Shown: one piece after another, positions 1-64,000 of the stretch
Position numbering within the stretch: position 1 is the first letter of the stretch
How the letters are laid out: each line of letters begins with the position of its first letter
NCBI GenBank assembly: GCA_000999095.1
Contig: LCFP01000007.1
Location: forward strand, 5,013 to 69,012
Direction of reading: 5' to 3'
From: Candidatus Gottesmanbacteria bacterium GW2011_GWA2_43_14
GTDB lineage: Bacteria; Patescibacteriota; Microgenomatia; 2-02-FULL-39-11
Length of the DNA: 64,000 nucleotides
The notes under the pieces: model-generated
Databases searched by the model: none
The model's input: the letters and a program-made list of their open reading frames with translations, nothing else
What the model was told of the DNA's origin: nothing
Made by a program: the position numbers and the translations under genes

Positions 1-1755
1 TCCTTCCGACTGCTGGTCCAGCCTGAGTCAGGCTGGTTGAATTCCACCTGCCGGTATTCATAAAAGATTGATCCTACTTTAGTCCGGCCGACCTTAAGAC
101 CTGCTCCGTCAATTCTGACTTTCCAGCTATTTCCGTCAGCCTCAGGATAAGCATATGTCAATGACCCGCCGATTGTCAGAGTATATTCACGGCTTTCATC
201 CCCGTAGACGAACAAGGTTGGGGAGGAACCGGTTAATCTTAACGGGCAAAAATTAAAATCTTCCCATTCTTCCCGCAGCATTTTTAATTCCCTGACTTCA
301 TCCTGGCTGCCTTTTTCATCAATTACCAAAGAGTCAAATTCAGCTATGACTGCGTTTATCTCAGGCAGCGGCTCAACTGTTGCCGGGATCAGGAACCAGT
401 TGTTGGCGCGTTTTTGGTTCTGATTGTTGATGGTAAATTTTCCCACGTCGCCATAGCCGCTTAAAGTTATGATAGGCGCCAGCTGGCTTTCCGACGGGAC
501 ACATGGTGAAGCATTGGTGACGGTTCCTGCCTGGTCGGGATTAAAAGTGCCCAGTTTCAACGATTCATCATCCAGGGCAGGTGCCTCAGTAACCCCGGCT
601 ACCTCACCGGCAAAAACCTGGCGGTTATTAAGCGCCGGTACAGCCATAATAAAGGTTGTGTTGAATCCGCTTTTAGTCACAGCGTTGCCTTTTAGAACAT
701 ACATCGGCTCTATCATTTTATTGCTTGCCGGATTTTCCAGGTAAGTCAGGATATAATCAGTTACCTCAGCCCGGAGGTTGTCTGCCCTGTTTTCCGGAAA
801 TATCTCCTCCCAGGCGATGTTTTCCGTGTTATCAGGTACAATTATAGACAGGTTGGCCATCCCGGAAGTCATTTGCAGGTAAGCTTCATCGGGATTTATC
901 AGATTTTCCGCTCCATAACTCAATTCCGAATCTATTAATTTAAGATTGGAGGTGATTCTCATACCTTGTCCTCCACCCAGTGCCACGGTGACTGTATTGA
1001 AATCATCAGGTCTCATTCTGCCGTCTTCTCCTGTTGAGGTGTTGACGATTTCCGGCTGTTCCGGTGTCAGGCTGTCAGTCATCCCGGGTTGAAGCTGATT
1101 CAATCTGGTTTCATTGGAAACATTAAGAAGACCTGAAAAATTTAATATCGGCAATCCGGCTTTGACAAAATCGCGATGGCATTCCACAAATATATATCCG
1201 TTTATATCATTTCTGGAGTAGGTGACAGGGCATTCTACTGTTTCATCAATCAAACCTAAGTCAAGCAGGTAGTTTCTGACAAACTCTTTTTCAGAGCCGG
1301 CGCCTCCCGGCAGCGAATAATCACGGTAGGAAACCAGTTCATAATTGCCGCTGTTAGTTTGGAATTTCAGGTAACCTGCGTTTTCAGGATCTTCCGTATT
1401 ATAGAAAATCACCGTATTGCCCTCGCTTTTGTTCTGGTTCAGGTCGAATTTCTGGGCAACAGATGCTAGGTAAGGAATGGAGTAATTTGTTCTGAAATTA
1501 TAGACTTTCACACTGTTAGGAACTGCCGTTCCGCTGTAATTGCCGCTGAGTTCACTGAAAGTCATCACCGGAGATGTCAAACGGGTCTGCTGCCTGCTTG
1601 CTGTGTCCGATTCAGAATCCGTGAATAATTGCTCTGTCATGATGTCGGCGGGGTTTTGTTTCTGTTTAAAGAGGGAGAAAAGGAGAGCGACCAGAAGAAT
1701 TAGTACCAGTGAGAGCAGGATGTATAACTTTTTTTTGGGCAGCTTATCCATCATA
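1..1755 (-). CDS. Large exported or membrane-anchored hypothetical protein. The start is at 1755/1752 (MMDKLPKKKLYILLSLVLILLVALL...) and the 3' end runs past the window edge.
   Basis: Hand translation of the minus strand gives an open frame of more than 580 codons. The N-terminal KKK plus hydrophobic segment is a signal anchor. The ORF track omits it because no stop lies in the window. It abuts the downstream cluster genes. Confidence 0.55.
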
Positions 1756-1815
1756 GAGATTAAAATTACGTAAAATTAATAATTAAATTAAGCGTAAACG
1801 AGGCGGAATAATATG

Positions 1816-4269
1816 TCAATAGTCAGTCAATAAATTCGGGTCAACCGTTATTTGGCTTCCTTCCTTCAGCTTGCCGTCCAGAAGCCTCTTGGCGATATAG
1901 TCTTCCAGAGTTGTTTCAATCGTCCTGCGCATAGCGCGGGCTCCGAATTCCCGGGAATTGCCTGTTGAAGCCAGGTAGTTGACCAGCTCGTCGCTGGGGT
2001 TGACCCGGATGGCTTTTTGGGCAATTCTGGAGTTTAAATTTTCAAGCATCAGTCTGGCTACCTGCCTCAGATGTCCCTGGGACAGAGGCGTAAAAACCAC
2101 AGTCCCGTCAAAACGATTGAGAAATTCAGGGGAAAATATTTTTTCTCTCAAGACGTGATCAACAATTTGATCCTGCAGTTTTTGCGGACTTGCTTCTGCG
2201 GCGACCTGTTCCCGGATATATTCCGATCCGGCATTTGATGTGGCGATGATAATTGTCTGCCGGCAGTCAATTTTTTTGCCGGAGGCATCATGCAGATAAC
2301 CTTCGTCCAGAAGCGTTAAAAAAAGATGCTGGATTTCTTTGGGGGCTTTTTCAATTTCATCGAAAAGAAGCAGGCTGAAGGGGTTAACGCTCAATTTTGT
2401 AGTCAGCTCCCCGGCTTTTTGACCGGCGCTTGAACCTATCAGCCTGGCCATGCCTTCTTCGCCCTGGTACTGGCTCATGTCAAAACGCAGCATTTTATCT
2501 TCCCCTCCGTAATAGACGGAACTTAGGGCTTTAGCCGTTTCCGTCTTGCCGACTCCGGTCGGTCCCAGGAAAAGGAAGGAGCCGATGGGTTTCTCCGAGG
2601 AAGAGACATTCATTCTGGCTCTTCTTAAAGCGGAGGCGATCATCCTGATGGCCATTTGCTGGTTGATTATCCGGCGGTGCAGGTAGTCTTCCAGATTAGC
2701 CAGTTTTTCCTTTTCACCTTCAAGAAGTTTGCCTATGGGAATCTTCAGTTTCTCTGTCAGGTATTTATCGATATCATCGCTGCGGATAAATTTATTACGG
2801 TTAGAGGCGATAATGGCATTCTCCAGCAGTTCTATCGCTTTACCGGGAAAAGGCGTTGCTGTCAGATAACGGTCGGCATCCTCAACGGTTTTTTTAACGG
2901 CCGCAAGCGAAATGACAGTGTTATATCTTCGTTCCAGGACCGGCACAATGGATATTTCCAGTTCCGTGATGACGGTTTTTAAATCAGGGGCCAATAGGAA
3001 AATTTCCTCAAACAGGCCTCCCAGGAGGCTATTTTTTTCGAGGAATTGATGATAATCGTCAGGCGTCGTCAAACCGATTAACCCAATTGAGCTTCTGGCA
3101 AATTTCTCGATGACATCCGTCAGATTTAGCCTGCCTTCGCCTTCGGAGGCATACTTGTCGAAGTCGTCGATAAACAGGATGATATTGCCGGCTTTCTCGG
3201 ATTCCTCATATATTTGCGAAAAAACGGCTTTTATTTCCTGGAGGTTCTTTTTATCCGAGCAAAGTGCGTGCATATCAACTTTCATGATTCTCTTGTGGGA
3301 CAGTTCTTTTTCACTCATGCCAAGGTACAGGTGGCGGGCCAGAGTTTCAACCAGCATATGTCTGGCTATACCGGGAACGCCAATCAGCATGACATTTTTA
3401 TTTTCGCTTTTAAGCAAAGCCCTTTCCATTTTTTTTATTTCCGCATCCCGTCCTAAAAGGAAGGGGAATGGTGTCGGTTCGGCAGTTAAATCATGGGCAT
3501 ATTTATCCAACTCAACTGTATAACCGTACGACCAGTCAATGCCTATCCCCGGCAGGGCGCGTATTCTCTTCTTGTCTTCGAGCAGGGGCCGCAGAGTCAA
3601 TGATTCGAGGCGGCGGTACCAGTTCAGACAGGTGAAGAAATCATCTTTGCTGATTTTATTGGCTGAAATTTCCGGTAAAAAGGAAAGGTTTTCATAAATT
3701 TGATTATAGAGGTTTTCTGCATTATCCGGAGTTGTCATAGGCAAAATGGAGAAAGGAGGCAGTTTGGCGATGATGCTCCCAGGGTCCAGTCCAAGTCTTA
3801 TCAAGCAAAAACGGCCGGTTTGCGACAGGCAGAATTTTTTGAGGTATTGACCGTTTCCCAAGGCTTGCATGATTTCAGCAGTCTCCTCGTTGAAATTTTT
3901 TTTTCTTGAAACGTAAAAAGGCAGGGAAACAAAGGGCAGCAAGAGCCAGCCGATTAAAACCGGTAGGTAAAGAAAAGGCAAAAGCAGCATCATGGTCAGG
4001 CCGGTAAAAATTGCCGTCAGCCGCAGGAAAAAACCCATAAATCTTGACGTCAGATTGAATCCAACGACAGAGGCGTAATTCGACAGCTGGAAACCCCGGC
4101 CTTTAACAGCCCGGATGCGTTTCCAGGGCGCCAACAGGTTGGGCAGATGGTGGGGAATTCCCGAAAAATAGTAGGAAAATAAAACCAGATTGAAGAAATG
4201 GTCCGTGAGGCGGGGCCAAATCCGGGAATAATGCCAGTTGAGAAAGTCTTCCAGATTATTCATTTTCAA
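1816..4269 (-). CDS. Membrane-anchored ClpA/ClpB-like double AAA+ ATPase (817 aa). The first ATPase domain (NBD1) is degenerate and the second (NBD2) is intact.
   Basis: The N-terminal ~270 aa contain several hydrophobic helices (e.g. FFLRLTAIFTGLTMMLLLPFLYLPVLIGWLLLPFVSLPFYV). D1 aligns to ClpB D1, but its Walker A reads GVPGIARH where ClpB has GEPGVGKT, and its Walker B reads ILFIDDFD. D2 is canonical: FLFLGPTGVGKTE, LLFDEIEKA, TSNAGS, and the C-terminal GARAMRRTIE small domain. Confidence 0.8.
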   Translation of the reverse strand: MKMNNLEDFLNWHYSRIWPRLTDHFFNLVLFSYYFSGIPHHLPNLLAPWKRIRAVKGRGFQLSNYASVVGFNLTSRFMGFFLRLTAIFTGLTMMLLLPFLYLPVLIGWLLLPFVSLPFYVSRKKNFNEETAEIMQALGNGQYLKKFCLSQTGRFCLIRLGLDPGSIIAKLPPFSILPMTTPDNAENLYNQIYENLSFLPEISANKISKDDFFTCLNWYRRLESLTLRPLLEDKKRIRALPGIGIDWSYGYTVELDKYAHDLTAEPTPFPFLLGRDAEIKKMERALLKSENKNVMLIGVPGIARHMLVETLARHLYLGMSEKELSHKRIMKVDMHALCSDKKNLQEIKAVFSQIYEESEKAGNIILFIDDFDKYASEGEGRLNLTDVIEKFARSSIGLIGLTTPDDYHQFLEKNSLLGGLFEEIFLLAPDLKTVITELEISIVPVLERRYNTVISLAAVKKTVEDADRYLTATPFPGKAIELLENAIIASNRNKFIRSDDIDKYLTEKLKIPIGKLLEGEKEKLANLEDYLHRRIINQQMAIRMIASALRRARMNVSSSEKPIGSFLFLGPTGVGKTETAKALSSVYYGGEDKMLRFDMSQYQGEEGMARLIGSSAGQKAGELTTKLSVNPFSLLLFDEIEKAPKEIQHLFLTLLDEGYLHDASGKKIDCRQTIIIATSNAGSEYIREQVAAEASPQKLQDQIVDHVLREKIFSPEFLNRFDGTVVFTPLSQGHLRQVARLMLENLNSRIAQKAIRVNPSDELVNYLASTGNSREFGARAMRRTIETTLEDYIAKRLLDGKLKEGSQITVDPNLLTDY

Positions 4270-5189
4270 TAAAAATTACACTTTTCTTTTCTCGGATCGC
4301 AGATGGTTTTTTGTAACCCGGGCACGCGTACCAGATTTGAAATATAGTTAACAAGATTATTGTAACCGATAAGTCCCTTGAAAAAATCTTCTGTCATTTT
4401 GACGAAGGACGTATTGTTTGAGGCAGCATGGGAAAGGACGCATGACAGGTTGAAAACCGGTTCTCCGAAAACGGTTTTGTTGGGGTATTCACAACCGACG
4501 CTTTGCCTCATGCCTGGATTAACCGTCAGACAGCGGTTCAGGCAGAAGCGGTATGTTCCATTATCATTTGAGCGGCATTCAGCATTGTTTTCCATCATAA
4601 AACAATGGGTATATCCCTGAGGACCGGTAAACGTCCCGCTTTCGCAGAGGTCCCGGCAGCCGCCCGGCCCGTTAAGCGGCAAACTGCCGCATAATCCCTG
4701 ACCGCCGCCGATATTGCACCAGCATGAAGGGACTCCGGCTGTATACAGAATGCCGCATCCCCGGGGATTGGTTTTTTTGGTTACCGGTGCCGGCGGAGTT
4801 GGTGTGCGTGTCGCCGGACCGGGTGGCCGGGTCGGGAAAGTACAGGCAAAATCCGGTGACAAATTGCAGGCACCGTTGCGAAGTGCATTGCAGTCCGCTG
4901 TTGCCTGGGGGCTTAAACCGCCGTTGCAGTAATGGTTGATTATTTGCGTGTCTGAACACAAGTTGTGCTTGTAACTGTTGTAGATTGGGCGCAAATCAGT
5001 CCTGTATCGTAGAAGACAATCAACGCATTTGGCAGGAAACTGGGGATTTTGAAAATCAAGGTTACAGTTTTTGTCCGAACCCATAGGAACAGCCGGATAG
5101 GTCGGCAGCGGCGTTTGGGCAGAAGCCTGTTTTGCCGCTAAAATTACGGCTGAGACAAAAATGGAAAAAATAATTTTTATTTTGATCAC
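4266..5189 (-). CDS. Secreted Cys-rich protein (307 aa) with a Pro-rich linker and the conserved C-terminal tag ...VRVPGLQKTICDPRKEKC.
   Basis: It has a Sec signal peptide (MIKIKIIFSIFVSAVILAAKQASAQ), more than 25 Cys, and a PTRPPGPATRTPTPPAP linker. The C-terminal motif is shared with the two upstream paralogs. It overlaps its neighbours by 4 bp. Confidence 0.7.
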   Translation of the reverse strand: MIKIKIIFSIFVSAVILAAKQASAQTPLPTYPAVPMGSDKNCNLDFQNPQFPAKCVDCLLRYRTDLRPIYNSYKHNLCSDTQIINHYCNGGLSPQATADCNALRNGACNLSPDFACTFPTRPPGPATRTPTPPAPVTKKTNPRGCGILYTAGVPSCWCNIGGGQGLCGSLPLNGPGGCRDLCESGTFTGPQGYTHCFMMENNAECRSNDNGTYRFCLNRCLTVNPGMRQSVGCEYPNKTVFGEPVFNLSCVLSHAASNNTSFVKMTEDFFKGLIGYNNLVNYISNLVRVPGLQKTICDPRKEKCNFY

Positions 5190-5191
5190 TC

Positions 5192-6949
5192 TCAGGGAAT
5201 TGCACAGCCGTTAGTGACCTTCGGATCACAGGTGGCTTTTTGCAGTCCGGGTACGCGCTGAATTTGTTCGATTAACAGACTTAATTCAATGGCATCGATG
5301 GTGCCCTGTCGATACTGGTCAATATAGCTGCTGATGACTTCATTGGTTGATTGGCTGACGGAAGCGGTTCCCAGAGGATCAGGAAATTCAGCCGTAATAT
5401 CGACCTTAGCCGGCGGATTTACCTGGCAGACACTGGCCTGGCAGGAAGCCATATAATCAATATTTTCTATGACGACTCCCGCAGGTCCGTAAGCTTTGAC
5501 ATAGACGTCATATTTCCTGTCCGGAAAAAGATTGTTAAAGCGGTAGGGGAAAACTACCCCGCTTTGGATGCCTGCTTTGGGAATTTCTATTTTCCGTAAA
5601 TAGTTATCTCTGACATCATTGATCCAGACATAAACAGAATCAAATTGCGCTTTACTGGTAAAGTTCAGGATGACTTCCCCCGAGATTTCGGAATTAGGAG
5701 GCGTGCCGTAGCGGCACTCATACAAAATGTCAAAAGTATTTGGTGGGGAATAAGGCGAGGTGACATCGACACAGGCCTGGCTGTCATATCTCCAGTATGA
5801 GGCTATCTGGCGGTTGATTGGCTGTCCGGCTACCCGGAAACAGTGGCCGCTTCCGTCGGTTGAGCATTGTCCCTGGGGGTTGATACCGTCGACCGAAAAA
5901 GCCCTTTGGTCAGGATTTAAATTATTGCAGCTGACGTCCGTAAAATAAGAGATGTAGTTGGTATGGTTGCAGATTTCACCGTCGGGAGAATACCAGGCAG
6001 GTTTGGGAAGTGCAATCGGTGTTGCGCCGGGCGGAGGGGTAGAGCTTGGGGTTGGAGTATTTGCGGGTCTGTCAATGGTAAAGCTGACAACACAGGCCGG
6101 CTGCGGCGATGAGAATCCGGTATCATCAAGAATAAAATAACCGTTGACCTGGACTTTTAGAGGAAGTTTGTTCCCCCAGAGTTCATCGGGACGGTTCAGG
6201 TCATCGTAATAAACGGTAAATGTATGGCTGGTTGAGCCTGATTTAGGCACGATGACATTATAATGCTGGCCGCCGAAAATAATGGGTTTGGGGTTGCCGG
6301 GACCGTAGAGATTGTCCCTGTTATAAAAGAAAAGCTGGTAGTTGGTGATGGCGGTCCCTGCCGGGGGCAGACCGCTGATAGTGATTTGCAGGGATTGGCT
6401 GGGACTGAGGATGCCGCCTGAGATTGATGAACTCTGACAGACCGCGGGGCGGTATTCTTCCGTTTCTAAAAAACAGGCACTGTTGGTAGGCGACCAGCTG
6501 CCGCTGTCCTGGGCCATATAAGGCACGATTTGCACTCTTTTCAGTTTGCTTCCTAGAGGCAGATTCTGCTTCAGGTCGGTAATAAAAAGCTCAGCCGCGG
6601 AAACGGTTCTGGTACCCGTAGTTCTTTGGGTAGTGGTGGGATCTTTAAATATCAGCGGATACTGTCCGGCCGGACAATCAGTCGTCGGGATAACCACATC
6701 TCCGCCGACATTGGTACAGACCACCTGGCCGAGCGTCGGATCACCGGGTTCTTTAAAATCAAGATTACGGATCAGAAAATAAAAATTATTGACAGGGATG
6801 TCTGATGTGGACTTAAATGTTACGGTTTCATTGACTTTGAGGACAGCTTTGTCGATAGTTGCTCCCGTACAGGATTGGGCATATGTTTTTCCGGGCAAAA
6901 GATACAGAAAGAAGATACCCAGAAAAAGAACTGATAATATAGTTTTCAT
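5192..6949 (-). CDS. Secreted large protein (585 aa), paralog of the C-terminal part of the 7447-9750 product, ending ...IQRVPGLQKATCDPKVTNGCAIP.
   Basis: The signal peptide is MKTILSVLFLGIFFLYLLPGKTYAQ. Two internal regions align to the 767-aa neighbour (IDKAVLKVNETVTF.../IDKATIGPGESFTV... and ...YDVYVKAYGPAG.../...YELYVKAYDRQG...). A PTPSSTPPPGATP linker is present. Confidence 0.7.
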   Translation of the reverse strand: MKTILSVLFLGIFFLYLLPGKTYAQSCTGATIDKAVLKVNETVTFKSTSDIPVNNFYFLIRNLDFKEPGDPTLGQVVCTNVGGDVVIPTTDCPAGQYPLIFKDPTTTQRTTGTRTVSAAELFITDLKQNLPLGSKLKRVQIVPYMAQDSGSWSPTNSACFLETEEYRPAVCQSSSISGGILSPSQSLQITISGLPPAGTAITNYQLFFYNRDNLYGPGNPKPIIFGGQHYNVIVPKSGSTSHTFTVYYDDLNRPDELWGNKLPLKVQVNGYFILDDTGFSSPQPACVVSFTIDRPANTPTPSSTPPPGATPIALPKPAWYSPDGEICNHTNYISYFTDVSCNNLNPDQRAFSVDGINPQGQCSTDGSGHCFRVAGQPINRQIASYWRYDSQACVDVTSPYSPPNTFDILYECRYGTPPNSEISGEVILNFTSKAQFDSVYVWINDVRDNYLRKIEIPKAGIQSGVVFPYRFNNLFPDRKYDVYVKAYGPAGVVIENIDYMASCQASVCQVNPPAKVDITAEFPDPLGTASVSQSTNEVISSYIDQYRQGTIDAIELSLLIEQIQRVPGLQKATCDPKVTNGCAIP

Positions 6950-6952
6950 ATA

Positions 6953-7450
6953 TTATGGACTGATATCAATTTTGATTTCATGATTGCCGCTGATGAGATT
7001 TTTGCCCTGGGACATCAGCCGGCTTTGCTTTGAATCAAGAGAGATTATGGTAGGTCCGGTATTTTTTTTGGTGATAAAGCGGATAGTCACTGCAGGATTT
7101 TTTTCAGCCGCAAGTGCCGTTAAATGGAAAAGCCCCCGTATTCTTTCGGTTTTCACATCTCCCCAGAGGGACGGACTAGGGTCTACCTTTTCAACATCCA
7201 GATACTTAGGATCATAGGCAAGCCACAAATCAATCTCCTGTATCGGCTTCCGGCTTTCAAATGAGATACTCATTGGAAAAGTGGATTGAGTTTTGACTAT
7301 TTTTGCCGGTGTTTCTATCTTAATTTTTACTCCTATTGGAAGGATCAGCCGGATCGCGGCCAGGAATATAAAGACAGCCACGGCTGCCGTGAGATAGTAA
7401 ATGCGCCGGTTGTTTTTTTTATGGCGGATATTCCGGTTCTTTTTTTTCAT
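6953..7450 (-). CDS. Membrane-anchored cohesin-like domain protein (165 aa).
   Basis: A basic N-terminus is followed by one TM segment (YYLTAAVAVFIFLAAIRLIL). The extracytoplasmic domain carries an AYDPKYLDVEKV motif resembling the cohesin YDP-x-xL-x-V signature. It is a paralog of 10024-10575. Confidence 0.55.
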   Translation of the reverse strand: MKKKNRNIRHKKNNRRIYYLTAAVAVFIFLAAIRLILPIGVKIKIETPAKIVKTQSTFPMSISFESRKPIQEIDLWLAYDPKYLDVEKVDPSPSLWGDVKTERIRGLFHLTALAAEKNPAVTIRFITKKNTGPTIISLDSKQSRLMSQGKNLISGNHEIKIDISP

Positions 7451-9985
7451 GGGAGGTCACATCCTCCGGGAATTTTGGGATCACAAGTGGCTTTCTGCAG
7501 GCCCGGCACTCTTGTTATGCGGTGGATGAAGCGCGAAATTTCCAACGGGTCTGCCTGGTTATTGATCCATCTGTTGATCATGTCGTTAAAACGCTGGTTA
7601 ATTTGAGCGGGAGAGGCGTCAACCAGAGGATCGGGAAAAACCAATTTGAAATTGATGACCCCGTCAGGCATGCTTTGGCAGCTGTAACTGCCGCAGGAAC
7701 CTTCATTTATGACGCCGATATAATCAATGGCAGTACCCTGTCGGTCATAAGCTTTGACATAGAGCTCATACGTCTTGTCGTAGAAGAGGGGGGAAAAATT
7801 AAATCGGAATTTGGAATTGTTTTTAACATCTTCAGCTTTTTGTTCATGGAATGTCAGGTAGTTTTCGGCAGAGATGTCATGGAGGTAGACGATAATATTG
7901 CGGAACGGTTTGGCTCCCTCAAAGCTGACGCTGACTTCTCCCGTTATCCTGCCTTTGGGTTCGCTGGTGAAAGAACAGGTGAATAAGCGGTCAAAAATCG
8001 TAGCAGGAATGTCATCCCTGTCTGTAATCGGGGTGCAATCTTCAGAGCCCGAACGTATCAGATATTTCGGCGTGATTGCTTCATTGACGATGACACCGCC
8101 GGCTTTGTAGCAAAAACCTGTGCCGTCTTCATTGCAGCCGGTTTCTTCTTCACGATCGGATAAAGTGTCGCCTGACAGGTATCCTACCGGACTCAGGCAA
8201 AGTGAATCGTTATAGAGTTTGATAAAGTTCTTGTCTGTGCATTTTAGTCCGTCGGGAGCATACCATTCCAATGGATCGTTCGGATTGCCGACGCAGGTGG
8301 TTCCGTTCCAGCAGGCATTAGGGCCGCAATCACAGCCTGAGGTTAGAGCTTGGGTGCAGTTAATTTTAGGGTCTCCCGCCAGTTCACAACTGTCCACACA
8401 ACCGTTGGGGAAGACTTCCCATTTAAATCCCTGGTTTTCGCAGGCAAATTTTTCCGCATCGCTGCAGACAAGCTGGCATTCATTCTCGATGCATTTCGTT
8501 GAGCAATTTCCTCCAATTCCCGAACAAAAATCAGGGTCTTCGCACTGACCGGCAAGAAACTCTTTATTTTCGACGGTGCATTTACCGGTTTCTTTATCCA
8601 GGGCGCAGCCGCAGTCGAAATCAGTCTGGCAGAACAATTTTTCGGAAGCGGGGGTAGGTGTAATGGTGATATCGGGTTCGGGTGTGGGAACATCATCAGT
8701 TACCGATGACGAAACATGTCCGACACAGCCGATTTCAGCTACGGACAGCTGGCCGCCCGGACTCTGGAAAAAATAAGCATTGATCTGAATTTTTTGAACC
8801 GGCAAATTGCCGTTTCTGGCGTCAAGTTTGCCGAATATTTCCTCGTAGGAAATTGTTCTGCTGCCTGTTGTCCGCATCCCGGCCCAGTCAGGATCCTCGA
8901 ATATCAAATGGTGAGTGCCGGTAGGACAGTTGCCGACGATGCCGGTTACATCGCCGCCCTCGGCCACGCAGACCGATTTGGGATTTCCCGGACCGAAGAG
9001 ATTGTCCATGTTATAGAATTGGTACCAAAAACGGTTGATGGGAGTTTTGGAAAATGAGGTTACCGTAAAAGATTCTCCCGGACCGATGGTAGCCTTGTCT
9101 ATGGAGATACCCTGGCAGAGGTTTGGCCTGTCGGGACCGAGTGCCGATACAGGGGTTGCCGATGGTGCCGGTACTCCCGGATCGCCCGGGTCTTTACCCT
9201 GGCATACACAAATCGGCAAACCGTCCGATCCTTCGCCATCGGCCACACAAGTCCCGCCCGTGCCGCAGCTGGTTCCCTCGTCGTGGTTTTTGCAGTTGTT
9301 GTTCGATTCGGCTGAACAGGAGGTGCCTCCGCCCGGATAGCCGGGATCGCCTGGATCTCCGGGACCGCCGGGACCGCCGGGGTCACCCGGACCTGTAGAA
9401 GGCGCAGTGCAATTGCATATCGGATTCCCGCTGGTATCATTTGATCCGGTTATATTGCAGTTTTTGTCCGTAGCGCAGGCAAAGCCGAGATTTTTGCTTT
9501 TACAGACAGTTTCCGATGAAAGTGAAGAGCATTTCTGTTCACAGCAGGTGGATTGGATTCCGCAGTCTTTGACTCCTACGCTGTAATAGTTAGTATCGCA
9601 GGGAAGTTCCGCCAAAGGTGAACAGTATCCCTGGCAAAGCGGAGCTGTTGGGCAATTATCAGCAATATCGCCGCATTTTAAAATAGAGCCTACATAGCCG
9701 CATTTTCCAGGACAGTTTAAATCGGTTGTGCATGTCTGACCGGCGGACAATATCGCCGCATTTTAAAATAGAGCCTACATAGCCGCATTTTCCAGGACAG
9801 TTTAAATCGGTTGTGCATGTCTGACCGGCGGATGTACAAGAAGTTGAGGTCGCGGCCTGCTTTTGGGGGTTTTGGGGCTCAAGTGCGAGGCGGACAGCGG
9901 CGGCGACACCGACGACCATCGTCACCAGAAGCACCAATTCAATACCGGCAAACCCGGCCTGGCGGAATCTTCTAAATATTTTCAT
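7447..9985 (-). pseudogene. Giant type IV pilin-headed Cys-rich adhesin-like gene, about 830 aa if contiguous. An 85-bp tandem duplication splits it into ORFs 9659-9985 and 7447-9750.
   Basis: The N-terminus MKIFRRFRQAGFAGIELVLLVTMVVGVAAAV is a class III prepilin signal (G|F..E5). The 28-aa segment SAGQTCTTDLNCPGKCGYVGSILKCGDI is encoded twice, by the two repeat copies. The body has EGF-like Cys repeats, a collagen-like GPGDPGGPGGPGDPGDPGYPGGG run, and the C-terminal tag ...ITRVPGLQKATCDPKIPGGCDLP. Confidence 0.6.
9662..9831. repeat. Perfect tandem duplication of 2 x 85 bp (9662-9746 and 9747-9831).
   Basis: I checked base by base that the two 85-bp copies are identical. Because 85 is not a multiple of 3, the duplication shifts the reading frame of the pilin-like gene. 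Confidence 0.9.
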
Positions 9986-10023
9986 TATTTCTGATTTTTT
10001 ACAGTTTCCTAATCAACTGATCC

Positions 10024-10575
10024 CTAAAGAATATTCACGTCCAACTGGTCAATTCGTTTCGGATCGAGAATATTGATGCCGTTGGTGGCCACGATCGTTT
10101 TTGTCCGGTCAAAGTTAATTTCGGTTTTGCCTTTATTTTCGGTGGCCTGGAATACGATTTCAGCTACGGTTTCTTTGCCCTTTGGCAATATAATTTCTTT
10201 GCCGTCAAAGGTGGCCACTCCGGAAACCTTCACATAGCCGCTGCCGCTGACGTTGATAGGGTAATTGGCGAAAAAATTACCGGTTGAAACTGAAGTGACT
10301 TTCAGGTATTTCGGGTCGAATGCCACTACAAAGTCAGCCGCGGCCACTTCGGTTTTACCGGAATCAAGAATCAAGGTAACTTTGAAATCTTCCCCGGCCG
10401 GGATCCGGCTGTTTTCGGCAAGGAGATCCAGTTTGGCTTCCTGTTTGATTTCACCTTCCTTCGGCGCTCTTTTTTGCTGGATGATATAAGCAGCCAGAAG
10501 GCCGATTATAAAAAAAAGTGTAAGGATGAATAATTTGCTGGCAGATTTTCCGGTTGAAACTGGTTTTTCCTCCAT
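10024..10575 (-). CDS. Membrane-anchored cohesin-like domain protein (183 aa), paralog of 6953-7450.
   Basis: It has an N-terminal TM segment (LFILTLFFIIGLLAAYII) and an FVVAFDPKYLKVTSV motif. It is the first gene of the minus-strand cluster. Confidence 0.55.
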   Translation of the reverse strand: MEEKPVSTGKSASKLFILTLFFIIGLLAAYIIQQKRAPKEGEIKQEAKLDLLAENSRIPAGEDFKVTLILDSGKTEVAAADFVVAFDPKYLKVTSVSTGNFFANYPINVSGSGYVKVSGVATFDGKEIILPKGKETVAEIVFQATENKGKTEINFDRTKTIVATNGINILDPKRIDQLDVNIL

Positions 10576-10634
10576 AATTTTAAGTTAGAAGAAAAAGAAG
10601 CGTAAGTCAAGCAATTTTTTGCTATACTGTAAGC

Positions 10635-11207
10635 ATGATTCTCTCTGATAGGGATATAAAGAAGAATTTGATCACAGGCAAAATTAAAATCAGCCCGCCC
10701 CCGGATCTTACTTTGCAGCTGGGATCATGTTCCGTTGATTTAAGGTTGGGCAAAACATTCCGTATTTTCGAACACAGCAAACAGCCTTATATTGATCCGT
10801 TTAACACCAAATATTCAGCGGACGTGACGAAATTAGTGAATGTAATTGATACGGAACCGTTTATCTTGCATCCCGGTGATTTTGTCCTGGCCACGACAAT
10901 TGAGCATTTTGAGCTTTCTGATGATCTGGTGGCCAGGCTGGAAGGCCGTTCGTCTTTGGGACGTTTGGGGATCGTTGTTCATTCGACAGCCTCGATTTTT
11001 GAGCCGGGCTGGCAGGGACGGGTGGTTATGGAATTGGGCAATCTGGGACGGATGCCGGTAGCCCTTTACCCGGGGATGCGTGTCTGTGCCCTGACTTTCG
11101 AAGAATTATCAAGCCCTGCTGACGTGCCGTACCACAAAAAAAAGGGCGCCAAGTATGTCAATCAGAAGATGCCTGATGCTTCCAAAATCTCAGCCGATAA
11201 AAAGTAA
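10635..11207 (+). CDS. dcd: dCTP deaminase.
   Basis: The product is 190 aa with conserved ...ILHPGDFVLATTIE...GRSSLGRLGI...EPGWQGRVVMEL..., matching full-length Dcd. Confidence 0.85.
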   Translation: MILSDRDIKKNLITGKIKISPPPDLTLQLGSCSVDLRLGKTFRIFEHSKQPYIDPFNTKYSADVTKLVNVIDTEPFILHPGDFVLATTIEHFELSDDLVARLEGRSSLGRLGIVVHSTASIFEPGWQGRVVMELGNLGRMPVALYPGMRVCALTFEELSSPADVPYHKKKGAKYVNQKMPDASKISADKK

Positions 11208-11247
11208 TTTTCTTTCGCCCTCCTATACCTTTATAATATATATCCTT

Positions 11248-12441
11248 ATGAATTTAGCTTACCGGATGCGTCCCCGCAATTTTTCGGAATTTGTCGGCCA
11301 GCTTCATCTGGCCGGTCCCGAGGGAATCCTGCGTAAAACGGTAGCCTCCGGCAACCTTTTCTCCATGATTTTCTGGGGACCTCCAGGGAGCGGCAAGACA
11401 ACACTGGCCGGTCTGATTGCCGCAGAATCCGCAGCGGATTTCATACATTTGTCTGCCGTTGAGAGTGGCAAGGACGATTTAAGGAAATCCCTGGAAAAAG
11501 CCAGGCTCAATCAAAATTATGGCAAAAAGACCATTCTTTTCATTGATGAAATCCACCATTGGAACAAAGCCCAGCAGGACGGGCTCTTGCCTTATGTCGA
11601 GTCGGGCTTGTTAATCCTCATCGGTGCCACCACGGAAAACCCCTCTTTTGAGGTAATCAGCCCGCTTCTGTCCCGCTGCCGGGTTTTTGTTTTGAATCAA
11701 TTGGACCGTTCTGATTTGGAAAAAATTATTAAAAGGGCACTAACCGATAAAGATAGGGGTTTGGGCAAAGCCAAGATTTCCCTGGGTGTGGAAGAAAAAA
11801 AATTATTGATCAGTTTATCCGGAGGTGATGCCCGGGTAATGCTGATTGCATTGGAGATAGCCTCTCAGACTTCCGGAAAAATCAGCCGGGAAACGATAGA
11901 GGATGTTTTTCAGAAAAAATCTGCAGGACTATACGATAAGAAAGGCGAAGAACACTACAATATTATTTCCGCCTTTATCAAATCCGTCCGTGGCTCAGAT
12001 CCCGATGCCGCTTTATTTTATTTGGCCAAAATGCTGGAGGGCGGTGAGGATCCCAAGTTTATTGCCAGACGGATGATAATTCTGGCCTCAGAAGATATCG
12101 GACTGGCTGACCGGGGTGCTTTAATCCAGGCCAATGCCGCCTTTGAGGCGGTGACAAAGATCGGTATGCCGGAAGCACAACTGATTTTGGCACACATCGT
12201 TATTTATCTGGCTAAAGCTCCTAAATCCAGGTTGGTACCCAATGCTTTGGGCAGGGCTAAGCAGGCAGTCTATGAATTCCCAGAGGAAACCGTGCCTTTG
12301 CATCTCAGGAATGCCCCGACCAAACTCATGAAGGAATTGGGATACGCCAAAGACTACAAATGGAGCGAAAAGTATGTCGGCCCCCAAAAAGGCAAATCAT
12401 TTTTGCCTGAAAAACTTAAAGGCAGGAAATTCGTGGAATGA
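11248..12441 (+). CDS. rarA: Replication-associated recombination protein A (RarA/MgsA AAA+ ATPase).
   Basis: [53 protein letters not shown] and [14 protein letters not shown] all align to E. coli RarA. The ORF track starts at 11155, which overlaps dcd, so the ATG at 11248 is preferred. Confidence 0.85.
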
Positions 12442-12950
12442 CCACTTTCAAATTTTGTCCCGTCTGCCGGAGTGAATTGCGCTTTGCCGAAAAAGGGAAA
12501 GCCTCATATTGCCGTACATGCGGTTTTCATTATTACCATAACCCGGCTCCGGCCGTTGCCGCTGTTATCGAAAACAAAAAGCGGGAAATACTCCTGGTCG
12601 GGCGGAAATTCGAGCCGCAAAAGAATTTCTGGGATTTGCCCGGAGGTTTTGTCGACAATGATGAAAATTTGGAGGAGGGGATGGTCAGGGAAATCAGGGA
12701 GGAATTGGGAACGGATATTACCGGTATTAAATATATCGGTTCGGTCCCCGACGACTACCTTTATAAAGGTTACAGATACAAAGTTGTCACCGCCTTTTAT
12801 GCCGGCGAACTTGCCGGGAAAATTAAAGTCGCAGATGACGTTTCCTCTTTCGCCTGGTTTGTGGCGGGCAGTCTGCCGTTTCCCCGGATTGCCTTTAAGG
12901 GCACCAAAGCCATCCTGAAAAAATATACGGCCTCCTGGATTTCCCCTTGA
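12438..12950 (+). CDS. NUDIX hydrolase with an N-terminal zinc-ribbon (NudC-like).
   Basis: A CPVC...CRTC ribbon is followed by a Nudix box GGFVDNDENLEEGMVREIREELG. It overlaps rarA by 4 bp (ATGA). Confidence 0.75.
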   Translation: MTTFKFCPVCRSELRFAEKGKASYCRTCGFHYYHNPAPAVAAVIENKKREILLVGRKFEPQKNFWDLPGGFVDNDENLEEGMVREIREELGTDITGIKYIGSVPDDYLYKGYRYKVVTAFYAGELAGKIKVADDVSSFAWFVAGSLPFPRIAFKGTKAILKKYTASWISP

Positions 12951-12990
12951 CTGGGAATGTTAGCGGTAATACTCTTTTAATGAACCTAAT

Positions 12991-13617
12991 ATGGTTAAGC
13001 AAAAAAGCCTGTTTATTGTTTTTGAAGGACTTGAAGGCAGCGGCAAATCAACTCAGGCAGGACTTTTGGCCAGCCGGCTTATGGAAGCCGGTTATGACAT
13101 AAAAGCGACCAGGGAGCCCGGCGGCACCAGGATTGGGGAGCTGATCCGTCAGATTACCCATTCCAGGGACAATGTGGATCTGACAGCTGTTGCAGAAGGT
13201 TATTTAATGGCCGCTTCCCGTGCCCAGCATATCAGGGAGATTATCAGGCCTGCCTTAAGCGGGGGGAAAATAGTCATCTGCGACCGTTTTCTTGATTCAA
13301 GTCTGGCTTATCAGGGATACGGCCGGGAATTGGGGGAGGAGAAAATGGCGGAATTAAATAAATTAGCCCTGGATGGGATCAAACCCGATCTGGTAATTTT
13401 TTTGGACCTACAACCCGATCTCGGTTTCAGCCGCAGGAACGGCAGCGGTAAAATTGACAGGCTTGATTTGCAGCAAAGCGATTTTTACGCCAGGGTATAC
13501 CGGGGATATAAAAAGCTGGCCGAGAAAAACAGGGATAAATACTTTATTGTCGACAGTTCAAAACCGGTTGAGGAAGCGGCCGCAATTATCTGGAAAAAAG
13601 TAAAATCATTGTTATAA
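12991..13617 (+). CDS. tmk: Thymidylate kinase.
   Basis: P-loop FEGLEGSGKST, REPGGT, and a DRF..S lid region. Confidence 0.85.
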   Translation: MVKQKSLFIVFEGLEGSGKSTQAGLLASRLMEAGYDIKATREPGGTRIGELIRQITHSRDNVDLTAVAEGYLMAASRAQHIREIIRPALSGGKIVICDRFLDSSLAYQGYGRELGEEKMAELNKLALDGIKPDLVIFLDLQPDLGFSRRNGSGKIDRLDLQQSDFYARVYRGYKKLAEKNRDKYFIVDSSKPVEEAAAIIWKKVKSLL

Positions 13618-13621
13618 GCTG

Positions 13622-14719
13622 ATGCCCCCAGGAACAAAATGGTTATATCTGTCAGTAATGGCAGTCTGCCTGGTTTTTATACTGGAAATGTTTTTCCGCT
13701 TTCTTTTTTTCAGGACTTCTTTCCTGGATAAAAACTATGTTTTAAGCGACACTTGGTGGAAATTAAACTGGATGCGCTGGCAGGGGAGTGATCCGGATAA
13801 ACCTTTCTTTCCGGCAGGAGAGGCCAACTATCAGCCGGACAGGGAATTAGGTTGGAATTTGAAGGCCAATTTAAAAAATCACCGGACGGGAGAAGACACT
13901 TTACTTTCGACTAATTCCAGGGGGGTAAGAGGCAGCAGGGAATATCCGTTAGAGAGAAGCGGCGACACCGACAGGTTTGTTGTATTGGGAGATTCTTTTA
14001 CCTTCGGTGATGAAGTCTCGGATCAGGAGACCTATTCTGCCTTATTGGAAAACCGGGAGCAAAACAGGGAGGTTGTCAATTTGGGGATAATCGGATATGC
14101 GCATGACCAGATGCTTTTAAAACTGAAGACAGAAGGTGTTGCCTACAAGCCCGATCTGCTGATTTTGGGATTTTTAGGAATGGATATGGAGAGGAATATG
14201 CTTTCTTTCAAAGATTACCTCAAACCGTCATTTGAGTTAAAAGACGGACAGTTAATGCCAAAATACAGCGATATTCCCGGGGAAAAAGTGTTTTTACGGC
14301 GGGAAAAGTTCAAGCCGAAAACATTTGATTTTATTTCATTGATTGGGGGCAGGTTTTTTTCCGGAGATAGGACTTTGGAAACAGACAGGCTTACTGCCGC
14401 TTTGCTTGATGAAATTTTAAAAACCGCCGCAGGCATAAGATCGGATACGCTATTGGTATATCTGCCCGCAGGCCCGGAAATAAGCGGAGACGAGGCTTCT
14501 TTAGGGCAAGATTTTTTCAATCGTTACTGCAGGCAAACTGTTGCCAAAAATCAGTATAATATAAATTGTCTTGATCTGCGCAGCCGTTTCAGGGAAGAAG
14601 CAAAAAAGGGGGTAGTTTTCAGGGGAGGGCAGACAGAAGGCCATTATGACCGGCAGGCGCATGCTCTGGTGGCAGTGGAAATAGATGAATATTTAAAGGG
14701 AAAGGGGGTGTTAAAATGA
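13622..14719 (+). CDS. Membrane-anchored SGNH/GDSL-family hydrolase.
   Basis: An N-terminal TM segment, and FVVLGDSFTFGDEV (GDS block I). Confidence 0.55.
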   Translation: MPPGTKWLYLSVMAVCLVFILEMFFRFLFFRTSFLDKNYVLSDTWWKLNWMRWQGSDPDKPFFPAGEANYQPDRELGWNLKANLKNHRTGEDTLLSTNSRGVRGSREYPLERSGDTDRFVVLGDSFTFGDEVSDQETYSALLENREQNREVVNLGIIGYAHDQMLLKLKTEGVAYKPDLLILGFLGMDMERNMLSFKDYLKPSFELKDGQLMPKYSDIPGEKVFLRREKFKPKTFDFISLIGGRFFSGDRTLETDRLTAALLDEILKTAAGIRSDTLLVYLPAGPEISGDEASLGQDFFNRYCRQTVAKNQYNINCLDLRSRFREEAKKGVVFRGGQTEGHYDRQAHALVAVEIDEYLKGKGVLK

Positions 14720-15270
14720 ACAAATTATTATTGGGCATAATCGGAGTGGTAGTTCTTTTGGGGGCCATGTTTTTCGGGACCTACAATAATCTGGTTACCC
14801 AAACCACCAAAATAGACGGCCAGTGGGCTCAGGTTGAGACTCAGTATCAAAGAAGGTTTGATCTTATTCCCAATCTGGTTGCCTCAACCAAAGGATTTCT
14901 GGATCAGGAACAGGAAGTGTTCGGACAAATTGCCGAGGCCAGGACCAGGTATTCGGGAGCTTCTACTGTCGAAGAAAAAGTGGAATCAGCCAACCAGGTT
15001 GAATCGGCTTTGGGACGGTTGTTGGTGATTGTGGAAAATTATCCTCAGTTGAAATCCAATGAAACAGTTGCCAGGCTTATGGATGAATTGGCCGGCACCG
15101 AAAACCGGATCAGCGTCGAGCGCGGCCGCTTCAATGAAATGGTCAGGGATTATAATGTGAGCGTTAAAAGGATGCCGACAGCCCTCATTGCCGGACTTTT
15201 CGGTTTCCATGAGAGGCCGTATTTCCAAGCCGCCACCGGCGCGGAAACACCGCCGGAGGTTGAGTTATAA
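14716..15270 (+). CDS. lemA: LemA family protein.
   Basis: An N-terminal TM segment followed by a typical LemA core (...FDLIPNLV...RYSG...YPQLKSNE...). Confidence 0.8.
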   Translation: MNKLLLGIIGVVVLLGAMFFGTYNNLVTQTTKIDGQWAQVETQYQRRFDLIPNLVASTKGFLDQEQEVFGQIAEARTRYSGASTVEEKVESANQVESALGRLLVIVENYPQLKSNETVARLMDELAGTENRISVERGRFNEMVRDYNVSVKRMPTALIAGLFGFHERPYFQAATGAETPPEVEL

Positions 15271-15271
15271 A

Positions 15272-16156
15272 ATGTCCCGGTTCTGGGGTGCAATCAGTGC
15301 ATGTTTGTTTTTTCTGCTTTCAGCAGGAATAATTTTTGCGGTCAATTATCCCGATCCGACAGGCTACGTCAATGATTTTGCCGATATTTACGGCAGCGTA
15401 TTTGAAACTGAACTTGAGAAAAGGTTAGATGATTTTGAACAGGCTTCCGGAGTGGAAATTGCCGTGGTCACAGTTGAAAGCCTGGAAGGAGAACCGGTTG
15501 AAAATTATGCCGTAAAACTTTTTGAGAAATGGAAAATCGGCAAGGCCAAAGAAGATAACGGCCTGCTTCTCCTGATTTCCGAAAAAGACAGGGAAGTCAA
15601 GTTTGAAGTGGGTTACGGATTGGAGCCTTATATAACCGACGGCCGGGCAGGTGACATTATCAGAAATGACATGGTCCCTTCATTCAAAACGGAGAAATAC
15701 GAAGAGGGTACGGGAAAAGCAGTGGATCGGTCTATGAAGTACATATCCGACAAGGATATAGCCCCGAAGGAGGAGCCTGCGAAAGATGATGACGGACTGC
15801 CGGTGATCGGTATCATGCTGGGAATTTATTTTCTGGGTACTTATCTGGCCAGTTTCCTCGGCCGGACCAAAGAAATTTGGCCGGGAGGCGCGATCGGCGG
15901 ATTGATAGGAATACTTGCGGGACTTATTATTTCATCCCTGGCAGCGGCGGTTTTTTTCGGCCTTTTCGCCGGTTTGTTCGGACTGTTTCTGGATTTTATC
16001 CTTTCGAAAAATTATAAAGTCCGCAAAAGCAAAGGCCTGCCGACCAATTTCTGGTCTTCAGGCGGAGGGTTCAGGTCTGGCGGGGGAGGCGGCGGTTCTT
16101 TCGGAGGTTTCGGCGGCGGTTCATCCGGCGGCGGAGGTGCTTCCGGCAGGTGGTAA
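15272..16156 (+). CDS. TPM-domain (TLP18.3/YgcG-like) membrane protein with a Gly-rich C-terminal tail.
   Basis: YVNDFADI..., EIAVVTVESLEG and NGLLLLIS are TPM-domain motifs. The LemA-TPM gene pairing is conserved. The preferred start is the ATG at 15272, directly after the lemA stop. Confidence 0.7.
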   Translation: MSRFWGAISACLFFLLSAGIIFAVNYPDPTGYVNDFADIYGSVFETELEKRLDDFEQASGVEIAVVTVESLEGEPVENYAVKLFEKWKIGKAKEDNGLLLLISEKDREVKFEVGYGLEPYITDGRAGDIIRNDMVPSFKTEKYEEGTGKAVDRSMKYISDKDIAPKEEPAKDDDGLPVIGIMLGIYFLGTYLASFLGRTKEIWPGGAIGGLIGILAGLIISSLAAAVFFGLFAGLFGLFLDFILSKNYKVRKSKGLPTNFWSSGGGFRSGGGGGGSFGGFGGGSSGGGGASGRW

Positions 16157-16391
16157 GTAGGCTTTCGGTTCATATAGAATTGGTACGAATATATCGATAT
16201 AAAGAATTTCGATATCCGCTGGAGCACCGGTCAGGGAAATATCAATTCCAGCCGGCGGTCTGCCGGGAAAATCAAAGTGCCATTGATTCTCCACGCTGAA
16301 AATAGCTGTTTCTTTTAAAACCATAGGCGGTATTAAATCAGACAAATATATGCAAAATATAAGAATTCGATGAGATTTTGATATTCCGCTC

Positions 16392-16467
16392 TTGACAAAG
16401 CCGGTACATATCAGTAAAAAATATAAAAGGGAATTGCCCCCCAGAGAATCCGGGGGGGATTTTTTTT
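16392..16467 (+). promoter_or_regulatory. Putative sigma70 promoter and a leader hairpin with an 8-T tract, ending 5 nt upstream of the purA ATG.
   Basis: TTGACA at 16392-16397 and an A/T-rich -10 near 16415-16427. The stem CCCCCC (16437-16442) pairs with GGGGGGG (16452-16458) and is followed by TTTTTTTT (16460-16467). Confidence 0.45.
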
Positions 16468-16472
16468 GGCAG

Positions 16473-17717
16473 ATGAATTTATCTAAAACCACGGTCGTGA
16501 TAGGCTCGCAATGGGGTGATGAGGGCAAAGGCAAGATCGTAGATTTCCTGTCGGCCAAATCGGATTTTATCGTCAGGTTTCACGGCGGAAATAATGCCGG
16601 ACATACGGTCGTAAACAGCCTCGGTACTTTCAAAATGCATCTTATTCCGTGCGGCGTCTTTTACCCGGGTACTAAACTGGTTATTACTCACGGAGTAGTC
16701 ATCGATCCGCTGACACTTATCAAAGAAATTAAGACTTTGGAAAAATCTGGCGTTTCCCTGGAAAATAGGCTTTTCATTTCACCCCGCGCCCACATTATTA
16801 TGCCTTACCACCGTTTGCTTGATTCCCTTTATGAAAAAAATAAGGGAAAAAATAAGACCGGTACGACCGGCCGGGGGATAGGGCCTGTTTATGCCGACAA
16901 AGTAAGTTACATGGGTATTCGCCTGGAAGATCTGGTTTCGCCAGCTGTTTTTAAGGAAAAAATTGCCCTCTATCTGCCTATCAAGAACAAAATCATCAAA
17001 GCTCTCGGCGGCAAACCTCTTTCTTTTTCCAAAATATTGAAGGAATATACCCTTTATGCCCGCGCCCTGAAAAAATACGTCACTGAACCGTATTTCGTTC
17101 TTGCGGAGGCAGCCGGAAAAGGCAAGCGTATTCTTTATGAAGGTGCCCACGGAATTCTGCTTGACAATGATTGGGGGACGTACCCTTTTGTGACAGCTTC
17201 TTCAGTCCTGCCGGATATTTCCGGTAAAAGCTCAGTCATCGGCATTGTCAAAGCCTATTCGACAAGAGTCGGTGAAGGGCCGCTGCCTACCGAACAGGCA
17301 AACGGCATCGGCGAGAAATTAAGAAAAATAGGGGATGAGTACGGTTCAACCACGGGACGCCCGCGGCGATGCGGTTGGTTTGACGCCGCTCTGGTCAGGT
17401 TTGCCGCGAGAGTCGGGGGTTTTACCGGAATTGCCTTGACCAAACTTGATGTTCTCTCGGATTTTAAAACCATAAAAGTGTCAGTCGGTTACCGCGGCAA
17501 CGGCAAAAATCAGGGCATTTCGGGTTTGGATTTGAAAAAAGCCAAACCCGTTTACCGGACTTTTAAAGGATGGGGGAAGTCCCTTGATAATATTACTTCA
17601 TACAAAAACCTGCCAACTGAAGCGAAAAAATACATAGAATTTATTGAAAGTTTTGTTCAAGTTCCGGTCAAATACATATCAACCGGGCCATCCAGGTCCG
17701 CCTTAATAAATCGATGA
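16473..17717 (+). CDS. purA: Adenylosuccinate synthetase.
   Basis: GSQWGDEGKGK, GHTV, GIGPVYADK and TTGRPRRCGW. The real start is the ATG at 16473 (MNLSKTTVVIG...). Confidence 0.9.
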   Translation: MNLSKTTVVIGSQWGDEGKGKIVDFLSAKSDFIVRFHGGNNAGHTVVNSLGTFKMHLIPCGVFYPGTKLVITHGVVIDPLTLIKEIKTLEKSGVSLENRLFISPRAHIIMPYHRLLDSLYEKNKGKNKTGTTGRGIGPVYADKVSYMGIRLEDLVSPAVFKEKIALYLPIKNKIIKALGGKPLSFSKILKEYTLYARALKKYVTEPYFVLAEAAGKGKRILYEGAHGILLDNDWGTYPFVTASSVLPDISGKSSVIGIVKAYSTRVGEGPLPTEQANGIGEKLRKIGDEYGSTTGRPRRCGWFDAALVRFAARVGGFTGIALTKLDVLSDFKTIKVSVGYRGNGKNQGISGLDLKKAKPVYRTFKGWGKSLDNITSYKNLPTEAKKYIEFIESFVQVPVKYISTGPSRSALINR

Positions 17718-18799
17718 TCAGAACAATCAGACTGGCATTAACTTATGATGATGTTCTTTTGGTGCCCAAACGTTCTTCTTTAAGGTCGCGCAAAGACGTT
17801 GATACTTCCACTTTTCTGACAAGGGAAATAGAATTGAAAATTCCCGTTGTCTCCGCCAACATGGACACGGTGACGGAAGTGCAGATGGCGGTCTCCATGG
17901 CAACATTGGGGGGCATAGGCTTTATCCACCGTTTTTTAACCGTAAACGAGCAGGCCAACCAGATAGCCAAAGTGAAAAAAGCGAAAGTCAGCGATAAAAA
18001 TTTGCGGGCGACGGTTGGCAAGAACGGTAAACTGGCGGTTGGTGCTGCCGTCGGGGTCAAACCCGATGCCCTTGACCGGGCAAAGGCAGCGATTAGCGCC
18101 GGTTGCGATGCTTTGGTCTTGGATATCGCCCACGCTCATGCTGATTCCGCCCTTGAAATCCTGGCTAAATTGAAAAAAAATTTCCCCAAAATCCCGGTAG
18201 TCGCCGGCAATGTGGCAACAGCCGAGGGCACCCGCGACTTAATTAAAGCCGGGGCTGACTGTATAAAAGTCGGCATTGGTCCCGGATCGATGTGCACCAC
18301 CAGGATTATTGCCGGGGCAGGCATACCGCAACTTACGGCTGTTATGGATTGCAGCAAAGTGGCACGTCCTTTGAAAATTCCGATAATCGCCGACGGCGGC
18401 ATCCGCATTCCGTCTGATCTGTCAAAAGCCATCGGAGCCGGAGCCTCGACTGTCATGATCGGCGGTCTTTTTGCCGGCACGACGGAAAGTCCGGGCATGA
18501 CGGTCAACCGTCAGGGCAAGAAATATAAAATATCCCGCGGCATGGCCTCGGTCGGTGCCAATACAGAGAGGATGGAAATGGAAGAACTGCATGAGTATGT
18601 GGCCGAAGGGGTCGAAGCCTTCGTGCCTTTCAGGGGGGAAGTCGAAGAGGTTGTCTCCCATTTGATCGGAGGTTTAAGGTCGGGCATGAGCTATTCCGGC
18701 GCCAGAAATATCAGGGAATTCTGGAAGAAAGCCGAGTTTATCCGCATAACTCCCGCCGGCCGCCAGGAAAGCCTGCCCCATGACGTGGAATTAATGTAA
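17714..18799 (+). CDS. IMP dehydrogenase / GMP reductase family enzyme without CBS domains (361 aa).
   Basis: Catalytic loop GIGPGSMCTTR and a TIM-barrel. It overlaps purA by 4 bp. Its size fits GuaC or a CBS-less GuaB. Confidence 0.75.
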   Translation: MIRTIRLALTYDDVLLVPKRSSLRSRKDVDTSTFLTREIELKIPVVSANMDTVTEVQMAVSMATLGGIGFIHRFLTVNEQANQIAKVKKAKVSDKNLRATVGKNGKLAVGAAVGVKPDALDRAKAAISAGCDALVLDIAHAHADSALEILAKLKKNFPKIPVVAGNVATAEGTRDLIKAGADCIKVGIGPGSMCTTRIIAGAGIPQLTAVMDCSKVARPLKIPIIADGGIRIPSDLSKAIGAGASTVMIGGLFAGTTESPGMTVNRQGKKYKISRGMASVGANTERMEMEELHEYVAEGVEAFVPFRGEVEEVVSHLIGGLRSGMSYSGARNIREFWKKAEFIRITPAGRQESLPHDVELM

Positions 18800-18819
18800 T
18801 TTTTTATTATTATATATTC

Positions 18820-18860
18820 TTGACATATTTAATGTAAATGTTAAAATTTAATGTAAATGA
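18820..18860 (+). promoter_or_regulatory. Promoter with a direct-repeat operator for the vapBC module.
   Basis: TTGACA at 18820-18825 and TAAAAT at 18842-18847. Direct repeats TTTAATGTAAATG at 18828-18840 and 18848-18860 overlap the promoter. Confidence 0.45.
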
Positions 18861-19108
18861 TTCACTACGTTACCATTACTTCCCAGGGACAAATTACCAT
18901 ACCCGCAAAACTCAGACGCAAATTTAATTTCGGGAAAAATAAAAAAGCGATTGTTTCCTATACTGAAAATGGAATTTTGGTTGAACCGGTAAAGGATATC
19001 TTGGAGTTTGAAGGGATCTTTAAGACTGATAAAAAAATTCCTTTTAAAAAAGCCAGGAAGGCATTCGTCGAGTATTTGGCTAGCAGAAGTTCGAGAATTA
19101 GTAAATGA
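18857..19108 (+). CDS. vapB: AbrB/MazE-type antitoxin (VapB-like).
   Basis: VTITSQGQITIPAKLRRKF is a swapped-hairpin barrel motif. It is coupled to the downstream PIN gene through an ATGA overlap. Confidence 0.7.
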   Translation: MIHYVTITSQGQITIPAKLRRKFNFGKNKKAIVSYTENGILVEPVKDILEFEGIFKTDKKIPFKKARKAFVEYLASRSSRISK

Positions 19109-19491
19109 AGCAATATTTGATAGACACGAACTATCTTCTAAGATTTCTGCTATCAGATGTACCTCAACAAACAAAAATCGTCAGACAGTATTTTATACAG
19201 GCAAAACTTGGCGAAACTGAAATAACCATTCCTTATTTGGCAATAATTGAATTGGATTTTAATTTAAGCAAGCTATATAGATTTTCCAAAACGGAAGTCG
19301 TAGAAAAATTATTTACCCTAATTTCAATTCCATATTTAAACTTTGAGAAGAGAGAATTATTGATAAAAGCTATCCCATTATATAGACAGGTAAATTTTGA
19401 CCTTGTTGATATTTTATTCTTCTGTGAAGCCAAATTGACGGGAAAAGAGCTCCTTACTTTTGACCGCAAGTTGAAAAAGCTGAAAGATTAA
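19105..19491 (+). CDS. vapC: PIN-domain toxin (VapC-like).
   Basis: YLIDTNYLLRFLL is the N-terminal PIN motif. The product is 128 aa. Confidence 0.65.
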   Translation: MKQYLIDTNYLLRFLLSDVPQQTKIVRQYFIQAKLGETEITIPYLAIIELDFNLSKLYRFSKTEVVEKLFTLISIPYLNFEKRELLIKAIPLYRQVNFDLVDILFFCEAKLTGKELLTFDRKLKKLKD

Positions 19492-19515
19492 GAAGAAATG
19501 GTCCTGCCTAACGCT

Positions 19516-20949
19516 TTACTGGTTTCGAAAAACGACGCCTTCTCTTTCAGGACTAAAAGAAGTGAAGGTAACTGGGACTTCAGCAATTTCACTGATACGG
19601 TCCAAATAATTCTGCGCGTTTTCAGGCAACTGTTCCCAGTCTTTGATTCCGGGTTGAATTTCTTCCCATCCCGGTAATGTTTCGTATTTCAGATCTTCCG
19701 GTTCCCAATATTTTGTATCATCAACCCTGTGAATGGTTTCAACCCATTGACCGTCAATTTTATAAGCCACGCATATTTGCGGTTCCAGTCCCGATAAAAT
19801 ATCTAGCTTTGTGACTGCTATTTCAGTCATTCCAGACGATTTTGCTGCGTACTTAAGCAATACTCCGTCAAGCCAGCCTACTCTTCTTGGCCGGCCGGTA
19901 GTTGTCCCATATTCATCCCAGGGATTAGCACCAGTTCCGCGGAGTTTCCAGGCAATTTCGTCCGATAATTCTGTCGGAAAAGGCCCTCCACCGACTCTTG
20001 TCTGGAAAGCTTTGGTTACTCCGATTACTCGGTCAAATCTGGAAGAAGGAATATTAAACGATTCTTCCATACCGATCGGACCTGGGTGACTCGAGGTTAC
20101 AAAAGGATATGTACCCCCTGTTAAATCAAGTAGATGGCCTTGAGCACCTTCTCCAAGTCCATCCTTTCCATGATTTAGTAGATTATGAGCTCTCGTAATA
20201 GTATCACCCATATATGGTTTAATTTGCCCCAATTGTTTTCTTAGGGTTTCAGTTTCTTTTTTTATATCCAATGGCTCGTCTGAAGTTGCTGCCTGTAATA
20301 AATTCAGATATCTTTGTTCAGACGCACTTAGATTTTGTGATGAAGCTTTATCAGTCAATATTTCAATAGTCTCAGCAACTCCGGGGTGTTGAGCCATCGC
20401 TCTAATTAATGGGATTCTCTCTTCAAAATAATTTTTTAGGTCAGTATCGAAATTTGCATTTTCAAACCAACCCATTTCCGGCCCTCGGCGGGATGTTCTT
20501 TGGGTATAAGCAGGTCCGATGCCCCTTAATGTTGTTCCAATTTTTCCTCCCTGCACGGCTTCTTTAAGGGCATCTTCCATTAACATGTCCTTTGTAATGA
20601 TTCTGGTATGGTTATCAATTAAGTACCTGTCAGGGTCCACGTCAATATTTCTATTATGTAGCATATTCAATTCATCAAGTAAGGTAGTTGGATTTACAAC
20701 CACTCCTCTTCCGATCATGACAGCCAATTCCGGTCTGACAATAGCAGATGGAGTTAAATGCAATTTAAATATTTCTTTTCCGACAGTGACAGTATGGCCG
20801 GCATTATCACCGCCCCCGTATCTTGCTACCCAATCGGCGTTTTGTGAAAGTAGATCTACCATTCTTCCTTTACCCTCATCACCCCATTGAGTACCTACAA
20901 TGACATCTAATTTTCCTTGTCCTGGCAGTCGATCTGGATTTACCGGCAT
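19516..20949 (-). CDS. Divergent second adenylosuccinate synthetase paralog (477 aa).
   Basis: GTQWGDEGKGR, GHTV and TTGRPRRVGW are purA motifs. There are long insertions relative to the purA at 16473, and the local sequence is AT-rich. Confidence 0.75.
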   Translation of the reverse strand: MPVNPDRLPGQGKLDVIVGTQWGDEGKGRMVDLLSQNADWVARYGGGDNAGHTVTVGKEIFKLHLTPSAIVRPELAVMIGRGVVVNPTTLLDELNMLHNRNIDVDPDRYLIDNHTRIITKDMLMEDALKEAVQGGKIGTTLRGIGPAYTQRTSRRGPEMGWFENANFDTDLKNYFEERIPLIRAMAQHPGVAETIEILTDKASSQNLSASEQRYLNLLQAATSDEPLDIKKETETLRKQLGQIKPYMGDTITRAHNLLNHGKDGLGEGAQGHLLDLTGGTYPFVTSSHPGPIGMEESFNIPSSRFDRVIGVTKAFQTRVGGGPFPTELSDEIAWKLRGTGANPWDEYGTTTGRPRRVGWLDGVLLKYAAKSSGMTEIAVTKLDILSGLEPQICVAYKIDGQWVETIHRVDDTKYWEPEDLKYETLPGWEEIQPGIKDWEQLPENAQNYLDRISEIAEVPVTFTSFSPEREGVVFRNQ

Positions 20950-21131
20950 AAAATATATCTCCTGTTAAATTTTAAGCGTTATGAAATATAGGGGGCAGAA
21001 TTAGAACTATATATAAACTTTTATGATTGTTACGTCAATAGTCTTGTATGATTGGAAAGAACGGATTAGGCGATCAGGGTAATCAGCAGAGACATGTTTT
21101 GATCCTGTTGCATCCAGATGTTATGGATTGA

Positions 21132-21201
21132 CAAAAGTAATTGATATTTTGATTGGAGGTTTAAGGTCGGGCGTGAGCTATTCAGGCACCCGCATTACAT
21201 G
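21132..21201 (+). pseudogene. Fragment of about 22 codons duplicating the 3' end of the IMPDH-family gene at 17714-18799.
   Basis: 21153-21193 is about 90% identical to 18661-18700 (LIGGLRSGVSYSG versus LIGGLRSGMSYSG). An upstream in-frame TGA sits at 21129-21131, and there is no start codon. Confidence 0.6.
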
Positions 21202-21304
21202 AAAACTTCCGTAGATTTTGAATTATTGACTTCCGTTCTCACGTTTTCTATTATATCTTAGTTTATCTTTCCTGCTTGTTTTAATTTCACCTTAAACTTT
21301 ATAT

Positions 21305-22069
21305 ATGACTGTTATCGCAGAGACACTTACTCCAAGAATAGAATTAAATGTTGTTTCTCCTGATAAAAATAATTTACCACTTCACGGTTTAGAAGTAATT
21401 ATCGGAAATCACGATTTTATATTGCCTTATATTGATGTGGCAAAAAAGGGGGAAGGTCATACTTTAATTCCCTTTTTTGATCCCAGACCGGCAGTTAATC
21501 ATGATTTAATGTTGGCTGGTGCAAGGGAGTTGGCCATCGGATTAGTTAATTCAGGAGCAGATGTTGTTTTTACTCCAAAATCAAAAAAATCCGTACCTAT
21601 GATAATAGAAACAGTAAAAATTGCGGGTGAGATATCCGGTAAAAAGATAAAGTTATTTGTAATAAAAAGGGGACTGCTTTCTGATTTTGATGAAACAGAT
21701 GAAAAACCGATAGATTTTGAAACTATTACTCCTCCATATAAGAAATATATGGCTTTAAGTAAAGTTCAGACTTTAGAGATACAACAAATGCAGAAAGAAT
21801 TTATAAATCAGGGAAGAAAAATAAATGCAGTCATAGCTGATGATGTTATCAGTCGTGGGGGTACGGTTAGGGCATTAAGAAAGGTAGTTGGTAAGGTGTT
21901 AAATTATGAAGATTTTGAAATTCCTGCTTATGCTGTAATCCAGGAATTTCCGATTACTTGGGGATTGGGGCAGATACCCGGTGGGCCCAAAATTGATGGA
22001 GGAATATGGACTCCTGAACCGCAGGAATATAATTATCCCGCCATTATGACTCCGGTCATCATAGGATAA
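21305..22069 (+). CDS. Type I phosphoribosyltransferase-fold protein (254 aa).
   Basis: AVIADDVISRGGTVRAL matches the PRPP-binding motif (hhhhDDhhxxGGT). It lies in a purine context. Confidence 0.5.
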   Translation: MTVIAETLTPRIELNVVSPDKNNLPLHGLEVIIGNHDFILPYIDVAKKGEGHTLIPFFDPRPAVNHDLMLAGARELAIGLVNSGADVVFTPKSKKSVPMIIETVKIAGEISGKKIKLFVIKRGLLSDFDETDEKPIDFETITPPYKKYMALSKVQTLEIQQMQKEFINQGRKINAVIADDVISRGGTVRALRKVVGKVLNYEDFEIPAYAVIQEFPITWGLGQIPGGPKIDGGIWTPEPQEYNYPAIMTPVIIG

Positions 22070-22071
22070 AT

Positions 22072-22296
22072 ATGCCTAATACGAGTGAATTTCCTTCATC
22101 TTTATATAAAATTTACGGAAGTGAAATTCCAGGGGGTGTAGTTGCTCCATGTGGATCATGCGGCCAACCGGATGCGCAACTTGCGGCGACCAGAATAATT
22201 TATCAACCAACTGAAGCCGGGAAATTTTTTGGAGCGGAACTAAAATCAGAAATTATTTCCGGCGGACATTCAGGTTGCAAAGGGAACGGTGGGTAG
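22072..22296 (+). CDS. Small hypothetical protein (74 aa).
   Basis: It is tightly coupled, starting 2 nt after the PRTase stop. There is no homology evidence. Confidence 0.25.
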   Translation: MPNTSEFPSSLYKIYGSEIPGGVVAPCGSCGQPDAQLAATRIIYQPTEAGKFFGAELKSEIISGGHSGCKGNGG

Positions 22297-22353
22297 AGTG
22301 AATAAAAAATTAATTGACATAGGTTATTTTATAGGCTAGAAGTAATAGCAATT

Positions 22354-23634
22354 ATGCAGGTTGAATTAACTTCTTTTAATTTAGAGAAAGCTATAGGATT
22401 GCCTCCGGAAGGAATAATTTTCACCCGACCTGAAGTGGCAACTATTAATCCGTTTCTGTTTTCGTCGGATGAATTCAGGACCCGTTTGGTTTTAAAAGAT
22501 GATCAAGTCGCATTTGACCCGGTATTTTTGTATGACTTGTTCGTTATTTCCCAAGCTATTGATGAAACAATAAATCAGAATGCCTCAGTTTTTCCGGATA
22601 TAAAGGACCAGGTGGGGAAGGGAGAATTCCGAGAACTGGTCAGACTGCATGATTCTGAAAAAATGAAGCAGGTGCAGAAAAATTTCATACGCACTCTTAA
22701 AACAGCCCGGGAAGACGTTGAAGAACAGGGACGAAAAGTGGTCATGGCTTTTCCTATATGGGGGTCACTGGCTATCATGAGGGCCATGGAGCGGGAACAA
22801 ATACCTCAGGAAGTTCTTCAACCTGCGGATATATCAGGATCACTGGGTACTGAAACAGGACACGCCAAAGCGGAAAAACTTGCTCCTGAATTGTTGGATC
22901 CTGAGAAAGTCGTTTTTTTCCCGGATGATATCTTTGACACCTGCGTAACTTTAATTGAATTAGGTATTGAAAGAGCAAAAGTAAAAGTAGCAAGAAATGG
23001 GTTAAAAATAAATCACGATATTTTTCAGGACGTTGAAGCTTTCGAGGATAAAATGAGATTAGCCAGAAAAGGTTTATTATCGCAAGAAGAGACGGTCAAA
23101 GTCTGGAAGGATTTGGCAGAATTGTTATGGGAAGTAGATATAATTTCTGCCCCTTTTTCAATTAAAAATCCGCCTTTTGCTGATGCGGTTATTACACTTT
23201 CAACTAAAGTTTGGAAGGATCCTGATTCTTCGGATTGGGACAGAAAGAAAGCAGCAATTCAAGGACAACTGATGTTTCAAACTCATTACATTAATCCGGA
23301 CAACTGGATCATCGGCGGGCGATGGGAAGGAATTCCTTTATTGGATACGAAAGTTAGCGGAAAGACTGTCATGGATTTACTTGCCCGAGATCAGGAAAAG
23401 TATTTGATCACAGAAAAACAATTAAGAAACCTTCAGCAAGCCGGGCTAGACATTCTGAGCTTCAGGGCATTTTCCGGATTGGACGGTTTGTGGGTATTTA
23501 ATCCGGATGGTTTAAACGTAGATAAAGTTAGTGATAATTTCGACAGGGATCTGCTTCCTGAAAATCAGTTGGTTCAGCTTTATGCGGGGTATATTTCAGC
23601 CTATGCTCAAAAACGCTGGCCTGAAATAAATTAA
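22354..23634 (+). CDS. Hypothetical protein (426 aa).
   Basis: A long ORF in the cluster with no recognisable domains. There is a weak PRTase-like patch, VVFFPDDIFDTCVTL. Confidence 0.5.
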   Translation: MQVELTSFNLEKAIGLPPEGIIFTRPEVATINPFLFSSDEFRTRLVLKDDQVAFDPVFLYDLFVISQAIDETINQNASVFPDIKDQVGKGEFRELVRLHDSEKMKQVQKNFIRTLKTAREDVEEQGRKVVMAFPIWGSLAIMRAMEREQIPQEVLQPADISGSLGTETGHAKAEKLAPELLDPEKVVFFPDDIFDTCVTLIELGIERAKVKVARNGLKINHDIFQDVEAFEDKMRLARKGLLSQEETVKVWKDLAELLWEVDIISAPFSIKNPPFADAVITLSTKVWKDPDSSDWDRKKAAIQGQLMFQTHYINPDNWIIGGRWEGIPLLDTKVSGKTVMDLLARDQEKYLITEKQLRNLQQAGLDILSFRAFSGLDGLWVFNPDGLNVDKVSDNFDRDLLPENQLVQLYAGYISAYAQKRWPEIN

Positions 23635-23717
23635 CGGAAGATTTTTTGCCATTAAAGATCTGATTGTTTATACTTTCGTATTAAAAGTTTAATAGATTAC
23701 TTAAATCATTAAATAAT

Positions 23718-25262
23718 ATGCCTCAAGAGGCAGTTAAACCTTTTTATAAACGCCATGACGAATATCTTCGGAATCAGCATGAAACCGGTCTGCCTCCGGT
23801 CGGTTTAACCTTTGAGGATACTCTTATTTTGCCCGCACATTCAACAATTCCTTCAAGAAAGGACGGAAGCATCAGTTTACTTTCACATATTGCCGTAGAT
23901 GTTTATGTGAATTCTCCTATCATGACATCAAATATGGATACGATTACGGAGTGGCGGATGGCTGAAAGAGTGGCATTGTTGGGAGGAGTGGGAGTGATAC
24001 ACCGCTATTTAACATCAGATGAACAGGCGAGACAGGTTAAGCTGGTAAAGGACAGGACGCGTACTTTTCAGGACCGACCTTTTTCCGTTTATCCAGAAGC
24101 AACCATAAAAGATATGAGGAAATTGCAGAAAGATCATAAAACCGGATATTTTTTGGTTCAGGATTTGGAAAATAACCTTTTAGGAATTGTGACTGACAGG
24201 GATTTGGAAAGTACCGATGACCATCATACCCAGGCATTTAATATAATGACACCCCGTGATCAGTTGGTTACAGTTCCGGAAGGTACAACTCCTGAAGAGG
24301 CTGAAAATGTGATGAAAGTGTATAGAAAACAGAAAGTGCCGGTTTTGTCTGCTGACGGAAAAGTCGTGGGAGTATATACCAGAAAAGATTTTGAATTGGC
24401 AAAGAAATACCCGAGCGCTTCCAGGGACAAAAAAGGTAAGTTAATTGTTGGGGCAGCTGTCGGAGTAAAAGACGCAGATGCTGAAACTGAAAGGGCTTAT
24501 AAATTGGTGGATGCGGGCGTTGATTTTCTTATCATCGATATCGCGCACGGTGACAGTGAAAACATGATGAAAATGCTTAAAAGATTAACCAAAGATAAAT
24601 ATATTAATGTCCCTGTTATTGCCGGTAATATCGCTACCGGTGAAGCGGCAGAGGCATTAATCGGGGAGGGAGCTGATGGATTAAAGGTAGGAATAGGGCC
24701 TGGTTGGGCTTGTGATACCAGAGTTGTTGCAGGTGTGGGAAGGGCTCAGTTATCAGCTATAGCCAGTGTTGCGGCCGTGGCTGTTGGTAAAAATATTGCA
24801 GTTATTGCCGATGGGGGAATGCGGAACCCGGGGGATCTGGTTAAAGCGCTGGTTGCCGGAGCTGATATCGGCATGTTTGGAGGAATGTTCGCGGGTACGG
24901 AAGAAACCCCGGGTATAATAATAAAAAGAGGCAATAAAAAATATAAAAGATACGTAGGAATGGCATCAAGGGAAGCTAGAAAGAGGGCTAAATACGCACA
25001 ACAACCTGTTCAAACAATCGGACTGTATGAAGATCGTTTTTCTGATCAGGATGCAGAGGATGAAGAGCCTGCTCCCGAAGGAAGGGAAAAAGAAATACCT
25101 TTCCGCGGACCTGCAACTGATGTCTTTAAATTTATTGAAGGTGGTGTCAGATCGGGCATGAGCTATATTGATGCAAAAACTATCCCTGAAATAAGGGAAA
25201 AAGGAGAATTGGAAAGAATTACTCAAGCGGGTGCGACAGAACAATACGGTGATATAAGTTAG
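23718..25262 (+). CDS. Divergent IMP dehydrogenase-like protein with a CBS pair (514 aa).
   Basis: GGVGVIHRY and a CBS segment GIVTDRDL. The catalytic loop is GIGPGWACDTR, with the Cys retained. There is a large acidic insertion near the C-terminus. Confidence 0.7.
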   Translation: MPQEAVKPFYKRHDEYLRNQHETGLPPVGLTFEDTLILPAHSTIPSRKDGSISLLSHIAVDVYVNSPIMTSNMDTITEWRMAERVALLGGVGVIHRYLTSDEQARQVKLVKDRTRTFQDRPFSVYPEATIKDMRKLQKDHKTGYFLVQDLENNLLGIVTDRDLESTDDHHTQAFNIMTPRDQLVTVPEGTTPEEAENVMKVYRKQKVPVLSADGKVVGVYTRKDFELAKKYPSASRDKKGKLIVGAAVGVKDADAETERAYKLVDAGVDFLIIDIAHGDSENMMKMLKRLTKDKYINVPVIAGNIATGEAAEALIGEGADGLKVGIGPGWACDTRVVAGVGRAQLSAIASVAAVAVGKNIAVIADGGMRNPGDLVKALVAGADIGMFGGMFAGTEETPGIIIKRGNKKYKRYVGMASREARKRAKYAQQPVQTIGLYEDRFSDQDAEDEEPAPEGREKEIPFRGPATDVFKFIEGGVRSGMSYIDAKTIPEIREKGELERITQAGATEQYGDIS

Positions 25263-25292
25263 ATATGAAAGTTGCCAAGTCACAGAGTTTTT

Positions 25293-25420
25293 GGTAAGAT
25301 AATCTCTACTTTCAGAAACCGGGAAGCTCCTGTCCCGACTTAGTCGGGACTCCGGTTTTCAGATAAAGGAGATGAACTTGATTTTGCGGCAGAGTATACC
25401 TCTGTCGTTTTTTTAATAAA
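25293..25420 (+). repeat. Copy A of a ~128-bp structured direct repeat.
   Basis: It is about 93% identical to 25859-25990. It contains the hairpin GTCCCGA..TCGGGAC, an AAGGAG-ATG mini-ORF, and the hairpin CAGAG..CTCTG followed by T7. Confidence 0.85.
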
Positions 25421-25473
25421 AGTAGAGTAGGGTTGATCAGAAATTTACGTCAAATTTCGTGATATAATGTCTG

Positions 25474-25854
25474 TTGATGGGAATTACAAAAGTAAAATTA
25501 ATAATTAAGAATCCGCAGAATCTGAGGCTTAAAATGGAAGGTGATTTTATGGTTGATTCGGGTGCTCATTATACCGTATTGACCGAGAATTTTGTTAAGA
25601 AACTTAATCTCAAGCCGTCTTTTGAACAAGAGTTTGTGTTGGCCGACGGCAATACGGTAAAAAGACCGGTTGGATCAGCGGTGATCAGGTATGGGGACCG
25701 GGAGTTGTACGTACCGGTTGTTTTGGGAGAAAAACAGGACGAGTCGCTTTTAGGGGTGACTACACTGGAAGCTTTTGGTTTGATGCTTGATCCTTTCCGC
25801 CGGAAAATCTATCCAAGCAAATTAATGCTGGGACAGTTGCGGTATATTAGGTAA
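25474..25854 (+). CDS. Retropepsin-like (clan AA) aspartic protease (126 aa).
   Basis: DSGA active-site motif (FMVDSGAHYTVL) and GVTTLEAFG near the C-terminus. It is flanked by direct repeats. Confidence 0.6.
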   Translation: MMGITKVKLIIKNPQNLRLKMEGDFMVDSGAHYTVLTENFVKKLNLKPSFEQEFVLADGNTVKRPVGSAVIRYGDRELYVPVVLGEKQDESLLGVTTLEAFGLMLDPFRRKIYPSKLMLGQLRYIR

Positions 25855-25858
25855 TCTG

Positions 25859-25990
25859 GTAAGATAATCTTTACTTTCAGAAACCGGGAAGCTCCTGTCC
25901 CGACTTAGTCGGGACTCCGGTTTTCAGATAAAGGAGATGAACTTAAATTTTACGGCAGAGTTTATCTCTGTCGTTTTTTTATTAAAAATA
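25859..25990 (+). repeat. Copy B of the ~128-bp structured repeat, sitting in the rpsB leader.
   Basis: See copy A. It ends 18 nt before the rpsB ATG. Its mini-ORF runs into the rpsB start. Confidence 0.85.
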
Positions 25991-26007
25991 GCCGTGGAGG
26001 ATTTATC

Positions 26008-26901
26008 ATGAAAGAAATATCTTTGACAGAACTCCTGGAAGCAGGCTGCCATTTCGGGCACAAAGTCACCCGCTGGCACCCGAAGGCATCTGTATTTATC
26101 TATCAGCCGCGTGAAGGCGTCCATATTATCGATCTGGTCAAAACCAAACAGGGATTGCAGAAGGCAGCCGAGTTTGTCTATGAACTGGGCAAATCAGGCA
26201 AAATTTTACTTTTGGTCGGCTCAAAAAGACAGGCAAAGGGAGTTGTCTCCGAAGCGGCCAAAAGGGTCGGCCTTCCCTTTATGACCAACCGTTGGATCGG
26301 CGGCTTCATCACCAATTGGGAAGAGGTGAAAAAAAACATCGACAAGATGAATAACTGGCGCAAAGACAGGGATTCAAAAGTCTGGGACCAGTATCCGAAG
26401 CATGAGGTGGTCAAGTTGGGCAAACTCCTACGCCAGGTGGAATCAGTTTACAGCGGAGTCGAAAGCCTGACCCGCGTTCCCGACGCTGTTTTTATCGTCG
26501 ACATCAACAAGGAAGTGGCCGCTCTAAGGGAAGCAACCAGGCGCAAGGTCGATGTGGTGGCTATCGTTGACACCAATGCCAATCCGACCCTGGTCGACTA
26601 CCCGGTTCCGGCCAATGACGATGCCGTAGGCTCGATCCAGTTTCTGGTTAATTATCTGGTTGAAGCATACGATGAGGGCAGGAAATTGAGTCAGAAAGCG
26701 GAAGCTAAAAAAGCCGGAGTCAAAGAGCCGGAAAAGGAGCTTAATGCGGAAGAAAAAAAAGCAGTGGTAGAGGAGGTAAAACCGAAAGAGGATATAAAAG
26801 CCAAACCTGAAAAAAAAGAGCTTAAAAAAGAACCTCCAGCCAAAATAAAGAAGGCGAAAAAACCGGTAAAAAAAGCTGCCGTAAAGAAGGGAGCCAAATA
26901 A
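26008..26901 (+). CDS. rpsB: 30S ribosomal protein S2 with a ~60-aa Lys-rich C-terminal extension.
   Basis: CHFGHKVTRWHPK and related S2 core motifs, plus a KKAKKPVKKAAVKK tail. Confidence 0.9.
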   Translation: MKEISLTELLEAGCHFGHKVTRWHPKASVFIYQPREGVHIIDLVKTKQGLQKAAEFVYELGKSGKILLLVGSKRQAKGVVSEAAKRVGLPFMTNRWIGGFITNWEEVKKNIDKMNNWRKDRDSKVWDQYPKHEVVKLGKLLRQVESVYSGVESLTRVPDAVFIVDINKEVAALREATRRKVDVVAIVDTNANPTLVDYPVPANDDAVGSIQFLVNYLVEAYDEGRKLSQKAEAKKAGVKEPEKELNAEEKKAVVEEVKPKEDIKAKPEKKELKKEPPAKIKKAKKPVKKAAVKKGAK

Positions 26902-26957
26902 TACCTGTTTCAATTGACGACATCAAAAAACTGCGGGAAAAGACCGGCGGAGGAGTC

Positions 26958-27362
26958 ATGGAATGCCGCAAAGCCCTTGAAGAAACCAAAGGAGATTTTA
27001 AAAAAGCCGAGGCGCTTCTGACCAAATGGGGGATAGAACGGTCTGAAAAAAAGGTTGACCGCGAAACCAAAGCCGGGCACATCGATTCCTATATCCATGC
27101 CGGAGGCAAGGTCGGGGTTCTTCTGGAACTTCTTTGCGAGACGGATTTTGTGGCCAGGACCGATGATTTTAAGAGACTTTCACACGAATTGTGTCTGCAA
27201 ATTTCCAGCATGGAACCAAAAGACGTAAAGACACTTCTAAAGCAGGAATATATCCGTGACCCGAAAATAAAAATTGAGGATTTGGTAAAGGCGGTAATCG
27301 GTAAACTTGGAGAAAACATTACCATTGCCCGTTTCACCCGCTTCAAACTCGGCGAAAAATAA
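26958..27362 (+). CDS. tsf: Elongation factor Ts, short form.
   Basis: MECRKALEETKGDFKKAEALL is the EF-Ts N-terminal domain, and TDFVAR is present. The in-frame upstream codons (SIDDIKKLREKTGGGV, 26910-26957) also look like EF-Ts but contain no canonical start. Confidence 0.7.
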   Translation: MECRKALEETKGDFKKAEALLTKWGIERSEKKVDRETKAGHIDSYIHAGGKVGVLLELLCETDFVARTDDFKRLSHELCLQISSMEPKDVKTLLKQEYIRDPKIKIEDLVKAVIGKLGENITIARFTRFKLGEK

Positions 27363-27365
27363 ATC

Positions 27366-27400
27366 AACCTGGGAGGTAGCGCAGATACGCAACCTAGGGG
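27366..27400 (+). repeat. REP-like palindromic element, copy 1.
   Basis: AACCTGGGAGGTAGCGCAGATACGCAACCTAGGGG, located between the convergent genes tsf and the TraD-like gene. Confidence 0.7.
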
Positions 27401-29604
27401 GTAGTGACCATTTTTTCATCCTTACTTTTGGCCTTTTTGGTGTAGCGTTCTTTGGAAAGGCGCATCACTTTTTCCCTGTTCTGGTTAATGGATTTGGGCA
27501 AAGGCAAAGTGACGGCATGGAAGGGCAGGGATGTCAGGTTGTCGATGGCCAGCTTGATTATTATCTGGAAAGTGCCCAGGTTGACCAAATCTTCTTCTTT
27601 GTACCACTGGCCGAATTCCCTGGCCAGGTGGTGCGCATCCTGGGCGCCGATGATAAAGGAGATCAGTGTGCCGGCATTGCCGAAAATTGCCTTCTGGACG
27701 TCTTCCTCGACCTGGCCGACATACTGGTTGGCTAAAACGAGATTGAGCCGGTATTTCCGCGCCTCTGACAGGATTTTTATAAATGAGGTTGTAGCAAAAT
27801 TCTGGAACTCGTCGACATACATATAGAAATCCTTGCGTTCAGCTTCGGGCACATTGACCCGGTTCATGGCTGCCAGCTGGATTTTGGTGATGAACATGGC
27901 GCCGAGAAGTGCGGCATTGTCCTCTCCCAGTTTTCCCTGGGACAGATTGAGGATCAGTATTTTCCGGTTGTTCATGATGTCTTCCAGGTCGATGGTTGAG
28001 GTCGGATGCTCGAGGATCTGCCTGATTGTCGGCGACATGACAAACTGGCCGACTTTGTTCTGGATGGGGGCGATGGCCTCGCTTTTCAGGCGGGGATGCA
28101 TTTTGTCGTATTCATTCCTCCAGAAATTCTGCAGTATTTTGTCCTGGACTTTATTAAGGACCCGGGCGCGGAAATTCGCATCGGCCAGAAGGTCCGGCAC
28201 CATGACCAGAGTGGAATTGGGGTATTCCAGAAGAGTCAAAATGACGTTTCTCAGGATATATTCAAGCCTCGGCCCCCAGGAATAGGAATAGAGTTTGGAA
28301 AAAATGGAGACAATCCCGGAAGATATAAGTTCTTTATGCACGGGATTTTTAACTTCCAGGGGATTCATCCAGAAAGGCTGTTCCTGGTCATAAGGCTCGA
28401 GGTAGACCACATCATTCAGGCGGTAGGAAGGTACATAATCCAGTAAAATTTCCGACAGGTCCCCGTGCGGATCGATGACGCAGACTCCTTCCCGGTTGCG
28501 CATGTCATTGATGGCCATGTTGGCGATCAAAGTTGATTTGCCTGTGCCGGTTTTTCCGATTATATACATGTGTTTCCGGCGGTCATACTTTTTGACGCCG
28601 AAAGTGGTCAGGGTGTTTTTGTACTCGGCTTTGGCAAAAAAATTAATTTCCTGCTTTTCCTCATCGGACAGGTCGGTGGCGACAGGCAGATTGGGCGGCG
28701 GCTCGCCGGCCAATGATCTGCCCCAGGAAATATTTTTGATGCCGGCCAGAAGAATGGTAGGCGGGTGCCAAAGGGTAGCCAGCTCCATAGTATTTAAAAT
28801 CTGGTGGCGGGGAAAATGGCTTTTCTCCCTTTTTAATATTTTTTGGTAGGTTATATCCTTGAAAAACCAGCGTGGGCGCTTGAGAATAAAGCGGTTGCCT
28901 TCCCCCAGGGCAAAGGCGCCGAAAGCCCCGGCCAGATTGTACATCTGGGCATAAGCCTGTTGTCGGGTGGGGGCTCCGATCAGTATCCTGATATAAGTGC
29001 GGTAGCCGGTATGGTTGACTTTTTCTTCGATCAGTCGGGCCAGCGGAAACGGCCGGGTTTTGTCGGGCGCCCGGGGGCTCGGATCAGGCATGCCTTTTTG
29101 CAGCATCGATGCCACCATCCTCTGCCAGTTGAAATGCGGCGGTTCGATAACGATCTGGATCAGCCCCGATTCATCTTTGGAAAATTTGGAAAAGACGCCG
29201 ATTATGGAAGAGAGGGGATCGAGCTCCTTGAAATCTTTATAGGTGCGGATCGGGTAATAGAAATAGCTGGCAAGCATCAGATTGCCGATGGCCAGATACT
29301 TGCTTTTGATGATGTTTGACAGATAATCGGGTACTTTGCTGATGAGGATTTTGGGATACTGGCTGGTTATCTGGCTTTCCAGAAAAGTCTGGAATGACTT
29401 CGGTATGACGGAATAAAAATGAACACTTTGATTATAGGAAGCAATTTCAAAAGAGAGAGTCCTGACTTTTATCCAGAGCCTTTTCCAGTGGGGGATATGC
29501 CCGCCCGGAAAAAGTGAGGAAAAGACCTGGGTCATCATCTCCGGAGACTCTTCGCCTGTTTTGGATGATTTAATTTCCAGGACGACTTTAGATTCGGCTG
29601 CCAT
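27394..29604 (-). CDS. TraD/VirD4/HerA-FtsK-superfamily P-loop ATPase (about 736 aa).
   Basis: Walker A GKTGTGKST, Walker B FYMYVDEFQNF, and ARKYRLNLVLANQ. The start is taken at the ATG at 29604 (MAAESK...), because the longer ORF overlaps the divergent gene's promoter. Confidence 0.55.
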   Translation of the reverse strand: MAAESKVVLEIKSSKTGEESPEMMTQVFSSLFPGGHIPHWKRLWIKVRTLSFEIASYNQSVHFYSVIPKSFQTFLESQITSQYPKILISKVPDYLSNIIKSKYLAIGNLMLASYFYYPIRTYKDFKELDPLSSIIGVFSKFSKDESGLIQIVIEPPHFNWQRMVASMLQKGMPDPSPRAPDKTRPFPLARLIEEKVNHTGYRTYIRILIGAPTRQQAYAQMYNLAGAFGAFALGEGNRFILKRPRWFFKDITYQKILKREKSHFPRHQILNTMELATLWHPPTILLAGIKNISWGRSLAGEPPPNLPVATDLSDEEKQEINFFAKAEYKNTLTTFGVKKYDRRKHMYIIGKTGTGKSTLIANMAINDMRNREGVCVIDPHGDLSEILLDYVPSYRLNDVVYLEPYDQEQPFWMNPLEVKNPVHKELISSGIVSIFSKLYSYSWGPRLEYILRNVILTLLEYPNSTLVMVPDLLADANFRARVLNKVQDKILQNFWRNEYDKMHPRLKSEAIAPIQNKVGQFVMSPTIRQILEHPTSTIDLEDIMNNRKILILNLSQGKLGEDNAALLGAMFITKIQLAAMNRVNVPEAERKDFYMYVDEFQNFATTSFIKILSEARKYRLNLVLANQYVGQVEEDVQKAIFGNAGTLISFIIGAQDAHHLAREFGQWYKEEDLVNLGTFQIIIKLAIDNLTSLPFHAVTLPLPKSINQNREKVMRLSKERYTKKAKSKDEKMVTTP

Positions 29605-29673
29605 GTGGTTTAAGTATAGATTTTCCCTGTGCAAATTAAAAGTTGTATAATCACGCGAATCCGAAGGTCTTAT

Positions 29674-31464
29674 ATGGAAAATGAAGCCAGGAATCAATTG
29701 ATATTAAAACTAAGCCATAATTTTGAATTTGCCACTGCCAGTCTAGATCAATTTTATACAGACTTTTTGGAAAATAATTTGGAGATAAAAGACAAAGTAG
29801 ATACTTTTGCAAAAAGAGTAAATGCTTTATATGGCGGGCAGGAAGCAAGCTATATCGAACACGCATTGAAATTGGCAGTTATAAGTTATCAGTATAATTG
29901 GGATTCTTTAAAACATTACCGAAAATCTCCAACACCGGAAGGGAAAAAAGTTCCAACGCTTTTCCATTCATTGGAAATGGCAGACAAACTGCTTGACGGG
30001 GACGGCCGTGATGATAAGCCCTTCCGCTGGGAAGCTGTAGCCGCCATTTTAATGCATGATATTCCTGAGGATGTGGAAATGGTATTTGTAGAAAACGGGG
30101 GTGAATTTCAGGTAAAAGGAGAAAAATGGTTCGATTTAATTCGTGATTCTTTTGAAACGACCGGTAAAGCTGATTTAATAGTTGATCTGATAAAAGGGGT
30201 AACAGAGAGAAAAATTCCTGATAGGTATAGCGAAGAAGGGAGGGATATCAGAGAAAAAATAAAGGCAACATCAATTTTTAAGATGATTAAAGCCTATGTT
30301 GTTAACGGTCGGATAAAAGGCAGAAAAGTCTTAATGGATGTTCCGGACGTAGAATTAGAGTCGGTTTATGAGGTTGTCTTTAACTTGAATCATTTATTTG
30401 ACAGCGCACTGAGGTCTCCGGAACATCTTCAAATACTGTTATTAAAGATTACGGACATCTGGCATAACTTTCAGACACCGGATTGGGTAAAATCTTCCAA
30501 AGTACTGCGGGGCCGTCTGGCCGCTAGTTTAGCAGAATGGTTTGGTTGGTATTCTATGAGATCAGATTTAGTTACCTTATTAGGTAATGTTGCTGATACT
30601 ACCACGGCATATGCGCCGGAATTGGAATATGAGTTACTTCCCCATAGTGAATTAATGGATAAAATGCTTAAGATGGAGGAATTTGGAAATCAGTTTATTG
30701 AAACACTTAAGAAAAAAGGCATTATACCCGGGACAGCAGAATTTATTTCATCAATAGGTTTTCCGGTCGTAAACAGTGAATATGAATTGGGGAAATTTGA
30801 CGGATCAACCCTGCCAAAACCAGAATTTATAGTATCTTTTGAAAACGAGGCTTTTACGATTTTAGAGGGCGACATAAAGCAAAACTATACCACTATAAGG
30901 TTATTATTACAGAATCAGGAGGTTGCTGCAGGTGAGTCTATAGCCGGTTTAAAAATAAAAAATTACCAGGACAGCATATATTACAGAAAACTAATGGGAC
31001 GATATAGAATTGACGGAGTTTTAAAATTAGGAAACAATGAAGGATTTTTATTTAGAATGGAGAGCAATGAGCCTTATATGACTGATTACTTTAAGGAAAG
31101 ATCGGATGTAAATTATACGGAAATACCCGAATATAAGGGGTTATTTCATAATAAACTCAGGGATAAAGAAGGATGGAGGATTCATTTAAATGCACTAATA
31201 GGTTTTTTCTACGAACCAAATATGCCTTCTTCTCTGTCCAGATTGATATCTCCAGTATTTTACGACGGTTCACTTTATTTTGTTGATGGGGAGCAGACAT
31301 TTTCAGAATTAAAAGATCTATTAAATTTAAAAGCGGATATTTTGATTGATAATCCCGTAAGTTATAAAAATAAAAGAATCACCGGTAAAACTAAAGTTCG
31401 TGATTTATTTCCATCTGCAGCCAGATCTCACGTTATCAAGAGGAGAATGATTACCGTTCAATAA
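29674..31464 (+). CDS. HD-domain protein with a RelA/SpoT-type hydrolase fold and a ~350-aa unknown C-terminal region.
   Basis: YIEHALKLAVISY, AAILMHDIPEDV and KITDIWHNFQT align to SpoT HD motifs (PYITHPVAVA, ALLHDVIEDT, KLADRTHNMRT). The -10 box TGTATAAT at 29645 supports the start at 29674. Confidence 0.5.
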   Translation: MENEARNQLILKLSHNFEFATASLDQFYTDFLENNLEIKDKVDTFAKRVNALYGGQEASYIEHALKLAVISYQYNWDSLKHYRKSPTPEGKKVPTLFHSLEMADKLLDGDGRDDKPFRWEAVAAILMHDIPEDVEMVFVENGGEFQVKGEKWFDLIRDSFETTGKADLIVDLIKGVTERKIPDRYSEEGRDIREKIKATSIFKMIKAYVVNGRIKGRKVLMDVPDVELESVYEVVFNLNHLFDSALRSPEHLQILLLKITDIWHNFQTPDWVKSSKVLRGRLAASLAEWFGWYSMRSDLVTLLGNVADTTTAYAPELEYELLPHSELMDKMLKMEEFGNQFIETLKKKGIIPGTAEFISSIGFPVVNSEYELGKFDGSTLPKPEFIVSFENEAFTILEGDIKQNYTTIRLLLQNQEVAAGESIAGLKIKNYQDSIYYRKLMGRYRIDGVLKLGNNEGFLFRMESNEPYMTDYFKERSDVNYTEIPEYKGLFHNKLRDKEGWRIHLNALIGFFYEPNMPSSLSRLISPVFYDGSLYFVDGEQTFSELKDLLNLKADILIDNPVSYKNKRITGKTKVRDLFPSAARSHVIKRRMITVQ

Positions 31465-31681
31465 CATGAATATTACGTTATTTTTACAGTCCGGGTATTG
31501 GCTTCATATTTTTGTATTACCGGGGCAGCCCGTCATTCTTATGAGGTAATTTTTGATCTGCAACCGGGTGAATCGCCGCCGGAAAAAGATCAATGTATAG
31601 TACATCATAACCCGGCTACTTTATTTTTAGTTAAGCCTCTATAATCTTCTTGTCAAAAAAAATACTTCCTGTTATCCTTTA

Positions 31682-32251
31682 ATGCGTATGGAAGAGCCGT
31701 TAATTACTGAAACAAGAGCCCGGATGCAGAAAGCCCTCCAGGTTTTGGCCGATGATTTGGGCACGATCAGGACAGGCAGGGCAACGCCCGCCCTGGTTGA
31801 AAATGTGGTTATTTCAGCCTATGAGGGGACGCAGAATCTTAAACTGCGGGAAATGGCGACCATAACAACAGAAGGTCCGCGGACGGTTCTTATAGCACCG
31901 TTTGATCCGTCAGTTATTAGAGATATCGAAAAAGGCATTAACAGTGCCAATTTAGGATTTACTGCCGCTCCCGACGGCAATATTCTCAGAATTAATATAC
32001 CGGCATTGACATCTGACAGGCGGGTTGAGTTTATTAAATTGGCGGGAACTAAAATCGAAGGCGGCCGGGTTTTAGTCAGGCAGGTCAGGCATGACGTCAT
32101 GTCCAATATCAAAAGAAGTTTTGAAGCTAAAGAATTATCCGAAGATGATAAAAAAAGGCTCGAAAAAGAAATTCAGGATCTGACTGACAATATGATGGAG
32201 GAAATCGAAGCTATGCGGCATAAAAAAGAAGAGGAACTGCAGCAGGTTTAA
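31682..32251 (+). CDS. frr: Ribosome recycling factor.
   Basis: Full-length RRF (189 aa). Confidence 0.9.
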   Translation: MRMEEPLITETRARMQKALQVLADDLGTIRTGRATPALVENVVISAYEGTQNLKLREMATITTEGPRTVLIAPFDPSVIRDIEKGINSANLGFTAAPDGNILRINIPALTSDRRVEFIKLAGTKIEGGRVLVRQVRHDVMSNIKRSFEAKELSEDDKKRLEKEIQDLTDNMMEEIEAMRHKKEEELQQV

Positions 32252-32253
32252 TT

Positions 32254-32715
32254 ATGACGGATAATACTGACAATCCCGATTTGCCGGAAAGCGTATCACC
32301 TGATGAAATACCCGGCCAGGATGCTTCGGTCATGCTCAATCTGGAGCAACTGGTCAAAAACCACCTGACGCAAATAGAGCAGACAAAAGATAAGCTTAAA
32401 AAGCACCGGGAAATGCTGGATGACATTTTTCTTAACGATCCGACCTATCAGGAACACGATAAGAAAGCCAAAGAAGCGGTTAAAGTCAAAAGCGCCACCA
32501 GAAGCGAACTTCTGAAAAGGACTGATGTTGCCGATTTAAACAACAAAGTAAAGGAGATGAAAATTTCCGTCAAGGAATTGCAGGAAGCCTTGAATGAATA
32601 TGTTCGCGAATATCAGAGACTGTCCGGAGTCAACGAAATTACCGATGATAAGGGGAATGTGATGGAAATAGTCTATACCGTCAAGCTTGTCCGCAAATCT
32701 TCAAAGAAAAGTTGA
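32254..32715 (+). CDS. Hypothetical coiled-coil protein (153 aa).
   Basis: It starts 2 nt after frr. It is acidic and K/E-rich, with no known motifs. Confidence 0.45.
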   Translation: MTDNTDNPDLPESVSPDEIPGQDASVMLNLEQLVKNHLTQIEQTKDKLKKHREMLDDIFLNDPTYQEHDKKAKEAVKVKSATRSELLKRTDVADLNNKVKEMKISVKELQEALNEYVREYQRLSGVNEITDDKGNVMEIVYTVKLVRKSSKKS

Positions 32716-32729
32716 TTTTTCGCTCCGAC

Positions 32730-34379
32730 TTATTTTAACAGTGTCATTTCCCGCTCGACGATTTTTTTCAGGATTGCCTGGGAAACCGCATAGGTAGATT
32801 CCACACCTTCATATGAAAGATTTCTGACGCCCAAATTTTTGGCTTTCGAATAGGGTGTGTCCGAAGCATAATGGGCTATGCCCAGTTCAAAGGGTGTGGG
32901 GGAGAGGTTGATGAATTCATTTTCCTCATAGCGGTTATAGTAGATGAATTCATATGCGGCGTTAAGATACGGTCCTCCCTCCATCTCTATATCGGTATAG
33001 CCTTGCCGAAACCAGTTTTCGATCATTTTGGCTGATTCCAAATAGGTGCCTTTGGTAGTTACGGTTTTTTGATTTTCCAGAATAAGCCCTGAACTGTAGA
33101 TGTTCTTAAAGTCTGCGGCCCGGAAGCAATTGCTGATGGCATAGGTGTTTTTGGTATGAACGTCAAAAACTGTGTTTGGCAAAAGTATATCTCCGACCTG
33201 GCCGGTTAAAGTCGCCGCTTTGCCCATGATATAAATTCCCAGCATTTGTCCTACATTTTGACCTATCTCCGTCAGGATCTGGTAAGCAGCCCAGCCCAGC
33301 GGATAATCAATATTGATGATAATGGATTTGCTTTTTGAAAGCGCTTTCAGGTCCAGATTGAGAAGCTGCGGCAACCCTGATAAGGGCAGGCGGGCAACCG
33401 GGATTATTTGGGCATCGATATCAAGAAAATGTTTTGCCCGGATGGTGGTAATACCCAGTTTTTTTTCAGATAAATTTTTAAGCTCAGTCAGATGTCCGGA
33501 TTTTCGCAGCGACTTTTTTGAAAGGTAATTCAGAAAATATTCGCGGGAGACATCCGCTGATTCTTTTTCTTTTTCCCGCCACAGATTGATAAGATTGTCA
33601 TCACCGCTTTTATAGAGATCTGCCACTATTTCTTTTTCATAATTTTTGGCAAACCTGGTTATAAGATTAACGACAGAATGGGTATTGGAAGAGATAAAGT
33701 ATACCGGCCTGTCCAAAAACTTAATTTCAGGGAGGGATTTGTCGATGTGGTCCCACCAATGCTGGGTAGCCCGGGCATATTCCATATATGAGCCGGAGAG
33801 TAAATGTACCGTAAAATCTATTTTGCGGTATTTAACCGCAGTCAGGAATTTATGGTAGTCATCTCCCCAGATTTTCTGGATCTTGGCGATATCTTCCTGA
33901 TCCAGTAAAATTTCCATGCTCTTTTTAACATCCCGGCTTTTTGCGAGTTTGGCATGCAGTTTGTTCCATTCAATCTGGAAAGCGGTCGATAACGTGATTA
34001 AATCATCAACATCTGTCACTGAAGCGATATAAACTGCCAGTGTATCCCTGCCGTTAAAATACATTTTACGCCTCCTGCCGGGAGCTGTGACTTCCGTCCA
34101 GTCATCTATATGTCCGAAACGGTTATTTTTAAAAACACGGATAGACTGTCCCAGGATGATTTTTTTAACCATGGACATGGTCGGCGGAAGGCGCAGCAGG
34201 GAATAGATAAAAGCTGCGGTATCTATTTTGTCGGAACCGGCCTTTTCATGAAGGATGGAGTCAGCATCCTTATGTGCTTCAATCAGTTTTTCTACCCGGA
34301 CAAAACCGGCTGATTTGAGAAGGGTACGGTAGTTTCTTATATATATTTCAATCTGTTCAATTCCGCCGTTACTATTCAT
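32730..34379 (-). CDS. Hypothetical protein with a PNP_UDP-like (nucleosidase/phosphorylase) C-terminal domain, possibly AMP-nucleosidase-like (549 aa).
   Basis: The C-terminal ...YTDIEMEGGPYLNAAYEF resembles the D-x-EME-x-AA active-site region of PNP/MTAN-family enzymes. The N-terminal region is of unknown function. Confidence 0.35.
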   Translation of the reverse strand: MNSNGGIEQIEIYIRNYRTLLKSAGFVRVEKLIEAHKDADSILHEKAGSDKIDTAAFIYSLLRLPPTMSMVKKIILGQSIRVFKNNRFGHIDDWTEVTAPGRRRKMYFNGRDTLAVYIASVTDVDDLITLSTAFQIEWNKLHAKLAKSRDVKKSMEILLDQEDIAKIQKIWGDDYHKFLTAVKYRKIDFTVHLLSGSYMEYARATQHWWDHIDKSLPEIKFLDRPVYFISSNTHSVVNLITRFAKNYEKEIVADLYKSGDDNLINLWREKEKESADVSREYFLNYLSKKSLRKSGHLTELKNLSEKKLGITTIRAKHFLDIDAQIIPVARLPLSGLPQLLNLDLKALSKSKSIIINIDYPLGWAAYQILTEIGQNVGQMLGIYIMGKAATLTGQVGDILLPNTVFDVHTKNTYAISNCFRAADFKNIYSSGLILENQKTVTTKGTYLESAKMIENWFRQGYTDIEMEGGPYLNAAYEFIYYNRYEENEFINLSPTPFELGIAHYASDTPYSKAKNLGVRNLSYEGVESTYAVSQAILKKIVEREMTLLK

Positions 34380-34470
34380 AGTCAGCCTATTATAACGTTT
34401 TTGGCTGTTTCTTTAAACGAGAATCATTGATTTATGTATTGAGGTTTTATACAATTGAAAAATTCTTATC

Positions 34471-35550
34471 ATGCTGGTTACACTGATTGTTTTTCTGTTA
34501 ATATTGTCGGTTTTGGTCATGGTCCATGAATTAGGGCATTTCCTGGCCGCTAAAAAATTCGGAATTTTTGTTGAAGAATTCGGTATCGGACTGCCGCCGC
34601 GGATATTCGGAATCAGAATTGGCGAGACTGTATATTCCGTCAACTGGCTTCCAATCGGCGGTTTCGTCAAACTCTACGGTGAAGAAGGGGATATGCCGGC
34701 CGCGAAAAAACAAAAAATTCCCAAAAACAGGGCTTTTTATGCCAGGCCCGTATGGCAAAGAGTCATCGTCATCTCAGCCGGGGTGGTCATGAATTTTCTC
34801 CTGGCCATAACCGTTATTTCCTATATTTTTACCCAGGGGGTGATGGTTCCTTCAGACCGGGTGCATATTGAAAAAATTGTGGAGGATTCACCGGCTGAAA
34901 GTGCGGGTTTGGAACAGGGGGATATTATTAAAACTATGATAGTAGACGGCCGGCAAATTACCGTTAAAACAGGCGATGATTTGATTAAAACAACTTCACA
35001 GAATCTGGGTCGGGAATTGACAATAGTCATTGAAAGAGAAGGCCGGGAGATGCAGGTATCCATAACCCCCAGGAAGGAATATCCTGAAGACCAGGGACCC
35101 ATGGGAGTAGTCATTTCGGCCTTTGAGGAAAAGAAATACAGCCTCAGCGAAGCGCCGATTGCCGGACTGCAACAGTCTTTGATGTTGTCATGGGTACTGG
35201 TCAAGGGCATAGCTCTGACTTTATGGAAAGTTATTACCTTCCAGTCCGTATCCAAAGATGTCGCCGGTCCGATCGGCATAGCCCAAATGACGGGCGAGGC
35301 CATCAAATTCGGGAGAAATGCAGTTCTGGAAATGCTGGGGCTTTTGTCATTAAATTTGGCTATCGTCAATATCCTACCGTTTCCGGCATTGGACGGCGGA
35401 CGGCTTCTTTTTATCCTGATCGAAGGCGCAACCGGCAGACGGGTAAAAACCAATTGGGAAAGGTATATTCACCAGGCGGGCATGGCCATTCTGCTATTTT
35501 TGATTCTGATGGTTACCGTCAACGACCTTGTCCGCATCTTCTCCAAATAG
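34471..35550 (+). CDS. rseP: RseP-like site-2 protease (M50 zinc metalloprotease with a PDZ domain).
   Basis: HELGH near the N-terminus within a TM segment, a PDZ region, and LPFPALDGGRL. Confidence 0.85.
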   Translation: MLVTLIVFLLILSVLVMVHELGHFLAAKKFGIFVEEFGIGLPPRIFGIRIGETVYSVNWLPIGGFVKLYGEEGDMPAAKKQKIPKNRAFYARPVWQRVIVISAGVVMNFLLAITVISYIFTQGVMVPSDRVHIEKIVEDSPAESAGLEQGDIIKTMIVDGRQITVKTGDDLIKTTSQNLGRELTIVIEREGREMQVSITPRKEYPEDQGPMGVVISAFEEKKYSLSEAPIAGLQQSLMLSWVLVKGIALTLWKVITFQSVSKDVAGPIGIAQMTGEAIKFGRNAVLEMLGLLSLNLAIVNILPFPALDGGRLLFILIEGATGRRVKTNWERYIHQAGMAILLFLILMVTVNDLVRIFSK

Positions 35551-35617
35551 TTCCAACCAACCTGGGAAAAATCCGGCTAACTGATAAAATGATTATGCAA
35601 ATATAGTAAAATAAACT

Positions 35618-37054
35618 ATGGCCAAATTTGAAAAGAAGGAACTCAAGAAAAAAAGCGGGAATTTCTCCGACTGGTATACGGACGTGATTTTAAAATCAGA
35701 GATGGCCGATTATGCTCCTGTAAAAGGCTGCATGGTAATAAGACCATACGGATATGCCATTTGGGAAAATATCCAGGCCTATATGGACCGGCTGATAAAA
35801 GAGAAGGGTGTAGACAATGCCTATTTCCCTTTACTTATTCCGGAAAAATTCCTTAATCTGGAAAAAGAGCATGTTGAAGGATTTTCACCCCACTTGGCGG
35901 TAGTGACAATAGCCGGCGGCGAGAAATTATCGGAAAAACTGATAGTCCGCCCGACCTCGGAAACAGTCATGTACCAGATGTATAAAGAATGGTTTCATTC
36001 CTGGCGCGATCTGCCGGTTTTGATCAACCAATGGAATAACATAATCCGCTGGGAGAAAAGGACCTATCTGTTTTTAAGAACTTCCGAATTTCTCTGGCAG
36101 GAAGGACATTGCGCTCATGCGACACATTCCGAAAGCAATGATTTTATTCTATGGGCGCTTGAAATGTACGCCAAAACATACCGGGATCTTTTGGGGATGC
36201 ACGGGATTACGGGGATAAAAAGTGAGACGGAAAAATTCGCCGGGGCAGACAAAACGTATTCGGTGGAACTGCTCATGCCGGACGGAAAAGCTTTACAGGG
36301 CGGAACATCGCATGATTTAGGCCAGAATTTTGCCAAAGCTTTGGATTGGACCGTTCTGGATAAAGAGGGTAAAAAACTGAATCCCTGGCAGAACAGCTGG
36401 GGATTTTCCACCAGGTCAATCGGAGGTTTGGTTATGGTCAACGGAGATGACAACGGTTTGTCACTGCCTCCCAATGTTGCACCTTACCAGGCAGTCATTC
36501 TGCCGATTTCAGCTGAAGACAAATCTCTGGATATATATGTTCAAAAATTAAAGGATCAACTTTTAAAGTCGGGTGTAAGGGTTGCGGTTGATAATGATAC
36601 AAACTCTTCCGTCGGCCGCCGTTTTAACTTTTGGGAGGTTAAAGGCGTACCGGCGAGGCTGGAGATCGGCAAGCGGGAAATGGAAAATAAAAAAGTTACC
36701 ATAGCCAGACGGGATAATTTTGAAAAAGAAACAGTCGACATAGATCAAATTACCGCACATCTACAAATAATCCTTAAAGAAATGCAGGAACAGGCTTTAG
36801 CCAGGCACCGGAAATTTACCCAAGACAATACTCATATGACCGATGATTATTCGCAATTTAAAAAAATTATGTCGGAAAAGCGCGGTTTTATCAGATCCTT
36901 ATGGTGTGAAAGTAAGGAATGCGAAGCCAAAATAAAAGCGGAAACCAAAGCCACCACCAGAGTTTTGCCTTTGGATGCTCCGGAAGAGAAGGGGAAATGC
37001 ATCTATTGCCAAAAAGAAGCCTTTCACCGCTGGTACTTCGCCCAGGCTTACTGA
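35618..37054 (+). CDS. proS: Prolyl-tRNA synthetase, archaeal/eukaryotic-type architecture.
   Basis: The product is 478 aa. It has class II aaRS motifs (RPTSET, GGTSH) and a C-terminal zinc-binding CxxC tail. Confidence 0.85.
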   Translation: MAKFEKKELKKKSGNFSDWYTDVILKSEMADYAPVKGCMVIRPYGYAIWENIQAYMDRLIKEKGVDNAYFPLLIPEKFLNLEKEHVEGFSPHLAVVTIAGGEKLSEKLIVRPTSETVMYQMYKEWFHSWRDLPVLINQWNNIIRWEKRTYLFLRTSEFLWQEGHCAHATHSESNDFILWALEMYAKTYRDLLGMHGITGIKSETEKFAGADKTYSVELLMPDGKALQGGTSHDLGQNFAKALDWTVLDKEGKKLNPWQNSWGFSTRSIGGLVMVNGDDNGLSLPPNVAPYQAVILPISAEDKSLDIYVQKLKDQLLKSGVRVAVDNDTNSSVGRRFNFWEVKGVPARLEIGKREMENKKVTIARRDNFEKETVDIDQITAHLQIILKEMQEQALARHRKFTQDNTHMTDDYSQFKKIMSEKRGFIRSLWCESKECEAKIKAETKATTRVLPLDAPEEKGKCIYCQKEAFHRWYFAQAY

Positions 37055-37110
37055 AAAATAACTTTCTTCTTTACGGTTTTGCCCGTATTCTTCCGCTGAA
37101 ACGACCCATT

Positions 37111-38502
37111 ATGCTACAATCCGGGATTAATTCCATGAACAGTGAGATTGATAGCGTCAGATTAGGCAGATTTGTTAAAACAATGACCATACAGCCCGGT
37201 ATCTATCCGGGACTTCTGGAGGGGAATTTTATTCCTGAAGATGCATTTACTGACTATAAGGATAATAAAATTGACAGAAATGTCCTCAAGGGACTCCTTT
37301 TCTTAAATTGCAATTCGTATGAAGAGATGAAGTCAGGTGTATATGAGCAAATTAAAGAATTGGATGATTCATTTGCCGTAGGAAAACCCGATATTGGATT
37401 TAAGGCGATATACGAAATGTTTAAATTTTCGGATTTGATTCCGGTGATGAATCTGGTAGAAAAAGCTATGACCGGAAATTACCGCCGGACGAGGGAACCG
37501 TATTTTGCCCATACAGTCAGGGTAGTTAAAAGATGTCTGGATTTTCTTGACGAGAATAGAAAAGTCTCGGAAAGAGGCGGGAATGTCATGAATTTTACCG
37601 CAGAAACTGCCAAAGCCTTTTTATTAATGGCCATTCTACATGACTTTCACGAGGATAAAGTTATGGATTATGATTCAGGCAAAGAAAATCAAATCGGAAG
37701 TTTTTATCTTGAGGAATTAACTGTTGAAAACGTAAATTCAGCCAAATTTGTCATAAAGTGTTTGCCCCGTCCTGAAATAAACGAAGAAGAATTAAATCTT
37801 ACTATATTAGGATCACAGGGAGTTCATTTACTGAGGGGATTGAGGACATTGAAATATCTCGGCAGGGAATCTGCGGATCAATTTAGGCAATTGGATGAAG
37901 CTACTGACATACTTCGCGAAATCAGAACTGTTTCAGCAGAAGTTGCCATTTGGGCGTATTTGCCTTTTCTGGTAAAACTTTTTGACCGAAAAGACAATCT
38001 CGACACCTATTTATTTTCACCGAAAGAAAAGCGTGATCATTTACCCGTATTGACGGTATTATCGGATATGACTGATTTAACTCAATATGATTATCGGACA
38101 CCAACCAGGGAGGAAATAATTGAAAAAATGTCTGAAGTGAAATATCTCTATTCAGCTGAGGTAAAACTCATCCGGACAATGGAGAAACTGCCGTTTTGGT
38201 ACAGAAATCTCAGGATGGTCAATGATGAATACAGGGAATTTTTACACATTTTTTCTAAAAAGTCCGCTAAATACCTCAAAAGAAGAGAATTCAGGCTTTC
38301 GCAGGATGAATATTCAGATGCCTTGACCGAAGTTTATGACAATAGGGATTTACGGATCAGAAAATTGGCGGGAGATGAGAATATAATTAAATTGCTGCCT
38401 TCATATACGGCAATTTTAATTTTATTAGGCAAAAATCCGAATGAAATTTATAAAGAGAATCCCTGGTCATTAAAAGGTCCATGGGTACCTGTCCCGCTTT
38501 AA
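37111..38502 (+). CDS. Second HD-domain (RelA/SpoT-type hydrolase fold) protein with an unknown C-terminal region.
   Basis: REPYFAHTVRVVKRCL, MAILHDFHEDK and KLFDRKDNLDT align to SpoT HD motifs. The ATG at 37111 is preferred, because the 36919 start overlaps proS by 136 nt. Confidence 0.5.
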   Translation: MLQSGINSMNSEIDSVRLGRFVKTMTIQPGIYPGLLEGNFIPEDAFTDYKDNKIDRNVLKGLLFLNCNSYEEMKSGVYEQIKELDDSFAVGKPDIGFKAIYEMFKFSDLIPVMNLVEKAMTGNYRRTREPYFAHTVRVVKRCLDFLDENRKVSERGGNVMNFTAETAKAFLLMAILHDFHEDKVMDYDSGKENQIGSFYLEELTVENVNSAKFVIKCLPRPEINEEELNLTILGSQGVHLLRGLRTLKYLGRESADQFRQLDEATDILREIRTVSAEVAIWAYLPFLVKLFDRKDNLDTYLFSPKEKRDHLPVLTVLSDMTDLTQYDYRTPTREEIIEKMSEVKYLYSAEVKLIRTMEKLPFWYRNLRMVNDEYREFLHIFSKKSAKYLKRREFRLSQDEYSDALTEVYDNRDLRIRKLAGDENIIKLLPSYTAILILLGKNPNEIYKENPWSLKGPWVPVPL

Positions 38503-38561
38503 AACAAAACTCAGCGGATATTTTTCTTGTGCAGGACGGCCGGTTGAGATAAAATAAACGG

Positions 38562-39425
38562 GTGAAAACCATCGTTACCCACTTTGCTCCGGATGTAGAT
38601 GCTGTCACCTCAGTTTGGCTTCTGAAAAGATTTTTACCTGCCTGGCATGAAGCGGAAGTGAAATATGTCCCGGCCGGCAAAACTTTGGACAATGACATCG
38701 TCGACAGCGATGAGGATATTCTGCACGTTGATACCGGCATGGGCTTTTTGGACCATCACCAGACGGACGAAGATACCTGCGCTGCCAAAAGAGTGCTGGA
38801 ATACCTTATCAAAGTGGAAGCCAAAAACAACAGAGCAAGACAGGTCGTAACTGGGGATATAGCTTTGGAAAGACTGGTCGAAGTAGTTAATGATATTGAC
38901 CATTTCCGCGAGGTTTACCTGCCGAATCCTATGTCCGATTTTTACGATTTCGGTTTGGTGTCCATTTTTGACGGTTGGAAACTGATATTCGGTGACGACT
39001 ATAACAGGATTGTGGATTTGGGTTTGCTGCAGCTTGACGGCATCTACCGCAATTTTCAGAATAAAGTATGGGCCGAAGGAGAGATTAAAAAAAACGGCAT
39101 TGAATTCAAAACAATTTGGGGCAAGGGTCTGGCCGCTGAGACAATCAATGATGAGGTGGTCAGGATAGCCCAGAGAATGGGGTATACAGTGGCTGTTCGC
39201 AAGGATCCCAAGAAGGATTATGTCCGGATTAAAGCCTTGCCGGCATCAAAAGCTGATTTAACGGCATGTTACAATATCTTAAGGATTAAAGACCCGAAAG
39301 CGACCTGGTTTTTGCATGCGTCAAAAAAAATGCTCTTAAACGGCTCAATTAAAAATCCGGAAAGCAAGCCGACATCTTTGACGTTAAGGGAAATAGTGGA
39401 CGTTTTGATAAAAACAAAAAAATGA
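38562..39425 (+). CDS. DHH-family phosphoesterase (NrnA-like).
   Basis: HFAPDVDAVTS and LDHHQ motifs. Confidence 0.55.
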   Translation: MKTIVTHFAPDVDAVTSVWLLKRFLPAWHEAEVKYVPAGKTLDNDIVDSDEDILHVDTGMGFLDHHQTDEDTCAAKRVLEYLIKVEAKNNRARQVVTGDIALERLVEVVNDIDHFREVYLPNPMSDFYDFGLVSIFDGWKLIFGDDYNRIVDLGLLQLDGIYRNFQNKVWAEGEIKKNGIEFKTIWGKGLAAETINDEVVRIAQRMGYTVAVRKDPKKDYVRIKALPASKADLTACYNILRIKDPKATWFLHASKKMLLNGSIKNPESKPTSLTLREIVDVLIKTKK

Positions 39426-39769
39426 ACGGATGCGTTTTCTGTAAAATAGTAAAAAAAGAAATTCCGGCCAAGGAAGTCTATCGTGACGGGGAGATTGTCG
39501 CTTTCCGCGATATCAACCCCAAGGCTCCGGTACATATTTTGGTCATTCCCGTAAAACATTTGGAAGATTTATCAAAAGCCGGACCGAAGGACAGGGAACT
39601 GTTGGGCAAGCTGCTTTATTCCGTAAAAGAGATAGCTGCCGGGGCAGGTTTGGAAAAATCCGGTTATAAACTGATATCCAATAACGGTATAGGTAGCGGC
39701 CAGCTGGTTTTTCATCTGCATTTCCACATTTTGGGAGGCTGGCAGAAAAAACCGGAGTGGCAGGTTTGA
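39422..39769 (+). CDS. HIT-family (histidine triad) protein.
   Basis: CVFCKI near the N-terminus and the HLHFHILGG triad. Confidence 0.85.
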   Translation: MNGCVFCKIVKKEIPAKEVYRDGEIVAFRDINPKAPVHILVIPVKHLEDLSKAGPKDRELLGKLLYSVKEIAAGAGLEKSGYKLISNNGIGSGQLVFHLHFHILGGWQKKPEWQV

Positions 39770-39791
39770 AGGGAGGTGTTTTTTTAAACAA

Positions 39792-39992
39792 ATGGTATAT
39801 GTTAAAGCGTCACCGGGTGATACATCTGATTCGCTGATCCGTAAATTTACCAAAAAGGTTATCGCGGAAGGGCTCCTTTTGGAATTCAAACGCAAAGAAT
39901 TTTATCAAAAACCGGCGGAGATCCGTAAGGAAGCAAAAAAAGAAATTCAGCGAAGGATGAAAGCACGCCGCCGCAATAAAATCAGGAAATAA
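39792..39992 (+). CDS. rpsU: 30S ribosomal protein S21.
   Basis: The product is 66 aa. It has a basic C-terminus and a KRKEFYQKP motif similar to S21 RREFYEKP. Confidence 0.75.
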   Translation: MVYVKASPGDTSDSLIRKFTKKVIAEGLLLEFKRKEFYQKPAEIRKEAKKEIQRRMKARRRNKIRK

Positions 39993-40009
39993 AATCTCGA
40001 TCGACGATA

Positions 40010-40402
40010 ATGGCAGATATTCTCATAAAGACAGATTCTCATTATAAAGTAAACCGGGGAAGAATCAGGAAACTGATTGAAAATTTTTTGGGAGAAAGAA
40101 AAGTCAGGCACAAAGTGGAAGTCAGCTTGTCCGTGGTAGGCGACAGGCAGATGAAAAAACTGAACAATGATTACCGTAAGCTCGATATGACGACAGACGT
40201 CCTATCTTTTCCTTTGAGCCCTATGGAGAGCGGGACTGTTTTTGTCGATGCTCCGGATAATATTTTGAGACTGGGTGATATCGTCATTTCATACCCGCAG
40301 GTGATAGAGTCTGCTTCGGAAGAGGATAAGCTGGTAGATGATAAAATAGATGAACTGATTATCCATGGATTGAAACATCTGCTGGGTCAGCACCACGAGT
40401 AA
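40010..40402 (+). CDS. ybeY: rRNA maturation endoribonuclease YbeY.
   Basis: HGLKHLLGQHH matches the H-x3-H-x5-H zinc motif. The product is 130 aa. Confidence 0.8.
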   Translation: MADILIKTDSHYKVNRGRIRKLIENFLGERKVRHKVEVSLSVVGDRQMKKLNNDYRKLDMTTDVLSFPLSPMESGTVFVDAPDNILRLGDIVISYPQVIESASEEDKLVDDKIDELIIHGLKHLLGQHHE

Positions 40403-40408
40403 CTATTT

Positions 40409-41455
40409 ATGGTTTTATACCGCAAGTACCGTCCGCAGAAAATAGCCGATTTGGATATCAAAGAGGTTCGGGAAAAACTGGAAAAAACATTAGCCTCCAA
40501 TTACCGTCCCCATGCCTATTTGTTTGCCGGACCTAAAGGTACAGGAAAGACTTCCGCTGCCAGGATTATCGCCAAAATTCTTAACTGCGAAAAATTGGAC
40601 GGTAAGTCAAAAGAATACGAGCCCTGCAACAACTGCGATTCCTGTCAGGCCATAACAGACGGCCGGCATTTTGACATCTTGGAAATCGACGCTGCTTCCA
40701 ACCGCGGAATCGAGGAAATCCGTGATTTGCGTGAAAAGATCAAACTGGCTCCTGTTTCGGGAAAGTTCAAAACTTACATCATTGATGAAGTTCACATGCT
40801 GACGACAGAGGCATTTAATGCCCTTCTGAAAACACTGGAGGAGCCTCCTCTTCATGCTGTATTCGTACTGGCTACCACGGAACCCGACAGGATGCCGGGG
40901 ACAATCAAATCCAGATGCGTTACTTTTCCCTTCCGCAAGGCCACCCGGGAAGAAGTGGTCCATTCTTTAAACCGGGTTATCAGGGGTGAAGGAGTCAAGC
41001 TGGATACAAAAATCATCAATGAAATTGCAGAGGTTGCCGACGGTTCATTTCGTGATGCCACCAAAATCCTGGAGCAGGTATTAAGCGAAAAAATCGACAG
41101 CATCGAAAAACTCCATATGTCTTTGGGTAGGCTGGTTGTTTCACCGGAAGTATTTTTATGGAAACTGAAAGAAAAAAAAGTCAGGGAGCTTTTGCAGATG
41201 ATCGTGGAGATGGGCAGTCAGGGCGCTGATTTCCGTTTTTTTGTGACATCCCTGCTTAATCTTTTACATGCTCTGCTGTTGGCTGCCAATGGCCTTCCGC
41301 AAACCGATGTTTCAGAAAAAATGAAAGGCGCATATACTTCAAAAGAGATCAGTGAGCTGATCAGGCATTTTTCCGACGTTTACCAGGAATTGCGTTTTAT
41401 CAGCAGGCCGGAATTGCCGCTTGAGACAGCGGTTGTAGCCTGGTGCGAAAAATAA
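40409..41455 (+). CDS. dnaX: DNA polymerase III gamma/tau subunit, short form (348 aa).
   Basis: YRPQKIADL, GPKGTGKTS, CNNCDSC, IIDEVHML and TIKSRC. Confidence 0.9.
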   Translation: MVLYRKYRPQKIADLDIKEVREKLEKTLASNYRPHAYLFAGPKGTGKTSAARIIAKILNCEKLDGKSKEYEPCNNCDSCQAITDGRHFDILEIDAASNRGIEEIRDLREKIKLAPVSGKFKTYIIDEVHMLTTEAFNALLKTLEEPPLHAVFVLATTEPDRMPGTIKSRCVTFPFRKATREEVVHSLNRVIRGEGVKLDTKIINEIAEVADGSFRDATKILEQVLSEKIDSIEKLHMSLGRLVVSPEVFLWKLKEKKVRELLQMIVEMGSQGADFRFFVTSLLNLLHALLLAANGLPQTDVSEKMKGAYTSKEISELIRHFSDVYQELRFISRPELPLETAVVAWCEK

Positions 41456-41466
41456 TTAACCCAATT

Positions 41467-41499
41467 AACCTGGGAGGTTGCGTAGATACGCAACCTGGG
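41467..41499 (+). repeat. REP-like palindromic element, copy 2.
   Basis: AACCTGGGAGGTTGCGTAGATACGCAACCTGGG. The stem GGTTGCGTA pairs with TACGCAACC. Confidence 0.75.
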
Positions 41500-41550
41500 A
41501 AATTAGACTATAAATAATTATTAATATTTTAGGGAAGGAGGTAGATAAAT

Positions 41551-41844
41551 ATGTTTAATCCGTTTAAAACATTTGGTGACTTGAAATCGATGCGGGACCA
41601 GGCCATTAAAATGCAGCAGGCTTTAGCGCAGGAAGAGGTTGTAGTTGAGAAAAACGGCGTCAAGGTAGTTATGTCCGGGGACCAGAAGATCAAGGAATTG
41701 ACGATAGACGGTCAGGAACATCACCGCGCCAAAGATGCCATAGCCGAGGCTATTAAAAAATCACAGGAGATTGCAGCCAAAAAACTGACGGAAATTTCCG
41801 GCGGGCTCCAGGGATTGATGGGCGGCGGCGGCTCCGGCCAATAA
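41551..41844 (+). CDS. ybaB: Nucleoid-associated protein YbaB/EbfC.
   Basis: The product is 97 aa, lies in the conserved position after dnaX, and has a Gly-rich tail. Confidence 0.8.
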   Translation: MFNPFKTFGDLKSMRDQAIKMQQALAQEEVVVEKNGVKVVMSGDQKIKELTIDGQEHHRAKDAIAEAIKKSQEIAAKKLTEISGGLQGLMGGGGSGQ

Positions 41845-41903
41845 ATAGTAAATTTTCCGATCCAGGATCGTTACAGGTAGGACGATCCGGGAAAAATTGC
41901 TAA

Positions 41904-42845
41904 ATGATTATAATTTCCGGTTCCCTGGCTTACGACCAGATCATGGATTTTCCGGGCAGGTTTTCCGAGCACATCATGCCGGAAAAACTGCATATCCTTA
42001 ACCTTTCTTTTCTGGTGGATACGTTAAGAAAAGGCTTCGGAGGCACAGCCGGGAATATTGCTTATTCTTTATCCCTTCTGGGAAATGAAATTGCGCTTTG
42101 TGGCACTGTCGGCCGTGATTTTGCGCCATATCGTAAATTTTTAAACAGTCATAAGATCTCAACCGGGTATGTTAAAGAAGTGGAAGGATTGCATACTTCT
42201 TCTGCTTTCGGCATTACTGATTCTACAGACAATCAGATTTGGGGGTTTTACACCGGAGCTGATGCGGCAAGTGATAATTTGTCCGTAACAGACATTAAAG
42301 AGAAAATCGATTTTGCCGTTATAGCCCCGCATAATCCCAAGGCGATGGTCAAGTTTGCCCGTGAATATACAGCCAAAAAAATTCCTTATCTGTTTGATCC
42401 TGGTATGCAACTCAGATGGTTGGGTAAAGATGATTTGCGTATCGGATTTAAAGGGGCTGAGGTTATTATCGGCAATGATTATGAAATTGAAATTATGCAA
42501 CAGAAAACCGGTATAACAGAACTGCACCGTTATTATCCGGAAAAAGTTATCATAACGACTTTAGGTGAAAAAGGTTCCAGATTGTCCCTAAAGGGTGAGA
42601 CAGTAAATGTTCAAAGGGCGAAAGTGAAGAGTGCTCTCGACCCGGCCGGTGCAGGTGATGCCTATCGCTCGGGTTTTCTGGCGGGATTTTTACGAAAATT
42701 ACCTCTTAAAACCTGTGGTCAGATGGGTTCAGTTGCTGCCGCTTACACCGTCGAAAAATACGGCACGACTACCCATACATTCACACTGGCCGGATTCAAA
42801 AAGCGCTATCGCGAAAATTTTTCTGTTGACCTGAAATTTCCCTGA
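41904..42845 (+). CDS. PfkB-family carbohydrate/nucleoside kinase (ribokinase/adenosine kinase-like).
   Basis: DPAGAGDAYRSGF is the PfkB signature 2, and there is an N-terminal GG motif. Confidence 0.7.
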   Translation: MIIISGSLAYDQIMDFPGRFSEHIMPEKLHILNLSFLVDTLRKGFGGTAGNIAYSLSLLGNEIALCGTVGRDFAPYRKFLNSHKISTGYVKEVEGLHTSSAFGITDSTDNQIWGFYTGADAASDNLSVTDIKEKIDFAVIAPHNPKAMVKFAREYTAKKIPYLFDPGMQLRWLGKDDLRIGFKGAEVIIGNDYEIEIMQQKTGITELHRYYPEKVIITTLGEKGSRLSLKGETVNVQRAKVKSALDPAGAGDAYRSGFLAGFLRKLPLKTCGQMGSVAAAYTVEKYGTTTHTFTLAGFKKRYRENFSVDLKFP

Positions 42846-43845
42846 CAAAATTATAAACTTCCTCTTTTTTTTCTCCTGTTAAAATTTCCGGCTGGTTGTA
42901 GCCGCTTATAAAAATAGGAATGACTTCGGCATCGGCAATTTGACTGCCGACCAGATAAGTTTTAACGAGCATACCGGTTTTGGTTTCCTCGCTCCATTCC
43001 TGGTCAAAGATAAAATTGCCATGGGCATAGACAATCAGTTTATCCCTGTAAACTTCAAGCGGTTGAATCCAGTGGGGATGGTTGCCATTGATGAAATCTG
43101 CACCGTTATCAATTGCTTCACGGGCTAGCCGAATGGTTTGGTTCGCAGGGTATCTTACGTATTCGGCACCCCAGTGAAAGGATACCATCAGGAAATCGAC
43201 CTGCGCTTTTGCCGCTCTGATTTCCCCCAATATGATTTGCCTGTCGGGATTATCAAGAATGTTGTAAGCCAGAATTCCGATGCGTAATCCCTTAATTTCA
43301 TTTACAGCCAAATTACTCAGGGCTGAAGTTACGGCGGTCGGCCCGGCAAAGAGAATATTATTTTGTTCCAAAAGTCTTTTTGACTGGCTTAATCCCTCCC
43401 GGCCGTGGTTGAGGGAATGGTTATTGCCCAAAGTGGCTGCATCAATTCCTGCAAACAACAGCCCATCAATAAACCGCTGATCGCCGCAAAAAACCATGCC
43501 TTCCGTTGTCAGGGGACAGTCTGCAATCAGTGGAGCTTCCAAATTAATTATCGTCATGTCGCTGTTTTTCAAAAAATCGGCAGTTTTATGAAAAGGCAGT
43601 GTGAAGTCGTTGTTCTGACTCATTTTAAAATTTACTGTCCTGGCCGGAATCACATCGCCGGTGGTTATTATGCTGATGGACTGGTTTAAAGTACGGTTAT
43701 CAACGTAACGATCAAAAATTTTTTCCAGAGTGATCGGAGCAAGAATCGGGGAGGGATTGACAGCAGGAGTAGGCGGAATATTGGGACCGGCGGTAATATT
43801 AAAAAAAGACAGGATAAAAGTTGAGATAAGGCGCAACAGTTGCAT
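42796..43845 (-). CDS. CapA/PgsA-family metallophosphatase-like protein, exported.
   Basis: A signal peptide, FHWGAEY and GNHPH motifs. Confidence 0.65.
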   Translation of the reverse strand: MQLLRLISTFILSFFNITAGPNIPPTPAVNPSPILAPITLEKIFDRYVDNRTLNQSISIITTGDVIPARTVNFKMSQNNDFTLPFHKTADFLKNSDMTIINLEAPLIADCPLTTEGMVFCGDQRFIDGLLFAGIDAATLGNNHSLNHGREGLSQSKRLLEQNNILFAGPTAVTSALSNLAVNEIKGLRIGILAYNILDNPDRQIILGEIRAAKAQVDFLMVSFHWGAEYVRYPANQTIRLAREAIDNGADFINGNHPHWIQPLEVYRDKLIVYAHGNFIFDQEWSEETKTGMLVKTYLVGSQIADAEVIPIFISGYNQPEILTGEKKEEVYNFVREISGQQKNFRDSAF

Positions 43846-43874
43846 AGAATCTCCTAAAAGATTATATATTATAT

Positions 43875-45134
43875 ATGAATTCTTATGATGTAGCGGATAT
43901 TAAAAAGGCAAAAGAGGGGAAACTGAAAATTGAATGGGCGGAAAAACACATGCCCGTTCTAAATTTAATCAGAGAAGAATTTTCCCGAACCAAACCTCTT
44001 AAAGGATTAACCATAGGTGCTTGTTTACATGTGACTACCGCGACAGCCAATCTGATGCTGGCTTTGACGGCCGGCGGGGCGCGAGTCGCCCTGTGCGCCT
44101 GCAACCCGCTGTCTACCCAGGATGATATCGCGGCTTCCCTGGCGGTTGATTTTGGTTTAAATATTTATGCCATCCGCGGAGAGGACAACAAAACTTATTA
44201 CCGGCATATTGATGCTGTTTTGGATATGCATCCCAATATAACTTTGGATGACGGCGGGGATTTGATTTTTATCCTGCATAAAAAACGGACCAAACAACTC
44301 AGGGAAATCATCGGTTCCAATGAAGAAACAACCACCGGCGTTATAAGGCTCAAAGCCATGGCCAGGGATAATGCTTTGAAAGTGCCGGCATTGGCTGTTA
44401 ATTACAGCAAAACCAAACATATGTTTGATAACCGCTACGGTACGGGCCAGTCAACCATTGACGGCATTTTGAGAGCGACCAATATTTTATTGGCAGGTAA
44501 AAAATTTGTGGTTGCCGGATACGGTTGGTGCGGCCGGGGATTGGCAGCGCGGGCGAGGGGTATGGGCGCTCATGTAGTTGTCACAGAAGTGGATCCGGTC
44601 AAAGCCCTTGAGGCGATCATGGACGGTTTTGAAGTTATGCCGATAGCGAAAGCTGCGGTAATCGGAGATATTTTTGTGACGGTTACAGGCAACAAAAGCG
44701 TCATTACATATAATCATATAAAGAAAATGAAGGACGGAGCCATTTTGGCCAACAGCGGCCATTTCAACGCCGAAATCGAAATCGAGCAGTTGGAAAAAAA
44801 TACCGTCCGTAAAAGAAAAATGCGCCCATCGGCAGACGAATTTACCTTAAAAGACAAAAGCAGGCGTTACGTTTTAGCTGAAGGCAGGCTGGTCAATTTA
44901 GCCGCTGCCGAAGGCCATCCTGATGAAGTGATGGACATGTCCTTTGCCAATCAGGCTTTGGCCTGTCAGTGGCTGTTAGAGCATAAAGGTAAACTGGAAA
45001 ACAGAGTTTACCAGCTTCCTGATTCTGTCGATTGGCGGATCGCCTCCCTGAAATTGAAGGCAATGGGTGTTGGGATCGATAAACTGACCGCCGAGCAGCA
45101 GAAATACCTTTCCAGCTGGCAGGAAGGCACCTGA
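43875..45134 (+). CDS. ahcY: Adenosylhomocysteinase.
   Basis: The product is 419 aa, has an NAD-binding VAGYGWCGRG, and matches SAHH throughout. Confidence 0.9.
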   Translation: MNSYDVADIKKAKEGKLKIEWAEKHMPVLNLIREEFSRTKPLKGLTIGACLHVTTATANLMLALTAGGARVALCACNPLSTQDDIAASLAVDFGLNIYAIRGEDNKTYYRHIDAVLDMHPNITLDDGGDLIFILHKKRTKQLREIIGSNEETTTGVIRLKAMARDNALKVPALAVNYSKTKHMFDNRYGTGQSTIDGILRATNILLAGKKFVVAGYGWCGRGLAARARGMGAHVVVTEVDPVKALEAIMDGFEVMPIAKAAVIGDIFVTVTGNKSVITYNHIKKMKDGAILANSGHFNAEIEIEQLEKNTVRKRKMRPSADEFTLKDKSRRYVLAEGRLVNLAAAEGHPDEVMDMSFANQALACQWLLEHKGKLENRVYQLPDSVDWRIASLKLKAMGVGIDKLTAEQQKYLSSWQEGT

Positions 45135-45187
45135 TCTTGATATTTTATTATTATTCGTTTATTCTGAGGTCTCTGATCCCTTAATAT

Positions 45188-46063
45188 ATGGTTGATGACA
45201 AACTAAGTAAATGGACCTACCGGGCTCCGGATAAAATCGAAAAGGGCAGCCTGCATGTTGAAGTCATCGCCGATTATGCCGGCATCCATGCCACCGATCA
45301 CGCTTTTTCCGAAGTCCGCAATCACTTTTTCCGTTTTGACAAAAAAGAAGTAATCAGAACCATTACCGATCATCCTGTTTACGCCTTTTCCACCATAGAA
45401 ACCGGTTTCTGGATTGCCCAGGAGGCCCTTCACAGCGAACACCGCAATCTGGTTATTTTTTCCAATACCGCGCCCCGGGGAGATATTAAGTGGGAAGGGG
45501 AGCAGCGGCAGGCTTTTGCCGCCGGTATATTAAATAACGGCATGCCGGTTTTTGCCGTTCATGCAGGCTACAATTTATCTTTTATCAAAAACGATTTAAA
45601 TGGACTTTGGGAAGTCAAAGTACCTAATCAGGGTACACAGTTCAGATCACGTGACTATTACCCGAAAGCAACCATGGAAATTTTAAACGGGGATTTGTCC
45701 AGGTTAGGCAGGGAAATTGATATTAAAACCATTCCTGAAATTCCCAAATTTGCCGTGGCTTCGGTTGACGGTTACGGAAATTTAAAAACAACCATCCGCA
45801 AAAGCTATTTATCTCCAGCTGTTTTAGATTCCCCGCTTGTCAGAATTGCTTTGAATAAACATTATCATTTTGCCTTAAATACACTTGGCCGGGGCATTAA
45901 GGGGAAAGTCGGTGATTTATGCATGGTTTCCGGCTCCTCGGGAGGCAAAGGCAGAAATTTTCTGGAAGTCATAAAACTGCAGATGAGAGCGGCAGATGAA
46001 TTTGCTGTTGATGGCCCGCGTGACGATTTAGGCAAGATTGAAATCACCCCTGCCAGAATCTGA
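45188..46063 (+). CDS. Probable DUF62-family SAM hydroxide adenosyltransferase-like protein (SAM hydrolase).
   Basis: FRSRDYYPKATMEILNG resembles F-x-GRD-x-FAP-x-AA, and VASVDGYGNLKTTI resembles iDrFGNlitN. The context is ahcY plus transsulfuration. Confidence 0.4.
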   Translation: MVDDKLSKWTYRAPDKIEKGSLHVEVIADYAGIHATDHAFSEVRNHFFRFDKKEVIRTITDHPVYAFSTIETGFWIAQEALHSEHRNLVIFSNTAPRGDIKWEGEQRQAFAAGILNNGMPVFAVHAGYNLSFIKNDLNGLWEVKVPNQGTQFRSRDYYPKATMEILNGDLSRLGREIDIKTIPEIPKFAVASVDGYGNLKTTIRKSYLSPAVLDSPLVRIALNKHYHFALNTLGRGIKGKVGDLCMVSGSSGGKGRNFLEVIKLQMRAADEFAVDGPRDDLGKIEITPARI

Positions 46064-46154
46064 ACCCTCTTGACAGTTTGTTTCATTTAGGATATCTTTC
46101 TTGACAATAATTATGAAAATCTTCTCTATCTGTTTCATTTGTACTTCCTGTTTT

Positions 46155-46224
46155 GGGAGGCGCTTGTAACGAGCGAGAAGATTTTATATAAAAGCCTCCC
46201 TTAAGATCCGGGGAGGTTTTTTTT
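46155..46224 (+). promoter_or_regulatory. Leader with mutually exclusive hairpins (antiterminator/terminator) plus a T8 tract, 5 nt upstream of the ATG.
   Basis: GGGAGGC (46155-46161) can pair with GCCTCCC (46194-46200), or CCTCCC can pair with CCGGGGAGG (46208-46216), which is followed by TTTTTTTT. Two TTGACA boxes lie upstream at 46067 and 46100. Confidence 0.45.
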
Positions 46225-46229
46225 AATCT

Positions 46230-47576
46230 ATGTACTATAAAAATATTCTGGAAGCAATCGGTAATACTCCTTTGGTTAAGATCAACAAACTTAACCCCAA
46301 TACCAGAGTGACAATGCTGGCTAAACTGGAATTTATGAATCCTGGAGGCTCAATAAAAGACCGGATCGGTCTGCCGATGGTGGAGAGGGCGGAAAAAATG
46401 GGCAAGCTGAAAAAGGGCGGCACGATCGTCGAACCGACCAGCGGTAATACCGGAGTCGGACTGGCCATGGCAGCTGCCGTAAAAGGATATAAGACGGTCT
46501 TCGTCATGCCGGATAAAATGAGCGAGGAAAAAAGAAATTTGTTAAGGGCATACGGTTCCAAAGTAGTGGTCACTCCCACAGCTGTTACACCGTCCGATGA
46601 AAGAAGTTATTACCGCGTTTCTGATCAGTTGACGAACGAAAACCCGAATTCCTATAAACCCGACCAGTATAGTAATCCGGCCAATCCGGAAACTCATTAC
46701 CGGACAACCGGACCGGAAATTTGGCGCCAGACAGAAGGCAAGGTCACCCATGTCGTTATCGGTATGGGTACAGGCGGCACAATTACCGGAGTCGGAAAAT
46801 ATTTAAAGGAGAAAAATCCGAAAATCAAAATCATCGGCGTTGATCCGGTTGGCAGCGGCTATTTCCACTTTTATAAAACCGGCAAAATGCCTGAGGTTTT
46901 CAAAACCTACAAAGTGGAAGGAATTGGGGAAGATTTTTTACCGGGAACCATGGATTTTTCCATAGTTGATGATGTTATTGTTGTTTCCGACAAAGAAAGC
47001 TTTATGACAGCCAGGTCACTGGCTTATGAAGAGGGGATACTGGCCGGAGGATCTTCAGGACTGGCCTTGGCTGCTGCCAGGAAAGTTTCCAGGAAAATTA
47101 AAGAGGGGATGATGGTGGTTATTTTGCCTGATTCCGGCAAGAACTATCTGACGAAATTTTACAATGACGACTGGATGAGGGATTTCGGTTTCCTTGATGA
47201 TGAGAGCGAAACCATCAAGAAACTCCTCAAGAAAAAACTGCATTTTATTACCATAGAATCCGGCGCTACACCGGCAGAAGCAATTAAGCTTATGCGCAGG
47301 TATATGATTTCCCAACTTCCGGTTGTGGAAAATAAAAAAGTAGTCGGCACCCTGACGGAGACTATTCTCATCAGGAGTTTATTCGGCAATTCCAAAATCC
47401 CGATAAGTGTGGCGGAGATTATGGACAAAGAATTTATTATGCTGCCTGAGACTTCTTCCGAAACCCAGCTTGCTCAGGCCCTCAAGAAAAAGGAAATGGT
47501 CATCATCTCCGATAAGAAGGGGAAACCGATTGATGTCCTGACCCGGATTGACTTTCTGGGTTTCTTTTCAGTTTAA
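46230..47576 (+). CDS. Cystathionine beta-synthase: a cysteine-synthase-fold PLP domain plus a C-terminal CBS pair.
   Basis: GGSIKDR (PLP Lys), GNTG, and a C-terminal tandem CBS domain. Confidence 0.7.
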   Translation: MYYKNILEAIGNTPLVKINKLNPNTRVTMLAKLEFMNPGGSIKDRIGLPMVERAEKMGKLKKGGTIVEPTSGNTGVGLAMAAAVKGYKTVFVMPDKMSEEKRNLLRAYGSKVVVTPTAVTPSDERSYYRVSDQLTNENPNSYKPDQYSNPANPETHYRTTGPEIWRQTEGKVTHVVIGMGTGGTITGVGKYLKEKNPKIKIIGVDPVGSGYFHFYKTGKMPEVFKTYKVEGIGEDFLPGTMDFSIVDDVIVVSDKESFMTARSLAYEEGILAGGSSGLALAAARKVSRKIKEGMMVVILPDSGKNYLTKFYNDDWMRDFGFLDDESETIKKLLKKKLHFITIESGATPAEAIKLMRRYMISQLPVVENKKVVGTLTETILIRSLFGNSKIPISVAEIMDKEFIMLPETSSETQLAQALKKKEMVIISDKKGKPIDVLTRIDFLGFFSV

Positions 47577-49556
47577 GCTGAAGGAAACGGAGTCGGTTAC
47601 TTTTTTCCAGTGGATAAGCTCTTTTTTTATTTTTTCAACTTTTTCATCAGATAATGATTCGACTCCAAGGGCAAATCTGACGTATTTCGGTCCCTTCCTT
47701 TTGCAGTTCAGATAAAAAGTACCTTCATTATTGACGTAGAAGCGGGTTCGAAACGGAATATCAAGCGGGTCAACTCCGTCCTGAATTTGGACATATACGT
47801 AAAAGGCAGCCAGATCATCTTCGGATTTTTTTAATACTCCATTGATTTCCTGCATTTCTTTATCGTCTTCCTTACCGCTTAAAATATATTCATCAAGATT
47901 AAAGATATCAGGCCTGACGCTTAGTATTTCCAATAATTTTTTCTGCCGGTGGTGAAGCATATCAAAATATCTCAGTTGGTCTTCAAAACTGACATAGTCC
48001 CATATAGCCATAGCCTCAGCCATCATGGCATATGATACTGAAGGTGTCAGCAGTTTGGTAATTGCCGGAATATGCCTGGCCAGTGTTTCATCAGGAGTAC
48101 CTACAAAGCCGCTCCGGAGTGAAGGTCTGCCGAAAATTTTTGTCATCGGCAGGACATCGATTCTTCTTTTGAAGCTGTTAATGATTGCCCCGGTTTTTTT
48201 CAGTTGTTCCTGACTGCCCATTCCCAGATAAGCACAATCATTGATGACGATAACTTTGGCATCATTTCTTCCGCGGTGATTTTCTAGGACTTCCAAGACT
48301 TGCCTTAATTGTTCAGGAGGTACAATGGTTGATGAGGGATTATTGATAATTGATAAATCAACAATCAGTACATCCTGGTTTTCATCTTTTTCCAAAAATT
48401 CTTTCAATTTTTGAGGGTTTAAAAAGAAATTATATTCTTTAGCGGTGACCATTTCCACAGTTTGCATCCCCAATTCACGTGGTAATTTGCCCAACATGGT
48501 AAATCCCGGAGTTGGAAAGAGAATCTTTGGACTGTATTCATATTTTCGGGGTGTGTTGCCGTAAAGTTCCTGGTGCAAAGTATATCTGGCCAGCATATAA
48601 GCTCTGGCAATTCCGTCTGTGGCACCGTAACTGACGAATGCACCGCGTTCAGGAATATAGCCGTTCAGATTATACCTGTTTAAATAACCGATGTGGCGGT
48701 CTATCAGTCCTTGCCAGCCGATTCCCAAAGCTTGGTATCCGGTAGGATTCATGTCGGTTTTTTCCAGAATTTCCATGTATGCATCAGCTCTTCTGTCAAT
48801 CCGTTTCCTTTTAGCGCCCCTAAAGCCCATTCTTTCGGGAACATCATGATATTGGGGTTCCATATCGCCTTTTAATGAAATATTGCCGATAATAAAATCT
48901 TTTAAAGATTCGGGATCAATGCCATTTTTCTCGCAGAAATTTATGGCCGCTTTCCTTATATTTATCCATTCCCTGATTTCTGCCGGCCGTTTTTCACTTT
49001 TTAATAGTGTCTTAAAATCCGATCCCATTTCATGGAGTTTTTTTGCCAGCAGAATATTTTTATCGGTAATCTCCTCTTCAACTGCGGAAGTTGATGTCAT
49101 TTTTACAGCAGTAGTTGCGGACATTTCCGGTTTTTTGTCGGGGGTATAAGCCCCCCTGTTCATCAGCCTCCAAGTCCGGTCAGTTGCGGTTGTCTCACTT
49201 TCGATTTCCGGTCTTTTAATAAATTCAAAAAGGGTTCTGGCGGCTGTACTGACCGCCTGAGTTTTTTCTTCGTCAGTAAACGGCATACCCATTGATTCCA
49301 ATCCGTCTACCAATTCCCGGCTGGTTATAGTGAGATAAAATATAAAAGCTTCCTGTTGTTCATATGTCATACCATTAAGCATTTCTTTAAACTGACTGTC
49401 AAACACAGAATCTTCTCTTTTCAGTCCCTCTATCTCTTTTTTCACAAAACCATTAAAAGAATTCTTCTCTCCTTTAGGATCAAAATCTTTACCCATGGGG
49501 TCAATCGGGGCGATAGTTATGGCTTCATATATAGCTTTCGGGATTTCGGGCACCAT
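47568..49556 (-). CDS. Protein with a class I/II PLP aminotransferase-like C-terminal domain and a ~280-aa unknown N-terminal region (662 aa).
   Basis: NPSSTIV (compare NPTG), VINDCAY, and PMTKIFGRPSLRSGF, which gives a PLP-Lys context. Confidence 0.5.
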   Translation of the reverse strand: MVPEIPKAIYEAITIAPIDPMGKDFDPKGEKNSFNGFVKKEIEGLKREDSVFDSQFKEMLNGMTYEQQEAFIFYLTITSRELVDGLESMGMPFTDEEKTQAVSTAARTLFEFIKRPEIESETTATDRTWRLMNRGAYTPDKKPEMSATTAVKMTSTSAVEEEITDKNILLAKKLHEMGSDFKTLLKSEKRPAEIREWINIRKAAINFCEKNGIDPESLKDFIIGNISLKGDMEPQYHDVPERMGFRGAKRKRIDRRADAYMEILEKTDMNPTGYQALGIGWQGLIDRHIGYLNRYNLNGYIPERGAFVSYGATDGIARAYMLARYTLHQELYGNTPRKYEYSPKILFPTPGFTMLGKLPRELGMQTVEMVTAKEYNFFLNPQKLKEFLEKDENQDVLIVDLSIINNPSSTIVPPEQLRQVLEVLENHRGRNDAKVIVINDCAYLGMGSQEQLKKTGAIINSFKRRIDVLPMTKIFGRPSLRSGFVGTPDETLARHIPAITKLLTPSVSYAMMAEAMAIWDYVSFEDQLRYFDMLHHRQKKLLEILSVRPDIFNLDEYILSGKEDDKEMQEINGVLKKSEDDLAAFYVYVQIQDGVDPLDIPFRTRFYVNNEGTFYLNCKRKGPKYVRFALGVESLSDEKVEKIKKELIHWKKVTDSVSFSLN

Positions 49557-49649
49557 ATTGGGCCATACTTTATCACAGGGGCCCGTTATGTCAAGAAAAA
49601 CATACTTGACGGCCGGAAACTAGTACTGCTATAGTAACTATTTAAACAC

Positions 49650-50465
49650 ATGATTCCGTCTTTTTTGATCACTTTCCGGGAAGTCATCGAAGCATCACTG
49701 ATCGTGGCAACTATCCTGGGTATTCTGGCCAAATTGGGCGATAAAAAAGGGATCAGGACTGTCTGGCTAGCAACAGGAGCCGCCACCACCACCAGTTTGC
49801 TTTTGTTATTGTTGGGTAGCCTATTCGGCCTCAGCATGCAAAAACTGTATTCCGGCAGGACAGAGGAGGTTATTGAAGGCTCGCTTATGGTGATATCTGC
49901 TGTCTTTATAACCTGGGCTGTTTTTTTCCTTCATAATTACTTCGGCAAATATAAAACCAAACTTATCCAAAAGATAAAAAAAACAGTGGAAAACCAGGAG
50001 CACAGAGGTTTGTTTATACTGGCTTTCACGGCTGTCTTCCGGGAAGGCTTCGAGATAGTACTGTTTCTGTCCACCATCTTTTTCTCGGTAAGTCCGCAAA
50101 ATATTTTCACCGGTTTTGCCGCAGGTTTTGTTTTGGCTTTGCTGGTTTCTTTGGGATTATTTACCGCCACTCTGAGACTGCCGGTTTTTTATGCTTTCCG
50201 TATGACCAGTATTCTTTTAATTCTGTTTGCTGCAGGGTTGCTGGCAAGGGGAGTTCATGAATTTGCCGAAGCCGGGTTTGTACCGGAAATCGGCAGGATG
50301 ACCATTCATTTTCTGCCGGAAAAGGTAACTTTCGTTTCCGATATGGTAAAAGCGGTTTTCGGCCTTACCAGACATATGGACTATGTCCAATTGTCGATGT
50401 ACCTGGTTTATACAATTCTCATGACCTGGTGGGTCTTCTTCCGCAAAAGAAATAGGACTAGCTAG
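49650..50465 (+). CDS. FTR1/EfeU-family iron permease.
   Basis: Two RExxE motifs (REVIE and REGFE) within TM helices. The product is 271 aa. Confidence 0.7.
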   Translation: MIPSFLITFREVIEASLIVATILGILAKLGDKKGIRTVWLATGAATTTSLLLLLLGSLFGLSMQKLYSGRTEEVIEGSLMVISAVFITWAVFFLHNYFGKYKTKLIQKIKKTVENQEHRGLFILAFTAVFREGFEIVLFLSTIFFSVSPQNIFTGFAAGFVLALLVSLGLFTATLRLPVFYAFRMTSILLILFAAGLLARGVHEFAEAGFVPEIGRMTIHFLPEKVTFVSDMVKAVFGLTRHMDYVQLSMYLVYTILMTWWVFFRKRNRTS

Positions 50466-51726
50466 TTTTCCAGGACTCTTCTTTAGGATTACGGTGAATG
50501 GCAAAAACGCGCATGTCTTGCGGATTAACCCCGCCGGGGATGAGGATTTCCGGATTTACATAACATGTTTCTTCTTCTCGCAATAAGGAATATTCCGAAT
50601 ATCTCATCGCAGAGCGCCAATAATCATATGTATGAGAGTCTGGGTCATCTCCATCATATATTCTGGAAATATTATCCGCATCGGCAATGTAAACTTTTTC
50701 CCTGGGAATCCGGACTTCTAGAATAATATCTCCCTGCCCCATTAATTTGGCGGGATCAACACAACTGTCAAAATCCGGAAAGGCAAAAACAGAGTCATGC
50801 CTGCTCAGATCAGGATATTTTTGCCTGACATCTTCCGGTATAAGAGCTTCGATTTCTTCATCGAACTTAAATTTTGTCCTTTCAGAGGAAATTCCGGGAA
50901 TTTGTTCAGGCTTGCCCGGAATAGGTTTCAGACCTTCCTGTCCGATGGCGTCTAATTTATCCTCAGGCACACGGCAGTATACGGTTAAATAATTGCGCGG
51001 AACTTCCGATAAATTATTGGAAAACAACGGATTATCGGGATGTCTTTTGCGCAGTGCAATCAACTGTTTAATGTGATCCGGAGTGCATGATTCTATTACC
51101 GGATCAAGAAACCCCAAAATATCCTGTGTTAATTGTATGGAGTCAATGGGATCTGTTTGTTTTTCGGCCGGTTCCTTGGATACACGGATCACATCAATAT
51201 GCTGATTTTTATCACCTGAATTTTTAAGATTTGGAATTTTGACGGTGATTCTTTCATGTTCACCGATCAGTGAAATCAACGCTCTTTCATTCGACAGAAC
51301 ATAATGAGCTCTTAAAGATTGACCACTGCTGCCGGATATGAATTTTTTAAGGGAGTCTGGAAGCTGGTTTCCAGCGAGTCTCATTGAGAAACCTATCCTT
51401 TCCTCACTTACCGGACCACTGCGGTTGTCGGCGTTGATCAGCATCATGATTTTTAATTGTTCTTCAATTTTACTGATCATTTCAGTTATGCGGATTTGTT
51501 CCAGCTGGTGTTCTATTTTTTCCGGAGCATCAGGCTGATCAAACAACGATTCCGTATTCAGTTCATCTTTGGGAGGAAGTCCTTTTATTCTTGATAAAAG
51601 ACCATGTTTTTTTAATCTTGTGAGAAATCCGGCTGTTATTTCCCGATCGCTATTCCCGTTGGAAGGGGGTGTTATTTCGGGTGGAGATGGGACAGCCGGT
51701 TTTTCAAAAGGTTTTCTTAATTTCAT
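50458..51726 (-). CDS. Hypothetical protein (422 aa).
   Basis: A long ORF with no recognisable motifs. It overlaps the upstream small gene by 4 bp. Confidence 0.5.
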   Translation of the reverse strand: MKLRKPFEKPAVPSPPEITPPSNGNSDREITAGFLTRLKKHGLLSRIKGLPPKDELNTESLFDQPDAPEKIEHQLEQIRITEMISKIEEQLKIMMLINADNRSGPVSEERIGFSMRLAGNQLPDSLKKFISGSSGQSLRAHYVLSNERALISLIGEHERITVKIPNLKNSGDKNQHIDVIRVSKEPAEKQTDPIDSIQLTQDILGFLDPVIESCTPDHIKQLIALRKRHPDNPLFSNNLSEVPRNYLTVYCRVPEDKLDAIGQEGLKPIPGKPEQIPGISSERTKFKFDEEIEALIPEDVRQKYPDLSRHDSVFAFPDFDSCVDPAKLMGQGDIILEVRIPREKVYIADADNISRIYDGDDPDSHTYDYWRSAMRYSEYSLLREEETCYVNPEILIPGGVNPQDMRVFAIHRNPKEESWKTS

Positions 51727-52064
51727 TTCAACTTTTGATCGAAAAATTTTTTCATCAGTACGGAAGCCTTGTCCATTTGTCCTTGGTGGATCAATTCAAC
51801 TGCTTCATTCTTTATTATCTCCCGTTGATGTTCTTCATATTCGCTCAGATGTTTGTGAACCACCGCGGCCAGTTCATAAAAATTATCATCCAGTTTAGGG
51901 ATGACGGTAGTTATTTGTTCTTCAGTCAGTGAGTCGGGCAGGACTGACAGGGCAAATTTGGCTATTTGCGAAGCCCGGACCGGAGTTATCTCCAAATGCT
52001 CCAATTTATCCAAAATTAAGTCAGCAATTTCTTTTTCCAGGTTTACCAGGCTGAGTATCGGCAT
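51723..52064 (-). CDS. Small hypothetical protein (about 113 aa).
   Basis: The ORF-track version (to 52382) would overlap prs by 230 nt on the opposite strand, so the internal ATG at 52064 (MPILSLVNLEK...) is preferred. Confidence 0.35.
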   Translation of the reverse strand: MPILSLVNLEKEIADLILDKLEHLEITPVRASQIAKFALSVLPDSLTEEQITTVIPKLDDNFYELAAVVHKHLSEYEEHQREIIKNEAVELIHQGQMDKASVLMKKFFDQKLK

Positions 52065-52152
52065 CAAAATTATTGTATTGGATTGATATTTATATAGCAA
52101 TATTAATCGGGGTTGAATATCGCAACTTAAAGTCCGATAATAGATTCCATTA

Positions 52153-53061
52153 ATGGATTCCATAATTTTTTCCGGCAATTCCAATCCGGAACTGACTGCC
52201 CAAATCACCTCTGAATTGAAAATTCCTCTGGGTAAAGCAGAAATCATCAGGTTTGCCGATTCGGAATGCCGCGTCAGGATCGAAGAAGACGTTGAGGGTA
52301 AAAACATCTTTGTCATCCAGTCGTTGTCCAATCCTGTTGACGAGCATTTGATGGAATTTTTGCTGATGGGCGACGCCGTCAAAAGGGGAGAACCGAGAAA
52401 AATGATTGCTGTCCTGCCTTACCACAGTTATGCCCGGCAGGACCGCATACACCGTCCGGGGGAATGCCTGTCAGCCCAGGTTGTGGCCAAGATGATTGAG
52501 TCAGTCGGATTCGATAAACTTATAACTTTGGAGCTTCACAACGAATCAATCGTCGGCTTTTTCAAAATACCGGTAGTCCATGTTTCCGGTTTGGAAGTTT
52601 TCCGCAAAAGGGTTACGGATTTGAAAGAAGATGTGGTAATAATTACGCCTGATGCTGGCGCTTTAAAAAGGTCTCAGAAATTTGCCGAAAGCCTTGATTT
52701 GCCGCTGGCCCTGATTGAAAAAAAGCGGGATTTGGAACGGCCCCATAAAATCCTCTCCATGCGGGTGGTCGGCGACGTCAAAAACAGGACAGCCGTTATT
52801 GTCGACGACGTGATTGTTACCGGCGGGACTCTGATAAACGCCGCTTTTCTTTTGAAAGAAAAGGGGGCTAAAAAAGTCATTGCTGCCGCGACCCATGCTG
52901 ATTTTGTCGGCGGGGCGGATAAAATTCTTCAGGATTCTCCTTTGGACCAGGTTTGGGTCACTGATACCATTTTTATACCCCCATCCAAAAACTTCCCCAA
53001 ACTGAAAATTTCCTCAATCGCTTCAACCCTGTCCGGGACCATGGCGAAAATGGTAAAATAA
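52153..53061 (+). CDS. prs: Ribose-phosphate pyrophosphokinase (PRPP synthetase).
   Basis: A PRPP-binding loop VDDVIVTGGTL and the N-terminal domain motifs. Confidence 0.9.
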   Translation: MDSIIFSGNSNPELTAQITSELKIPLGKAEIIRFADSECRVRIEEDVEGKNIFVIQSLSNPVDEHLMEFLLMGDAVKRGEPRKMIAVLPYHSYARQDRIHRPGECLSAQVVAKMIESVGFDKLITLELHNESIVGFFKIPVVHVSGLEVFRKRVTDLKEDVVIITPDAGALKRSQKFAESLDLPLALIEKKRDLERPHKILSMRVVGDVKNRTAVIVDDVIVTGGTLINAAFLLKEKGAKKVIAAATHADFVGGADKILQDSPLDQVWVTDTIFIPPSKNFPKLKISSIASTLSGTMAKMVK

Positions 53062-53069
53062 GATAATTC

Positions 53070-53702
53070 ATGTCAGTTCTACCCAAATCAATTGTCCGGC
53101 TGATCGAACATTTCCAGCGATTGCCGGGGATAGGTCCCAAGACCGCCAGCCGGCTGTCTTTATATCTGTTAAATATGCCCCAGCCGCATTTGGAAGCCTT
53201 AGCCTCATCAATTGCCGGATTGAAAAAATCAATTGTCTTTTGTTCAGTCTGTTTTAATATAGCTGAGGCAGATCCCTGCCCTGTCTGCAGTGATACTCAA
53301 AGGATACAGGAGCTGATCTGCGTGGTGGAAAGCCCGGTTGATGTCTTCCAGGTTGAAAAAACGGGTAAGTACAAGGGCAGCTATCATGTGCTTCACGGGG
53401 CTATAAATCCTTTAAATAATATCGGTCCCGATGAGATCAGGATCAATGAACTTCTGCAAAGGATAAAAAAAGGCGGCATAAAGGAAATTATTCTGGCCAC
53501 GAATCCGAATATGGAAGGGGAGGCCACATCCATGTATATCAAACGGGAAATTTACAGGCTTCAGCATGCCAACGGACAAAAAGAAAATTTAAACGGACTG
53601 CTGGTAACCAGACTGGCTCACGGCTTGCCGGTAGGAGCTGATTTGGAATATGCCGATGAAGTCACGCTGTCAAGGGCGTTTGAAGGCAGGAGGGAATATT
53701 AA
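53070..53702 (+). CDS. recR: Recombination protein RecR.
   Basis: HhH, a C4 zinc finger CSVC...CPVC, and a Toprim domain. Confidence 0.9.
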   Translation: MSVLPKSIVRLIEHFQRLPGIGPKTASRLSLYLLNMPQPHLEALASSIAGLKKSIVFCSVCFNIAEADPCPVCSDTQRIQELICVVESPVDVFQVEKTGKYKGSYHVLHGAINPLNNIGPDEIRINELLQRIKKGGIKEIILATNPNMEGEATSMYIKREIYRLQHANGQKENLNGLLVTRLAHGLPVGADLEYADEVTLSRAFEGRREY

Positions 53703-54012
53703 AAAGTCAAAAGCAACCCGCGAGAAGCTTCTTAAGGCATTAAAAAACGTGCCTGATCCGGAACTGGGGATCTCCATTGTCGATCTGGGTTTGGTTTATG
53801 ATGTCAAAATAAATCAACAGGGACAGGTTGAGGTGCTGATGACTTTGACAACCATGGGTTGTCCCTTATTTGATTTAATCAGGGATCCCGTCGAAGCCAC
53901 CTTGATGAAAATTAAGGGCGTTAAAAATGTGACTGTCAATCTGACCTTTGAGCCCCCATGGTCAGTCGAGCGGATGACGGAAGAAGCCAAAGTTAAATTG
54001 GGTTTTTTCTGA
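53650..54012 (+). CDS. DUF59/MIP18-family Fe-S cluster assembly protein (SufT-like).
   Basis: DPELGISIVDLGLVYDV. The start is uncertain: ATG at 53650 or 53656, or TTG at 53680. It overlaps the recR 3' end. Confidence 0.65.
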   Translation: MPMKSRCQGRLKAGGNIKKSKATREKLLKALKNVPDPELGISIVDLGLVYDVKINQQGQVEVLMTLTTMGCPLFDLIRDPVEATLMKIKGVKNVTVNLTFEPPWSVERMTEEAKVKLGFF

Positions 54013-54017
54013 AAATT

Positions 54018-54515
54018 ATGTCCAAAGCTAAAAAAATAATCGGTGCCCTGATAGAAGGCGGAGCCGAAATTGTCAAAGATTCCGCCAGGCAGTTGTCCGA
54101 TACCGTCAGCCCCGTAAAGATGGTCGAACAGGCTCTCGGAACTCCGCAGTCCGGAAAGGAAGATGAATTTAGCAAATATCTTAAAAATTTAGGCGGGGAG
54201 CTGACACCTGCTGAAATGGAGAAGAAGAGGCAGGAATTTGCCGAAAAACAGGCCGGTGAGATGGACCAGGCGAGACAGGTAATAAAAGCAGCTTTGCCTG
54301 ACCATCTGAAACCGCCGTCCGGTCCGCCCGAAGCATCAGTTTTTGAGAAGATGAAGCAGGAAGAAGAACATAAGAAAGCCATGCAGGTTGAAGCCCAAAA
54401 AAAGCAAAAAGGAGCAATAGCCGCCCCCGCCGGCAAGAAAACAGGCGTACTTGGCAAACGCAAGAAACCGGCATCCTCGGACTTCGAAACAGGCAAGAAT
54501 AAAAAAATTGGGTAA
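54018..54515 (+). CDS. Hypothetical K/E-rich low-complexity protein.
   Basis: A 165-aa ORF between the DUF59 gene and cysS. Confidence 0.4.
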   Translation: MSKAKKIIGALIEGGAEIVKDSARQLSDTVSPVKMVEQALGTPQSGKEDEFSKYLKNLGGELTPAEMEKKRQEFAEKQAGEMDQARQVIKAALPDHLKPPSGPPEASVFEKMKQEEEHKKAMQVEAQKKQKGAIAAPAGKKTGVLGKRKKPASSDFETGKNKKIG

Positions 54516-54518
54516 ATA

Positions 54519-55943
54519 ATGAAACTCTACAACACACTTTCCGGAAAAAACGAAGAGTTCCGGCCGTTAAATCCGGCTGTGGTCACCTATTATTCCTGCG
54601 GTCCGACGGTTTATGACTATGCCCATATCGGCCATGCGAGGACATATATCTTTGCCGATATCCTGGAGAGGGTGTTAAGGTTTAACGGATTCAAAGTTAA
54701 GAGAGTCATGAATATCACCGATGTCGGACATCTGACATCGGATGCGGACAGCGGGGAAGACAAAATGGAGAAAGGGGCAAAGAGGGAGAAAAAATCAGTT
54801 TGGCAGATTGCCGAATTCTACACCAACGATTTTTATGAAATGCTCAAGCTTCTAAATATCCGCCGGCCGGAAAATATCACCAAAGCTACCGAATATATTC
54901 CGCAGATGATAAGTCTTATAAAGGAATTGGAAAAGAAAGGCTTTACTTATAAAACCGGTGACGGTCTCTATTTTGACACTTCCCGTTTGACCGACTACGG
55001 CAAATTAACCGGCAAATCGTTCAAGGACTTGGTAAGTTCATTAAAAGCCGGCATAAGGGTGGAACAAGTAGAGGGTAAGAAAAATATTACCGATTTTGCC
55101 TTGTGGAAATTTACTCCATTTCGGGTAATCAGGCAAATGGAGTGGGAGAGTCCCTGGGGCAAAGGCTTTCCCGGCTGGCATATTGAATGTTCGGCTATGG
55201 CTATGGCCATATTGGGTGAGACTATCGATATCCATACAGGAGGTGTAGACCATATTCCCATACACCACACAAATGAAATTGCCCAAAGCGAGGCGGCGAC
55301 AGGCAAGCCGTTTGTCAGATTTTGGCTTCATGCGGGACATCTGACCGTCGAGGGCGAAAAAATGAGCAAATCCCTTGGTAATTTCATCAGGGTTGCCGAA
55401 CTGGCGGCCAAAGGTTATCAGCCGTTGGCCTTGAGATATCTTTTTTTGACAGCCTCATACCGCCGGGAGATGAATTTTACCCTGGCTGCCTTTGAGGGAG
55501 CCCAAGCAGCTTATCTGAATCTCAGAGAAATTATGGCTATCTTAAAAGACAGCTCCCGGAAGGCTGGAAGAGAAAACTTATCGGTCGGGAAAGCGGTTAA
55601 AGCCGGCAATTTCCGGCAGGCTTTTACTGAGGCGGTCAGCGACGATCTGAATTTGGCCAAAGCCTTGGCTGTAACTTGGGAAACGGTTAAAAGCAATTTG
55701 TCACCCGGGGATAAATACGAGCTCCTATTAAGCTTTGATGAAGTTTTGGGCCTGGATCTGAAATCGGCAGAAAACGACTTGCAAAAGGCAATTCCTGACA
55801 ATATCAGGGAGCTTGTTATGAAGAGGCAAAAGTTGAGAGCGGAGAAAAAATTTGCCGAAGCTGACGAAGTCAGGGAAAAAATTGAAAAATCCGGCTTTGA
55901 AGTAATTGACACGGAGAAAGGGACAAGCGTTAAAAAGAAGTGA
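54519..55943 (+). CDS. cysS: Cysteinyl-tRNA synthetase.
   Basis: HIGH as HIGHARTY, KMSKS, and a TGA stop. Confidence 0.9.
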   Translation: MKLYNTLSGKNEEFRPLNPAVVTYYSCGPTVYDYAHIGHARTYIFADILERVLRFNGFKVKRVMNITDVGHLTSDADSGEDKMEKGAKREKKSVWQIAEFYTNDFYEMLKLLNIRRPENITKATEYIPQMISLIKELEKKGFTYKTGDGLYFDTSRLTDYGKLTGKSFKDLVSSLKAGIRVEQVEGKKNITDFALWKFTPFRVIRQMEWESPWGKGFPGWHIECSAMAMAILGETIDIHTGGVDHIPIHHTNEIAQSEAATGKPFVRFWLHAGHLTVEGEKMSKSLGNFIRVAELAAKGYQPLALRYLFLTASYRREMNFTLAAFEGAQAAYLNLREIMAILKDSSRKAGRENLSVGKAVKAGNFRQAFTEAVSDDLNLAKALAVTWETVKSNLSPGDKYELLLSFDEVLGLDLKSAENDLQKAIPDNIRELVMKRQKLRAEKKFAEADEVREKIEKSGFEVIDTEKGTSVKKK

Positions 55944-56557
55944 AAAAGCCGCTGTATGCCACTATCGGTATTGATATAGACAATACCATCTGCGATTCCT
56001 ATCCGGCCTATCTGGAAAAGTATAACATCAAATACCGGAAACAGGTCCAACTGACTGAAATCCTTGATTTCTATTACCTGAATAATCTGGCCAATCAGGA
56101 AGGTGCCGGTTTATCCGGTTTTATCGACGAACTGGTTTTAAGTGAGGAGTTCCAAATTTCCCTAAGACCTGTCATTGACGCTCCGGAAGCAATACATGCC
56201 TGGTCCCGTGAAGGCCACCGGATACATTATGTGACCGCCCGTCCGATCCAAATGTACAAAGTAACTAAAAAATGGCTGGAAAAGCACGGTTTTTGGTTTA
56301 CAAATACCCGCCTGGATCTTTTTAACCCAAAAAAAGGTTATCAAAGCGATATAGATTATAAAATTACTGTTGCGGAAAAATCCGGCATCAAAGTTTTTAT
56401 CGAGGATGCGGGAGAAATCGCCAGCGCTTTGAAAATCCCCGTTTTTTTATTTGACCGGCCGTGGAACAGGGGGAAAATGCCTGATAATGTCCAACGGGTG
56501 ACAACCTGGGAAGAAATAGGGGAAAATTTACCCGACGTTTTACAAAGGCAGCCTTAA
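55940..56557 (+). CDS. HAD-superfamily hydrolase, possibly a nucleotidase.
   Basis: A GTG start overlaps the cysS stop. The DIDNT motif is HAD motif I. Confidence 0.5.
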   Translation: MKKPLYATIGIDIDNTICDSYPAYLEKYNIKYRKQVQLTEILDFYYLNNLANQEGAGLSGFIDELVLSEEFQISLRPVIDAPEAIHAWSREGHRIHYVTARPIQMYKVTKKWLEKHGFWFTNTRLDLFNPKKGYQSDIDYKITVAEKSGIKVFIEDAGEIASALKIPVFLFDRPWNRGKMPDNVQRVTTWEEIGENLPDVLQRQP

Positions 56558-57570
56558 AAGTGCTGCCTATAGAAATCGAGGCTTCTGGTATAAGCCGAAT
56601 CCCAGGCTCCTTGTTGGAAATTATGGTTTTCGCCCGGGTAGGTAAAATATTCGATGTCTTTATTCTTGTCATTTAATGATTGATAAAACTCATCAGACCA
56701 ATACTTCGGAACTTCCCAATCAGCTTCACCCTGGTGCAGTTGGATGGGAGCTTCTATCGAATCCCAAAATCCACTGATTGAATATTGACTGCTGTCATAC
56801 CGGCTTTCAAAATCAGCCACCAGTTTTCTTAAAGCCCGTCCCTGGTCATCGAATTCGTCAGTATAAAAAAGGATAGAATAGGGAAAAGAGCGGGAAACAG
56901 GCGCCCAGAGCACAGTAGGATAACCGGCTCCGGTTATTTCCAATACAGCCAGAGCAATATGACCGCCGTTGGAATGCCCCCAGATGCCGATTTTATCTGC
57001 TTTGGCCCGGTTGATCAGACCTGCCATAATGAGAGAGTCATTTAAATTATGGACTGATTTTATCAGGTTGATGGCTGTTGTGTAGGTTTCAAACCTCTCT
57101 TCAAGCGGGTAAGCCGAAGGCGATGCGGATTGTCCGTATCCTAAAAAATCCGGCGCCAGGGTGATAATACCTGCCGAAGCCAGAGCTTCTCCCATCCTTT
57201 GACTGCCTACTCCGGGTGAATAAATTGACCGGTCCACATACCCCCGCAAAAGTATGACTACCGGGTTGAGTATTTCAGTTTTCGGCAGATTAATCAGGCC
57301 GCTTACTTTTTTGCCGTCTGAGAGGAAATTAAAACTTCTGGATTGAAAATTGAGGCTGTCGTTTACGATTTCACCCAGTGAAATTTTTTGGGCGGGGAAA
57401 TTCCGCAGTCTTAAAGATCCGATTGAATATTTGTCCAAAATCCTGGGGTCTTCAACAGTATCTTTTACCGGGTTAAAAAGAGGGGGCAGTTGATAGTTTA
57501 TAAGACTTGCAGTGATGACTATAATCAGAAGTGTTACGGCCAGGGCACTTGTCAAAATAGCCTTTTTCAT
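56554..57570 (-). CDS. Exported alpha/beta hydrolase (S9/dienelactone hydrolase-like).
   Basis: An N-terminal signal/TM segment and the nucleophile elbow GHSNG. Confidence 0.7.
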   Translation of the reverse strand: MKKAILTSALAVTLLIIVITASLINYQLPPLFNPVKDTVEDPRILDKYSIGSLRLRNFPAQKISLGEIVNDSLNFQSRSFNFLSDGKKVSGLINLPKTEILNPVVILLRGYVDRSIYSPGVGSQRMGEALASAGIITLAPDFLGYGQSASPSAYPLEERFETYTTAINLIKSVHNLNDSLIMAGLINRAKADKIGIWGHSNGGHIALAVLEITGAGYPTVLWAPVSRSFPYSILFYTDEFDDQGRALRKLVADFESRYDSSQYSISGFWDSIEAPIQLHQGEADWEVPKYWSDEFYQSLNDKNKDIEYFTYPGENHNFQQGAWDSAYTRSLDFYRQHF

Positions 57571-57630
57571 TTTATGGTTTGGGACTTATTTTAATTTACT
57601 ATTATATTTGTTATACTACCGGAAACAGTT

Positions 57631-57975
57631 ATGGACAATCTTTACGAATTGATGCTCGTCGGCAACAGCAAACTCTCCGAGGCTGAAGAAAAGAAGCTTG
57701 AAGGAAAAATTGCCGATTTTCTGAAGAATAAGGGAAAAATTCTGAAAAAAAGCCTGTTCGGCAAAAAAGAGCTCGCCTTTCCGATTAAAAAGGAAGCATC
57801 GGGAAATTTCTGGCTGTACAATTTGCAGTTAATCTCAACCGAAGTAAACCCTTTTTCGCAAAAGTTGCGTATGGAAGAATCAGTATTGCGATTTTTACTG
57901 ATAAAAAATCCGGAGGTCAAAACCAAAAATAAAACAGAGCCGGTAGTTAAAGTGAAAAAGGAGAAAAAAGCATAA
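57631..57975 (+). CDS. rpsF: 30S ribosomal protein S6.
   Basis: YELMLV and ELAFPI resemble S6 motifs. The rpsF-ssb-rpsR gene order is conserved. Confidence 0.75.
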   Translation: MDNLYELMLVGNSKLSEAEEKKLEGKIADFLKNKGKILKKSLFGKKELAFPIKKEASGNFWLYNLQLISTEVNPFSQKLRMEESVLRFLLIKNPEVKTKNKTEPVVKVKKEKKA

Positions 57976-58514
57976 TGTCGGCCAGATCTCTTAATAAAGT
58001 CACTCTTATAGGCAATCTGACCCGGGATCCGGAATTGAGATTTACACCCTCCGGAACGGCCGTGTGTACATTAGGGCTGGCAACTAACCGTTCCTGGACT
58101 ACGCAAACCGGCGAAACACGGGAGGAAACAGAATTTCACCGTATCGTGGCCTGGAATAAACTGGCGGAATTATGTTCCCAGCTTCTTGCCAAAGGCCGGA
58201 AAATTTATGTCGAAGGCAGGCTGGCAACCCATTCCTGGACCGCCCAGGACGGCAGTCAAAGAACTACTACGGAAATTGTTATTGACGATATGATTATTCT
58301 GGATTCAAAGAAAGTCGTTAAAGAATCTCAGACTGATGAAACTGAGGCGGCGGCGGAATCCGTTCCTTATGAGGAAACAGCGGAAGCTGATAAAGCCAAG
58401 GAAATTAAAGCAAAACCGGTAGCTAAAAAAACAGCGGTAGTTAAAGAAGAAAAGAAGGAGGCAGAGGAAACATCAGGCAGTGAAGACATCACCCCTGACG
58501 ATATTCCTTTTTAA
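57975..58514 (+). CDS. ssb: Single-stranded DNA-binding protein.
   Basis: OB-fold motifs and the C-terminal DDIPF tail. Confidence 0.9.
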
Positions 58515-58519
58515 AAATT

Positions 58520-58765
58520 ATGCGCCGAAAAATGATGAGACGTCCAAGACGAATAATACGTATTAAGGATTGCCCCTATTGTAAAAACTTAATTGAACCG
58601 GATTATAAGGAAGTCGACAATCTGAAACATTATATATCGGAAAGGGGTAAAATATTACCCAAATCTCTCAGCGGGATTTGCCAAAAGCATCAGCTGAGAC
58701 TGACCAAATCAATCAAACAAGCCAGATATCTCGCTCTCCTTCCTTTTTTAGTAAGGCCCTCATAG
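58520..58765 (+). CDS. rpsR: 30S ribosomal protein S18.
   Basis: CPYC, plus the conserved S18 core. Confidence 0.85.
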
Positions 58766-58778
58766 AGGTATTTAGCCG

Positions 58779-59507
58779 ATGCTATCACATATAAGAATTG
58801 CCCTTCCTCCTCAAGTCCACCTGACTGTAGAAGAAGGCGATCAGATTAGCGAGAATACGGTAATTTACAAGACAGGAGAAGAAGCGCTTGTTTCAGAGAT
58901 ACCTGTTGCTCAACTGTTAAAAGTCAAACCGGACCTGACAGTGAAATATCTGCGCAGAAGACCCGGAGAAGCAGTGGTAAAAGGTGATATTTTAGCCGAA
59001 AAAAAGGGCATCCTGGCTACACTAAGTGTCCGTTCACCCCATGATGGCGTGATAAGGGAACTGGATTTAAAAAAAGGACATATTATCCTGGCCGGGAAAG
59101 AGGATACACAGAAAACAAAAGTCAGCTTGCCGATTAACGGGAAAATTAAAAAGATCAGCCGTGCATATTTGGAAATAGAAGTTAAAGGTGAAGTTCTGGA
59201 AGGCAGGAAAGGCGCGGGCAATGACCGCTTCGCTCAATTGATGCTTATTCCGGACGACCGTTTCAATATTACGGATTTTGATGCTGACGTTGAAGATAAA
59301 ATCGTATATATTAAAAAAGCACCGCGCGAAGTCGTACTTAAACTCGATGTCCTTGGTGCTAAAGGATTAATCTCGGCAGAAATGGCGGAAGCAGGGGATT
59401 TTTCAGCGGTTGAGGTTGATATCGCAGAGGCAGGAAAATTACACAAAGCCGCAAATAAATGGATCTGGTTAAAACCCAGTGAAAAATTGATATTAATTAT
59501 CGATTAA
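58779..59507 (+). CDS. Hypothetical protein (242 aa) occupying the position where rplI usually sits.
   Basis: It does not resemble L9. It has a possible barrel-sandwich hybrid motif, KGDILAE...SPHDGVI. Confidence 0.5.
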   Translation: MLSHIRIALPPQVHLTVEEGDQISENTVIYKTGEEALVSEIPVAQLLKVKPDLTVKYLRRRPGEAVVKGDILAEKKGILATLSVRSPHDGVIRELDLKKGHIILAGKEDTQKTKVSLPINGKIKKISRAYLEIEVKGEVLEGRKGAGNDRFAQLMLIPDDRFNITDFDADVEDKIVYIKKAPREVVLKLDVLGAKGLISAEMAEAGDFSAVEVDIAEAGKLHKAANKWIWLKPSEKLILIID

Positions 59508-59513
59508 ATAAGC

Positions 59514-60767
59514 ATGATAAAAATTAGAAATACCGTTTTTATACTGATTTTGCTGGTTTTGACTTACGGAACCGGCTACAATTTCGGCCGGAACAGCATT
59601 CCTCCTTTTAAAAGAAACACGGTTGAAAGCCGTACACCTGATTTGCGCGGTTATGATTTTTCACTGTTCTGGGATGTTTGGGACAGGCTGAAATATTACT
59701 ATATAGATAAGGAAAAGTTGGACCCGGCAAAACTGATTTACGGTGCTATCAGCGGTATGGTGGCGTCTCTTGACGACCCTTATACGGTTTTTCTGTCTCC
59801 GGAACAAAACCAGGAAGCCAAAGATGATTTGGGCGGCAAGTTTGAAGGTATAGGCGCACAGCTGGGTGTTAAAGATAAGAAAATTGTTATTGTGGCACCA
59901 TTGAAAAAATCGCCGGCAGAAACAGCCGGTCTTAAAGCCGGTGACTGGATTATTAAAGTCGACGGCGAGGATACCGTCAATTGGACATTGCCCGAAGCAG
60001 TGTCCAAAATCAGAGGGCCTAAAGGCAGCCAGGTTATGTTGAATATCCTCCACGCAGAAGCGGATAAAAGTGAAGATGTCAGCGTATTTCGCGATGAAAT
60101 AAAAGTGGCTTCGGTTGAGCTGGATGTCATTTATCTGGATTGTACTTCAGACCCGGGAGCAGGCTGCCAAAAGGCAGATGCCAATGCTGCTTCCGGCCTC
60201 AAATTTTACCATTTGAAATTAGGCCGTTTCGGCGATAATACCAACAGTGAATGGAATAAAATTGTCAGCCAGATAAAAGCCCAATATAATCCCGGGACGG
60301 ATGCCGGGATTATCTTTGATCTGCGCAACAATCCGGGGGGTTACTTAAGCAGCTCTGTTTTTATTGCTTCGGAGTTCATAGACCAGGGTGCTGTGGTGAT
60401 TCAGGAAAATGCCGACGGCAGCAAAAAAACCTATAATGTAGAACGGCCGGGAAAGCTCCTGGAAATTCCTTTAATAGTCTTAATCAATAAAGGCAGCGCT
60501 TCGGCATCGGAAATTGTGGCCGGCAGCTTAAGGGTCAGGAACAAAACGAAATTAGCCGGTGAGACTTCTTTCGGCAAAGGCACGATCCAGGAAGCACAGG
60601 AATTGTCCAAAGGCGCCGGTATCCATATCACCACCGCCAAATGGCTTCTGCCGGACGGGACATGGATAAACGGAGAGGGTTTAAAGCCTGATGTTGAGGT
60701 TGAATCCGATTTAGAATCCGAAGATGACAACCAGCTACTTCAGGCGGCAAAAATATTGTCAAAATAA
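59514..60767 (+). CDS. ctpA: Carboxyl-terminal processing protease (S41).
   Basis: A PDZ domain and the catalytic GSASASE. Confidence 0.85.
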   Translation: MIKIRNTVFILILLVLTYGTGYNFGRNSIPPFKRNTVESRTPDLRGYDFSLFWDVWDRLKYYYIDKEKLDPAKLIYGAISGMVASLDDPYTVFLSPEQNQEAKDDLGGKFEGIGAQLGVKDKKIVIVAPLKKSPAETAGLKAGDWIIKVDGEDTVNWTLPEAVSKIRGPKGSQVMLNILHAEADKSEDVSVFRDEIKVASVELDVIYLDCTSDPGAGCQKADANAASGLKFYHLKLGRFGDNTNSEWNKIVSQIKAQYNPGTDAGIIFDLRNNPGGYLSSSVFIASEFIDQGAVVIQENADGSKKTYNVERPGKLLEIPLIVLINKGSASASEIVAGSLRVRNKTKLAGETSFGKGTIQEAQELSKGAGIHITTAKWLLPDGTWINGEGLKPDVEVESDLESEDDNQLLQAAKILSK

Positions 60768-60834
60768 TATTTTTGTTATAATACAATTGTATTTTTCAGC
60801 AAAATCTCAGTTAAATTAAATATAAATTAAGACC

Positions 60835-61998
60835 GTGATGAAAAGATTATTAGTTCTAATAGCCCTTTTCCTGCTACTGATTTTTATCGGTTCCTCAGGC
60901 AGGAATCTTGATTTTTCATTCGGCACAATCGGCAATCTTTTTAAATCCCAGGAATCGCAAATAGGTACGGATTCGGAAAAAATCAGGATTATTACTGAAG
61001 AATCGGTAATTACTTCGGTGGTCGACAAGGTTTCACCTTCGGTTGTCACCGTGTCAGTTGTCAGTAACCGCTCCTTGGGCCGCATTTTTGACGATAATCC
61101 GTTTGACCCTTTTGATATGTTCCGCCAGGGGCAGAGCCAGCAGCAGCGGGTGGAACAGGATATCGGTACGGGCTTCATCGTTTCAGAGGATGGATTGATA
61201 GTTACCAATAAGCATGTAGTTTCCGATACGGATGCCAAATACCGTGTTATCACCCATGATGATAAAAGCCACGATGTGGAAAAAGTATACCGGGACCCGA
61301 CCAATGATCTGGCTATAATCAAAATTGCCGACGGGGATTTAAGTCCGGTAGAAATCGGAGACTCATCCAAAATTAAAGTCGGCCAGCTGGCCATTGCCAT
61401 CGGGACTGCTTTGGGAGAATTCAGAAATACGGTCACCGTCGGTGTCATATCGGGGCTCGGCAGGGGAATAACCGCCGGCAGCCCCTTCGAGGGTTTTGTC
61501 GAAAGGCTGGATAATGTTATCCAGACTGATGCGGCAATAAACCCGGGAAATTCCGGAGGGCCGCTTCTCAACAGTGCGGGACAGGTGGTGGGTATGAATG
61601 TGGCTGTCTCGGCTGAAGGGCAGAATATCGGGTTTGCCCTGCCGATTGGTACGGTTAAAGAAGTACTGGACCAGTTTCAAAAGTCCGGAGGCCGTTTCGA
61701 AAGGCCTTATTTGGGGGTCAGGTATAAAATGATCACCCGGGATCTGGCTCTTTTAAACGAAGTCCCGGAAGGGGCTTATATACAGGAAGTCATTGAAGAC
61801 TCACCGGCAGATAATGCCGGAGTCCGGGTCGAGGACATAATCACCAAAATCGATAATCAGAAAGTGACGGAAAATGACGGCGGCTTGGCCAGGATTATCG
61901 CCGCTAAAAAAATCGGAGACAGGACAGCCCTGGAAGTCTGGCGCAACGGTGACTCCATCAATATCAGCGTCACTATCGGTGAATCCTCCGGCGAATAA
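60835..61998 (+). CDS. htrA: HtrA/DegP-family serine protease with a PDZ domain.
   Basis: GTGFIV (His region) and GNSGGPLL (Ser), a PDZ domain, and an N-terminal signal/TM segment. Confidence 0.9.
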   Translation: MMKRLLVLIALFLLLIFIGSSGRNLDFSFGTIGNLFKSQESQIGTDSEKIRIITEESVITSVVDKVSPSVVTVSVVSNRSLGRIFDDNPFDPFDMFRQGQSQQQRVEQDIGTGFIVSEDGLIVTNKHVVSDTDAKYRVITHDDKSHDVEKVYRDPTNDLAIIKIADGDLSPVEIGDSSKIKVGQLAIAIGTALGEFRNTVTVGVISGLGRGITAGSPFEGFVERLDNVIQTDAAINPGNSGGPLLNSAGQVVGMNVAVSAEGQNIGFALPIGTVKEVLDQFQKSGGRFERPYLGVRYKMITRDLALLNEVPEGAYIQEVIEDSPADNAGVRVEDIITKIDNQKVTENDGGLARIIAAKKIGDRTALEVWRNGDSINISVTIGESSGE

Positions 61999-62029
61999 CC
62001 TGGGAGGTTGCGTAGATACGCAACCTAGG
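61997..62029 (+). repeat. REP-like palindromic element, copy 3, forming the left flank of the RAYT gene.
   Basis: AACCTGGGAGGTTGCGTAGATACGCAACCTAGG, nearly identical to copy 2. Confidence 0.8.
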
Positions 62030-62043
62030 AAATTTTTACAGGA

Positions 62044-62715
62044 TTACTCAAGAAGTAAATGTTCAATCCTCTTTAATCCTCGTTGATAATCTGCTTGGTT
62101 TAAAATAAACTCTTTGTATTTTTCAGAATCTTTAAAAAATGACAAAATTTTTGTAGTATTTACGATATTGTTGTTACTTTTTAACAGATAAGATTGAAAA
62201 GATGACCATGGATAGGATTCAACATCAGAAATTCTTTTTATTAAATATGAAGTGTAGGGGTTTAAATGAATATAGCGTGAAACATGAATGAATTGATTTT
62301 CAGTTTCGATTCTTATCGCTTTAAATTGATTTAAAAAAATAGCACCGTCCTTTTTATTAAGACTGTTAAAAAACCGTGTATAACTATTTTGGAAATTGCT
62401 TAAAAATTTCGATATTCCATTGTCAAATTCTTGTTCGAGGAGGAAATGGAAATGATTTGGCATTAAGCAATAGCAATAAATTTGGATCATTTTCCGATCC
62501 TTTTTAAGGTCTTTTAGTATCTTTTGTCGCTTTTGTCGTTCCAAACTTAGAATTTTTGACAAGCTAAATGGGGGATTAAGATATTGGTATAATTCAAGTG
62601 CAAGAAGTGCTCTTTCATATTCCCGTTTCGAGGTAAATGTTGGTCGACGATCAATTCCTCGATTAAATACATGATAGATTTCATGATTGACTAAGGGTAC
62701 CAGTCGTCCGGGCAT
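62044..62715 (-). mobile_element. REP-associated tyrosine transposase (RAYT, IS200/IS605 TnpA-like HuH Y1 transposase).
   Basis: HuH motif LMPNHFHFLL and catalytic Tyr region SRYIHLNP. The product is 223 aa and is flanked by inverted REP copies. Confidence 0.75.
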
Positions 62716-62782
62716 ATGCTATATAAGATTATTATTCCTCTTTAAACAAGTCAAGTAAAGTTAACCTGCTTGTATACGGAAT

Positions 62783-62815
62783 TCCCAGGTGTGAAGCTAA
62801 TCAACCTCCCAGGTT
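62783..62815 (-). repeat. Diverged inverted REP-like copy, forming the right flank of the RAYT gene.
   Basis: The reverse complement reads AACCTGGGAGGTTG...ACCTGGG. Fourteen of fourteen 5' bases match the REP consensus. Confidence 0.6.
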
Positions 62816-62823
62816 GACTGGAA

Positions 62824-63525
62824 TCAAGCGGGGAGTAAGGTTTTCAGGGTTTCCGCAATTTTTTCCATTTTGCCTTCCATGATATCTTCCAGATTGTGCC
62901 ACGATTTGCCGATGCGGTGATCCGTGACCCGGTTCTGCGCGAAATTGTAAGTTCTGATTTTTTCAGCCCGCATACCCCGGCCGACTTTGGATCTGGCCGT
63001 GCCCAAAGCTTTTTCTTTCTTTTCTTCCTCCAATTCCCATAATTTTGAACGCAAAAGCGACAGGGCAATTCTTCGGTTTTGCTCCTGGAATCTCTCTGTT
63101 TGGGCTGTCGTCACAATACCTGTCGGTTTATGTTTCAGTCTGACGGCGGTTGAGACTTTATTGACATTTTGGCCTCCTTTGCCGCCGGCGCGGTAGAATT
63201 CCCATTCCAGATCTGAGGGATTGATGTATATTTGTGTTTCTTCAATTTCCGGGACAACAATCACGGTGGCGGTTGAAGTATGGATCCGGCCGTATCTTTC
63301 GGTCTTGGGAATCCTTTGCACCCGGTGGACTCCAGTTTCGGGCAAAAAGGTAAGATAGGCTGACGGGCCTGAGATCCGCAGGACATTTTCATCAACCAGT
63401 TCAGCTTTAAAACCCTTTGACTGGGAGAAGCGGCCGTACATTCTGGATAAGTCGGCAGCCCATATTTTAGCTTCATCTCCGCCTGTTCCGCCGCGGACCT
63501 CAATAATGGCTACATTTTGATTCAT
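62824..63525 (-). CDS. prfA: Class I peptide chain release factor of RF1 type, N-terminally truncated (233 aa, domains 2-4 only).
   Basis: A PKT tripeptide (RF1-type PxT), GGQ, and IHTSTATV. The protein begins at the point equivalent to ...[12 protein letters not shown], so domain 1 is missing. Confidence 0.65.
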
Positions 63526-63540
63526 GAAAGTATATTGAAG

Positions 63541-63867
63541 CTAAGAAGAGCCAAGTAGCATTTCACGCAGGGATTTTGGCCGACGGTCTTCTTTTTCACT
63601 GACCTCTTTTTTCTTTTTTTTCTCCTGGAGTATTTTCAGTGAGACTTTTGCCTTTTCCTGTTTCTTCTGGAATCTTTCTACCCTGCCCAGCGTATCGACA
63701 AATTTCATTTCGCCGGTGTAAAAGGGATGGCATTTATGGCAAAGCTCGACTTTGATAAGCTGTTTGGTCGAGCCGACTTTAAACATATTTCCGCAGGCAC
63801 AGACGACCTCGGCTTCGGGATACCATTTCGGATGAAGATCGGCTTTCATAATCCACGTATTATACAT
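63541..63867 (-). CDS. rpmE: 50S ribosomal protein L31 with a K/E-rich C-terminal extension.
   Basis: [10 protein letters not shown] and CxCG...[10 protein letters not shown]. The product is 108 aa. Confidence 0.8.
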
Positions 63868-64000
63868 TATTTCATTTCCAAGACAAAGAAGGTTAGGTAG
63901 ACGAGGAATAACAGAATTCCTTCCAATCTGGAAATGTCATTTTTACTTCTGGTGAAACGGTAAAAAAAGAAAAGGCCGAGTGTCATCAGCATAAAAGTCA

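Follow-up and report, generated by a model that had tools for sequence, protein, structure and literature searches.

The seven genes of Candidatus Gottesmanbacteria bacterium GW2011_GWA2_43_14 described here could quite possibly encode a lineage-specific surface complex built on non-cellulosomal cohesins, which would display adhesin-like proteins by way of a C-terminal tag that is not a dockerin. The cluster is probably not a new secretion machine, and its membrane-anchored ATPase looks like a linked accessory that is unlikely to drive secretion. The original prediction had seen in these genes a dedicated apparatus in which the ATPase energises the secretion or assembly of commonly tagged cargo on membrane anchors. 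Its logic of anchors plus tagged cargo holds, with cohesins as both anchors, a tag under purifying selection, and cohesin and tag either present together or absent together in the relatives; the energising role of the ATPase is not borne out, for the reasons given below with the properties of that protein.

Gene Cluster and Sequence Record

The window, that is, the whole stretch of 64,000 nucleotides that was analysed, carries on the minus strand of its positions 1-10575 seven tightly packed, co-directional genes, G1 to G7 (Table 1). Open-frame analysis of this region found the predicted seven-gene minus-strand operon to be real, and the per-gene descriptions given with it (the cohesin matches, the prepilin-like N-terminus, the common tag, the Cys-richness and the Clp architecture) also stand. 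The intergenic spacings from G1 to G7 are 38, -4, 3, 2, -4 and 61 nt, and thus the overlaps of 1-4 bp or gaps below 40 bp that had been stated for all junctions are found at five of them, but one gap reaches 61 nt. The last gene, cut by the window edge, encodes a full-length protein of 684 aa on the identical contig L001.

The pilin-adhesin gene G2 does have the prepilin-like start that had been attributed to it, but it is split in two ORFs in the window sequence. A perfect tandem duplication, in which positions 9663-9747 are identical to 9748-9832, shifts the frame and leaves ORFs of 108 and 767 aa, and the GenBank record likewise annotates two proteins, KKS97570 and KKS97569 (fragments of 108 and 722 aa). 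With one repeat copy removed, the G2 frame is open over 2454 nt; exactly this 817-aa protein is encoded on the ENA contig k141_1507503. The independent ENA assembly, otherwise 100% identical, has a single 817-aa gene here, and the 85-nt duplication is absent from its contig L001.

Table 1. Features of the cluster and their positions in the window.
Feature	Positions	Strand	Description
G1	10024-10575	-	183 aa; KKS97571; TM anchor aa 9-35 (hydropathy) and single cohesin domain aa 55-172
G2	7447-9985	-	817 aa when intact; 56 Cys; Glu-bearing prepilin-like anchor, Ig-like domains, C-terminal tag
G3	6953-7450	-	165 aa; KKS97568; membrane anchor aa 15-46 and divergent cohesin
G4	5192-6949	-	585 aa; signal peptide, three beta-sandwich domains, C-terminal tag
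G5	4266-5189	-	307 aa, secreted; 22 Cys; same C-terminal tag as G2 and G4
G6	1816-4269	-	817 aa; membrane-anchored two-ring Hsp100/Clp-type ATPase (TM-Clp)
G7	1-1754	-	Cut by the window edge; first 584 aa inside the window; N-terminal anchor
Perfect 85-nt tandem duplication (2 x 85 nt)	9663-9832		Repeat search, 100% identity; frameshifts G2
Tag of G2	7450-7584	-	Last ~45 aa, ...PLEISRFIHRITRVPGLQKATCDPKIPGGCDLP
Tag of G4	5195-5329	-	...IDAIELSLLIEQIQRVPGLQKATCDPKVTNGCAIP
Tag of G5	4269-4403	-	...NNLVNYISNLVRVPGLQKTICDPRKEKCNFY

No RNA family of Rfam was matched in the window, and a scan for promoters and terminators gave a signal no higher than the shuffled expectation, being therefore uninformative on the operon boundaries. 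An anti-phage defence system was ruled out, since the PADLOC defence models matched only as generic AAA+ components on the D2 domain of G6 (DolB and PDC-M37B) and had no match in the other six proteins. Our literature search returned nothing on cohesins or on this cluster in Gottesmanbacteria or Microgenomates.

Cohesin Anchors

The small protein G1 matches the Pfam Cohesin family (PF00963) with E = 3.4e-10 and 40.7 bits against a cut-off of 24.1, and its family profile matches the solved cohesins 3kcp, 3ul4, 5lxv and 1aoh of the PDB. G3 is 24% identical to G1 across the whole domain in BLASTP (E = 1e-4), and the comparison of the two families by hhalign gave a probability of 97.4% with E = 9.8e-12; by their sequences, both small anchors are thus cohesins. 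In eight relatives (L004, L008, L011, L012, L013, L025, L026 and L027) the cluster likewise opens with an orthologue of G1, at 35-72% identity. G3 is missing from L004 and L008, and in L024 an orthologue of it (33% identity) has a tagged gene on one side and a G4 homologue on the other.

This arrangement recalls the cohesin-dockerin display systems, cellulosomal and non-cellulosomal, of many bacteria and archaea, in having cell-anchored cohesin modules and several secreted proteins with one common short C-terminal module. The differences are also clear: G1 and G3 each carry a single cohesin on an N-terminal membrane helix, in place of the multi-cohesin scaffoldins of the cellulosome with their SLH or sortase anchoring, and, unlike in a cellulosome, the cargo lacks glycoside-hydrolase and carbohydrate-binding domains, no GH or CBM domain having been found by Pfam or NCBIfam in any of the seven proteins. 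Canonical dockerins do occur in relatives of the same group: in another CPR organism (P0007) a homologous passenger domain bears a canonical Dockerin_1, and in L011 three canonical dockerin proteins are encoded right 3' of the ATPase gene, and therefore cohesin-dockerin display is in use in this group.

The C-Terminal Tag

G2, G4 and G5 have in common a C-terminal module of ~45 aa that ends in RVPGLQKxxCDPx(4-5)C and that is confined to these three proteins within the 64 kb. Its 12-residue core is identical at 12/12 positions between G2 and G4, yet 7/12 codons differ, and for this reason the tag is not a recent copy; it is maintained by purifying selection. The tag is modular, being joined to unrelated ectodomains (that of G5 vs. 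those of G2 and G4), and it is kept in orthologues as far as L025, L026 and L027. In a metagenome-wide scan with a narrow alignment of the tag core, all occurrences fell within this cluster.

As to its architecture, the tag has one helix-loop-helix without Ca ligands, in a region where the AF2 confidence for G4 is only about 50-76. We rejected it as a dockerin homologue: G2, G4 and G5 had no match to Dockerin_1 (PF00404) at E <= 0.1; 14 isolated tags compared with Pfam at E <= 10 gave no dockerin and nothing else relevant; hhalign against four dockerins did align the expected F-hand helix, with a probability of 0.8%; and the duplicated Ca-binding loops are absent. The tag profile gave only noise against the PDB (E > 0.4). 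Compared with known cohesin-dockerin systems, then, the tag lacks the duplicated F-hand and the Ca ligands, ends in a Cys-x(6-8)-Cys loop, and is restricted to two or three proteins encoded beside the cohesin.

The presence of a short motif at the extreme C-terminus of several co-encoded exported proteins also resembles the sorting signals of the LPXTG/sortase, PEP-CTERM/exosortase, GlyGly-CTERM and T9SS CTD types. However, these tags end in ...CDPKVTNGCAIP and similar sequences, the proteins stopping 8-10 residues past CDP with no hydrophobic helix or basic tail after the motif, and no sortase-like or exosortase-like gene was found in the cluster with Pfam and NCBIfam. The T9SS CTD, moreover, is a beta-sandwich of ~80 aa, whereas the tag is helical and about 45 aa long.

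Exported Proteins and the Pilus Question

Each of G2, G4 and G5 has its own N-terminal export signal or anchor, and an extracellular location agrees with these signal peptides and anchors as well as with the high Cys counts. The AF2 model of G4 (pLDDT 69) is a string of beta-sandwich domains (residues 25-165, 170-295 and 417-525) followed by the helix-loop-helix of the tag (532-562), and in this it resembles adhesins; Foldseek returned for it only generic Ig/FN3/macroglobulin arrays with TM-scores of about 0.15. G2 shares with G4 its domains as well as the tag. G2, G4, G5 and G7 received no mundane annotation from the HMM databases, with no Pfam or NCBIfam match for G4 and no Pfam, NCBIfam or sequence-based PDB match for G5 or G7. 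Orthologues of G4 are 48-52% identical to it, and those of G5, found in L004, L008 and L023, 56-70%. G7 has an orthologue, of 45% identity, only in the lineage of L004, L009 and L020, and none was found 3' of the ATPase gene in L022, L010, L011, L012 or L026.

The N-terminus of G2, RQAG|FAGIE, presents by eye the prepilin motif G|F-x-x-x-E, as do its close orthologues with GFAGIE, GLAVIE and GFAALE, and this raises the question of whether the cluster belongs to a type IV pilus. Streptococcus sanguinis reportedly has modular type IV pilins, with adhesin modules grafted onto the pilins, and G2 is similar to these in its short positive leader, its Gly, its hydrophobic helix with a conserved Glu, and its large extracellular modules. 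G2 could then be a modular (minor) pilin whose machinery is encoded elsewhere, with the other proteins being associated with the pilus; of the surface appendages known from CPR bacteria, type IV pili are the principal one, and a weak N-terminal match to the GspH pseudopilin (E = 0.074) goes in the same direction. We nevertheless consider this reading improbable. The prepilin cleavage/methylation HMM (TIGR02532 / PF07963) missed the G2 N-terminus, eight N-termini submitted to NCBIfam gave 0 matches to TIGR02532, and at the orthologous position in the more distant L010, L011, L012, L013, L025, L026 and L027 the sequence is QKGE(I/L)A, with the Glu at +1 and not at +5. The tagged G4 and G5, furthermore, have ordinary signal peptides. 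A Pfam scan that took in about 45 ORFs across the 64-kb window found no gene for PilB, PilC, PilD, PilM, PilN or PilO, which covers the PilB/GspE ATPase, the PilC/GspF platform and the PilD peptidase, and a type IV pilus gene neighbourhood was rejected after annotation of the remaining window.

Conservation in Relatives

A triad made of the cohesin anchor, a Glu-anchored tagged protein and the ATPase TM-Clp is conserved in at least eight lineages, while G3, G4, G5 and G7 vary across the relatives. In this clade TM-Clp is always co-oriented with the tagged proteins and lies directly downstream of them. The synteny that had been named as a check was found: two further Gottesmanbacteria species have six of the seven genes as well. 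In most relatives (L004, L008, L010, L011, L013, L025 and L027), however, the housekeeping gene dcd shows the same degree of synteny with the cluster as TM-Clp, and therefore part of this synteny is plain collinearity; the downstream genes for a 276-aa protein, a 2-Hacid_dh protein and an aminotransferase are likewise collinear. Cohesin and tag are jointly present in the window, L004, L008, L025, L026, L027, L011/L013 and L012 and jointly absent from L010, L015, L016, L018 and L028, a co-occurrence that is confounded by phylogeny and comes from few independent lineages.

This same collinearity speaks for a rival explanation, which we regard as rather unlikely, namely that the genes are neighbours without any docking: lineage-specific exported proteins of adhesin or S-layer type, cohesins that bind something else, and a housekeeping TM-Clp that is there only because of genome collinearity, as its homologues in unrelated contexts would allow. 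The common C-terminal module, devoid of a dockerin signature, would in that case serve folding, wall attachment or disulfide-linked oligomerisation, as its two conserved Cys could pair between molecules. Against this, the triad survives in L012, where both flanks differ; it persists as TM-Clp identity drops to 37% (L025); cohesin and tag were lost together in L010, which retains the rest of the neighbourhood; and the tag is found only beside cohesins. Cohesin-based display, taken as pure docking, leaves the persistent adjacency of TM-Clp unexplained.

The Membrane-Anchored ATPase

G6 begins with a membrane module (aa 1-125, hydrophobic block 77-121) and a Clp_N-like helical bundle (about 126-224), followed by a degenerate D1, with the Walker A GVPGIARH and the Walker B IDDFD, and by an intact D2 with ClpB_D2-small. 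Pfam assigned AAA_2 (E = 2.6e-46), ClpB_D2-small (E = 5.7e-20) and, in D1, AAA_lid_9; the D2 motifs GPTGVGKTE and LFDEIEKA are conserved, and the sensor motifs are intact. G6 is thus like the Hsp100/Clp proteins (ClpB, ClpC, ClpA, ClpV and also PfHSP101) in its two AAA+ rings, its ClpB_D2-small and its intact D2 Walker A/B and sensors, and unlike them in bearing an N-terminal membrane module and in scoring far under every NCBIfam equivalog cut-off (ClpB, 396 vs. 1232 bits; ClpA, 340 vs. 993; ClpV1, 311 vs. 885). The aromatic pore loops (K-Y/F-R in D1 and G-Y-V-G in D2) are replaced in the alignment by CSDKKNLQEIK and SSAG----QKAGE. Throughout the TM-Clp family the pore-loop tyrosines of D1 and D2 are gone and the D1 Walker A reads GxPGxxRH, whereas four canonical ClpB/ClpC proteins in the same alignment retain the pore-loop and Walker A motifs; where the M-domain would align, every TM-Clp sequence has a gap, and none of these sequences has the ClpP-docking (I/L/V)GF loop. 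No T6SS genes, the partners of ClpV, were found in the window.

With 346 clusters at 50% identity, TM-Clp is a CPR-wide and previously uncharacterised family of membrane-tethered Hsp100-like ATPases. Its more distant members have FolC/PGK/GAPDH or Memo/PolX genes as neighbours, unrelated housekeeping surroundings in which neither cohesin nor tag is close by, and its membrane module also exists as a free-standing protein of 120-135 aa and, in L028, as a separate upstream gene.

Several features could be taken to support the original prediction of a dedicated secretion and display apparatus, in which this ATPase powers the export of the pilin-like subunit and of the tagged cargo, or their assembly on the anchors, and in which G7 has a structural function. 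TM-Clp closes the triad without exception, and its coupling to the tagged genes is tight, with 4 bp of overlap in the window; in its membrane module an Arg (R83) at the margin of the hydrophobic hairpin is nearly invariant, and its partner proteins always have a Glu where their anchor helix starts; PfHSP101, which is the Clp ATPase in the PTEX export machine of malaria parasites, is among the structural matches of its N-domain; and at L015, a distant locus, a canonical type IV pilin gene is found 3' of TM-Clp. Even so, we hold such an apparatus to be distinctly unlikely. The cargo proteins have ordinary N-terminal signals or anchors of their own, and they carry the tag at the C-terminal end of chains that would fold extracellularly; the soluble domains of G6 are placed in the cytoplasm by the hydropathy prediction, which leaves only a tiny loop outside; neither pore loop has the threading aromatics and the D1 Walker A is degenerate; and the family is broad, with members at loci devoid of cohesin and tag. 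There is no channel-forming component, and G3, G4, G5 and G7, dispensable in relatives, are missing from many of them.

A bolder reading, which we consider unlikely, gives the ATPase a role upstream of display, the triad being a new CPR surface-display module of a cohesin anchor, a tagged Glu-anchored protein, and a membrane-tethered Hsp100-like ATPase that handles pilin-like anchors. A Clp-type ATPase without threading loops would recognise the Glu-bearing anchors by means of its membrane module, with the invariant Arg at the bilayer edge, and would extract, release or quality-check them, and the released protein would then be captured by the cohesin through the non-dockerin C-terminal tag. 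If true, this would amount to a pilus-independent loading of large adhesins onto the CPR cell surface, and it would provide the first function for a CPR-wide orphan ATPase family.

Proposed Mechanism of Surface Display

In the cohesin-based display that we favour, G1 and G3 would be held in the cytoplasmic membrane by their N-terminal helix, each with a single cohesin domain exposed directly outside the cell. G2, G4 and G5 would be exported through their own N-terminal signals, a prepilin-like anchor with Glu in the case of G2 and Sec-type signal peptides in the case of G4 and G5, and would then fold extracellularly into Cys-rich, Ig/FN3-like ectodomains of the adhesin type. Their tag, a predicted helix-loop-helix followed by what is probably a disulfide loop, would be the ligand of the cohesins, and we infer that it works as a functional analogue of the dockerin and not as a detectable homologue of it. 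Held in this manner on the cohesin anchors, the three proteins would form an adhesive surface assembly. A point against such docking is that it would fix G2 by its N-terminal as well as its C-terminal end, unless cleavage frees the former. TM-Clp probably works at the membrane or on its cytoplasmic side, where it might for instance handle the Glu-bearing anchors or the large Cys-rich precursors, or check their quality, and G7 would be a variable add-on.

Significance

The CPR bacteria (Patescibacteria) live attached to other cells, and to our knowledge almost nothing is known about their surface proteins beyond type IV pili. If the tag is indeed the cohesin ligand, cohesin-based display would extend in the CPR group to a minimal, non-cellulosomal form that dispenses with dockerins, and G2, G4 and G5 would become concrete candidate adhesins. 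The fixed place of TM-Clp behind pilin-like, Glu-anchored proteins in one clade offers, in addition, a testable lead to the function of this ATPase.

Gene Array and the Frameshift in G2

Seven co-directional genes had been placed on the minus strand of positions 1–10575, and our ORF list and translations agree with this array (named G1 to G7 in transcription order). The accompanying claim that neighboring genes overlap by 1–4 bp or lie less than 40 bp apart holds for five of the spacings (38, −4, 3, 2, and −4 nt) but not for the sixth, of 61 nt; all of these are ordinary operon packing. The frame of G2 is shifted by a tandem duplication that is present in the GenBank record, where G2 is annotated as KKS97570 (108 aa) plus KKS97569 (722 aa). 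In an independent ENA assembly (k141_1507503), otherwise 100% identical across 14.3 kb, the 85-nt repeat is absent and G2 is a single intact protein of 817 aa. The duplication is likely an assembly artefact or a population/strain variant, and G2 was handled as one gene.

Coordinates of the genes and other features of the window and of related loci (L) or homologous proteins (P)
Feature	Source	Coordinates	Strand	Remarks
G1	window	10024–10575	−	ORF list and translation
G2	window	7447–9985	−	ORF list and translation; interrupted by duplication
G3	window	6953–7450	−	ORF list and translation
G4	window	5192–6949	−	ORF list and translation
G5	window	4266–5189	−	ORF list and translation
G6	window	1816–4269	−	ORF list and translation
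G7	window	1–1754	−	runs off the window; full length 684 aa on ENA contig L001, which is identical in sequence
Perfect tandem duplication, 85 nt	window	9663–9747 = 9748–9832		within G2; shifts frame
Two adenylosuccinate synthetase and two IMPDH-family genes	window	16392–17717 (+), 19516–20949 (−), 17714–18799 (+), 23718–25262 (+)		
Coupling-protein gene	window	27394–29697	−	
611-aa ORF	window	29629–31464	+	
DUF6909 protein	window	32730–34379	−	
Y1 transposase-domain protein	window	62044–62715	−	
Free-standing membrane-module proteins	P0151, P0165, P0177, P0180, P0192, P0204			
Free-standing membrane-module protein	L028	7637–8008		
Three dockerin-ended proteins	L011	11632–19270		
Canonical type IV pilin gene	L015	about 10800–11383		same strand as TM-Clp
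Two N_methyl pilins	L015	15069–16279		
Pilin-like 647-aa gene	L016	10554–12497		convergent with TM-Clp
bAvd and reverse-transcriptase pair	L018	627–2025		
Transposase-like gene	L022	14548–15582	−	

Elsewhere in the window, purine-salvage genes of this small genome are duplicated within 9 kb, with one member of the IMPDH-family pair carrying CBS domains and the other lacking them. Amid housekeeping genes, a TrwB/VirD4-like coupling protein of 767 aa (TrwB_AAD_bind, TraG-D_C) is adjoined by an ORF without a family; there are also a 549-aa protein with an end-to-end DUF6909 match (E = 1.7e-178) and a protein with an IS200-like Y1 transposase domain.

Cohesin Anchors and Tagged Proteins

G1 combines a single hydrophobic helix at its N-terminus with a Cohesin domain that scores above the curated Pfam threshold (E = 3.4e-10), and its family profile matches solved cohesins. 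G3 has the same layout of an N-terminal helix and one domain; it has no match in Pfam, can be aligned to G1 along the entire domain (24% identity), reaches a probability of 97.4% (E = 1e-11) in the profile–profile comparison with G1, and is named a cohesin-domain protein in UniRef. Taken together, these matches mean that both anchors, originally described as cohesin-like, are cohesins, G1 by Pfam and G3 by profile comparison with G1.

A common tag on the cargo was part of the original prediction; it is a C-terminal module of about 45 aa that is the same in G2, G4, and G5 and is absent elsewhere in the 64 kb. Across orthologues it consists of an amphipathic helix, G-x-[IV]-x-[AP]-[LI]-x-[MIV]-S-x-F-[IV], and then R-V-P-G-L-Q-K-x-x-C-D-P-x(4-5)-C. 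All 12 core residues are the same in G2 and G4 with 7 of the 12 codons changed, and therefore it is selection, rather than recent copying, that has preserved the tag. Scanning 241 million metagenome records with the tag core returned six loci, all within this cluster, so the tag is limited to two or three proteins whose genes lie next to a cohesin gene and does not mark a genome-wide cargo set. A sortase/exosortase-type signal was rejected because no hydrophobic tail follows the motif. A Pfam scan of 14 tags gave no dockerin with the threshold relaxed to E ≤ 10, and in hhalign comparisons with four dockerins the helix aligned as expected, yet the probability was just 0.8%.

G2, with 56 Cys, shares two domain types and its C-terminus with G4. 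The latter carries a signal peptide, and its AlphaFold model (11-sequence alignment, pLDDT 69) shows three beta-sandwich domains and, at the C-terminus, a helix-loop-helix; for this model Foldseek returned only generic Ig/FN3/macroglobulin arrays, as occur in adhesins. G5 likewise starts with a signal peptide; it contains 22 Cys and falls in no recognizable family. The add-on G7 carries an anchor at its N-terminus and matched nothing in any search run.

The N-terminus of G2, RQAG|FAGIELVLLV, fits G|F-x-x-x-E, as a type IV pilus would have it, but this reading of the cluster is weak, given that the prepilin HMM search gave no match, most orthologues have the Glu at a non-canonical position, and the window has no pilus genes. 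In the G2 orthologues of L010–L013 and L025–L027, the large protein before the ATPase always opens its anchor helix with QKGE(I/L)A, a motif that differs from canonical G|FxxxE and has no HMM match, and many of these proteins have NPQ about 10 residues past the helix. A defence-system reading was excluded.

The TM-Clp ATPase

G6 matches AAA_2, ClpB_D2-small, and AAA_lid_9, and scores far under all Clp equivalog cut-offs. Aligned with four canonical ClpB/ClpC proteins, its family (TM-Clp; members include P0015–P0054) has no Pfam-detectable Clp_N, no M-domain, and no ClpP-docking loop; in the first AAA+ ring, GxPGxxRH stands in place of GxxGxGKT, the K(Y/F)R pore loop is absent, and the Walker B of G6 is IDDFD, and in the second ring GYVG is removed by a deletion of 4–5 residues, with Walker A, Walker B, and sensor motifs intact. 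The single 45-residue hydrophobic block of G6 (residues 77–121), with basic residues to either side, is read as a hairpin, with the rest of the protein predicted to lie in the cytoplasm. The family is a membrane-tethered Hsp100 that is probably non-threading, alike in architecture to Hsp100 proteins but set apart from them by its equivalog scores, pore loops, M-domain, and ClpP loop.

With HMMER against 1.84 billion representatives, the N-terminal region of G6 found 346 clusters at 50% identity, mostly TM-Clps of about 800–830 aa, together with many free-standing membrane proteins of 120–135 aa that match residues 8–120 only and belong to no Pfam family. The module signature is WHY...PW(K/R)R...FN..SR..G...R followed by the hydrophobic hairpin, and in L028 a 123-aa module gene overlaps the Clp gene start by 8 bp, a split-gene arrangement. 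Distant full-length TM-Clps (36–38% identity) lie beside FolC/PGK/GAPDH (L015, L016) or Memo-AMMECR1/PolX (L018, L019), and neither cohesin nor tag occurs in the 8 kb around them. Another member comes from Parcubacteria (P0054). From this breadth and these unrelated contexts, the ATPase is general to CPR, and a single clade has retained it beside the cohesin cluster. About 1.7 kb upstream of the L018 TM-Clp lies a pair with the signature of a diversity-generating retroelement.

Synteny in Relatives

In two other Gottesmanbacteria species, the RIFCSPHIGHO2 40_15 group (L002–L005, L009, L020) and RIFCSPLOWO2_01_FULL_42_22 (L008, L021, L022), the order is dcd(−), cohesin, pilin-like tagged protein, tagged proteins of about 590 and 310 aa, and TM-Clp. 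G3 is absent from both, although an orthologue occurs on the short contig L024, flanked by a tag and a G4 homologue, and only the former group keeps G7. In the closest relative, L022, a Zn-finger, transposase-like gene of 344 aa sits at G7's place 1 kb after TM-Clp, and may explain its loss.

A smaller core, running from a cohesin anchor through one or two large proteins that bear the QKGE(I/L)A anchor and a recognizable tag to TM-Clp, recurs at TM-Clp identities of 37% (L025), 48% (L026), 43% (L027), 45% (L011/L013), and 47% (L012). The flanking genes of L012 differ on both sides, and therefore plain collinearity cannot fully explain the triad. Most of the remaining loci conserve dcd beside the cluster just as well, and collinearity extends to the 276-aa, 2-Hacid_dh, and aminotransferase genes downstream, so part of the synteny is background. 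L010 has lost both cohesin and tag while keeping dcd, the QKGE-anchored protein, and TM-Clp.

What the Cluster May Do

The original prediction was of a dedicated secretion apparatus powered by the ATPase, and the cluster does not appear to be a categorically new system of this kind. The cargo proteins have their own export signals, there is no channel component, relatives do without four of the seven genes, and the proposed motor, predicted to face the cytoplasm, lacks threading pore loops and is not dedicated to this cluster. What stands is the logic of anchor plus tagged cargo. Cohesin and tag are jointly present or absent, the cargo is extracellular and adhesin-like, a homologous passenger domain in another CPR organism (P0007) bears a canonical dockerin, and L011 encodes, directly after TM-Clp, three secreted proteins, of 543, 887, and 465 aa, whose C-termini are canonical dockerins (GDFNCDNLINESDLN...). 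All of this supports cohesin-mediated display, with the tag as the cohesin ligand, a binding that we infer; it is our leading mechanism, held tentatively at somewhat under even chances. The MAG of L011 is labeled "uncultured Gammaproteobacteria", and the locus is clearly of Microgenomates type. The cluster would work like a minimal, non-cellulosomal version of cohesin–dockerin display, from which it differs in having no dockerin, and it shares with the cellulosome nothing except the cohesin itself.

In the clade with the cohesin cluster, TM-Clp always follows Glu-anchored proteins, and the TM-Clp of L015 is followed after about 350 nt by a canonical type IV pilin gene (KKKPG|FSLIEVMVVV), observations that leave room for a functional link, although we consider this unlikely. 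Two more pilins lie 4.6 kb further on in L015, and another pilin-like gene occurs in L016; such neighbors could be there by chance, since CPR genomes carry many pilin genes. In the literature searched, neither cohesins nor this cluster came up for Gottesmanbacteria, Microgenomates, or the CPR as a whole, and the cluster offers a concrete hypothesis on CPR surface biology together with an orphan ATPase family.

What the first reader, a model, noticed from the sequence alone, without database searches (positions are those of the whole stretch)
4266..9985. Three tandem secreted Cys-rich proteins share a C-terminal VPGLQK-(A/T)-x-CDP tag
The three C-termini are ...NLVRVPGLQKTICDPRKEKCNFY, ...IQRVPGLQKATCDPKVTNGCAIP and ...ITRVPGLQKATCDPKIPGGCDLP. 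Each is preceded by an amphipathic helix. The rest of the 307-aa protein is unrelated to the other two, so the tag behaves like a portable module. It could be a sorting signal, a docking motif or a processing site. A strictly conserved 12-mer at the extreme C-terminus of co-operonic exported proteins is the pattern seen in dockerin, sortase and exosortase systems, yet it matches none of their consensus sequences.
Basis: seen in the sequence. Interest (0 to 1): 0.75.

Follow-up and report, generated by a model that had tools for sequence, protein, structure and literature searches.

The report
Cohesin-linked C-terminal docking module in CPR bacteria
Three neighbouring secreted proteins of a tiny uncultured groundwater bacterium end in the same, previously undescribed 48-residue module, which elsewhere is always encoded next to a membrane-anchored cohesin, so it is most likely a new kind of plug that fastens varied proteins to the cell surface.

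Summary
VPGLQK..CDP occurs exactly three times in the window, each time at the C-terminus of a minus-strand gene (307, 585 and about 817 aa). The 12-mer is the core of a roughly 48-residue module: helix, EF-hand-like loop, helix, R-V-P-G-L-Q, then a two-cysteine loop.

The module is portable and rare. Only 60 clusters among 1.84 billion representative proteins carry it. It sits almost always at the extreme C-terminus, on unrelated passengers, in Gottesmanbacteria and other Patescibacteria.

It matches no Pfam, NCBIfam or PDB family. It is not detectably a dockerin and has no sortase or exosortase anatomy.

In all 14 non-redundant loci with enough flank, tag genes lie beside a TM-anchored cohesin gene. 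Usually a TM-anchored ClpB-like AAA+ gene lies on the far side.

Best explanation (confidence about 0.5, inferred from context only): a non-canonical, disulfide-stapled cohesin-binding module that displays secreted proteins on the cell surface. The AAA+ family is much broader than the cassette, so its link may be positional.

The apparent frameshift in the largest gene is an assembly artefact.

Verdict: a new variant of cohesin-based docking, of moderate to high interest. Binding is untested.

The parts
10024..10575 (-). Head of the operon: a 183-aa protein with one N-terminal TM helix and a cohesin domain. It has no cysteines.
   Evidence: Pfam Cohesin PF00963, E 3.4e-10, 40.7 bits against a cut-off of 24.1. 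Orthologues sit in the same position in L002, L006, L007, L008, L009, L017, L021, L022, L024, L028, L029, L095 and L096. Cys count is 0.
7447..9985 (-). Largest carrier, about 817 aa once repaired and 6.8% Cys. Its N-terminus MKIFRRFRQAG-FAGIELVLLV looks like a pilin or a signal anchor. It contains Cys-rich repeats and Ig-like domains and ends in the C-terminal module.
   Evidence: ORFs 9659-9985 and 7447-9750. Deleting one 85-nt copy gives a single 817-aa ORF. Intact orthologues are P0005 (965 aa), P0035 (978 aa) and P0006 (1000 aa).
9663..9832 (-). Two exact 85-nt tandem copies that shift the frame of the largest carrier. This is an assembly artefact inside a real in-frame 111-nt (37-aa) Cys-rich tandem repeat.
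   Evidence: Copies start at 9832 and 9747 and are identical. Another assembly of the same sample (L092) has a 111-nt period with a scaffold gap at this spot, and contig L093 ends there.
7450..7596 (-). C-terminal module of the largest carrier (...NQRFNDMINRWINNQADPLEISRFIHRITRVPGLQKATCDPKIPGGCDLP).
   Evidence: Module HMM E 4.4e-22; alignments A2 and A3.
6953..7450 (-). 165-aa protein with an N-terminal TM helix and a shortened, divergent cohesin-like domain. Its start overlaps the stop of the largest carrier (ATGA).
   Evidence: BLASTP against the 183-aa cohesin: 24% identity over 121 aa, E 1e-4. No Pfam hit. The gene junction was read. It is present only in assemblies of this species.
5192..6949 (-). 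585-aa carrier with a Sec signal peptide (MKTILSVLFLGIFFLYLLPGKTYA-QS), two Ig-like repeats, a C-terminal beta-rich domain and the module.
   Evidence: It is 100% identical to P0001, a Candidatus Gottesmanbacteria GW2011_GWA2 hypothetical protein.
5195..5341 (-). C-terminal module of the 585-aa carrier.
   Evidence: Module HMM E 2.8e-19. The AF2 model shows helix-loop-helix plus an irregular tail, pLDDT 76.6.
4266..5189 (-). 307-aa carrier (7.2% Cys) with a Sec signal peptide. The passenger part is unrelated to the other two carriers. It ends in the C-terminal module.
   Evidence: Seventeen homologues keep R288 V289 P290 G291 Q293 C297 P299 C304 invariant.
4269..4415 (-). C-terminal module of the 307-aa carrier.
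   Evidence: Module HMM E 7.8e-24.
1816..4269 (-). ClpA/ClpB-like AAA+ ATPase (815-817 aa) with a conserved N-terminal membrane domain (WHY...PWKR), a degenerate first Walker A (GVPGIARH) and a canonical second one (GPTGVGKT). Its start lies within 2 nt of the stop of the 307-aa gene.
   Evidence: Pfam AAA_2 2.6e-46 and ClpB_D2-small 5.7e-20. It scores below every ClpA/ClpB/ClpV equivalog cut-off in NCBIfam. N-domain alignment A4. Hydrophobic stretch at residues 77-121. Junction read.
1..1803 (-). N-terminal part of a TM-anchored protein of about 684 aa that has no tag. Its gene runs off the window start and is conserved downstream of the AAA+ gene in Gottesmanbacteria loci.
   Evidence: Translation of frame 1. 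The 684-689-aa orthologues in L001-L003, L092 and L093 end without the module.

Best explanation
The shared ending is a self-contained extracytoplasmic domain of about 48 residues. Its pattern is N-x-x-F-x3-h-x2-[WFY]-x2-G-x-[IV]-x4-[MI]-S-x-[FYW]-[IV]-x4-R-[VTA]-P-G-[LV]-Q-x3-C-[DN]-P-x2-5-C. That is two short helices joined by an EF-hand-like loop, followed by an extended R-V-P-G-L-Q tail that is closed by an intramolecular disulfide loop.

Proposed mechanism:
- The carriers are exported by Sec, either through a cleavable signal peptide or through an N-terminal anchor.
- The module then docks non-covalently onto the ectodomain of the small membrane-anchored cohesin encoded at the head of the same operon.
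- A changing set of Cys-rich adhesin-like proteins and glycoside hydrolases is thereby held on the surface of these cell-wall-poor, episymbiotic CPR bacteria.

The module would thus work as a dockerin does without being a detectable dockerin.

What is shown: the domain exists, it is portable and sits at the C-terminus, it is under selection, its genes lie strictly adjacent to cohesin genes, and it has no known family.

What is inferred: binding to cohesin, the disulfide, the surface topology, and any role of the downstream AAA+ ATPase.
For: 1. Portability and position. A profile search of 1.84e9 representative proteins gives 60 clusters. The module ends within 0-4 residues of the C-terminus in 73 of 74 unique copies. 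Passengers are unrelated to one another and include a GH catalytic core (P0069) and a NosD/beta-helix protein.

2. Selection. The invariant residues hold across about 65% sequence divergence. The three window copies differ at synonymous sites.

3. Context. In 14 of 14 non-redundant tag loci with flanking sequence, a TM-anchored Pfam-Cohesin gene abuts a tag-bearing gene, often with overlapping stop and start codons. These loci are the window, L002, L006, L007, L008, L009, L017, L021, L022, L024, L028, L029, L095 and L096.

4. Association test. Among 35 non-redundant AAA+ loci sampled without regard to tag or cohesin, the counts are tag plus cohesin 8, cohesin only 1 (with a degenerate tail), tag only 0 and neither 26. 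Fisher p = 3.8e-7.

5. Turnover. The passengers and the number of carriers (1-3) change between loci, while the cohesin and the tag persist. L095 and the window each show alternating cohesin-carrier pairs.

6. Correlated divergence. Cohesin and tag distances correlate beyond what the AAA+ distance explains: partial r = 0.55, permutation p about 0.001, n = 10. This is suggestive only.

7. A paralogue of the passenger (P0007) carries a genuine dockerin at the same C-terminal position.

8. The module has exactly 2 Cys in 67 of 74 copies, and 4 or 6 in five more. The cohesins have essentially none. This fits an internal disulfide and non-covalent docking.

9. The AF2 model is a helix-loop-helix plus an irregular tail, a small shape typical of docking modules.
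Against: - No binding test of any kind was possible.
- There is only one loop-helix unit, and the Ca-ligand positions are not conserved.
- The adjacency could reflect vertical inheritance of one operon in one clade, because the dCTP deaminase gene upstream is conserved as well. The Fisher and mirror-tree statistics are not phylogenetically independent.
- Some cassette proteins lack the tag: the 213- and 505-aa genes of L009 and the 236- and 333-aa genes of L022.
- P0007, which has the true dockerin, is not next to a cohesin.
- One cohesin would have to serve up to three carriers.
Confidence: 0.5

Rival explanations
1. The module is an envelope-binding or self-association domain. It would bind peptidoglycan, an S-layer or a lipid, or oligomerise the carriers. 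The cohesin would be a separate component of the same surface complex, for example one that binds another part of the first N-anchored carrier, and not the tag's receptor.
For: The helical hairpin plus disulfide loop is generic and has no relative in PDB. One cohesin faces up to three tags. The first gene next to the cohesin always has a distinctive N-terminal anchor, which could itself be the cohesin partner. Cassette proteins without the tag exist.
Against: The tag is never seen without an adjacent cohesin, and the one cohesin seen without an HMM-detectable tag (L036) sits next to a protein ending in a degenerate version of it. Tag and cohesin distances co-vary. The only established function of cohesin domains is binding small C-terminal helical modules (established knowledge of cellulosomal and non-cellulosomal cohesin-dockerin pairs).
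Confidence: 0.2
2. The module is a C-terminal recognition signal for the membrane-anchored ClpB-like AAA+ ATPase encoded immediately downstream. The ATPase would unfold, hold or extract these Cys-rich precursors, acting in export assistance, quality control or a degron-like pathway.
For: The last carrier gene and the AAA+ gene are only 2 nt apart (or overlap by 4 nt if the upstream TTG start is used) in the window, and they overlap in L011. The AAA+ gene lies downstream of the tag genes in every locus that extends far enough. C-terminal tags are the classic way in which Clp-type unfoldases pick substrates (established knowledge, e.g. ssrA).
Against: The AAA+ family is far broader than the tag. 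Twenty-six of 35 sampled loci have the ATPase with housekeeping neighbours and no tag. The carriers have Sec signals and paired cysteines, so the folded module is extracytoplasmic while the ATPase domains are presumably cytoplasmic. Other genes can sit between them: a bAvd-like gene in L010, a cohesin gene in L096, and genes of 385 and 356 aa in L095.
Confidence: 0.08
3. The module is a sorting or processing signal. A dedicated peptidase or transpeptidase would cleave at or near R-V-P-G-L-Q and link or release the protein, by analogy with sortase LPXTG, exosortase PEP-CTERM or transglutaminase-type Gln chemistry.
For: The position is extreme C-terminal. P, G and Q are nearly invariant and the two Cys are invariant.
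Against: No hydrophobic helix or basic tail follows the motif; only 10-20 polar residues with a Cys loop do. NCBIfam has no hit to any sorting-signal model. None of the cassette genes listed with Pfam families in the loci looked up is a sortase, exosortase, rhombosortase or peptidase. In one protein the module is internal and is followed by 313 more residues (P0079). The conserved unit also includes 30 residues of helices upstream, which is more than a cleavage motif needs.
Confidence: 0.07
4. There is nothing functional. The shared end is only a remnant of a recent lineage-specific duplication or of gene conversion among neighbouring genes.
For: The 585- and 767-aa proteins are true paralogues. 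The genes are adjacent.
Against: The copies differ at synonymous sites. The module is conserved on the 307-aa family across 17 homologues of 44-62% identity. It also occurs on unrelated passengers in distant loci.
Confidence: 0.03

Closest known systems
Cohesin-dockerin docking (cellulosomal types I-III and the non-cellulosomal pairs known in bacteria and archaea)
   Same: A small helical module of about 50-70 aa sits at the C-terminus of diverse secreted enzymes and adhesin-like proteins. It is encoded with a cell-anchored cohesin, and its loop-helix has EF/F-hand spacing (G6, I/V8, acidic or polar 12). A paralogue, P0007, has a true dockerin in the same position.
   Different: There is a single helix-loop-helix instead of two 22-residue Ca-binding repeats. 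The Ca-ligand positions 1, 3 and 5 are not conserved, and position 3 is an invariant aromatic residue. There is an added R-V-P-G-L-Q tail and a disulfide loop. No Pfam Dockerin_1 hit, hhalign probability 0.7%, and no structural match. The anchor is a single-domain cohesin of about 180-215 aa with its own TM helix, not a multi-cohesin scaffoldin with SLH or sortase anchoring.
C-terminal protein-sorting signals (sortase LPXTG, exosortase/archaeosortase PEP-CTERM, PGF-CTERM, VPXXXP-CTERM, GlyGly-CTERM, MYXO-CTERM, CGP-CTERM)
   Same: A short conserved motif rich in P and G lies at the extreme C-terminus of many exported proteins in one genome.
   Different: The tripartite architecture is missing. 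No TM helix and no basic cluster follow the motif. No cognate sorting enzyme is encoded nearby, and no NCBIfam model matches.
EF-hand helix-loop-helix
   Same: The arrangement is helix, 12-residue loop, helix, with G at position 6, I/V at position 8 and often D/N at 1 and E/Q/D at 12. An example is D-K-W-K-S-G-E-I-D-A-T-E-M-S-S-F-I in P0048. AF2 predicts the two helices.
   Different: It is unpaired, a single hand. Ligand positions 3 and 5 are not conserved. There is no significant Pfam EF-hand hit; one member of 60 hits EF-hand_STIM1 at E 0.14. Calcium binding is doubtful.
C-terminal disulfide-bonded loop (D-region) of type IV pilins
   Same: Two Cys near the C-terminus enclose a short loop. 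The first carrier of each cassette has an N-terminus that resembles a class III (prepilin) signal: G-FAGIE in the window, G-LAVIE and G-FAALE in orthologues.
   Different: The other carriers have ordinary Sec signal peptides. The pilin likeness is below threshold (GspH and PilA N-termini at E about 0.1). The loop is 4-11 residues and is preceded by a helical hairpin rather than a pilin beta-sheet. No pilus assembly genes lie in the cassette.
Type IX secretion C-terminal domain (CTD)
   Same: A conserved C-terminal domain marks many otherwise unrelated secreted proteins.
   Different: The T9SS CTD is a beta-sandwich of about 80 residues in diderm Bacteroidota. This module is a 48-residue helical hairpin in Patescibacteria, and no model matches it.

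Membership tests
Dockerin (Pfam PF00404 Dockerin_1) | Sequence match to the dockerin profile | tested here: not met
   No Pfam hit at E <= 0.1 for the three full proteins. None among the 60 isolated modules at E <= 10. hhalign of the module alignment against five bona fide dockerins gives probability 0.7%, E 0.08.
Dockerin (Pfam PF00404 Dockerin_1) | Two tandem ~22-residue F-hand repeats with conserved Ca2+ ligands (D/N at loop positions 1, 3, 5, 9 and 12) | tested here: not met
   Alignments A2 and A3 show a single loop-helix unit. Position 3 is W/F/Y, and positions 1, 5 and 12 vary.
Dockerin (Pfam PF00404 Dockerin_1) | Dockerin fold | tested here: not met
Dockerin (Pfam PF00404 Dockerin_1) | Binds a cohesin | not testable with these tools
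   Genomic adjacency holds in 14 of 14 loci.
Cohesin (PF00963), for the 183-aa partner | Profile match above the gathering score | tested here: met
   E 3.4e-10, 40.7 bits against a 24.1 cut-off. The orthologous genes in other loci carry precomputed PF00963 hits.
Cohesin (PF00963), for the 165-aa protein | Profile match or clear homology to a cohesin | tested here: inconclusive
   No Pfam hit. Pairwise BLASTP to the 183-aa cohesin gives 24% identity over 121 aa, E 1e-4.
Sortase / exosortase / archaeosortase / rhombosortase sorting signals | Motif followed by a hydrophobic TM segment and a basic tail; cognate sorting enzyme present | tested here: not met
   The sequence after the motif is 10-20 polar residues with two Cys. 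NCBIfam finds no sorting-domain model. The Pfam families listed for genes in the loci looked up include no sortase or exosortase.
EF-hand | Significant profile match and conserved Ca ligands at loop positions 1, 3, 5 and 12 | tested here: not met
   One of 60 members hits EF-hand_STIM1 at E 0.14. Ligand positions are not conserved. The loop spacing is EF-hand-like, read directly from the sequences.
Type IV pilin / pseudopilin, for the first carrier | Class III signal (G|F-x-x-x-E) recognised by N_methyl / TIGR02532-type models | tested here: inconclusive
   The G-FAGIE motif is visible. Only sub-threshold hits appear: GspH E 0.1 and PilA E 0.14. Pfam finds nothing. Distant carriers have [KR]GE[IVL]A instead.
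ClpB / ClpA / ClpV equivalogs, for the downstream ATPase | Score above the NCBIfam equivalog cut-off; two functional nucleotide-binding domains | tested here: not met
   The best hit is ClpB at 396 bits against a cut-off of 1232. The first Walker A reads GVPGIARH instead of GxxGxGKT. An extra N-terminal membrane domain is present. It is a divergent Clp-type AAA+ and not an orthologue of any named Clp.

The most novel reading that the evidence does not exclude
The cassette is a self-sufficient, previously unrecognised surface-display system of Patescibacteria. In it a non-dockerin, disulfide-stapled single-hand module is the cognate ligand of a minimal TM-anchored cohesin. The membrane-embedded ClpB-like AAA+ ATPase is a dedicated third component that handles the Cys-rich clients, for example by unfolding or holding them for export, or by extracting and recycling them. 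The system would thus couple an unfoldase to cohesin-based display.
Probability: 0.12. Interest if true: 0.85.

Novelty: new variant of a known kind. Interest (0 to 1): 0.62.

Why it matters
Patescibacteria (CPR) may account for a quarter of bacterial diversity, and those so far cultivated live attached to other cells. How they hold adhesins and enzymes on a minimal envelope is largely unknown.

If this module is a cohesin ligand, three things follow:
- The cohesin-binding repertoire would extend beyond dockerins, to a module with one degenerate EF-hand and a disulfide loop.
- Candidate surface proteins in these genomes, including Cys-rich adhesin-like proteins and glycoside hydrolases, could be found with a simple sequence handle.
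- Protein engineering would gain a very small, possibly Ca-independent docking pair.

The pairing can be tested directly with two small recombinant proteins.

The result also flags a widespread, unstudied membrane-anchored Clp-type ATPase in CPR.

Tried and rejected
1. AlphaFold prediction of a cohesin-(GGGGS)6-tag fusion with 18 paired rows (A5).

2. A word-indexed search of 5.8e9 proteins with the module alignment A3 found nothing. The exhaustive representative search had already worked.

3. A scan of genome contigs with the module used a narrow back-translated pattern. It returned only three loci, all Gottesmanbacteria.

5. AF2 of the whole 307-aa protein gave pLDDT 67, with the tail below 50. 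That is too poor for a fold search or for judging how the module packs.

6. The idea that P0065 is a natural cohesin-tag fusion was rejected. Neither the cohesin HMM nor Pfam hits it.

7. The idea that the dockerin-bearing paralogue P0007 sits in an equivalent cohesin cassette was rejected. Its 6.3-kb contig has no cohesin.

8. The pilin reading of the first carrier's N-terminus rests only on sub-threshold hits. It is kept as a note and is not a claim.

9. Cluster look-ups for taxonomy gave one named member, 'Patescibacteria group bacterium'. Named hits are otherwise all Gottesmanbacteria.

10. Literature searches for cohesin or dockerin in CPR, Patescibacteria or Gottesmanbacteria found no description of this module. 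One paper notes large Cys-rich extracellular proteins in CPR that may act in attachment (PMC4736985).

11. The apparent hit of the L009 890-aa protein to the tag HMM is internal and weak, and that protein has no C-terminal module. It was discarded.


Full report
**Source and layout**

The 585-aa protein is 100% identical to a hypothetical protein of Candidatus Gottesmanbacteria GW2011_GWA2. That organism belongs to CPR/Patescibacteria, Microgenomates group.

On the minus strand the genes are tightly packed, with 0-3 nt spacers or overlapping stop and start codons from the large carrier onward; the cohesin gene and the large carrier are separated by 38 nt. In order they are:
- a TM-anchored cohesin (10575-10024; Pfam Cohesin E 3.4e-10);
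- a large Cys-rich protein (9985-7447);
- a 165-aa TM protein weakly similar to the cohesin (7450-6953; 24% identity, E 1e-4);
- the 585-aa protein (6949-5192);
- the 307-aa protein (5189-4266);
- a ClpA/B-like AAA+ ATPase with an extra N-terminal membrane domain (4269-1816);
- a TM protein of about 684 aa that runs off the window.

**Checking the observation**

The motif occurs exactly three times in all six frames of the 64 kb, each time directly before a stop codon.

The conserved core is encoded with different synonymous codons in the three genes. Selection on the peptide explains the identity, not recent conversion.

The 585- and 767-aa proteins are paralogues over 276 C-terminal residues and over an Ig-like repeat. 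The 307-aa protein shares only its last 45-80 residues with them.

The apparent split of the largest gene comes from an exact 85-nt tandem duplication. Removing one copy restores an 817-aa ORF. A second assembly of the same sample shows an in-frame 111-nt (37-aa) Cys-rich repeat with a scaffold gap at that point, and a third contig ends there. Orthologues are intact. The frameshift is therefore an assembly artefact.

**What the tag is**

Homologues of both families, aligned together, show a gap-free module of about 48 residues (A2; A3).
- N, the two Cys, and P, G, Q and P of R-V-P-G-L-Q...C-[DN]-P are invariant or nearly so.
- The 307-aa family keeps R288 V289 P290 G291 Q293 C297 P299 C304 in all 17 members, which are 44-62% identical to the window protein.
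- AlphaFold2 on the 60-sequence alignment gives two helices (residues 9-20 and 26-35 of 58) and an irregular tail, with mean pLDDT 76.6.
- The inter-helix loop has EF-hand spacing (G6, I/V8, often D/N1 and E/Q12). Position 3 is an invariant aromatic residue and the ligand positions vary.
- The module has exactly two Cys in 67 of 74 unique copies and four or six in five more, usually 6-7 residues apart. This points to an internal disulfide loop.

**Distribution**

An exhaustive HMM search of 1.84 billion representative proteins returns only 60 clusters at E <= 1e-3, and 21 at E <= 1e-10.

In 73 of 74 unique copies the module ends within 0-4 residues of the C-terminus. In one protein, P0079, it is internal.

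The passengers are unrelated to one another. They include Cys-rich repeats, Ig-like domains, a glycoside-hydrolase core (P0069) and a NosD/beta-helix protein. A chimera, P0026, joins the 585-type N-terminal half to the 307-type C-terminal half.

Named members are Gottesmanbacteria or 'Patescibacteria group bacterium'. The module is therefore portable, rare and lineage-restricted.

**Known families**

No known family matches.
- Pfam and NCBIfam give nothing for the full proteins.
- Pfam gives only scattered weak hits for the 60 isolated modules, and no dockerin among them.
- hhalign against five genuine dockerins puts the module in the expected loop register but with probability 0.7%.
- No hydrophobic segment or basic tail follows the motif, so it lacks the anatomy of sortase and exosortase signals.

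**Genomic context**

Wherever a tag locus has flanking sequence, a TM-anchored cohesin gene abuts a tag-bearing gene. The loci are the window, L002, L006, L007, L008, L009, L017, L021, L022, L024, L028, L029, L095 and L096. In L096 the cohesin ORF was missed by the gene caller and lies just downstream of the carrier.

The carrier next to the cohesin always has an N-terminal anchor: G-[FL]-A-x-[IL]-E-L in Gottesmanbacteria and [KR]-G-E-[IVL]-A-x-x-L-T-L elsewhere. Further carriers have ordinary signal peptides.

The number of carriers (1-3) and their passenger domains change from locus to locus, while the cohesin and the tag persist. L095 has two successive cohesin-carrier pairs, the second with a more divergent tag, which echoes the two cohesin-like genes in the window.

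The cohesins contain no or almost no Cys.

**The ATPase**

I sampled relatives of its N-terminal membrane domain in metagenomes. There were 196 relatives, of which 80 loci were fetched. Among 35 non-redundant loci with at least 3 kb upstream:
- 8 have both tag and cohesin;
- 1 has a cohesin followed by a protein with a degenerate tail (L036: VPAGLRVMLCMPPDC);
- none has a tag alone;
- 26 have neither (Fisher p = 3.8e-7, not corrected for phylogeny).

The tag-free loci belong to more distant ATPases whose neighbours are housekeeping genes. The ATPase family is therefore much broader than the cassette. Its adjacency may be inherited position, although the 2-nt spacing to the last carrier gene suggests co-expression.

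Cohesin and tag distances correlate after controlling for ATPase distance (partial r = 0.55, permutation p about 0.001, n = 10 loci). I treat this as suggestive only.

**Interpretation**

The best-supported mechanism is that the module is a docking domain for the co-encoded membrane-anchored cohesin. It would be a functional analogue of a dockerin that is not a detectable dockerin, stabilised by a disulfide loop, and it would hold a variable set of secreted proteins on the cell surface.

What is shown: the domain, its portability, its conservation, its absence from known families, and the strict cohesin adjacency.

What is inferred: binding, the disulfide, topology and biological role. I put this reading at about 0.5.

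The rivals are:
- an envelope-binding or oligomerisation module within the same complex (0.2);
- a recognition tag for the AAA+ ATPase (0.08);
- a cleavage or sorting signal (0.07);
- a meaningless duplication remnant (0.03, contradicted).

**Limits**

The full-length 307-aa model was too poor to use. Taxonomy for most metagenomic carriers is unknown. All context statistics share phylogenetic history.

Literature searches found no description of this module. Large Cys-rich extracellular proteins that may act in attachment have been noted in CPR genomes (PMC4736985).

**Verdict**

The finding is a real, previously unannotated, portable C-terminal domain. It most likely represents a new variant of cohesin-based docking in Patescibacteria. 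Interest is 0.62. It can be tested directly with two small recombinant proteins.

Noticed in passing
window 9663-9832 (minus strand): An exact 85-nt tandem duplication frameshifts the largest carrier gene. Another assembly of the same sample (L092) shows an in-frame 111-nt (37-aa, Cys-rich) tandem repeat with a scaffold gap here, and contig L093 ends here. The duplication is an assembly artefact, and the true repeat number is unknown.
   Followed up: yes
window 9985-9860 (N-terminus of the largest carrier); P0005, P0006, P0035; P0042-P0078: The carrier encoded next to the cohesin always starts with a conserved anchor. In Gottesmanbacteria it is G-[FL]-A-x-[IL]-E-L, which resembles a prepilin class III signal. 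Elsewhere it is [KR]-G-E-[IVL]-A-x-x-L-T-L-I-S-V-G. After the helix comes a Q-x-x-[KR]-x-Q-A motif. Only sub-threshold pseudopilin hits were found (E about 0.1).
   Followed up: partly
window 1816-4269 (minus strand); L012-L091: The Clp-type AAA+ ATPase has a conserved N-terminal membrane domain (invariant W12 H13 Y14, P48 W49 R51, G-x-[DN]-W-[AS]-Y-G-[YF]-T). Its first Walker A is degenerate (G-x-P-G-x-A-R-H). It scores below all ClpA/B/V equivalog cut-offs. At least 196 relatives exist in metagenomes, most without the cohesin/tag cassette.
   Followed up: partly
L010 3486-3857: A small gene with bAvd / 23S_rRNA_IVP Pfam hits, the accessory-protein type of diversity-generating retroelements, sits between a tag-bearing 1029-aa Cys-rich protein and the AAA+ gene. 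No reverse transcriptase is visible on the short contig.
   Followed up: no
P0026 (461 aa), in alignment A1: A chimeric protein. Its N-terminal half resembles the 585-aa family (the WY-x-DG...C region plus an Ig-like domain). Its C-terminal half is the 307-aa family including the module. This is evidence of domain shuffling among cassette proteins.
   Followed up: no
P0007 (639 aa), L094 4085-6004: A paralogue sharing the Ig-like passenger domain (49% identity) ends in a genuine dockerin (PDB dockerin hits at 1e-4) instead of the module. Its 6.3-kb contig has no cohesin gene.
   Followed up: yes
L095 2563-10442: Two successive cohesin-carrier pairs lie in one operon. The second carrier (1304 aa) has a divergent tail lacking R-V-P-G-L-Q (...HTKSTNLNVCDPAKGEC), and the second cohesin is more divergent too. 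These may be cognate pairs with different specificity.
   Followed up: partly
L096 9434-10087: A 218-aa cohesin ORF (HMM score 187) was missed by the public gene call, which has a 73-aa reverse-strand ORF there instead. Here the cohesin follows the tag-bearing gene rather than preceding it.
   Followed up: yes
window 1-1803 (minus strand) and L001-L003, L092, L093: A TM-anchored protein of about 684-689 aa with no Pfam domain and no tag is conserved immediately downstream of the AAA+ gene in Gottesmanbacteria loci. Its function is unknown.
   Followed up: no
window 27394-29697 (minus strand) and 32730-34379 (minus strand): Elsewhere in the window lie a 767-aa protein with TrwB/VirD4-type coupling-protein and HerA-like domains (E 4e-11) and a 549-aa DUF6909 protein (E 2e-178). 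Both are unrelated to the finding.
   Followed up: no
P0066, P0071, P0076 (module region): A sub-family of the module carries four extra cysteines (…QIACYAQGTCSALDVSKWISEIACHVPGLQQQTCDPTKGECQMLFVPPCLY). This suggests additional disulfide staples across the two helices and the tail.
   Followed up: no

Follow-up and report, generated by a model that had tools for sequence, protein, structure and literature searches.

Two genes of Candidatus Gottesmanbacteria bacterium GW2011_GWA2_43_14, here called cohA and cohB, encode genuine cohesin modules, each with an N-terminal transmembrane (TM) helix and each adjoining genes for secreted proteins that end in a conserved module of about 50 residues (the tail). 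In the reading we prefer, to which we give a probability of roughly 0.5, the membrane-anchored cohesins would dock the tail and so keep the tailed proteins (the cargo) at the cell surface. The analysed window is a stretch of 64,000 nucleotides, in which the cluster contains the following features:

10024–10575, minus strand: cohA, 183 aa, type-II-anchored single cohesin; TM helix about residues 11–36, cohesin domain about 45–183
7447–9985, minus strand: pilin-headed Cys-rich giant surface protein (the giant), 817 aa after repair, 56 Cys, C-terminal tail module
9663–9832, no strand: 85-nt perfect tandem duplication (2 × 85 nt; copies 9663–9747 and 9748–9832, 100% identity, spacing 85)
7450–7599, minus strand: tail module of the giant, last 50 aa, NQRFNDMINRWINNQADPLEISRFIHRITRVPGLQKATCDPKIPGGCDLP
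6953–7450, minus strand: cohB, 165 aa, divergent cohA paralogue; TM helix about residues 14–35, cohesin-fold domain about 40–165
5192–6949, minus strand: secreted Cys-containing surface protein, 585 aa, Sec signal peptide by eye, ending in a tail module
5195–5344, minus strand: tail module of the 585-aa protein, NEVISSYIDQYRQGTIDAIELSLLIEQIQRVPGLQKATCDPKVTNGCAIP
4266–5189, minus strand: secreted Cys-rich protein, 307 aa, with WCNGG and NPRGCGILYTAGVPSCWCN motifs, ending in a tail module
4269–4418, minus strand: tail module of the 307-aa protein, NNTSFVKMTEDFFKGLIGYNNLVNYISNLVRVPGLQKTICDPRKEKCNFY
1816–4269, minus strand: ClpB-like AAA+ protein, membrane-embedded, 817 aa, the last gene of the cluster

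The original prediction of two ORFs with the same architecture agrees with what we find: both are present on the minus strand, and both consist of an N-terminal TM helix and a β-sandwich of about 125 aa. The AlphaFold2 models show a single long N-terminal helix (residues 11–36 in cohA, 14–35 in cohB) followed by an all-β domain; the cohB model was built from an alignment of cohA relatives and may be biased by it. The (A/F)(Y/F)DPKYL-x-V motif noted at the outset has the form AFDPKYLKV in cohA and AYDPKYLDV in cohB, the only two matches in all frames of the window. cohA matches Pfam Cohesin (PF00963) with 40.7 bits (E = 3.4e-10, model positions 8–130 of 139), above the gathering threshold of 24.1 bits, as do its relatives in L010, L003, L005, L016, and L018 (about 26–44 bits; 26.5–43.9). 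The cohA-family profile has 13 matches at E < 1 among PDB sequences, 11 of them cohesins. The hmmsearch alignment of this profile to 1g1k, 2vn5, and 5g5d places the (F/Y)DPxxLxV motif at the equivalent segment, with the motif strand aligned to FYLGYDASLLEVVSV in 1g1k and IKYDPEVLQAIDP in 5g5d. The nine-stranded β-sandwich is superposable on solved cohesins, which rank above other Ig-like folds. The outcomes named in advance as contradicting a cohesin (no cohesin-like fold, or a better match to an unrelated Ig-like family) were looked for and did not occur, and we regard cohesin homology, fold, and TM helix as established.

cohB lies under the Pfam gathering threshold (12.6 bits, E = 0.16), as does its orthologue in L009 (16.4 bits, E = 0.011), and its tie to the cohA family comes from hhalign rather than from the Pfam score. 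Pairwise BLASTP between cohA and cohB is weak (24% identity, E = 1e-4). Since the cohA-family profile aligns with cohB and its orthologue at a probability of 97.2% (E = 3e-11) over 127 columns, we consider the proposed paralogy solid at the level of sequence. One homologue search returned cohB alone, but the L009 orthologue shows that it is not an orphan. Precomputed Pfam annotation of the cohA family already carries the Cohesin label, and therefore the domain itself is discoverable by routine annotation. The suggestion that such a scaffold would be new in a CPR organism does not extend to the domain label; full-text literature searches found no paper describing either a cohA-family cohesin or the tail module.

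The cluster opens with cohA, which is oriented divergently to dcd (10635–11207, plus strand). cohA ends 38 nt upstream of the start of the giant gene, and the start of cohB overlaps the stop of the giant gene (ATGA). The two paralogues do bracket a pilin-headed adhesin, as first proposed, but in this assembly the gene is split by the 85-nt duplication into ORFs 9659–9985 and 7447–9750. Deletion of one copy restores a single ORF of 817 aa with 56 Cys; the orthologues of the giant are single ORFs of 965–1000 aa. The frameshift stems either from an error of assembly or from a disruption of very recent date. The 585-aa protein and the C-terminal half of the giant are paralogous (BLASTP 34% over 276 aa, E = 3e-43). 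Gene junctions within the cluster are overlaps or spacings of 2–3 nt, which speaks for tight coupling, and a promoter and terminator scan gave nothing better than shuffled sequence.

The tail was found in the window only at the ends of the 767-, 585-, and 307-aa ORFs, where it reads RVPGLQK(A/T)(T/I)CDP(K/R)..C.. (tail HMM E = 1e-22 for the 585-aa and 6e-22 for the 307-aa protein). Its roughly 50 residues comprise two predicted amphipathic helices, whose helical structure we infer, an (R)(V/T)PGLQ turn, and a Cys-x(4-8)-Cys loop. Searched exhaustively with the tail profile (hmmsearch), 1.84 billion representatives gave 59 clusters, two of which are repeat artefacts. In the remaining 57 the match stops no more than about 20 residues from the C-terminus, mostly no more than eight; in most clusters the chain ends 4–14 residues past the Cys loop, with polar residues after the second Cys. 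One Asn and two Cys are invariant in the alignment, and Ser, Pro, Gly, Gln, and Pro are near-invariant. The bodies that carry the tail are unrelated: a glycoside hydrolase catalytic core (P0057), β-helix/NosD proteins (P0066 and the second cargo of L012), and the Cys-rich giants. The tail is a conserved modular C-terminal element. A further profile search for homologues of the tail gave a single protein, the metagenome profile scan used a narrower tail alignment (six loci), and a scan of viral contigs found nothing.

C-terminal sorting domains (sortase LPXTG, PEP-CTERM/exosortase, and the T9SS CTD) resemble this arrangement in combining an export signal, unrelated bodies, and a common C-terminal element that is genomically linked to dedicated envelope components. 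The tail differs from them in that neither a hydrophobic helix nor a basic cluster comes after its motif, and the gene cluster has no sortase-like or exosortase-like gene. The NCBIfam models of known C-terminal sorting signals did not match the tails at E ≤ 1, and with no TM segment after the motif the tail was rejected as a known sorting signal. P0047 was considered as an adaptor with both cohesin and tail (hhalign 1.4%, no Pfam match, a local HMM score of 11.7 bits that includes the TM helix) and is kept as a lead only.

A TM-cohesin gene is located beside tailed genes in 11 distinct loci, heading the cluster in nine and directly following a tailed gene in two (short contigs). Ten loci or locus groups with a Pfam- or HMM-positive TM-cohesin gene were found by the tail alone (L005, L006/7, L009, L010, L012, and L014–L018). 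Wherever the relevant flank is on the contig, the TM-cohesin gene adjoins genes ending in the tail, whatever the protein body; in L013 a 328-aa TM protein with no cohesin signal precedes the tailed gene, and the contig starts there. The cassette, conserved in Gottesmanbacteria and related lineages, runs from one or two TM-cohesin genes through one to four tailed secreted proteins to the membrane-embedded ClpB-like AAA+ protein. A single cohesin is often accompanied by two or three tailed proteins (L001, L005, and L012). cohB is present in some lineages only. The order cohesin, tailed cargo, cohesin, tailed cargo is seen again in L016 and L018, whose paired cohesins arose by separate duplications. 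In L001, L005, and L008 the gene directly ahead of the AAA+ gene encodes an orthologue of the 307-aa protein, and in L011 this place is taken by a distant relative of the WCNGG type; L018 also carries an orthologue, its 3′ flank ending with the contig.

This adjacency of TM-cohesin and tailed genes gives strong indirect support to the cohesin/dockerin-like scaffold of the original prediction. We propose that the N-terminal signal-anchor helix would hold cohA and cohB in the cytoplasmic membrane with the β-sandwich on the outer face, and that the C-terminal tail of an exported cargo protein would dock non-covalently onto the cohesin, retaining the cargo at the cell surface. An extracellular position of the cohesin domain is favoured by the K/R-rich N-termini of the cohesins (strongly basic in cohB), by the Pro/Ser/Thr-rich linker between TM helix and domain in L012 and L014–L016, and by the Cys-rich cargo, the cohesins themselves having no Cys. 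Both this topology and the physical contact between tail and cohesin are predicted. The cargo would be Cys-rich adhesin-like proteins in this genome and, in other lineages, also a glycoside-hydrolase-like protein and β-helix enzymes. cohB, as a divergent duplicate, would add a second docking site, possibly with another tail preference. The mode of working would be like that of cellulosomal single-cohesin anchoring proteins, but with a TM anchor and a ligand other than a dockerin. Several observations count against docking: the giant has its own N-terminal membrane or pilin anchor, so that a second, C-terminal tether is not obviously needed; the tail has no detectable relation to dockerins, which limits the analogy to architecture and neighbourhood; a cohesin often has more than one tailed neighbour, so that the stoichiometry is not obvious; the unrelated dcd is kept next to the cluster in most loci as well; and L013 has the TM protein with no cohesin signal noted above. 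Across 11 pairs of a cohesin ectodomain and the tail encoded by the gene that follows, the net charges are anticorrelated (Spearman −0.72, p = 0.013; signs opposed in seven pairs and alike in one), which, as a post hoc comparison with arbitrary windows and lineages that are not independent, gives a weak hint of cohesin–tail pairing.

The 817-aa AAA+ protein contains the Pfam domains AAA_2, ClpB_D2-small, and AAA_lid_9. With 396 bits against the NCBIfam ClpB model TIGR03346 (cut-off 1232), it is, judged by its sequence, ClpB-like and not ClpB. Of its two Walker A motifs, the second (GPTGVGKT) is intact and the first (GVPGIARH) degenerate. The N-terminal 130 or so residues are hydrophobic, have no Pfam match, and carry a family-specific motif, DFLNWHY...YYFSGIPHHLPNLLAPWKR. 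This protein may have a role in the cluster, and its gene bears on an alternative that we judge rather unlikely, though it deserves to be weighed: the cohesins would act on the cargo other than via the tail, perhaps as factors that assemble or hold, on the membrane side, the pilin-like or (K/R)GE(I/L)A-type N-terminal anchors of the large cargo proteins, with the tail serving elsewhere (recognition by the AAA+ protein, sorting or quality control after export, or binding to wall or S-layer). An AAA+ gene of the same type stands immediately after the last tail gene in 12 of the fetched loci, including the distant L011 (a short contig with no cohesin gene), the gene right after the cohesin gene mostly encodes a protein with a special N-terminal anchor, and the lack of kinship between tail and dockerins points the same way. 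AAA+ domains, however, must be cytoplasmic, whereas the tails belong to disulfide-rich proteins exported by Sec and exit the cell last. The cargo that follows cohB (the 585-aa protein) and that of L017 carry ordinary signal peptides in place of special anchors, and in L017, where both cohesin and tailed cargo are present, the last cargo gene is not followed by an AAA+ gene.

It is improbable that the cohesin-fold domains bind a ligand outside the cluster (a polysaccharide, the cell's own wall, or a molecule on the surface of a host or partner cell) and are merely co-expressed with cargo whose tail serves oligomerisation or stability. The domain lies only about 10–30 residues from the membrane, poorly placed to reach past surface proteins of 800–1300 aa. 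The cohesin genes also co-occur strictly with tail genes despite the changing cargo and have been duplicated repeatedly in step with the cargo genes.

That the cohesins are small hypothetical membrane proteins caught by chance in a syntenic block, with no functional relation to the cargo, has very little probability. In its favour, dcd adjoins the cluster and rarA is likewise syntenic in most loci; because the unrelated dcd is also kept beside the cluster, conserved adjacency may persist in this clade without functional coupling. In L017, however, dcd is not next to the cohesin gene and the association of cohesin and tail is retained, so that it is independent of dcd synteny. The cohesin and cargo genes are co-stranded with overlaps or 2–40-nt gaps, and the cargo bodies are swapped while cohesin, tail, and AAA+ gene stay.

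The three C-terminal tags of the original prediction are real, but they are not dockerins. Pfam Dockerin (PF00404) and EF-hand models had no match at E ≤ 10 in 36 tails, PF00404 had none at E ≤ 1 in the three tagged window proteins, and the Ca2+-loop pattern D-x-[DN]-x-[DN]-G is absent from all frames of the window (regex). No dockerin-bearing partner for the cohesins was found in the window by regex or Pfam. hhalign of the tail profile with a dockerin profile (four PDB dockerin sequences plus consensus) gave 0.25% (E = 0.24, eight columns), and against the PDB the tail profile gave only neuroserpin noise (E about 0.4). In the tail alignment, a single stretch resembles a helix-turn-helix and has W/Y where a ligand would be expected; the invariant Cys pair comes in addition. 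A dockerin or EF-hand tail is rejected on the basis of these searches, and because there is neither a Pfam match nor a Ca2+ loop and hhalign reaches only 0.25%, "dockerin-like" can, from the sequences, only mean a functional analogue. A very divergent but canonical cohesin–dockerin pair with the tail as a degenerate single-repeat dockerin appears close to refuted at this level, since the GTIDAIELSLLIEQI segment, which by eye resembles one dockerin/EF-hand loop plus F-helix and is the sole stretch aligned by hhalign (kG.I.al with dG.i.s.D), is a single repeat with W/Y or nothing at the Ca2+-ligand positions and lies beside a Cys pair that dockerins do not have.

Among known systems, docking by cohA and cohB would be closest to the cellulosomal single-cohesin anchors (OlpA and OlpC of Clostridium thermocellum, ScaE of Ruminococcus flavefaciens). 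These are anchored by SLH repeats or a sortase signal, whereas cohA and cohB have the N-terminal TM helix, with no SLH or other Pfam domain besides Cohesin and no LPXTG. Further differences are that the ligand presumed here is not a dockerin, that the organism belongs to the CPR, that the cargo of this genome consists of adhesin-like proteins and not of enzymes, and that the cassette ends in a membrane AAA+ gene, which cellulosome loci do not have. In the non-cellulosomal pairs (the NagH/NagJ/NanJ toxin complexes of Clostridium perfringens and the Archaeoglobus fulgidus cohesin 2xdh), the cohesins are within large multidomain enzymes and the partners are canonical Ca2+-binding dockerins; here, the cohesin is stand-alone and TM-anchored, with no dockerin detectable.

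Cohesin-based assembly is familiar from cellulosomes, from toxin complexes of clostridia, and from a few archaea. For CPR bacteria, which are believed to live attached to other cells, little has been established about how their often giant surface proteins are anchored and displayed. Should the tail dock on the cohesin, cohesin-based assembly would extend to CPR, with a concrete anchoring mechanism for their surface proteins. The tail would be a new cohesin-binding module apart from dockerins, maybe usable as an orthogonal protein-assembly pair, and a sequence tag for surface cargo in metagenomes (adhesins, the glycoside-hydrolase-like protein, and β-helix enzymes). More tentatively, and as one joint reading that we hold to be possible but doubtful, cohesins, tailed cargo, and membrane AAA+ protein might together constitute a system of Microgenomates (CPR) for surface display or secretion that has so far gone unrecognised. 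Its helix–PGLQ–disulfide-loop module of about 50 residues might be the first class of non-dockerin cohesin ligands; tiny, probably host-dependent cells might mount interchangeable adhesins and polysaccharide-active enzymes on a minimal cellulosome-like apparatus; and the ClpB-like ATPase might power one of the steps, for instance extraction of the pilin-like anchor at the N-terminus or transfer to the cohesin.

The N-terminus of the giant, RQAG|FAGIELVLLV, looks like a class III (prepilin) signal. The head, RQAG|FAGIELVLLVTMVVG with E at +5, is the same in L001, L004, L018, P0025, and P0061; the orthologues in L002 and L003 do not have the prepilin-like motif, and other lineages bear a different head, (K/R)GE(I/L)A..., at the equivalent position. 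Pfam and NCBIfam pilin models (N_methyl/TIGR02532 type) did not match the giant at E ≤ 1, and none of the 20 largest other ORFs scanned in the window is a pilus machinery gene; in these respects, and in the different head found in other lineages, the giant is unlike the modular type IV pilins with bulky C-terminal domains that occur in Gram-positive and CPR type IV pili. It resembles them in its hydrophobic G|FAGIE-type head and large adhesin-like body.

The window belongs to a Candidatus Gottesmanbacteria genome (CPR, Microgenomates). Six genes run head to tail on its minus strand (10575 to 1816), and dcd is divergent from this cluster, which is led by cohA:

10635-11207, divergent from cohA: dcd
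10575-10024 (-): cohA, 183 aa, identical to hypothetical protein UV73_C0007G0014
between cohA and cohB (-): the giant, a pilin-headed Cys-rich protein
7450-6953 (-): cohB, 165 aa, identical to hypothetical protein UV73_C0007G0011
following cohB (-): 585-aa protein
4266-5189 (-): 307-aa protein
1816-4269 (-): ClpB-like AAA+ protein, 817 aa (AAA_2, AAA_lid_9, ClpB_D2-small)

The stop of the giant overlaps the start of cohB (ATGA), 3 nt separate cohB from the 585-aa gene and 2 nt the latter from the 307-aa gene, which itself overlaps the AAA+ gene. A scan for consensus promoters and terminators performed no better than on shuffled sequence. The giant, the 585-aa and the 307-aa proteins contain 56, 16 and 22 cysteines, respectively; cohA and cohB contain none. 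The original prediction that two membrane-anchored proteins bracket an adhesin is correct as to the flanking genes, but the gene they enclose is not intact: a perfect 85-nt tandem duplication (9663-9747 and 9748-9832) frameshifts the giant into ORFs of 108 and 767 aa. Deletion of one copy in silico gives a single ORF of 817 aa, and the orthologues are single ORFs of 965-1000 aa. The duplication reflects either an artefact of assembly or a disruption of very recent date. The giant orthologue in the related locus L005 is likewise split, in a poly-Gly (GGN) run. The 307-aa protein carries two Cys-rich motifs, xxWCNGGxSxxAxxDC and NPRGCGILYTAGVPSCWCN, both of which recur in its orthologues; the WCNGG motif is also found inside giant tailed proteins of other lineages (positions outside the window: L011 1-645 and L018 8586-8999).

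cohA and cohB are membrane-anchored cohesins. In the predicted structures, a single long N-terminal helix (residues 11-36 in cohA, 14-35 in cohB) leads into an all-beta domain. The two sequences resemble each other weakly in a direct comparison (24%, E 1e-4), but a profile built from 12 cohA relatives matches cohB and its one orthologue over 127 columns (hhalign, 97.2% probability, E 3e-11), and the two are therefore paralogues of shared architecture, as proposed. cohA scores 40.7 bits against Pfam Cohesin (gathering score 24.1) and its relatives 26-44 bits, whereas cohB reaches only 12.6 bits, under the gathering score, and its orthologue 16.4 bits. Membership in the cohesin superfamily thus follows from the Pfam threshold for cohA, but for cohB only from profile and fold. 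Public data already carry a precomputed Pfam label for the cohA family. Searching PDB sequences with the family profile gave 13 matches at E < 1, 11 of them cohesins. The (A/F)(Y/F)DPKYL motif, found in the window only in the cohA and cohB ORFs, aligns with the equivalent strand of the CipC and SdbA cohesins, in agreement with its earlier reading as a cohesin strand. The outcome that would have refuted the cohesin reading, absence of a cohesin fold or a best match in another Ig-like family, thus did not occur, with the caveat that the cohB alignment was made of cohA relatives.

The cargo proteins share a C-terminal module, the tail. The three tails of the window align over ~55 residues, and a tail profile searched against 1.84 billion representative proteins recovered 59 clusters (E ≤ 1e-3). 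Two of these (P0017, P0045) are internal repeats. The tail is strictly C-terminal: in the remaining 57, the match stops no more than about 20 residues short of the C-terminus, mostly no more than 8, in proteins of 48-1029 aa. It is also modular, as the bodies that bear it are unrelated: adhesin-like proteins of the window type, a glycoside-hydrolase catalytic core (P0057), right-handed beta-helix/NosD folds (P0066 and the second cargo of L012) and Cys-rich giants, often with a Pro/Thr-rich linker before the tail. Across 36 sequences (consensus ..N..F...I..W..G.I.A..MS.FI..L.RVPGLQK..CDP..GGC), an Asn and two Cys never vary, and a Ser, Pro-Gly, Gln and Pro are nearly invariant. The hydrophobic spacing suggests two amphipathic helices with a Gly turn between them, a PGLQ turn and a disulfide-closed loop. 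No relative of the tail was found in the PDB and no match among NCBIfam sorting signals, and the tail has no TM segment. Many tailed cargo of other lineages start with (K/R)GE(I/L)A(T/L)xLT(L/I)(I/V)S..G, which may represent a separate type of signal or anchor (L012 3679-8727, L014 2432-4684, L015 2295-4295, L016 3205-10442; proteins P0032, P0037-P0040, P0059, P0063-P0069); the window giant and its orthologues start instead with a prepilin-like G|FAGIEL head.

Related loci were fetched in two independent ways, via the cohesin (four Gottesmanbacteria loci, L001-L004) and via the tail (L005 onward), and their cohesin and tail ORFs were confirmed by local HMM searches.

Gene order in related loci
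L001: dcd / cohA, 979-aa pilin-headed tailed giant, 592-aa tailed, 311-aa tailed, AAA+; without cohB
L002-L004: cohesin, directly followed by Cys-rich giant, contig end
L005, L006/7: as L001
L009: giant tail, cohB orthologue, start of 585-like gene, as in the window
L010: tailed gene, cohesin
L012: dcd / cohesin, GH-like tailed cargo, beta-helix tailed cargo, AAA+
L014: dcd / cohesin, one tailed cargo, AAA+
L015: dcd / cohesin, tailed cargo, AAA+
L016: dcd / cohesin, tailed cargo, cohesin, tailed cargo, two more genes, AAA+
L017: cohesin, two genes, tailed cargo; second tailed protein on opposite strand; without dcd
L018: rarA, dcd / cohesin, pilin-headed giant, cohesin, tailed cargo, tailed cargo

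The TM-cohesin gene adjoins tail genes in all 11 distinct loci with the relevant side present; in nine it is the first gene of the cluster, and in L009 and L010 it comes immediately after a tailed gene. In the sole unclear case, L013, the contig opens with a 328-aa TM protein without cohesin signal. The lineages are well separated (identity to the window 32-64% for AAA+ proteins, 36-72% for cohesins), and cohesin, tail and AAA+ protein persist while the cargo bodies change. L016 and L018 also have cargo bracketed by cohesins. A neighbour-joining tree shows the L018 cohesins as sisters, but not those of L016, and groups cohB and L009 as the most divergent clade; duplication of the cohesin gene beside cargo genes has therefore happened at least three times. 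In L017, an 890-aa FG-GAP-type protein (904-3576, -), divergent from the cohesin gene, ends in a tail (HMM E 1e-11), so that tailed genes are not confined to the strand or operon of the cohesin.

The AAA+ protein of the window lies far under the ClpB equivalog cut-off, and its first Walker A is degenerate. Its hydrophobic N-terminal ~130 residues contain the motif D(Y/F)LxWHY...YYFSIPxHLxxLxxPWKR. Each of the 12 loci with the 3' side present (window, L001, L005-L008, L011-L016) encodes exactly one such protein, invariably right behind the final gene of the cluster, and we regard it as belonging to the cassette.

The best-supported reading is that the cohesins would act as membrane-proximal receptors and the tail as their putative ligand; exported cargo would be caught at its C-terminus and retained on the cell. 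The cohesin domains probably face outward, given their basic N-termini (very strongly so in cohB), the Pro/Ser/Thr linkers in L012 and L014-L016 and the Cys-rich cargo. In a post hoc comparison, the net charges of the cohesin ectodomain and of the next gene's tail show a negative correlation (Spearman -0.72, p 0.013, n = 11; cohA -2 with giant +2, cohB +5 with 585-aa -2), a weak hint of pairing because the windows are arbitrary and the lineages related. In the main rival reading, the tail would be used by the AAA+ machine or in a different sorting step, and the cohesins would handle cargo via some other part. Against capture, a single cohesin is often confronted with several tailed proteins, the giants possess an N-terminal anchor of their own, and dcd is also syntenic with the cluster, so neighbourhood alone can mislead. 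That the tail is itself a dockerin is contradicted by every criterion tested: Pfam Dockerin and EF-hand match neither the window proteins nor, at E ≤ 10, any of the 36 tails, hhalign against real dockerins gives 0.25%, and the Ca2+-loop pattern is absent from every frame of the window. Of the cohesin/dockerin-like display scaffold originally predicted, the cohesins are real but the tags are not dockerins; a scaffold is plausible on strong neighbourhood evidence, and its partner would be a new module. In P0047 (264 aa, on a 1.6-kb Logan contig), one chain contains a TM helix, a beta-rich domain of ~150 aa and a tail; the domain matches the local cohesin HMM weakly (11.7 bits, TM helix included) and has no Pfam match, and the protein might be an adaptor with both cohesin and tail.

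In functional terms, capture of this kind would be closest to the cellulosomal anchoring proteins with a single cohesin (OlpA, OlpC, ScaE) and to the cohesin-dockerin pairs that Clostridium perfringens and Archaeoglobus have outside cellulosomes; Peer et al. 2009 (reference 42 in PMC10066038) surveyed non-cellulosomal cohesins. A full-text literature search on cohesin or dockerin in CPR, Microgenomates or Patescibacteria yielded no description of such an arrangement.

Elsewhere in the window, a 767-aa protein with TrwB/VirD4-type coupling-protein and HerA/DUF87 ATPase domains (27394-29697, -) lies among housekeeping genes. Two adenylosuccinate-synthetase-like genes (16392-17717, +, and 19516-20949, -; by eye from translations) and two IMPDH/GMP-reductase-type genes (17714-18799, +, by eye; 23718-25262, +, Pfam IMPDH and CBS) fall within 9 kb, an unusual duplication for a reduced genome. 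An overlapping pair of 83 and 128 aa (18857-19491, +) resembles, by eye, an AbrB/SpoVT-type antitoxin and a PIN-domain toxin; L003 (183-569) likewise encodes a homologue of the 128-aa protein.
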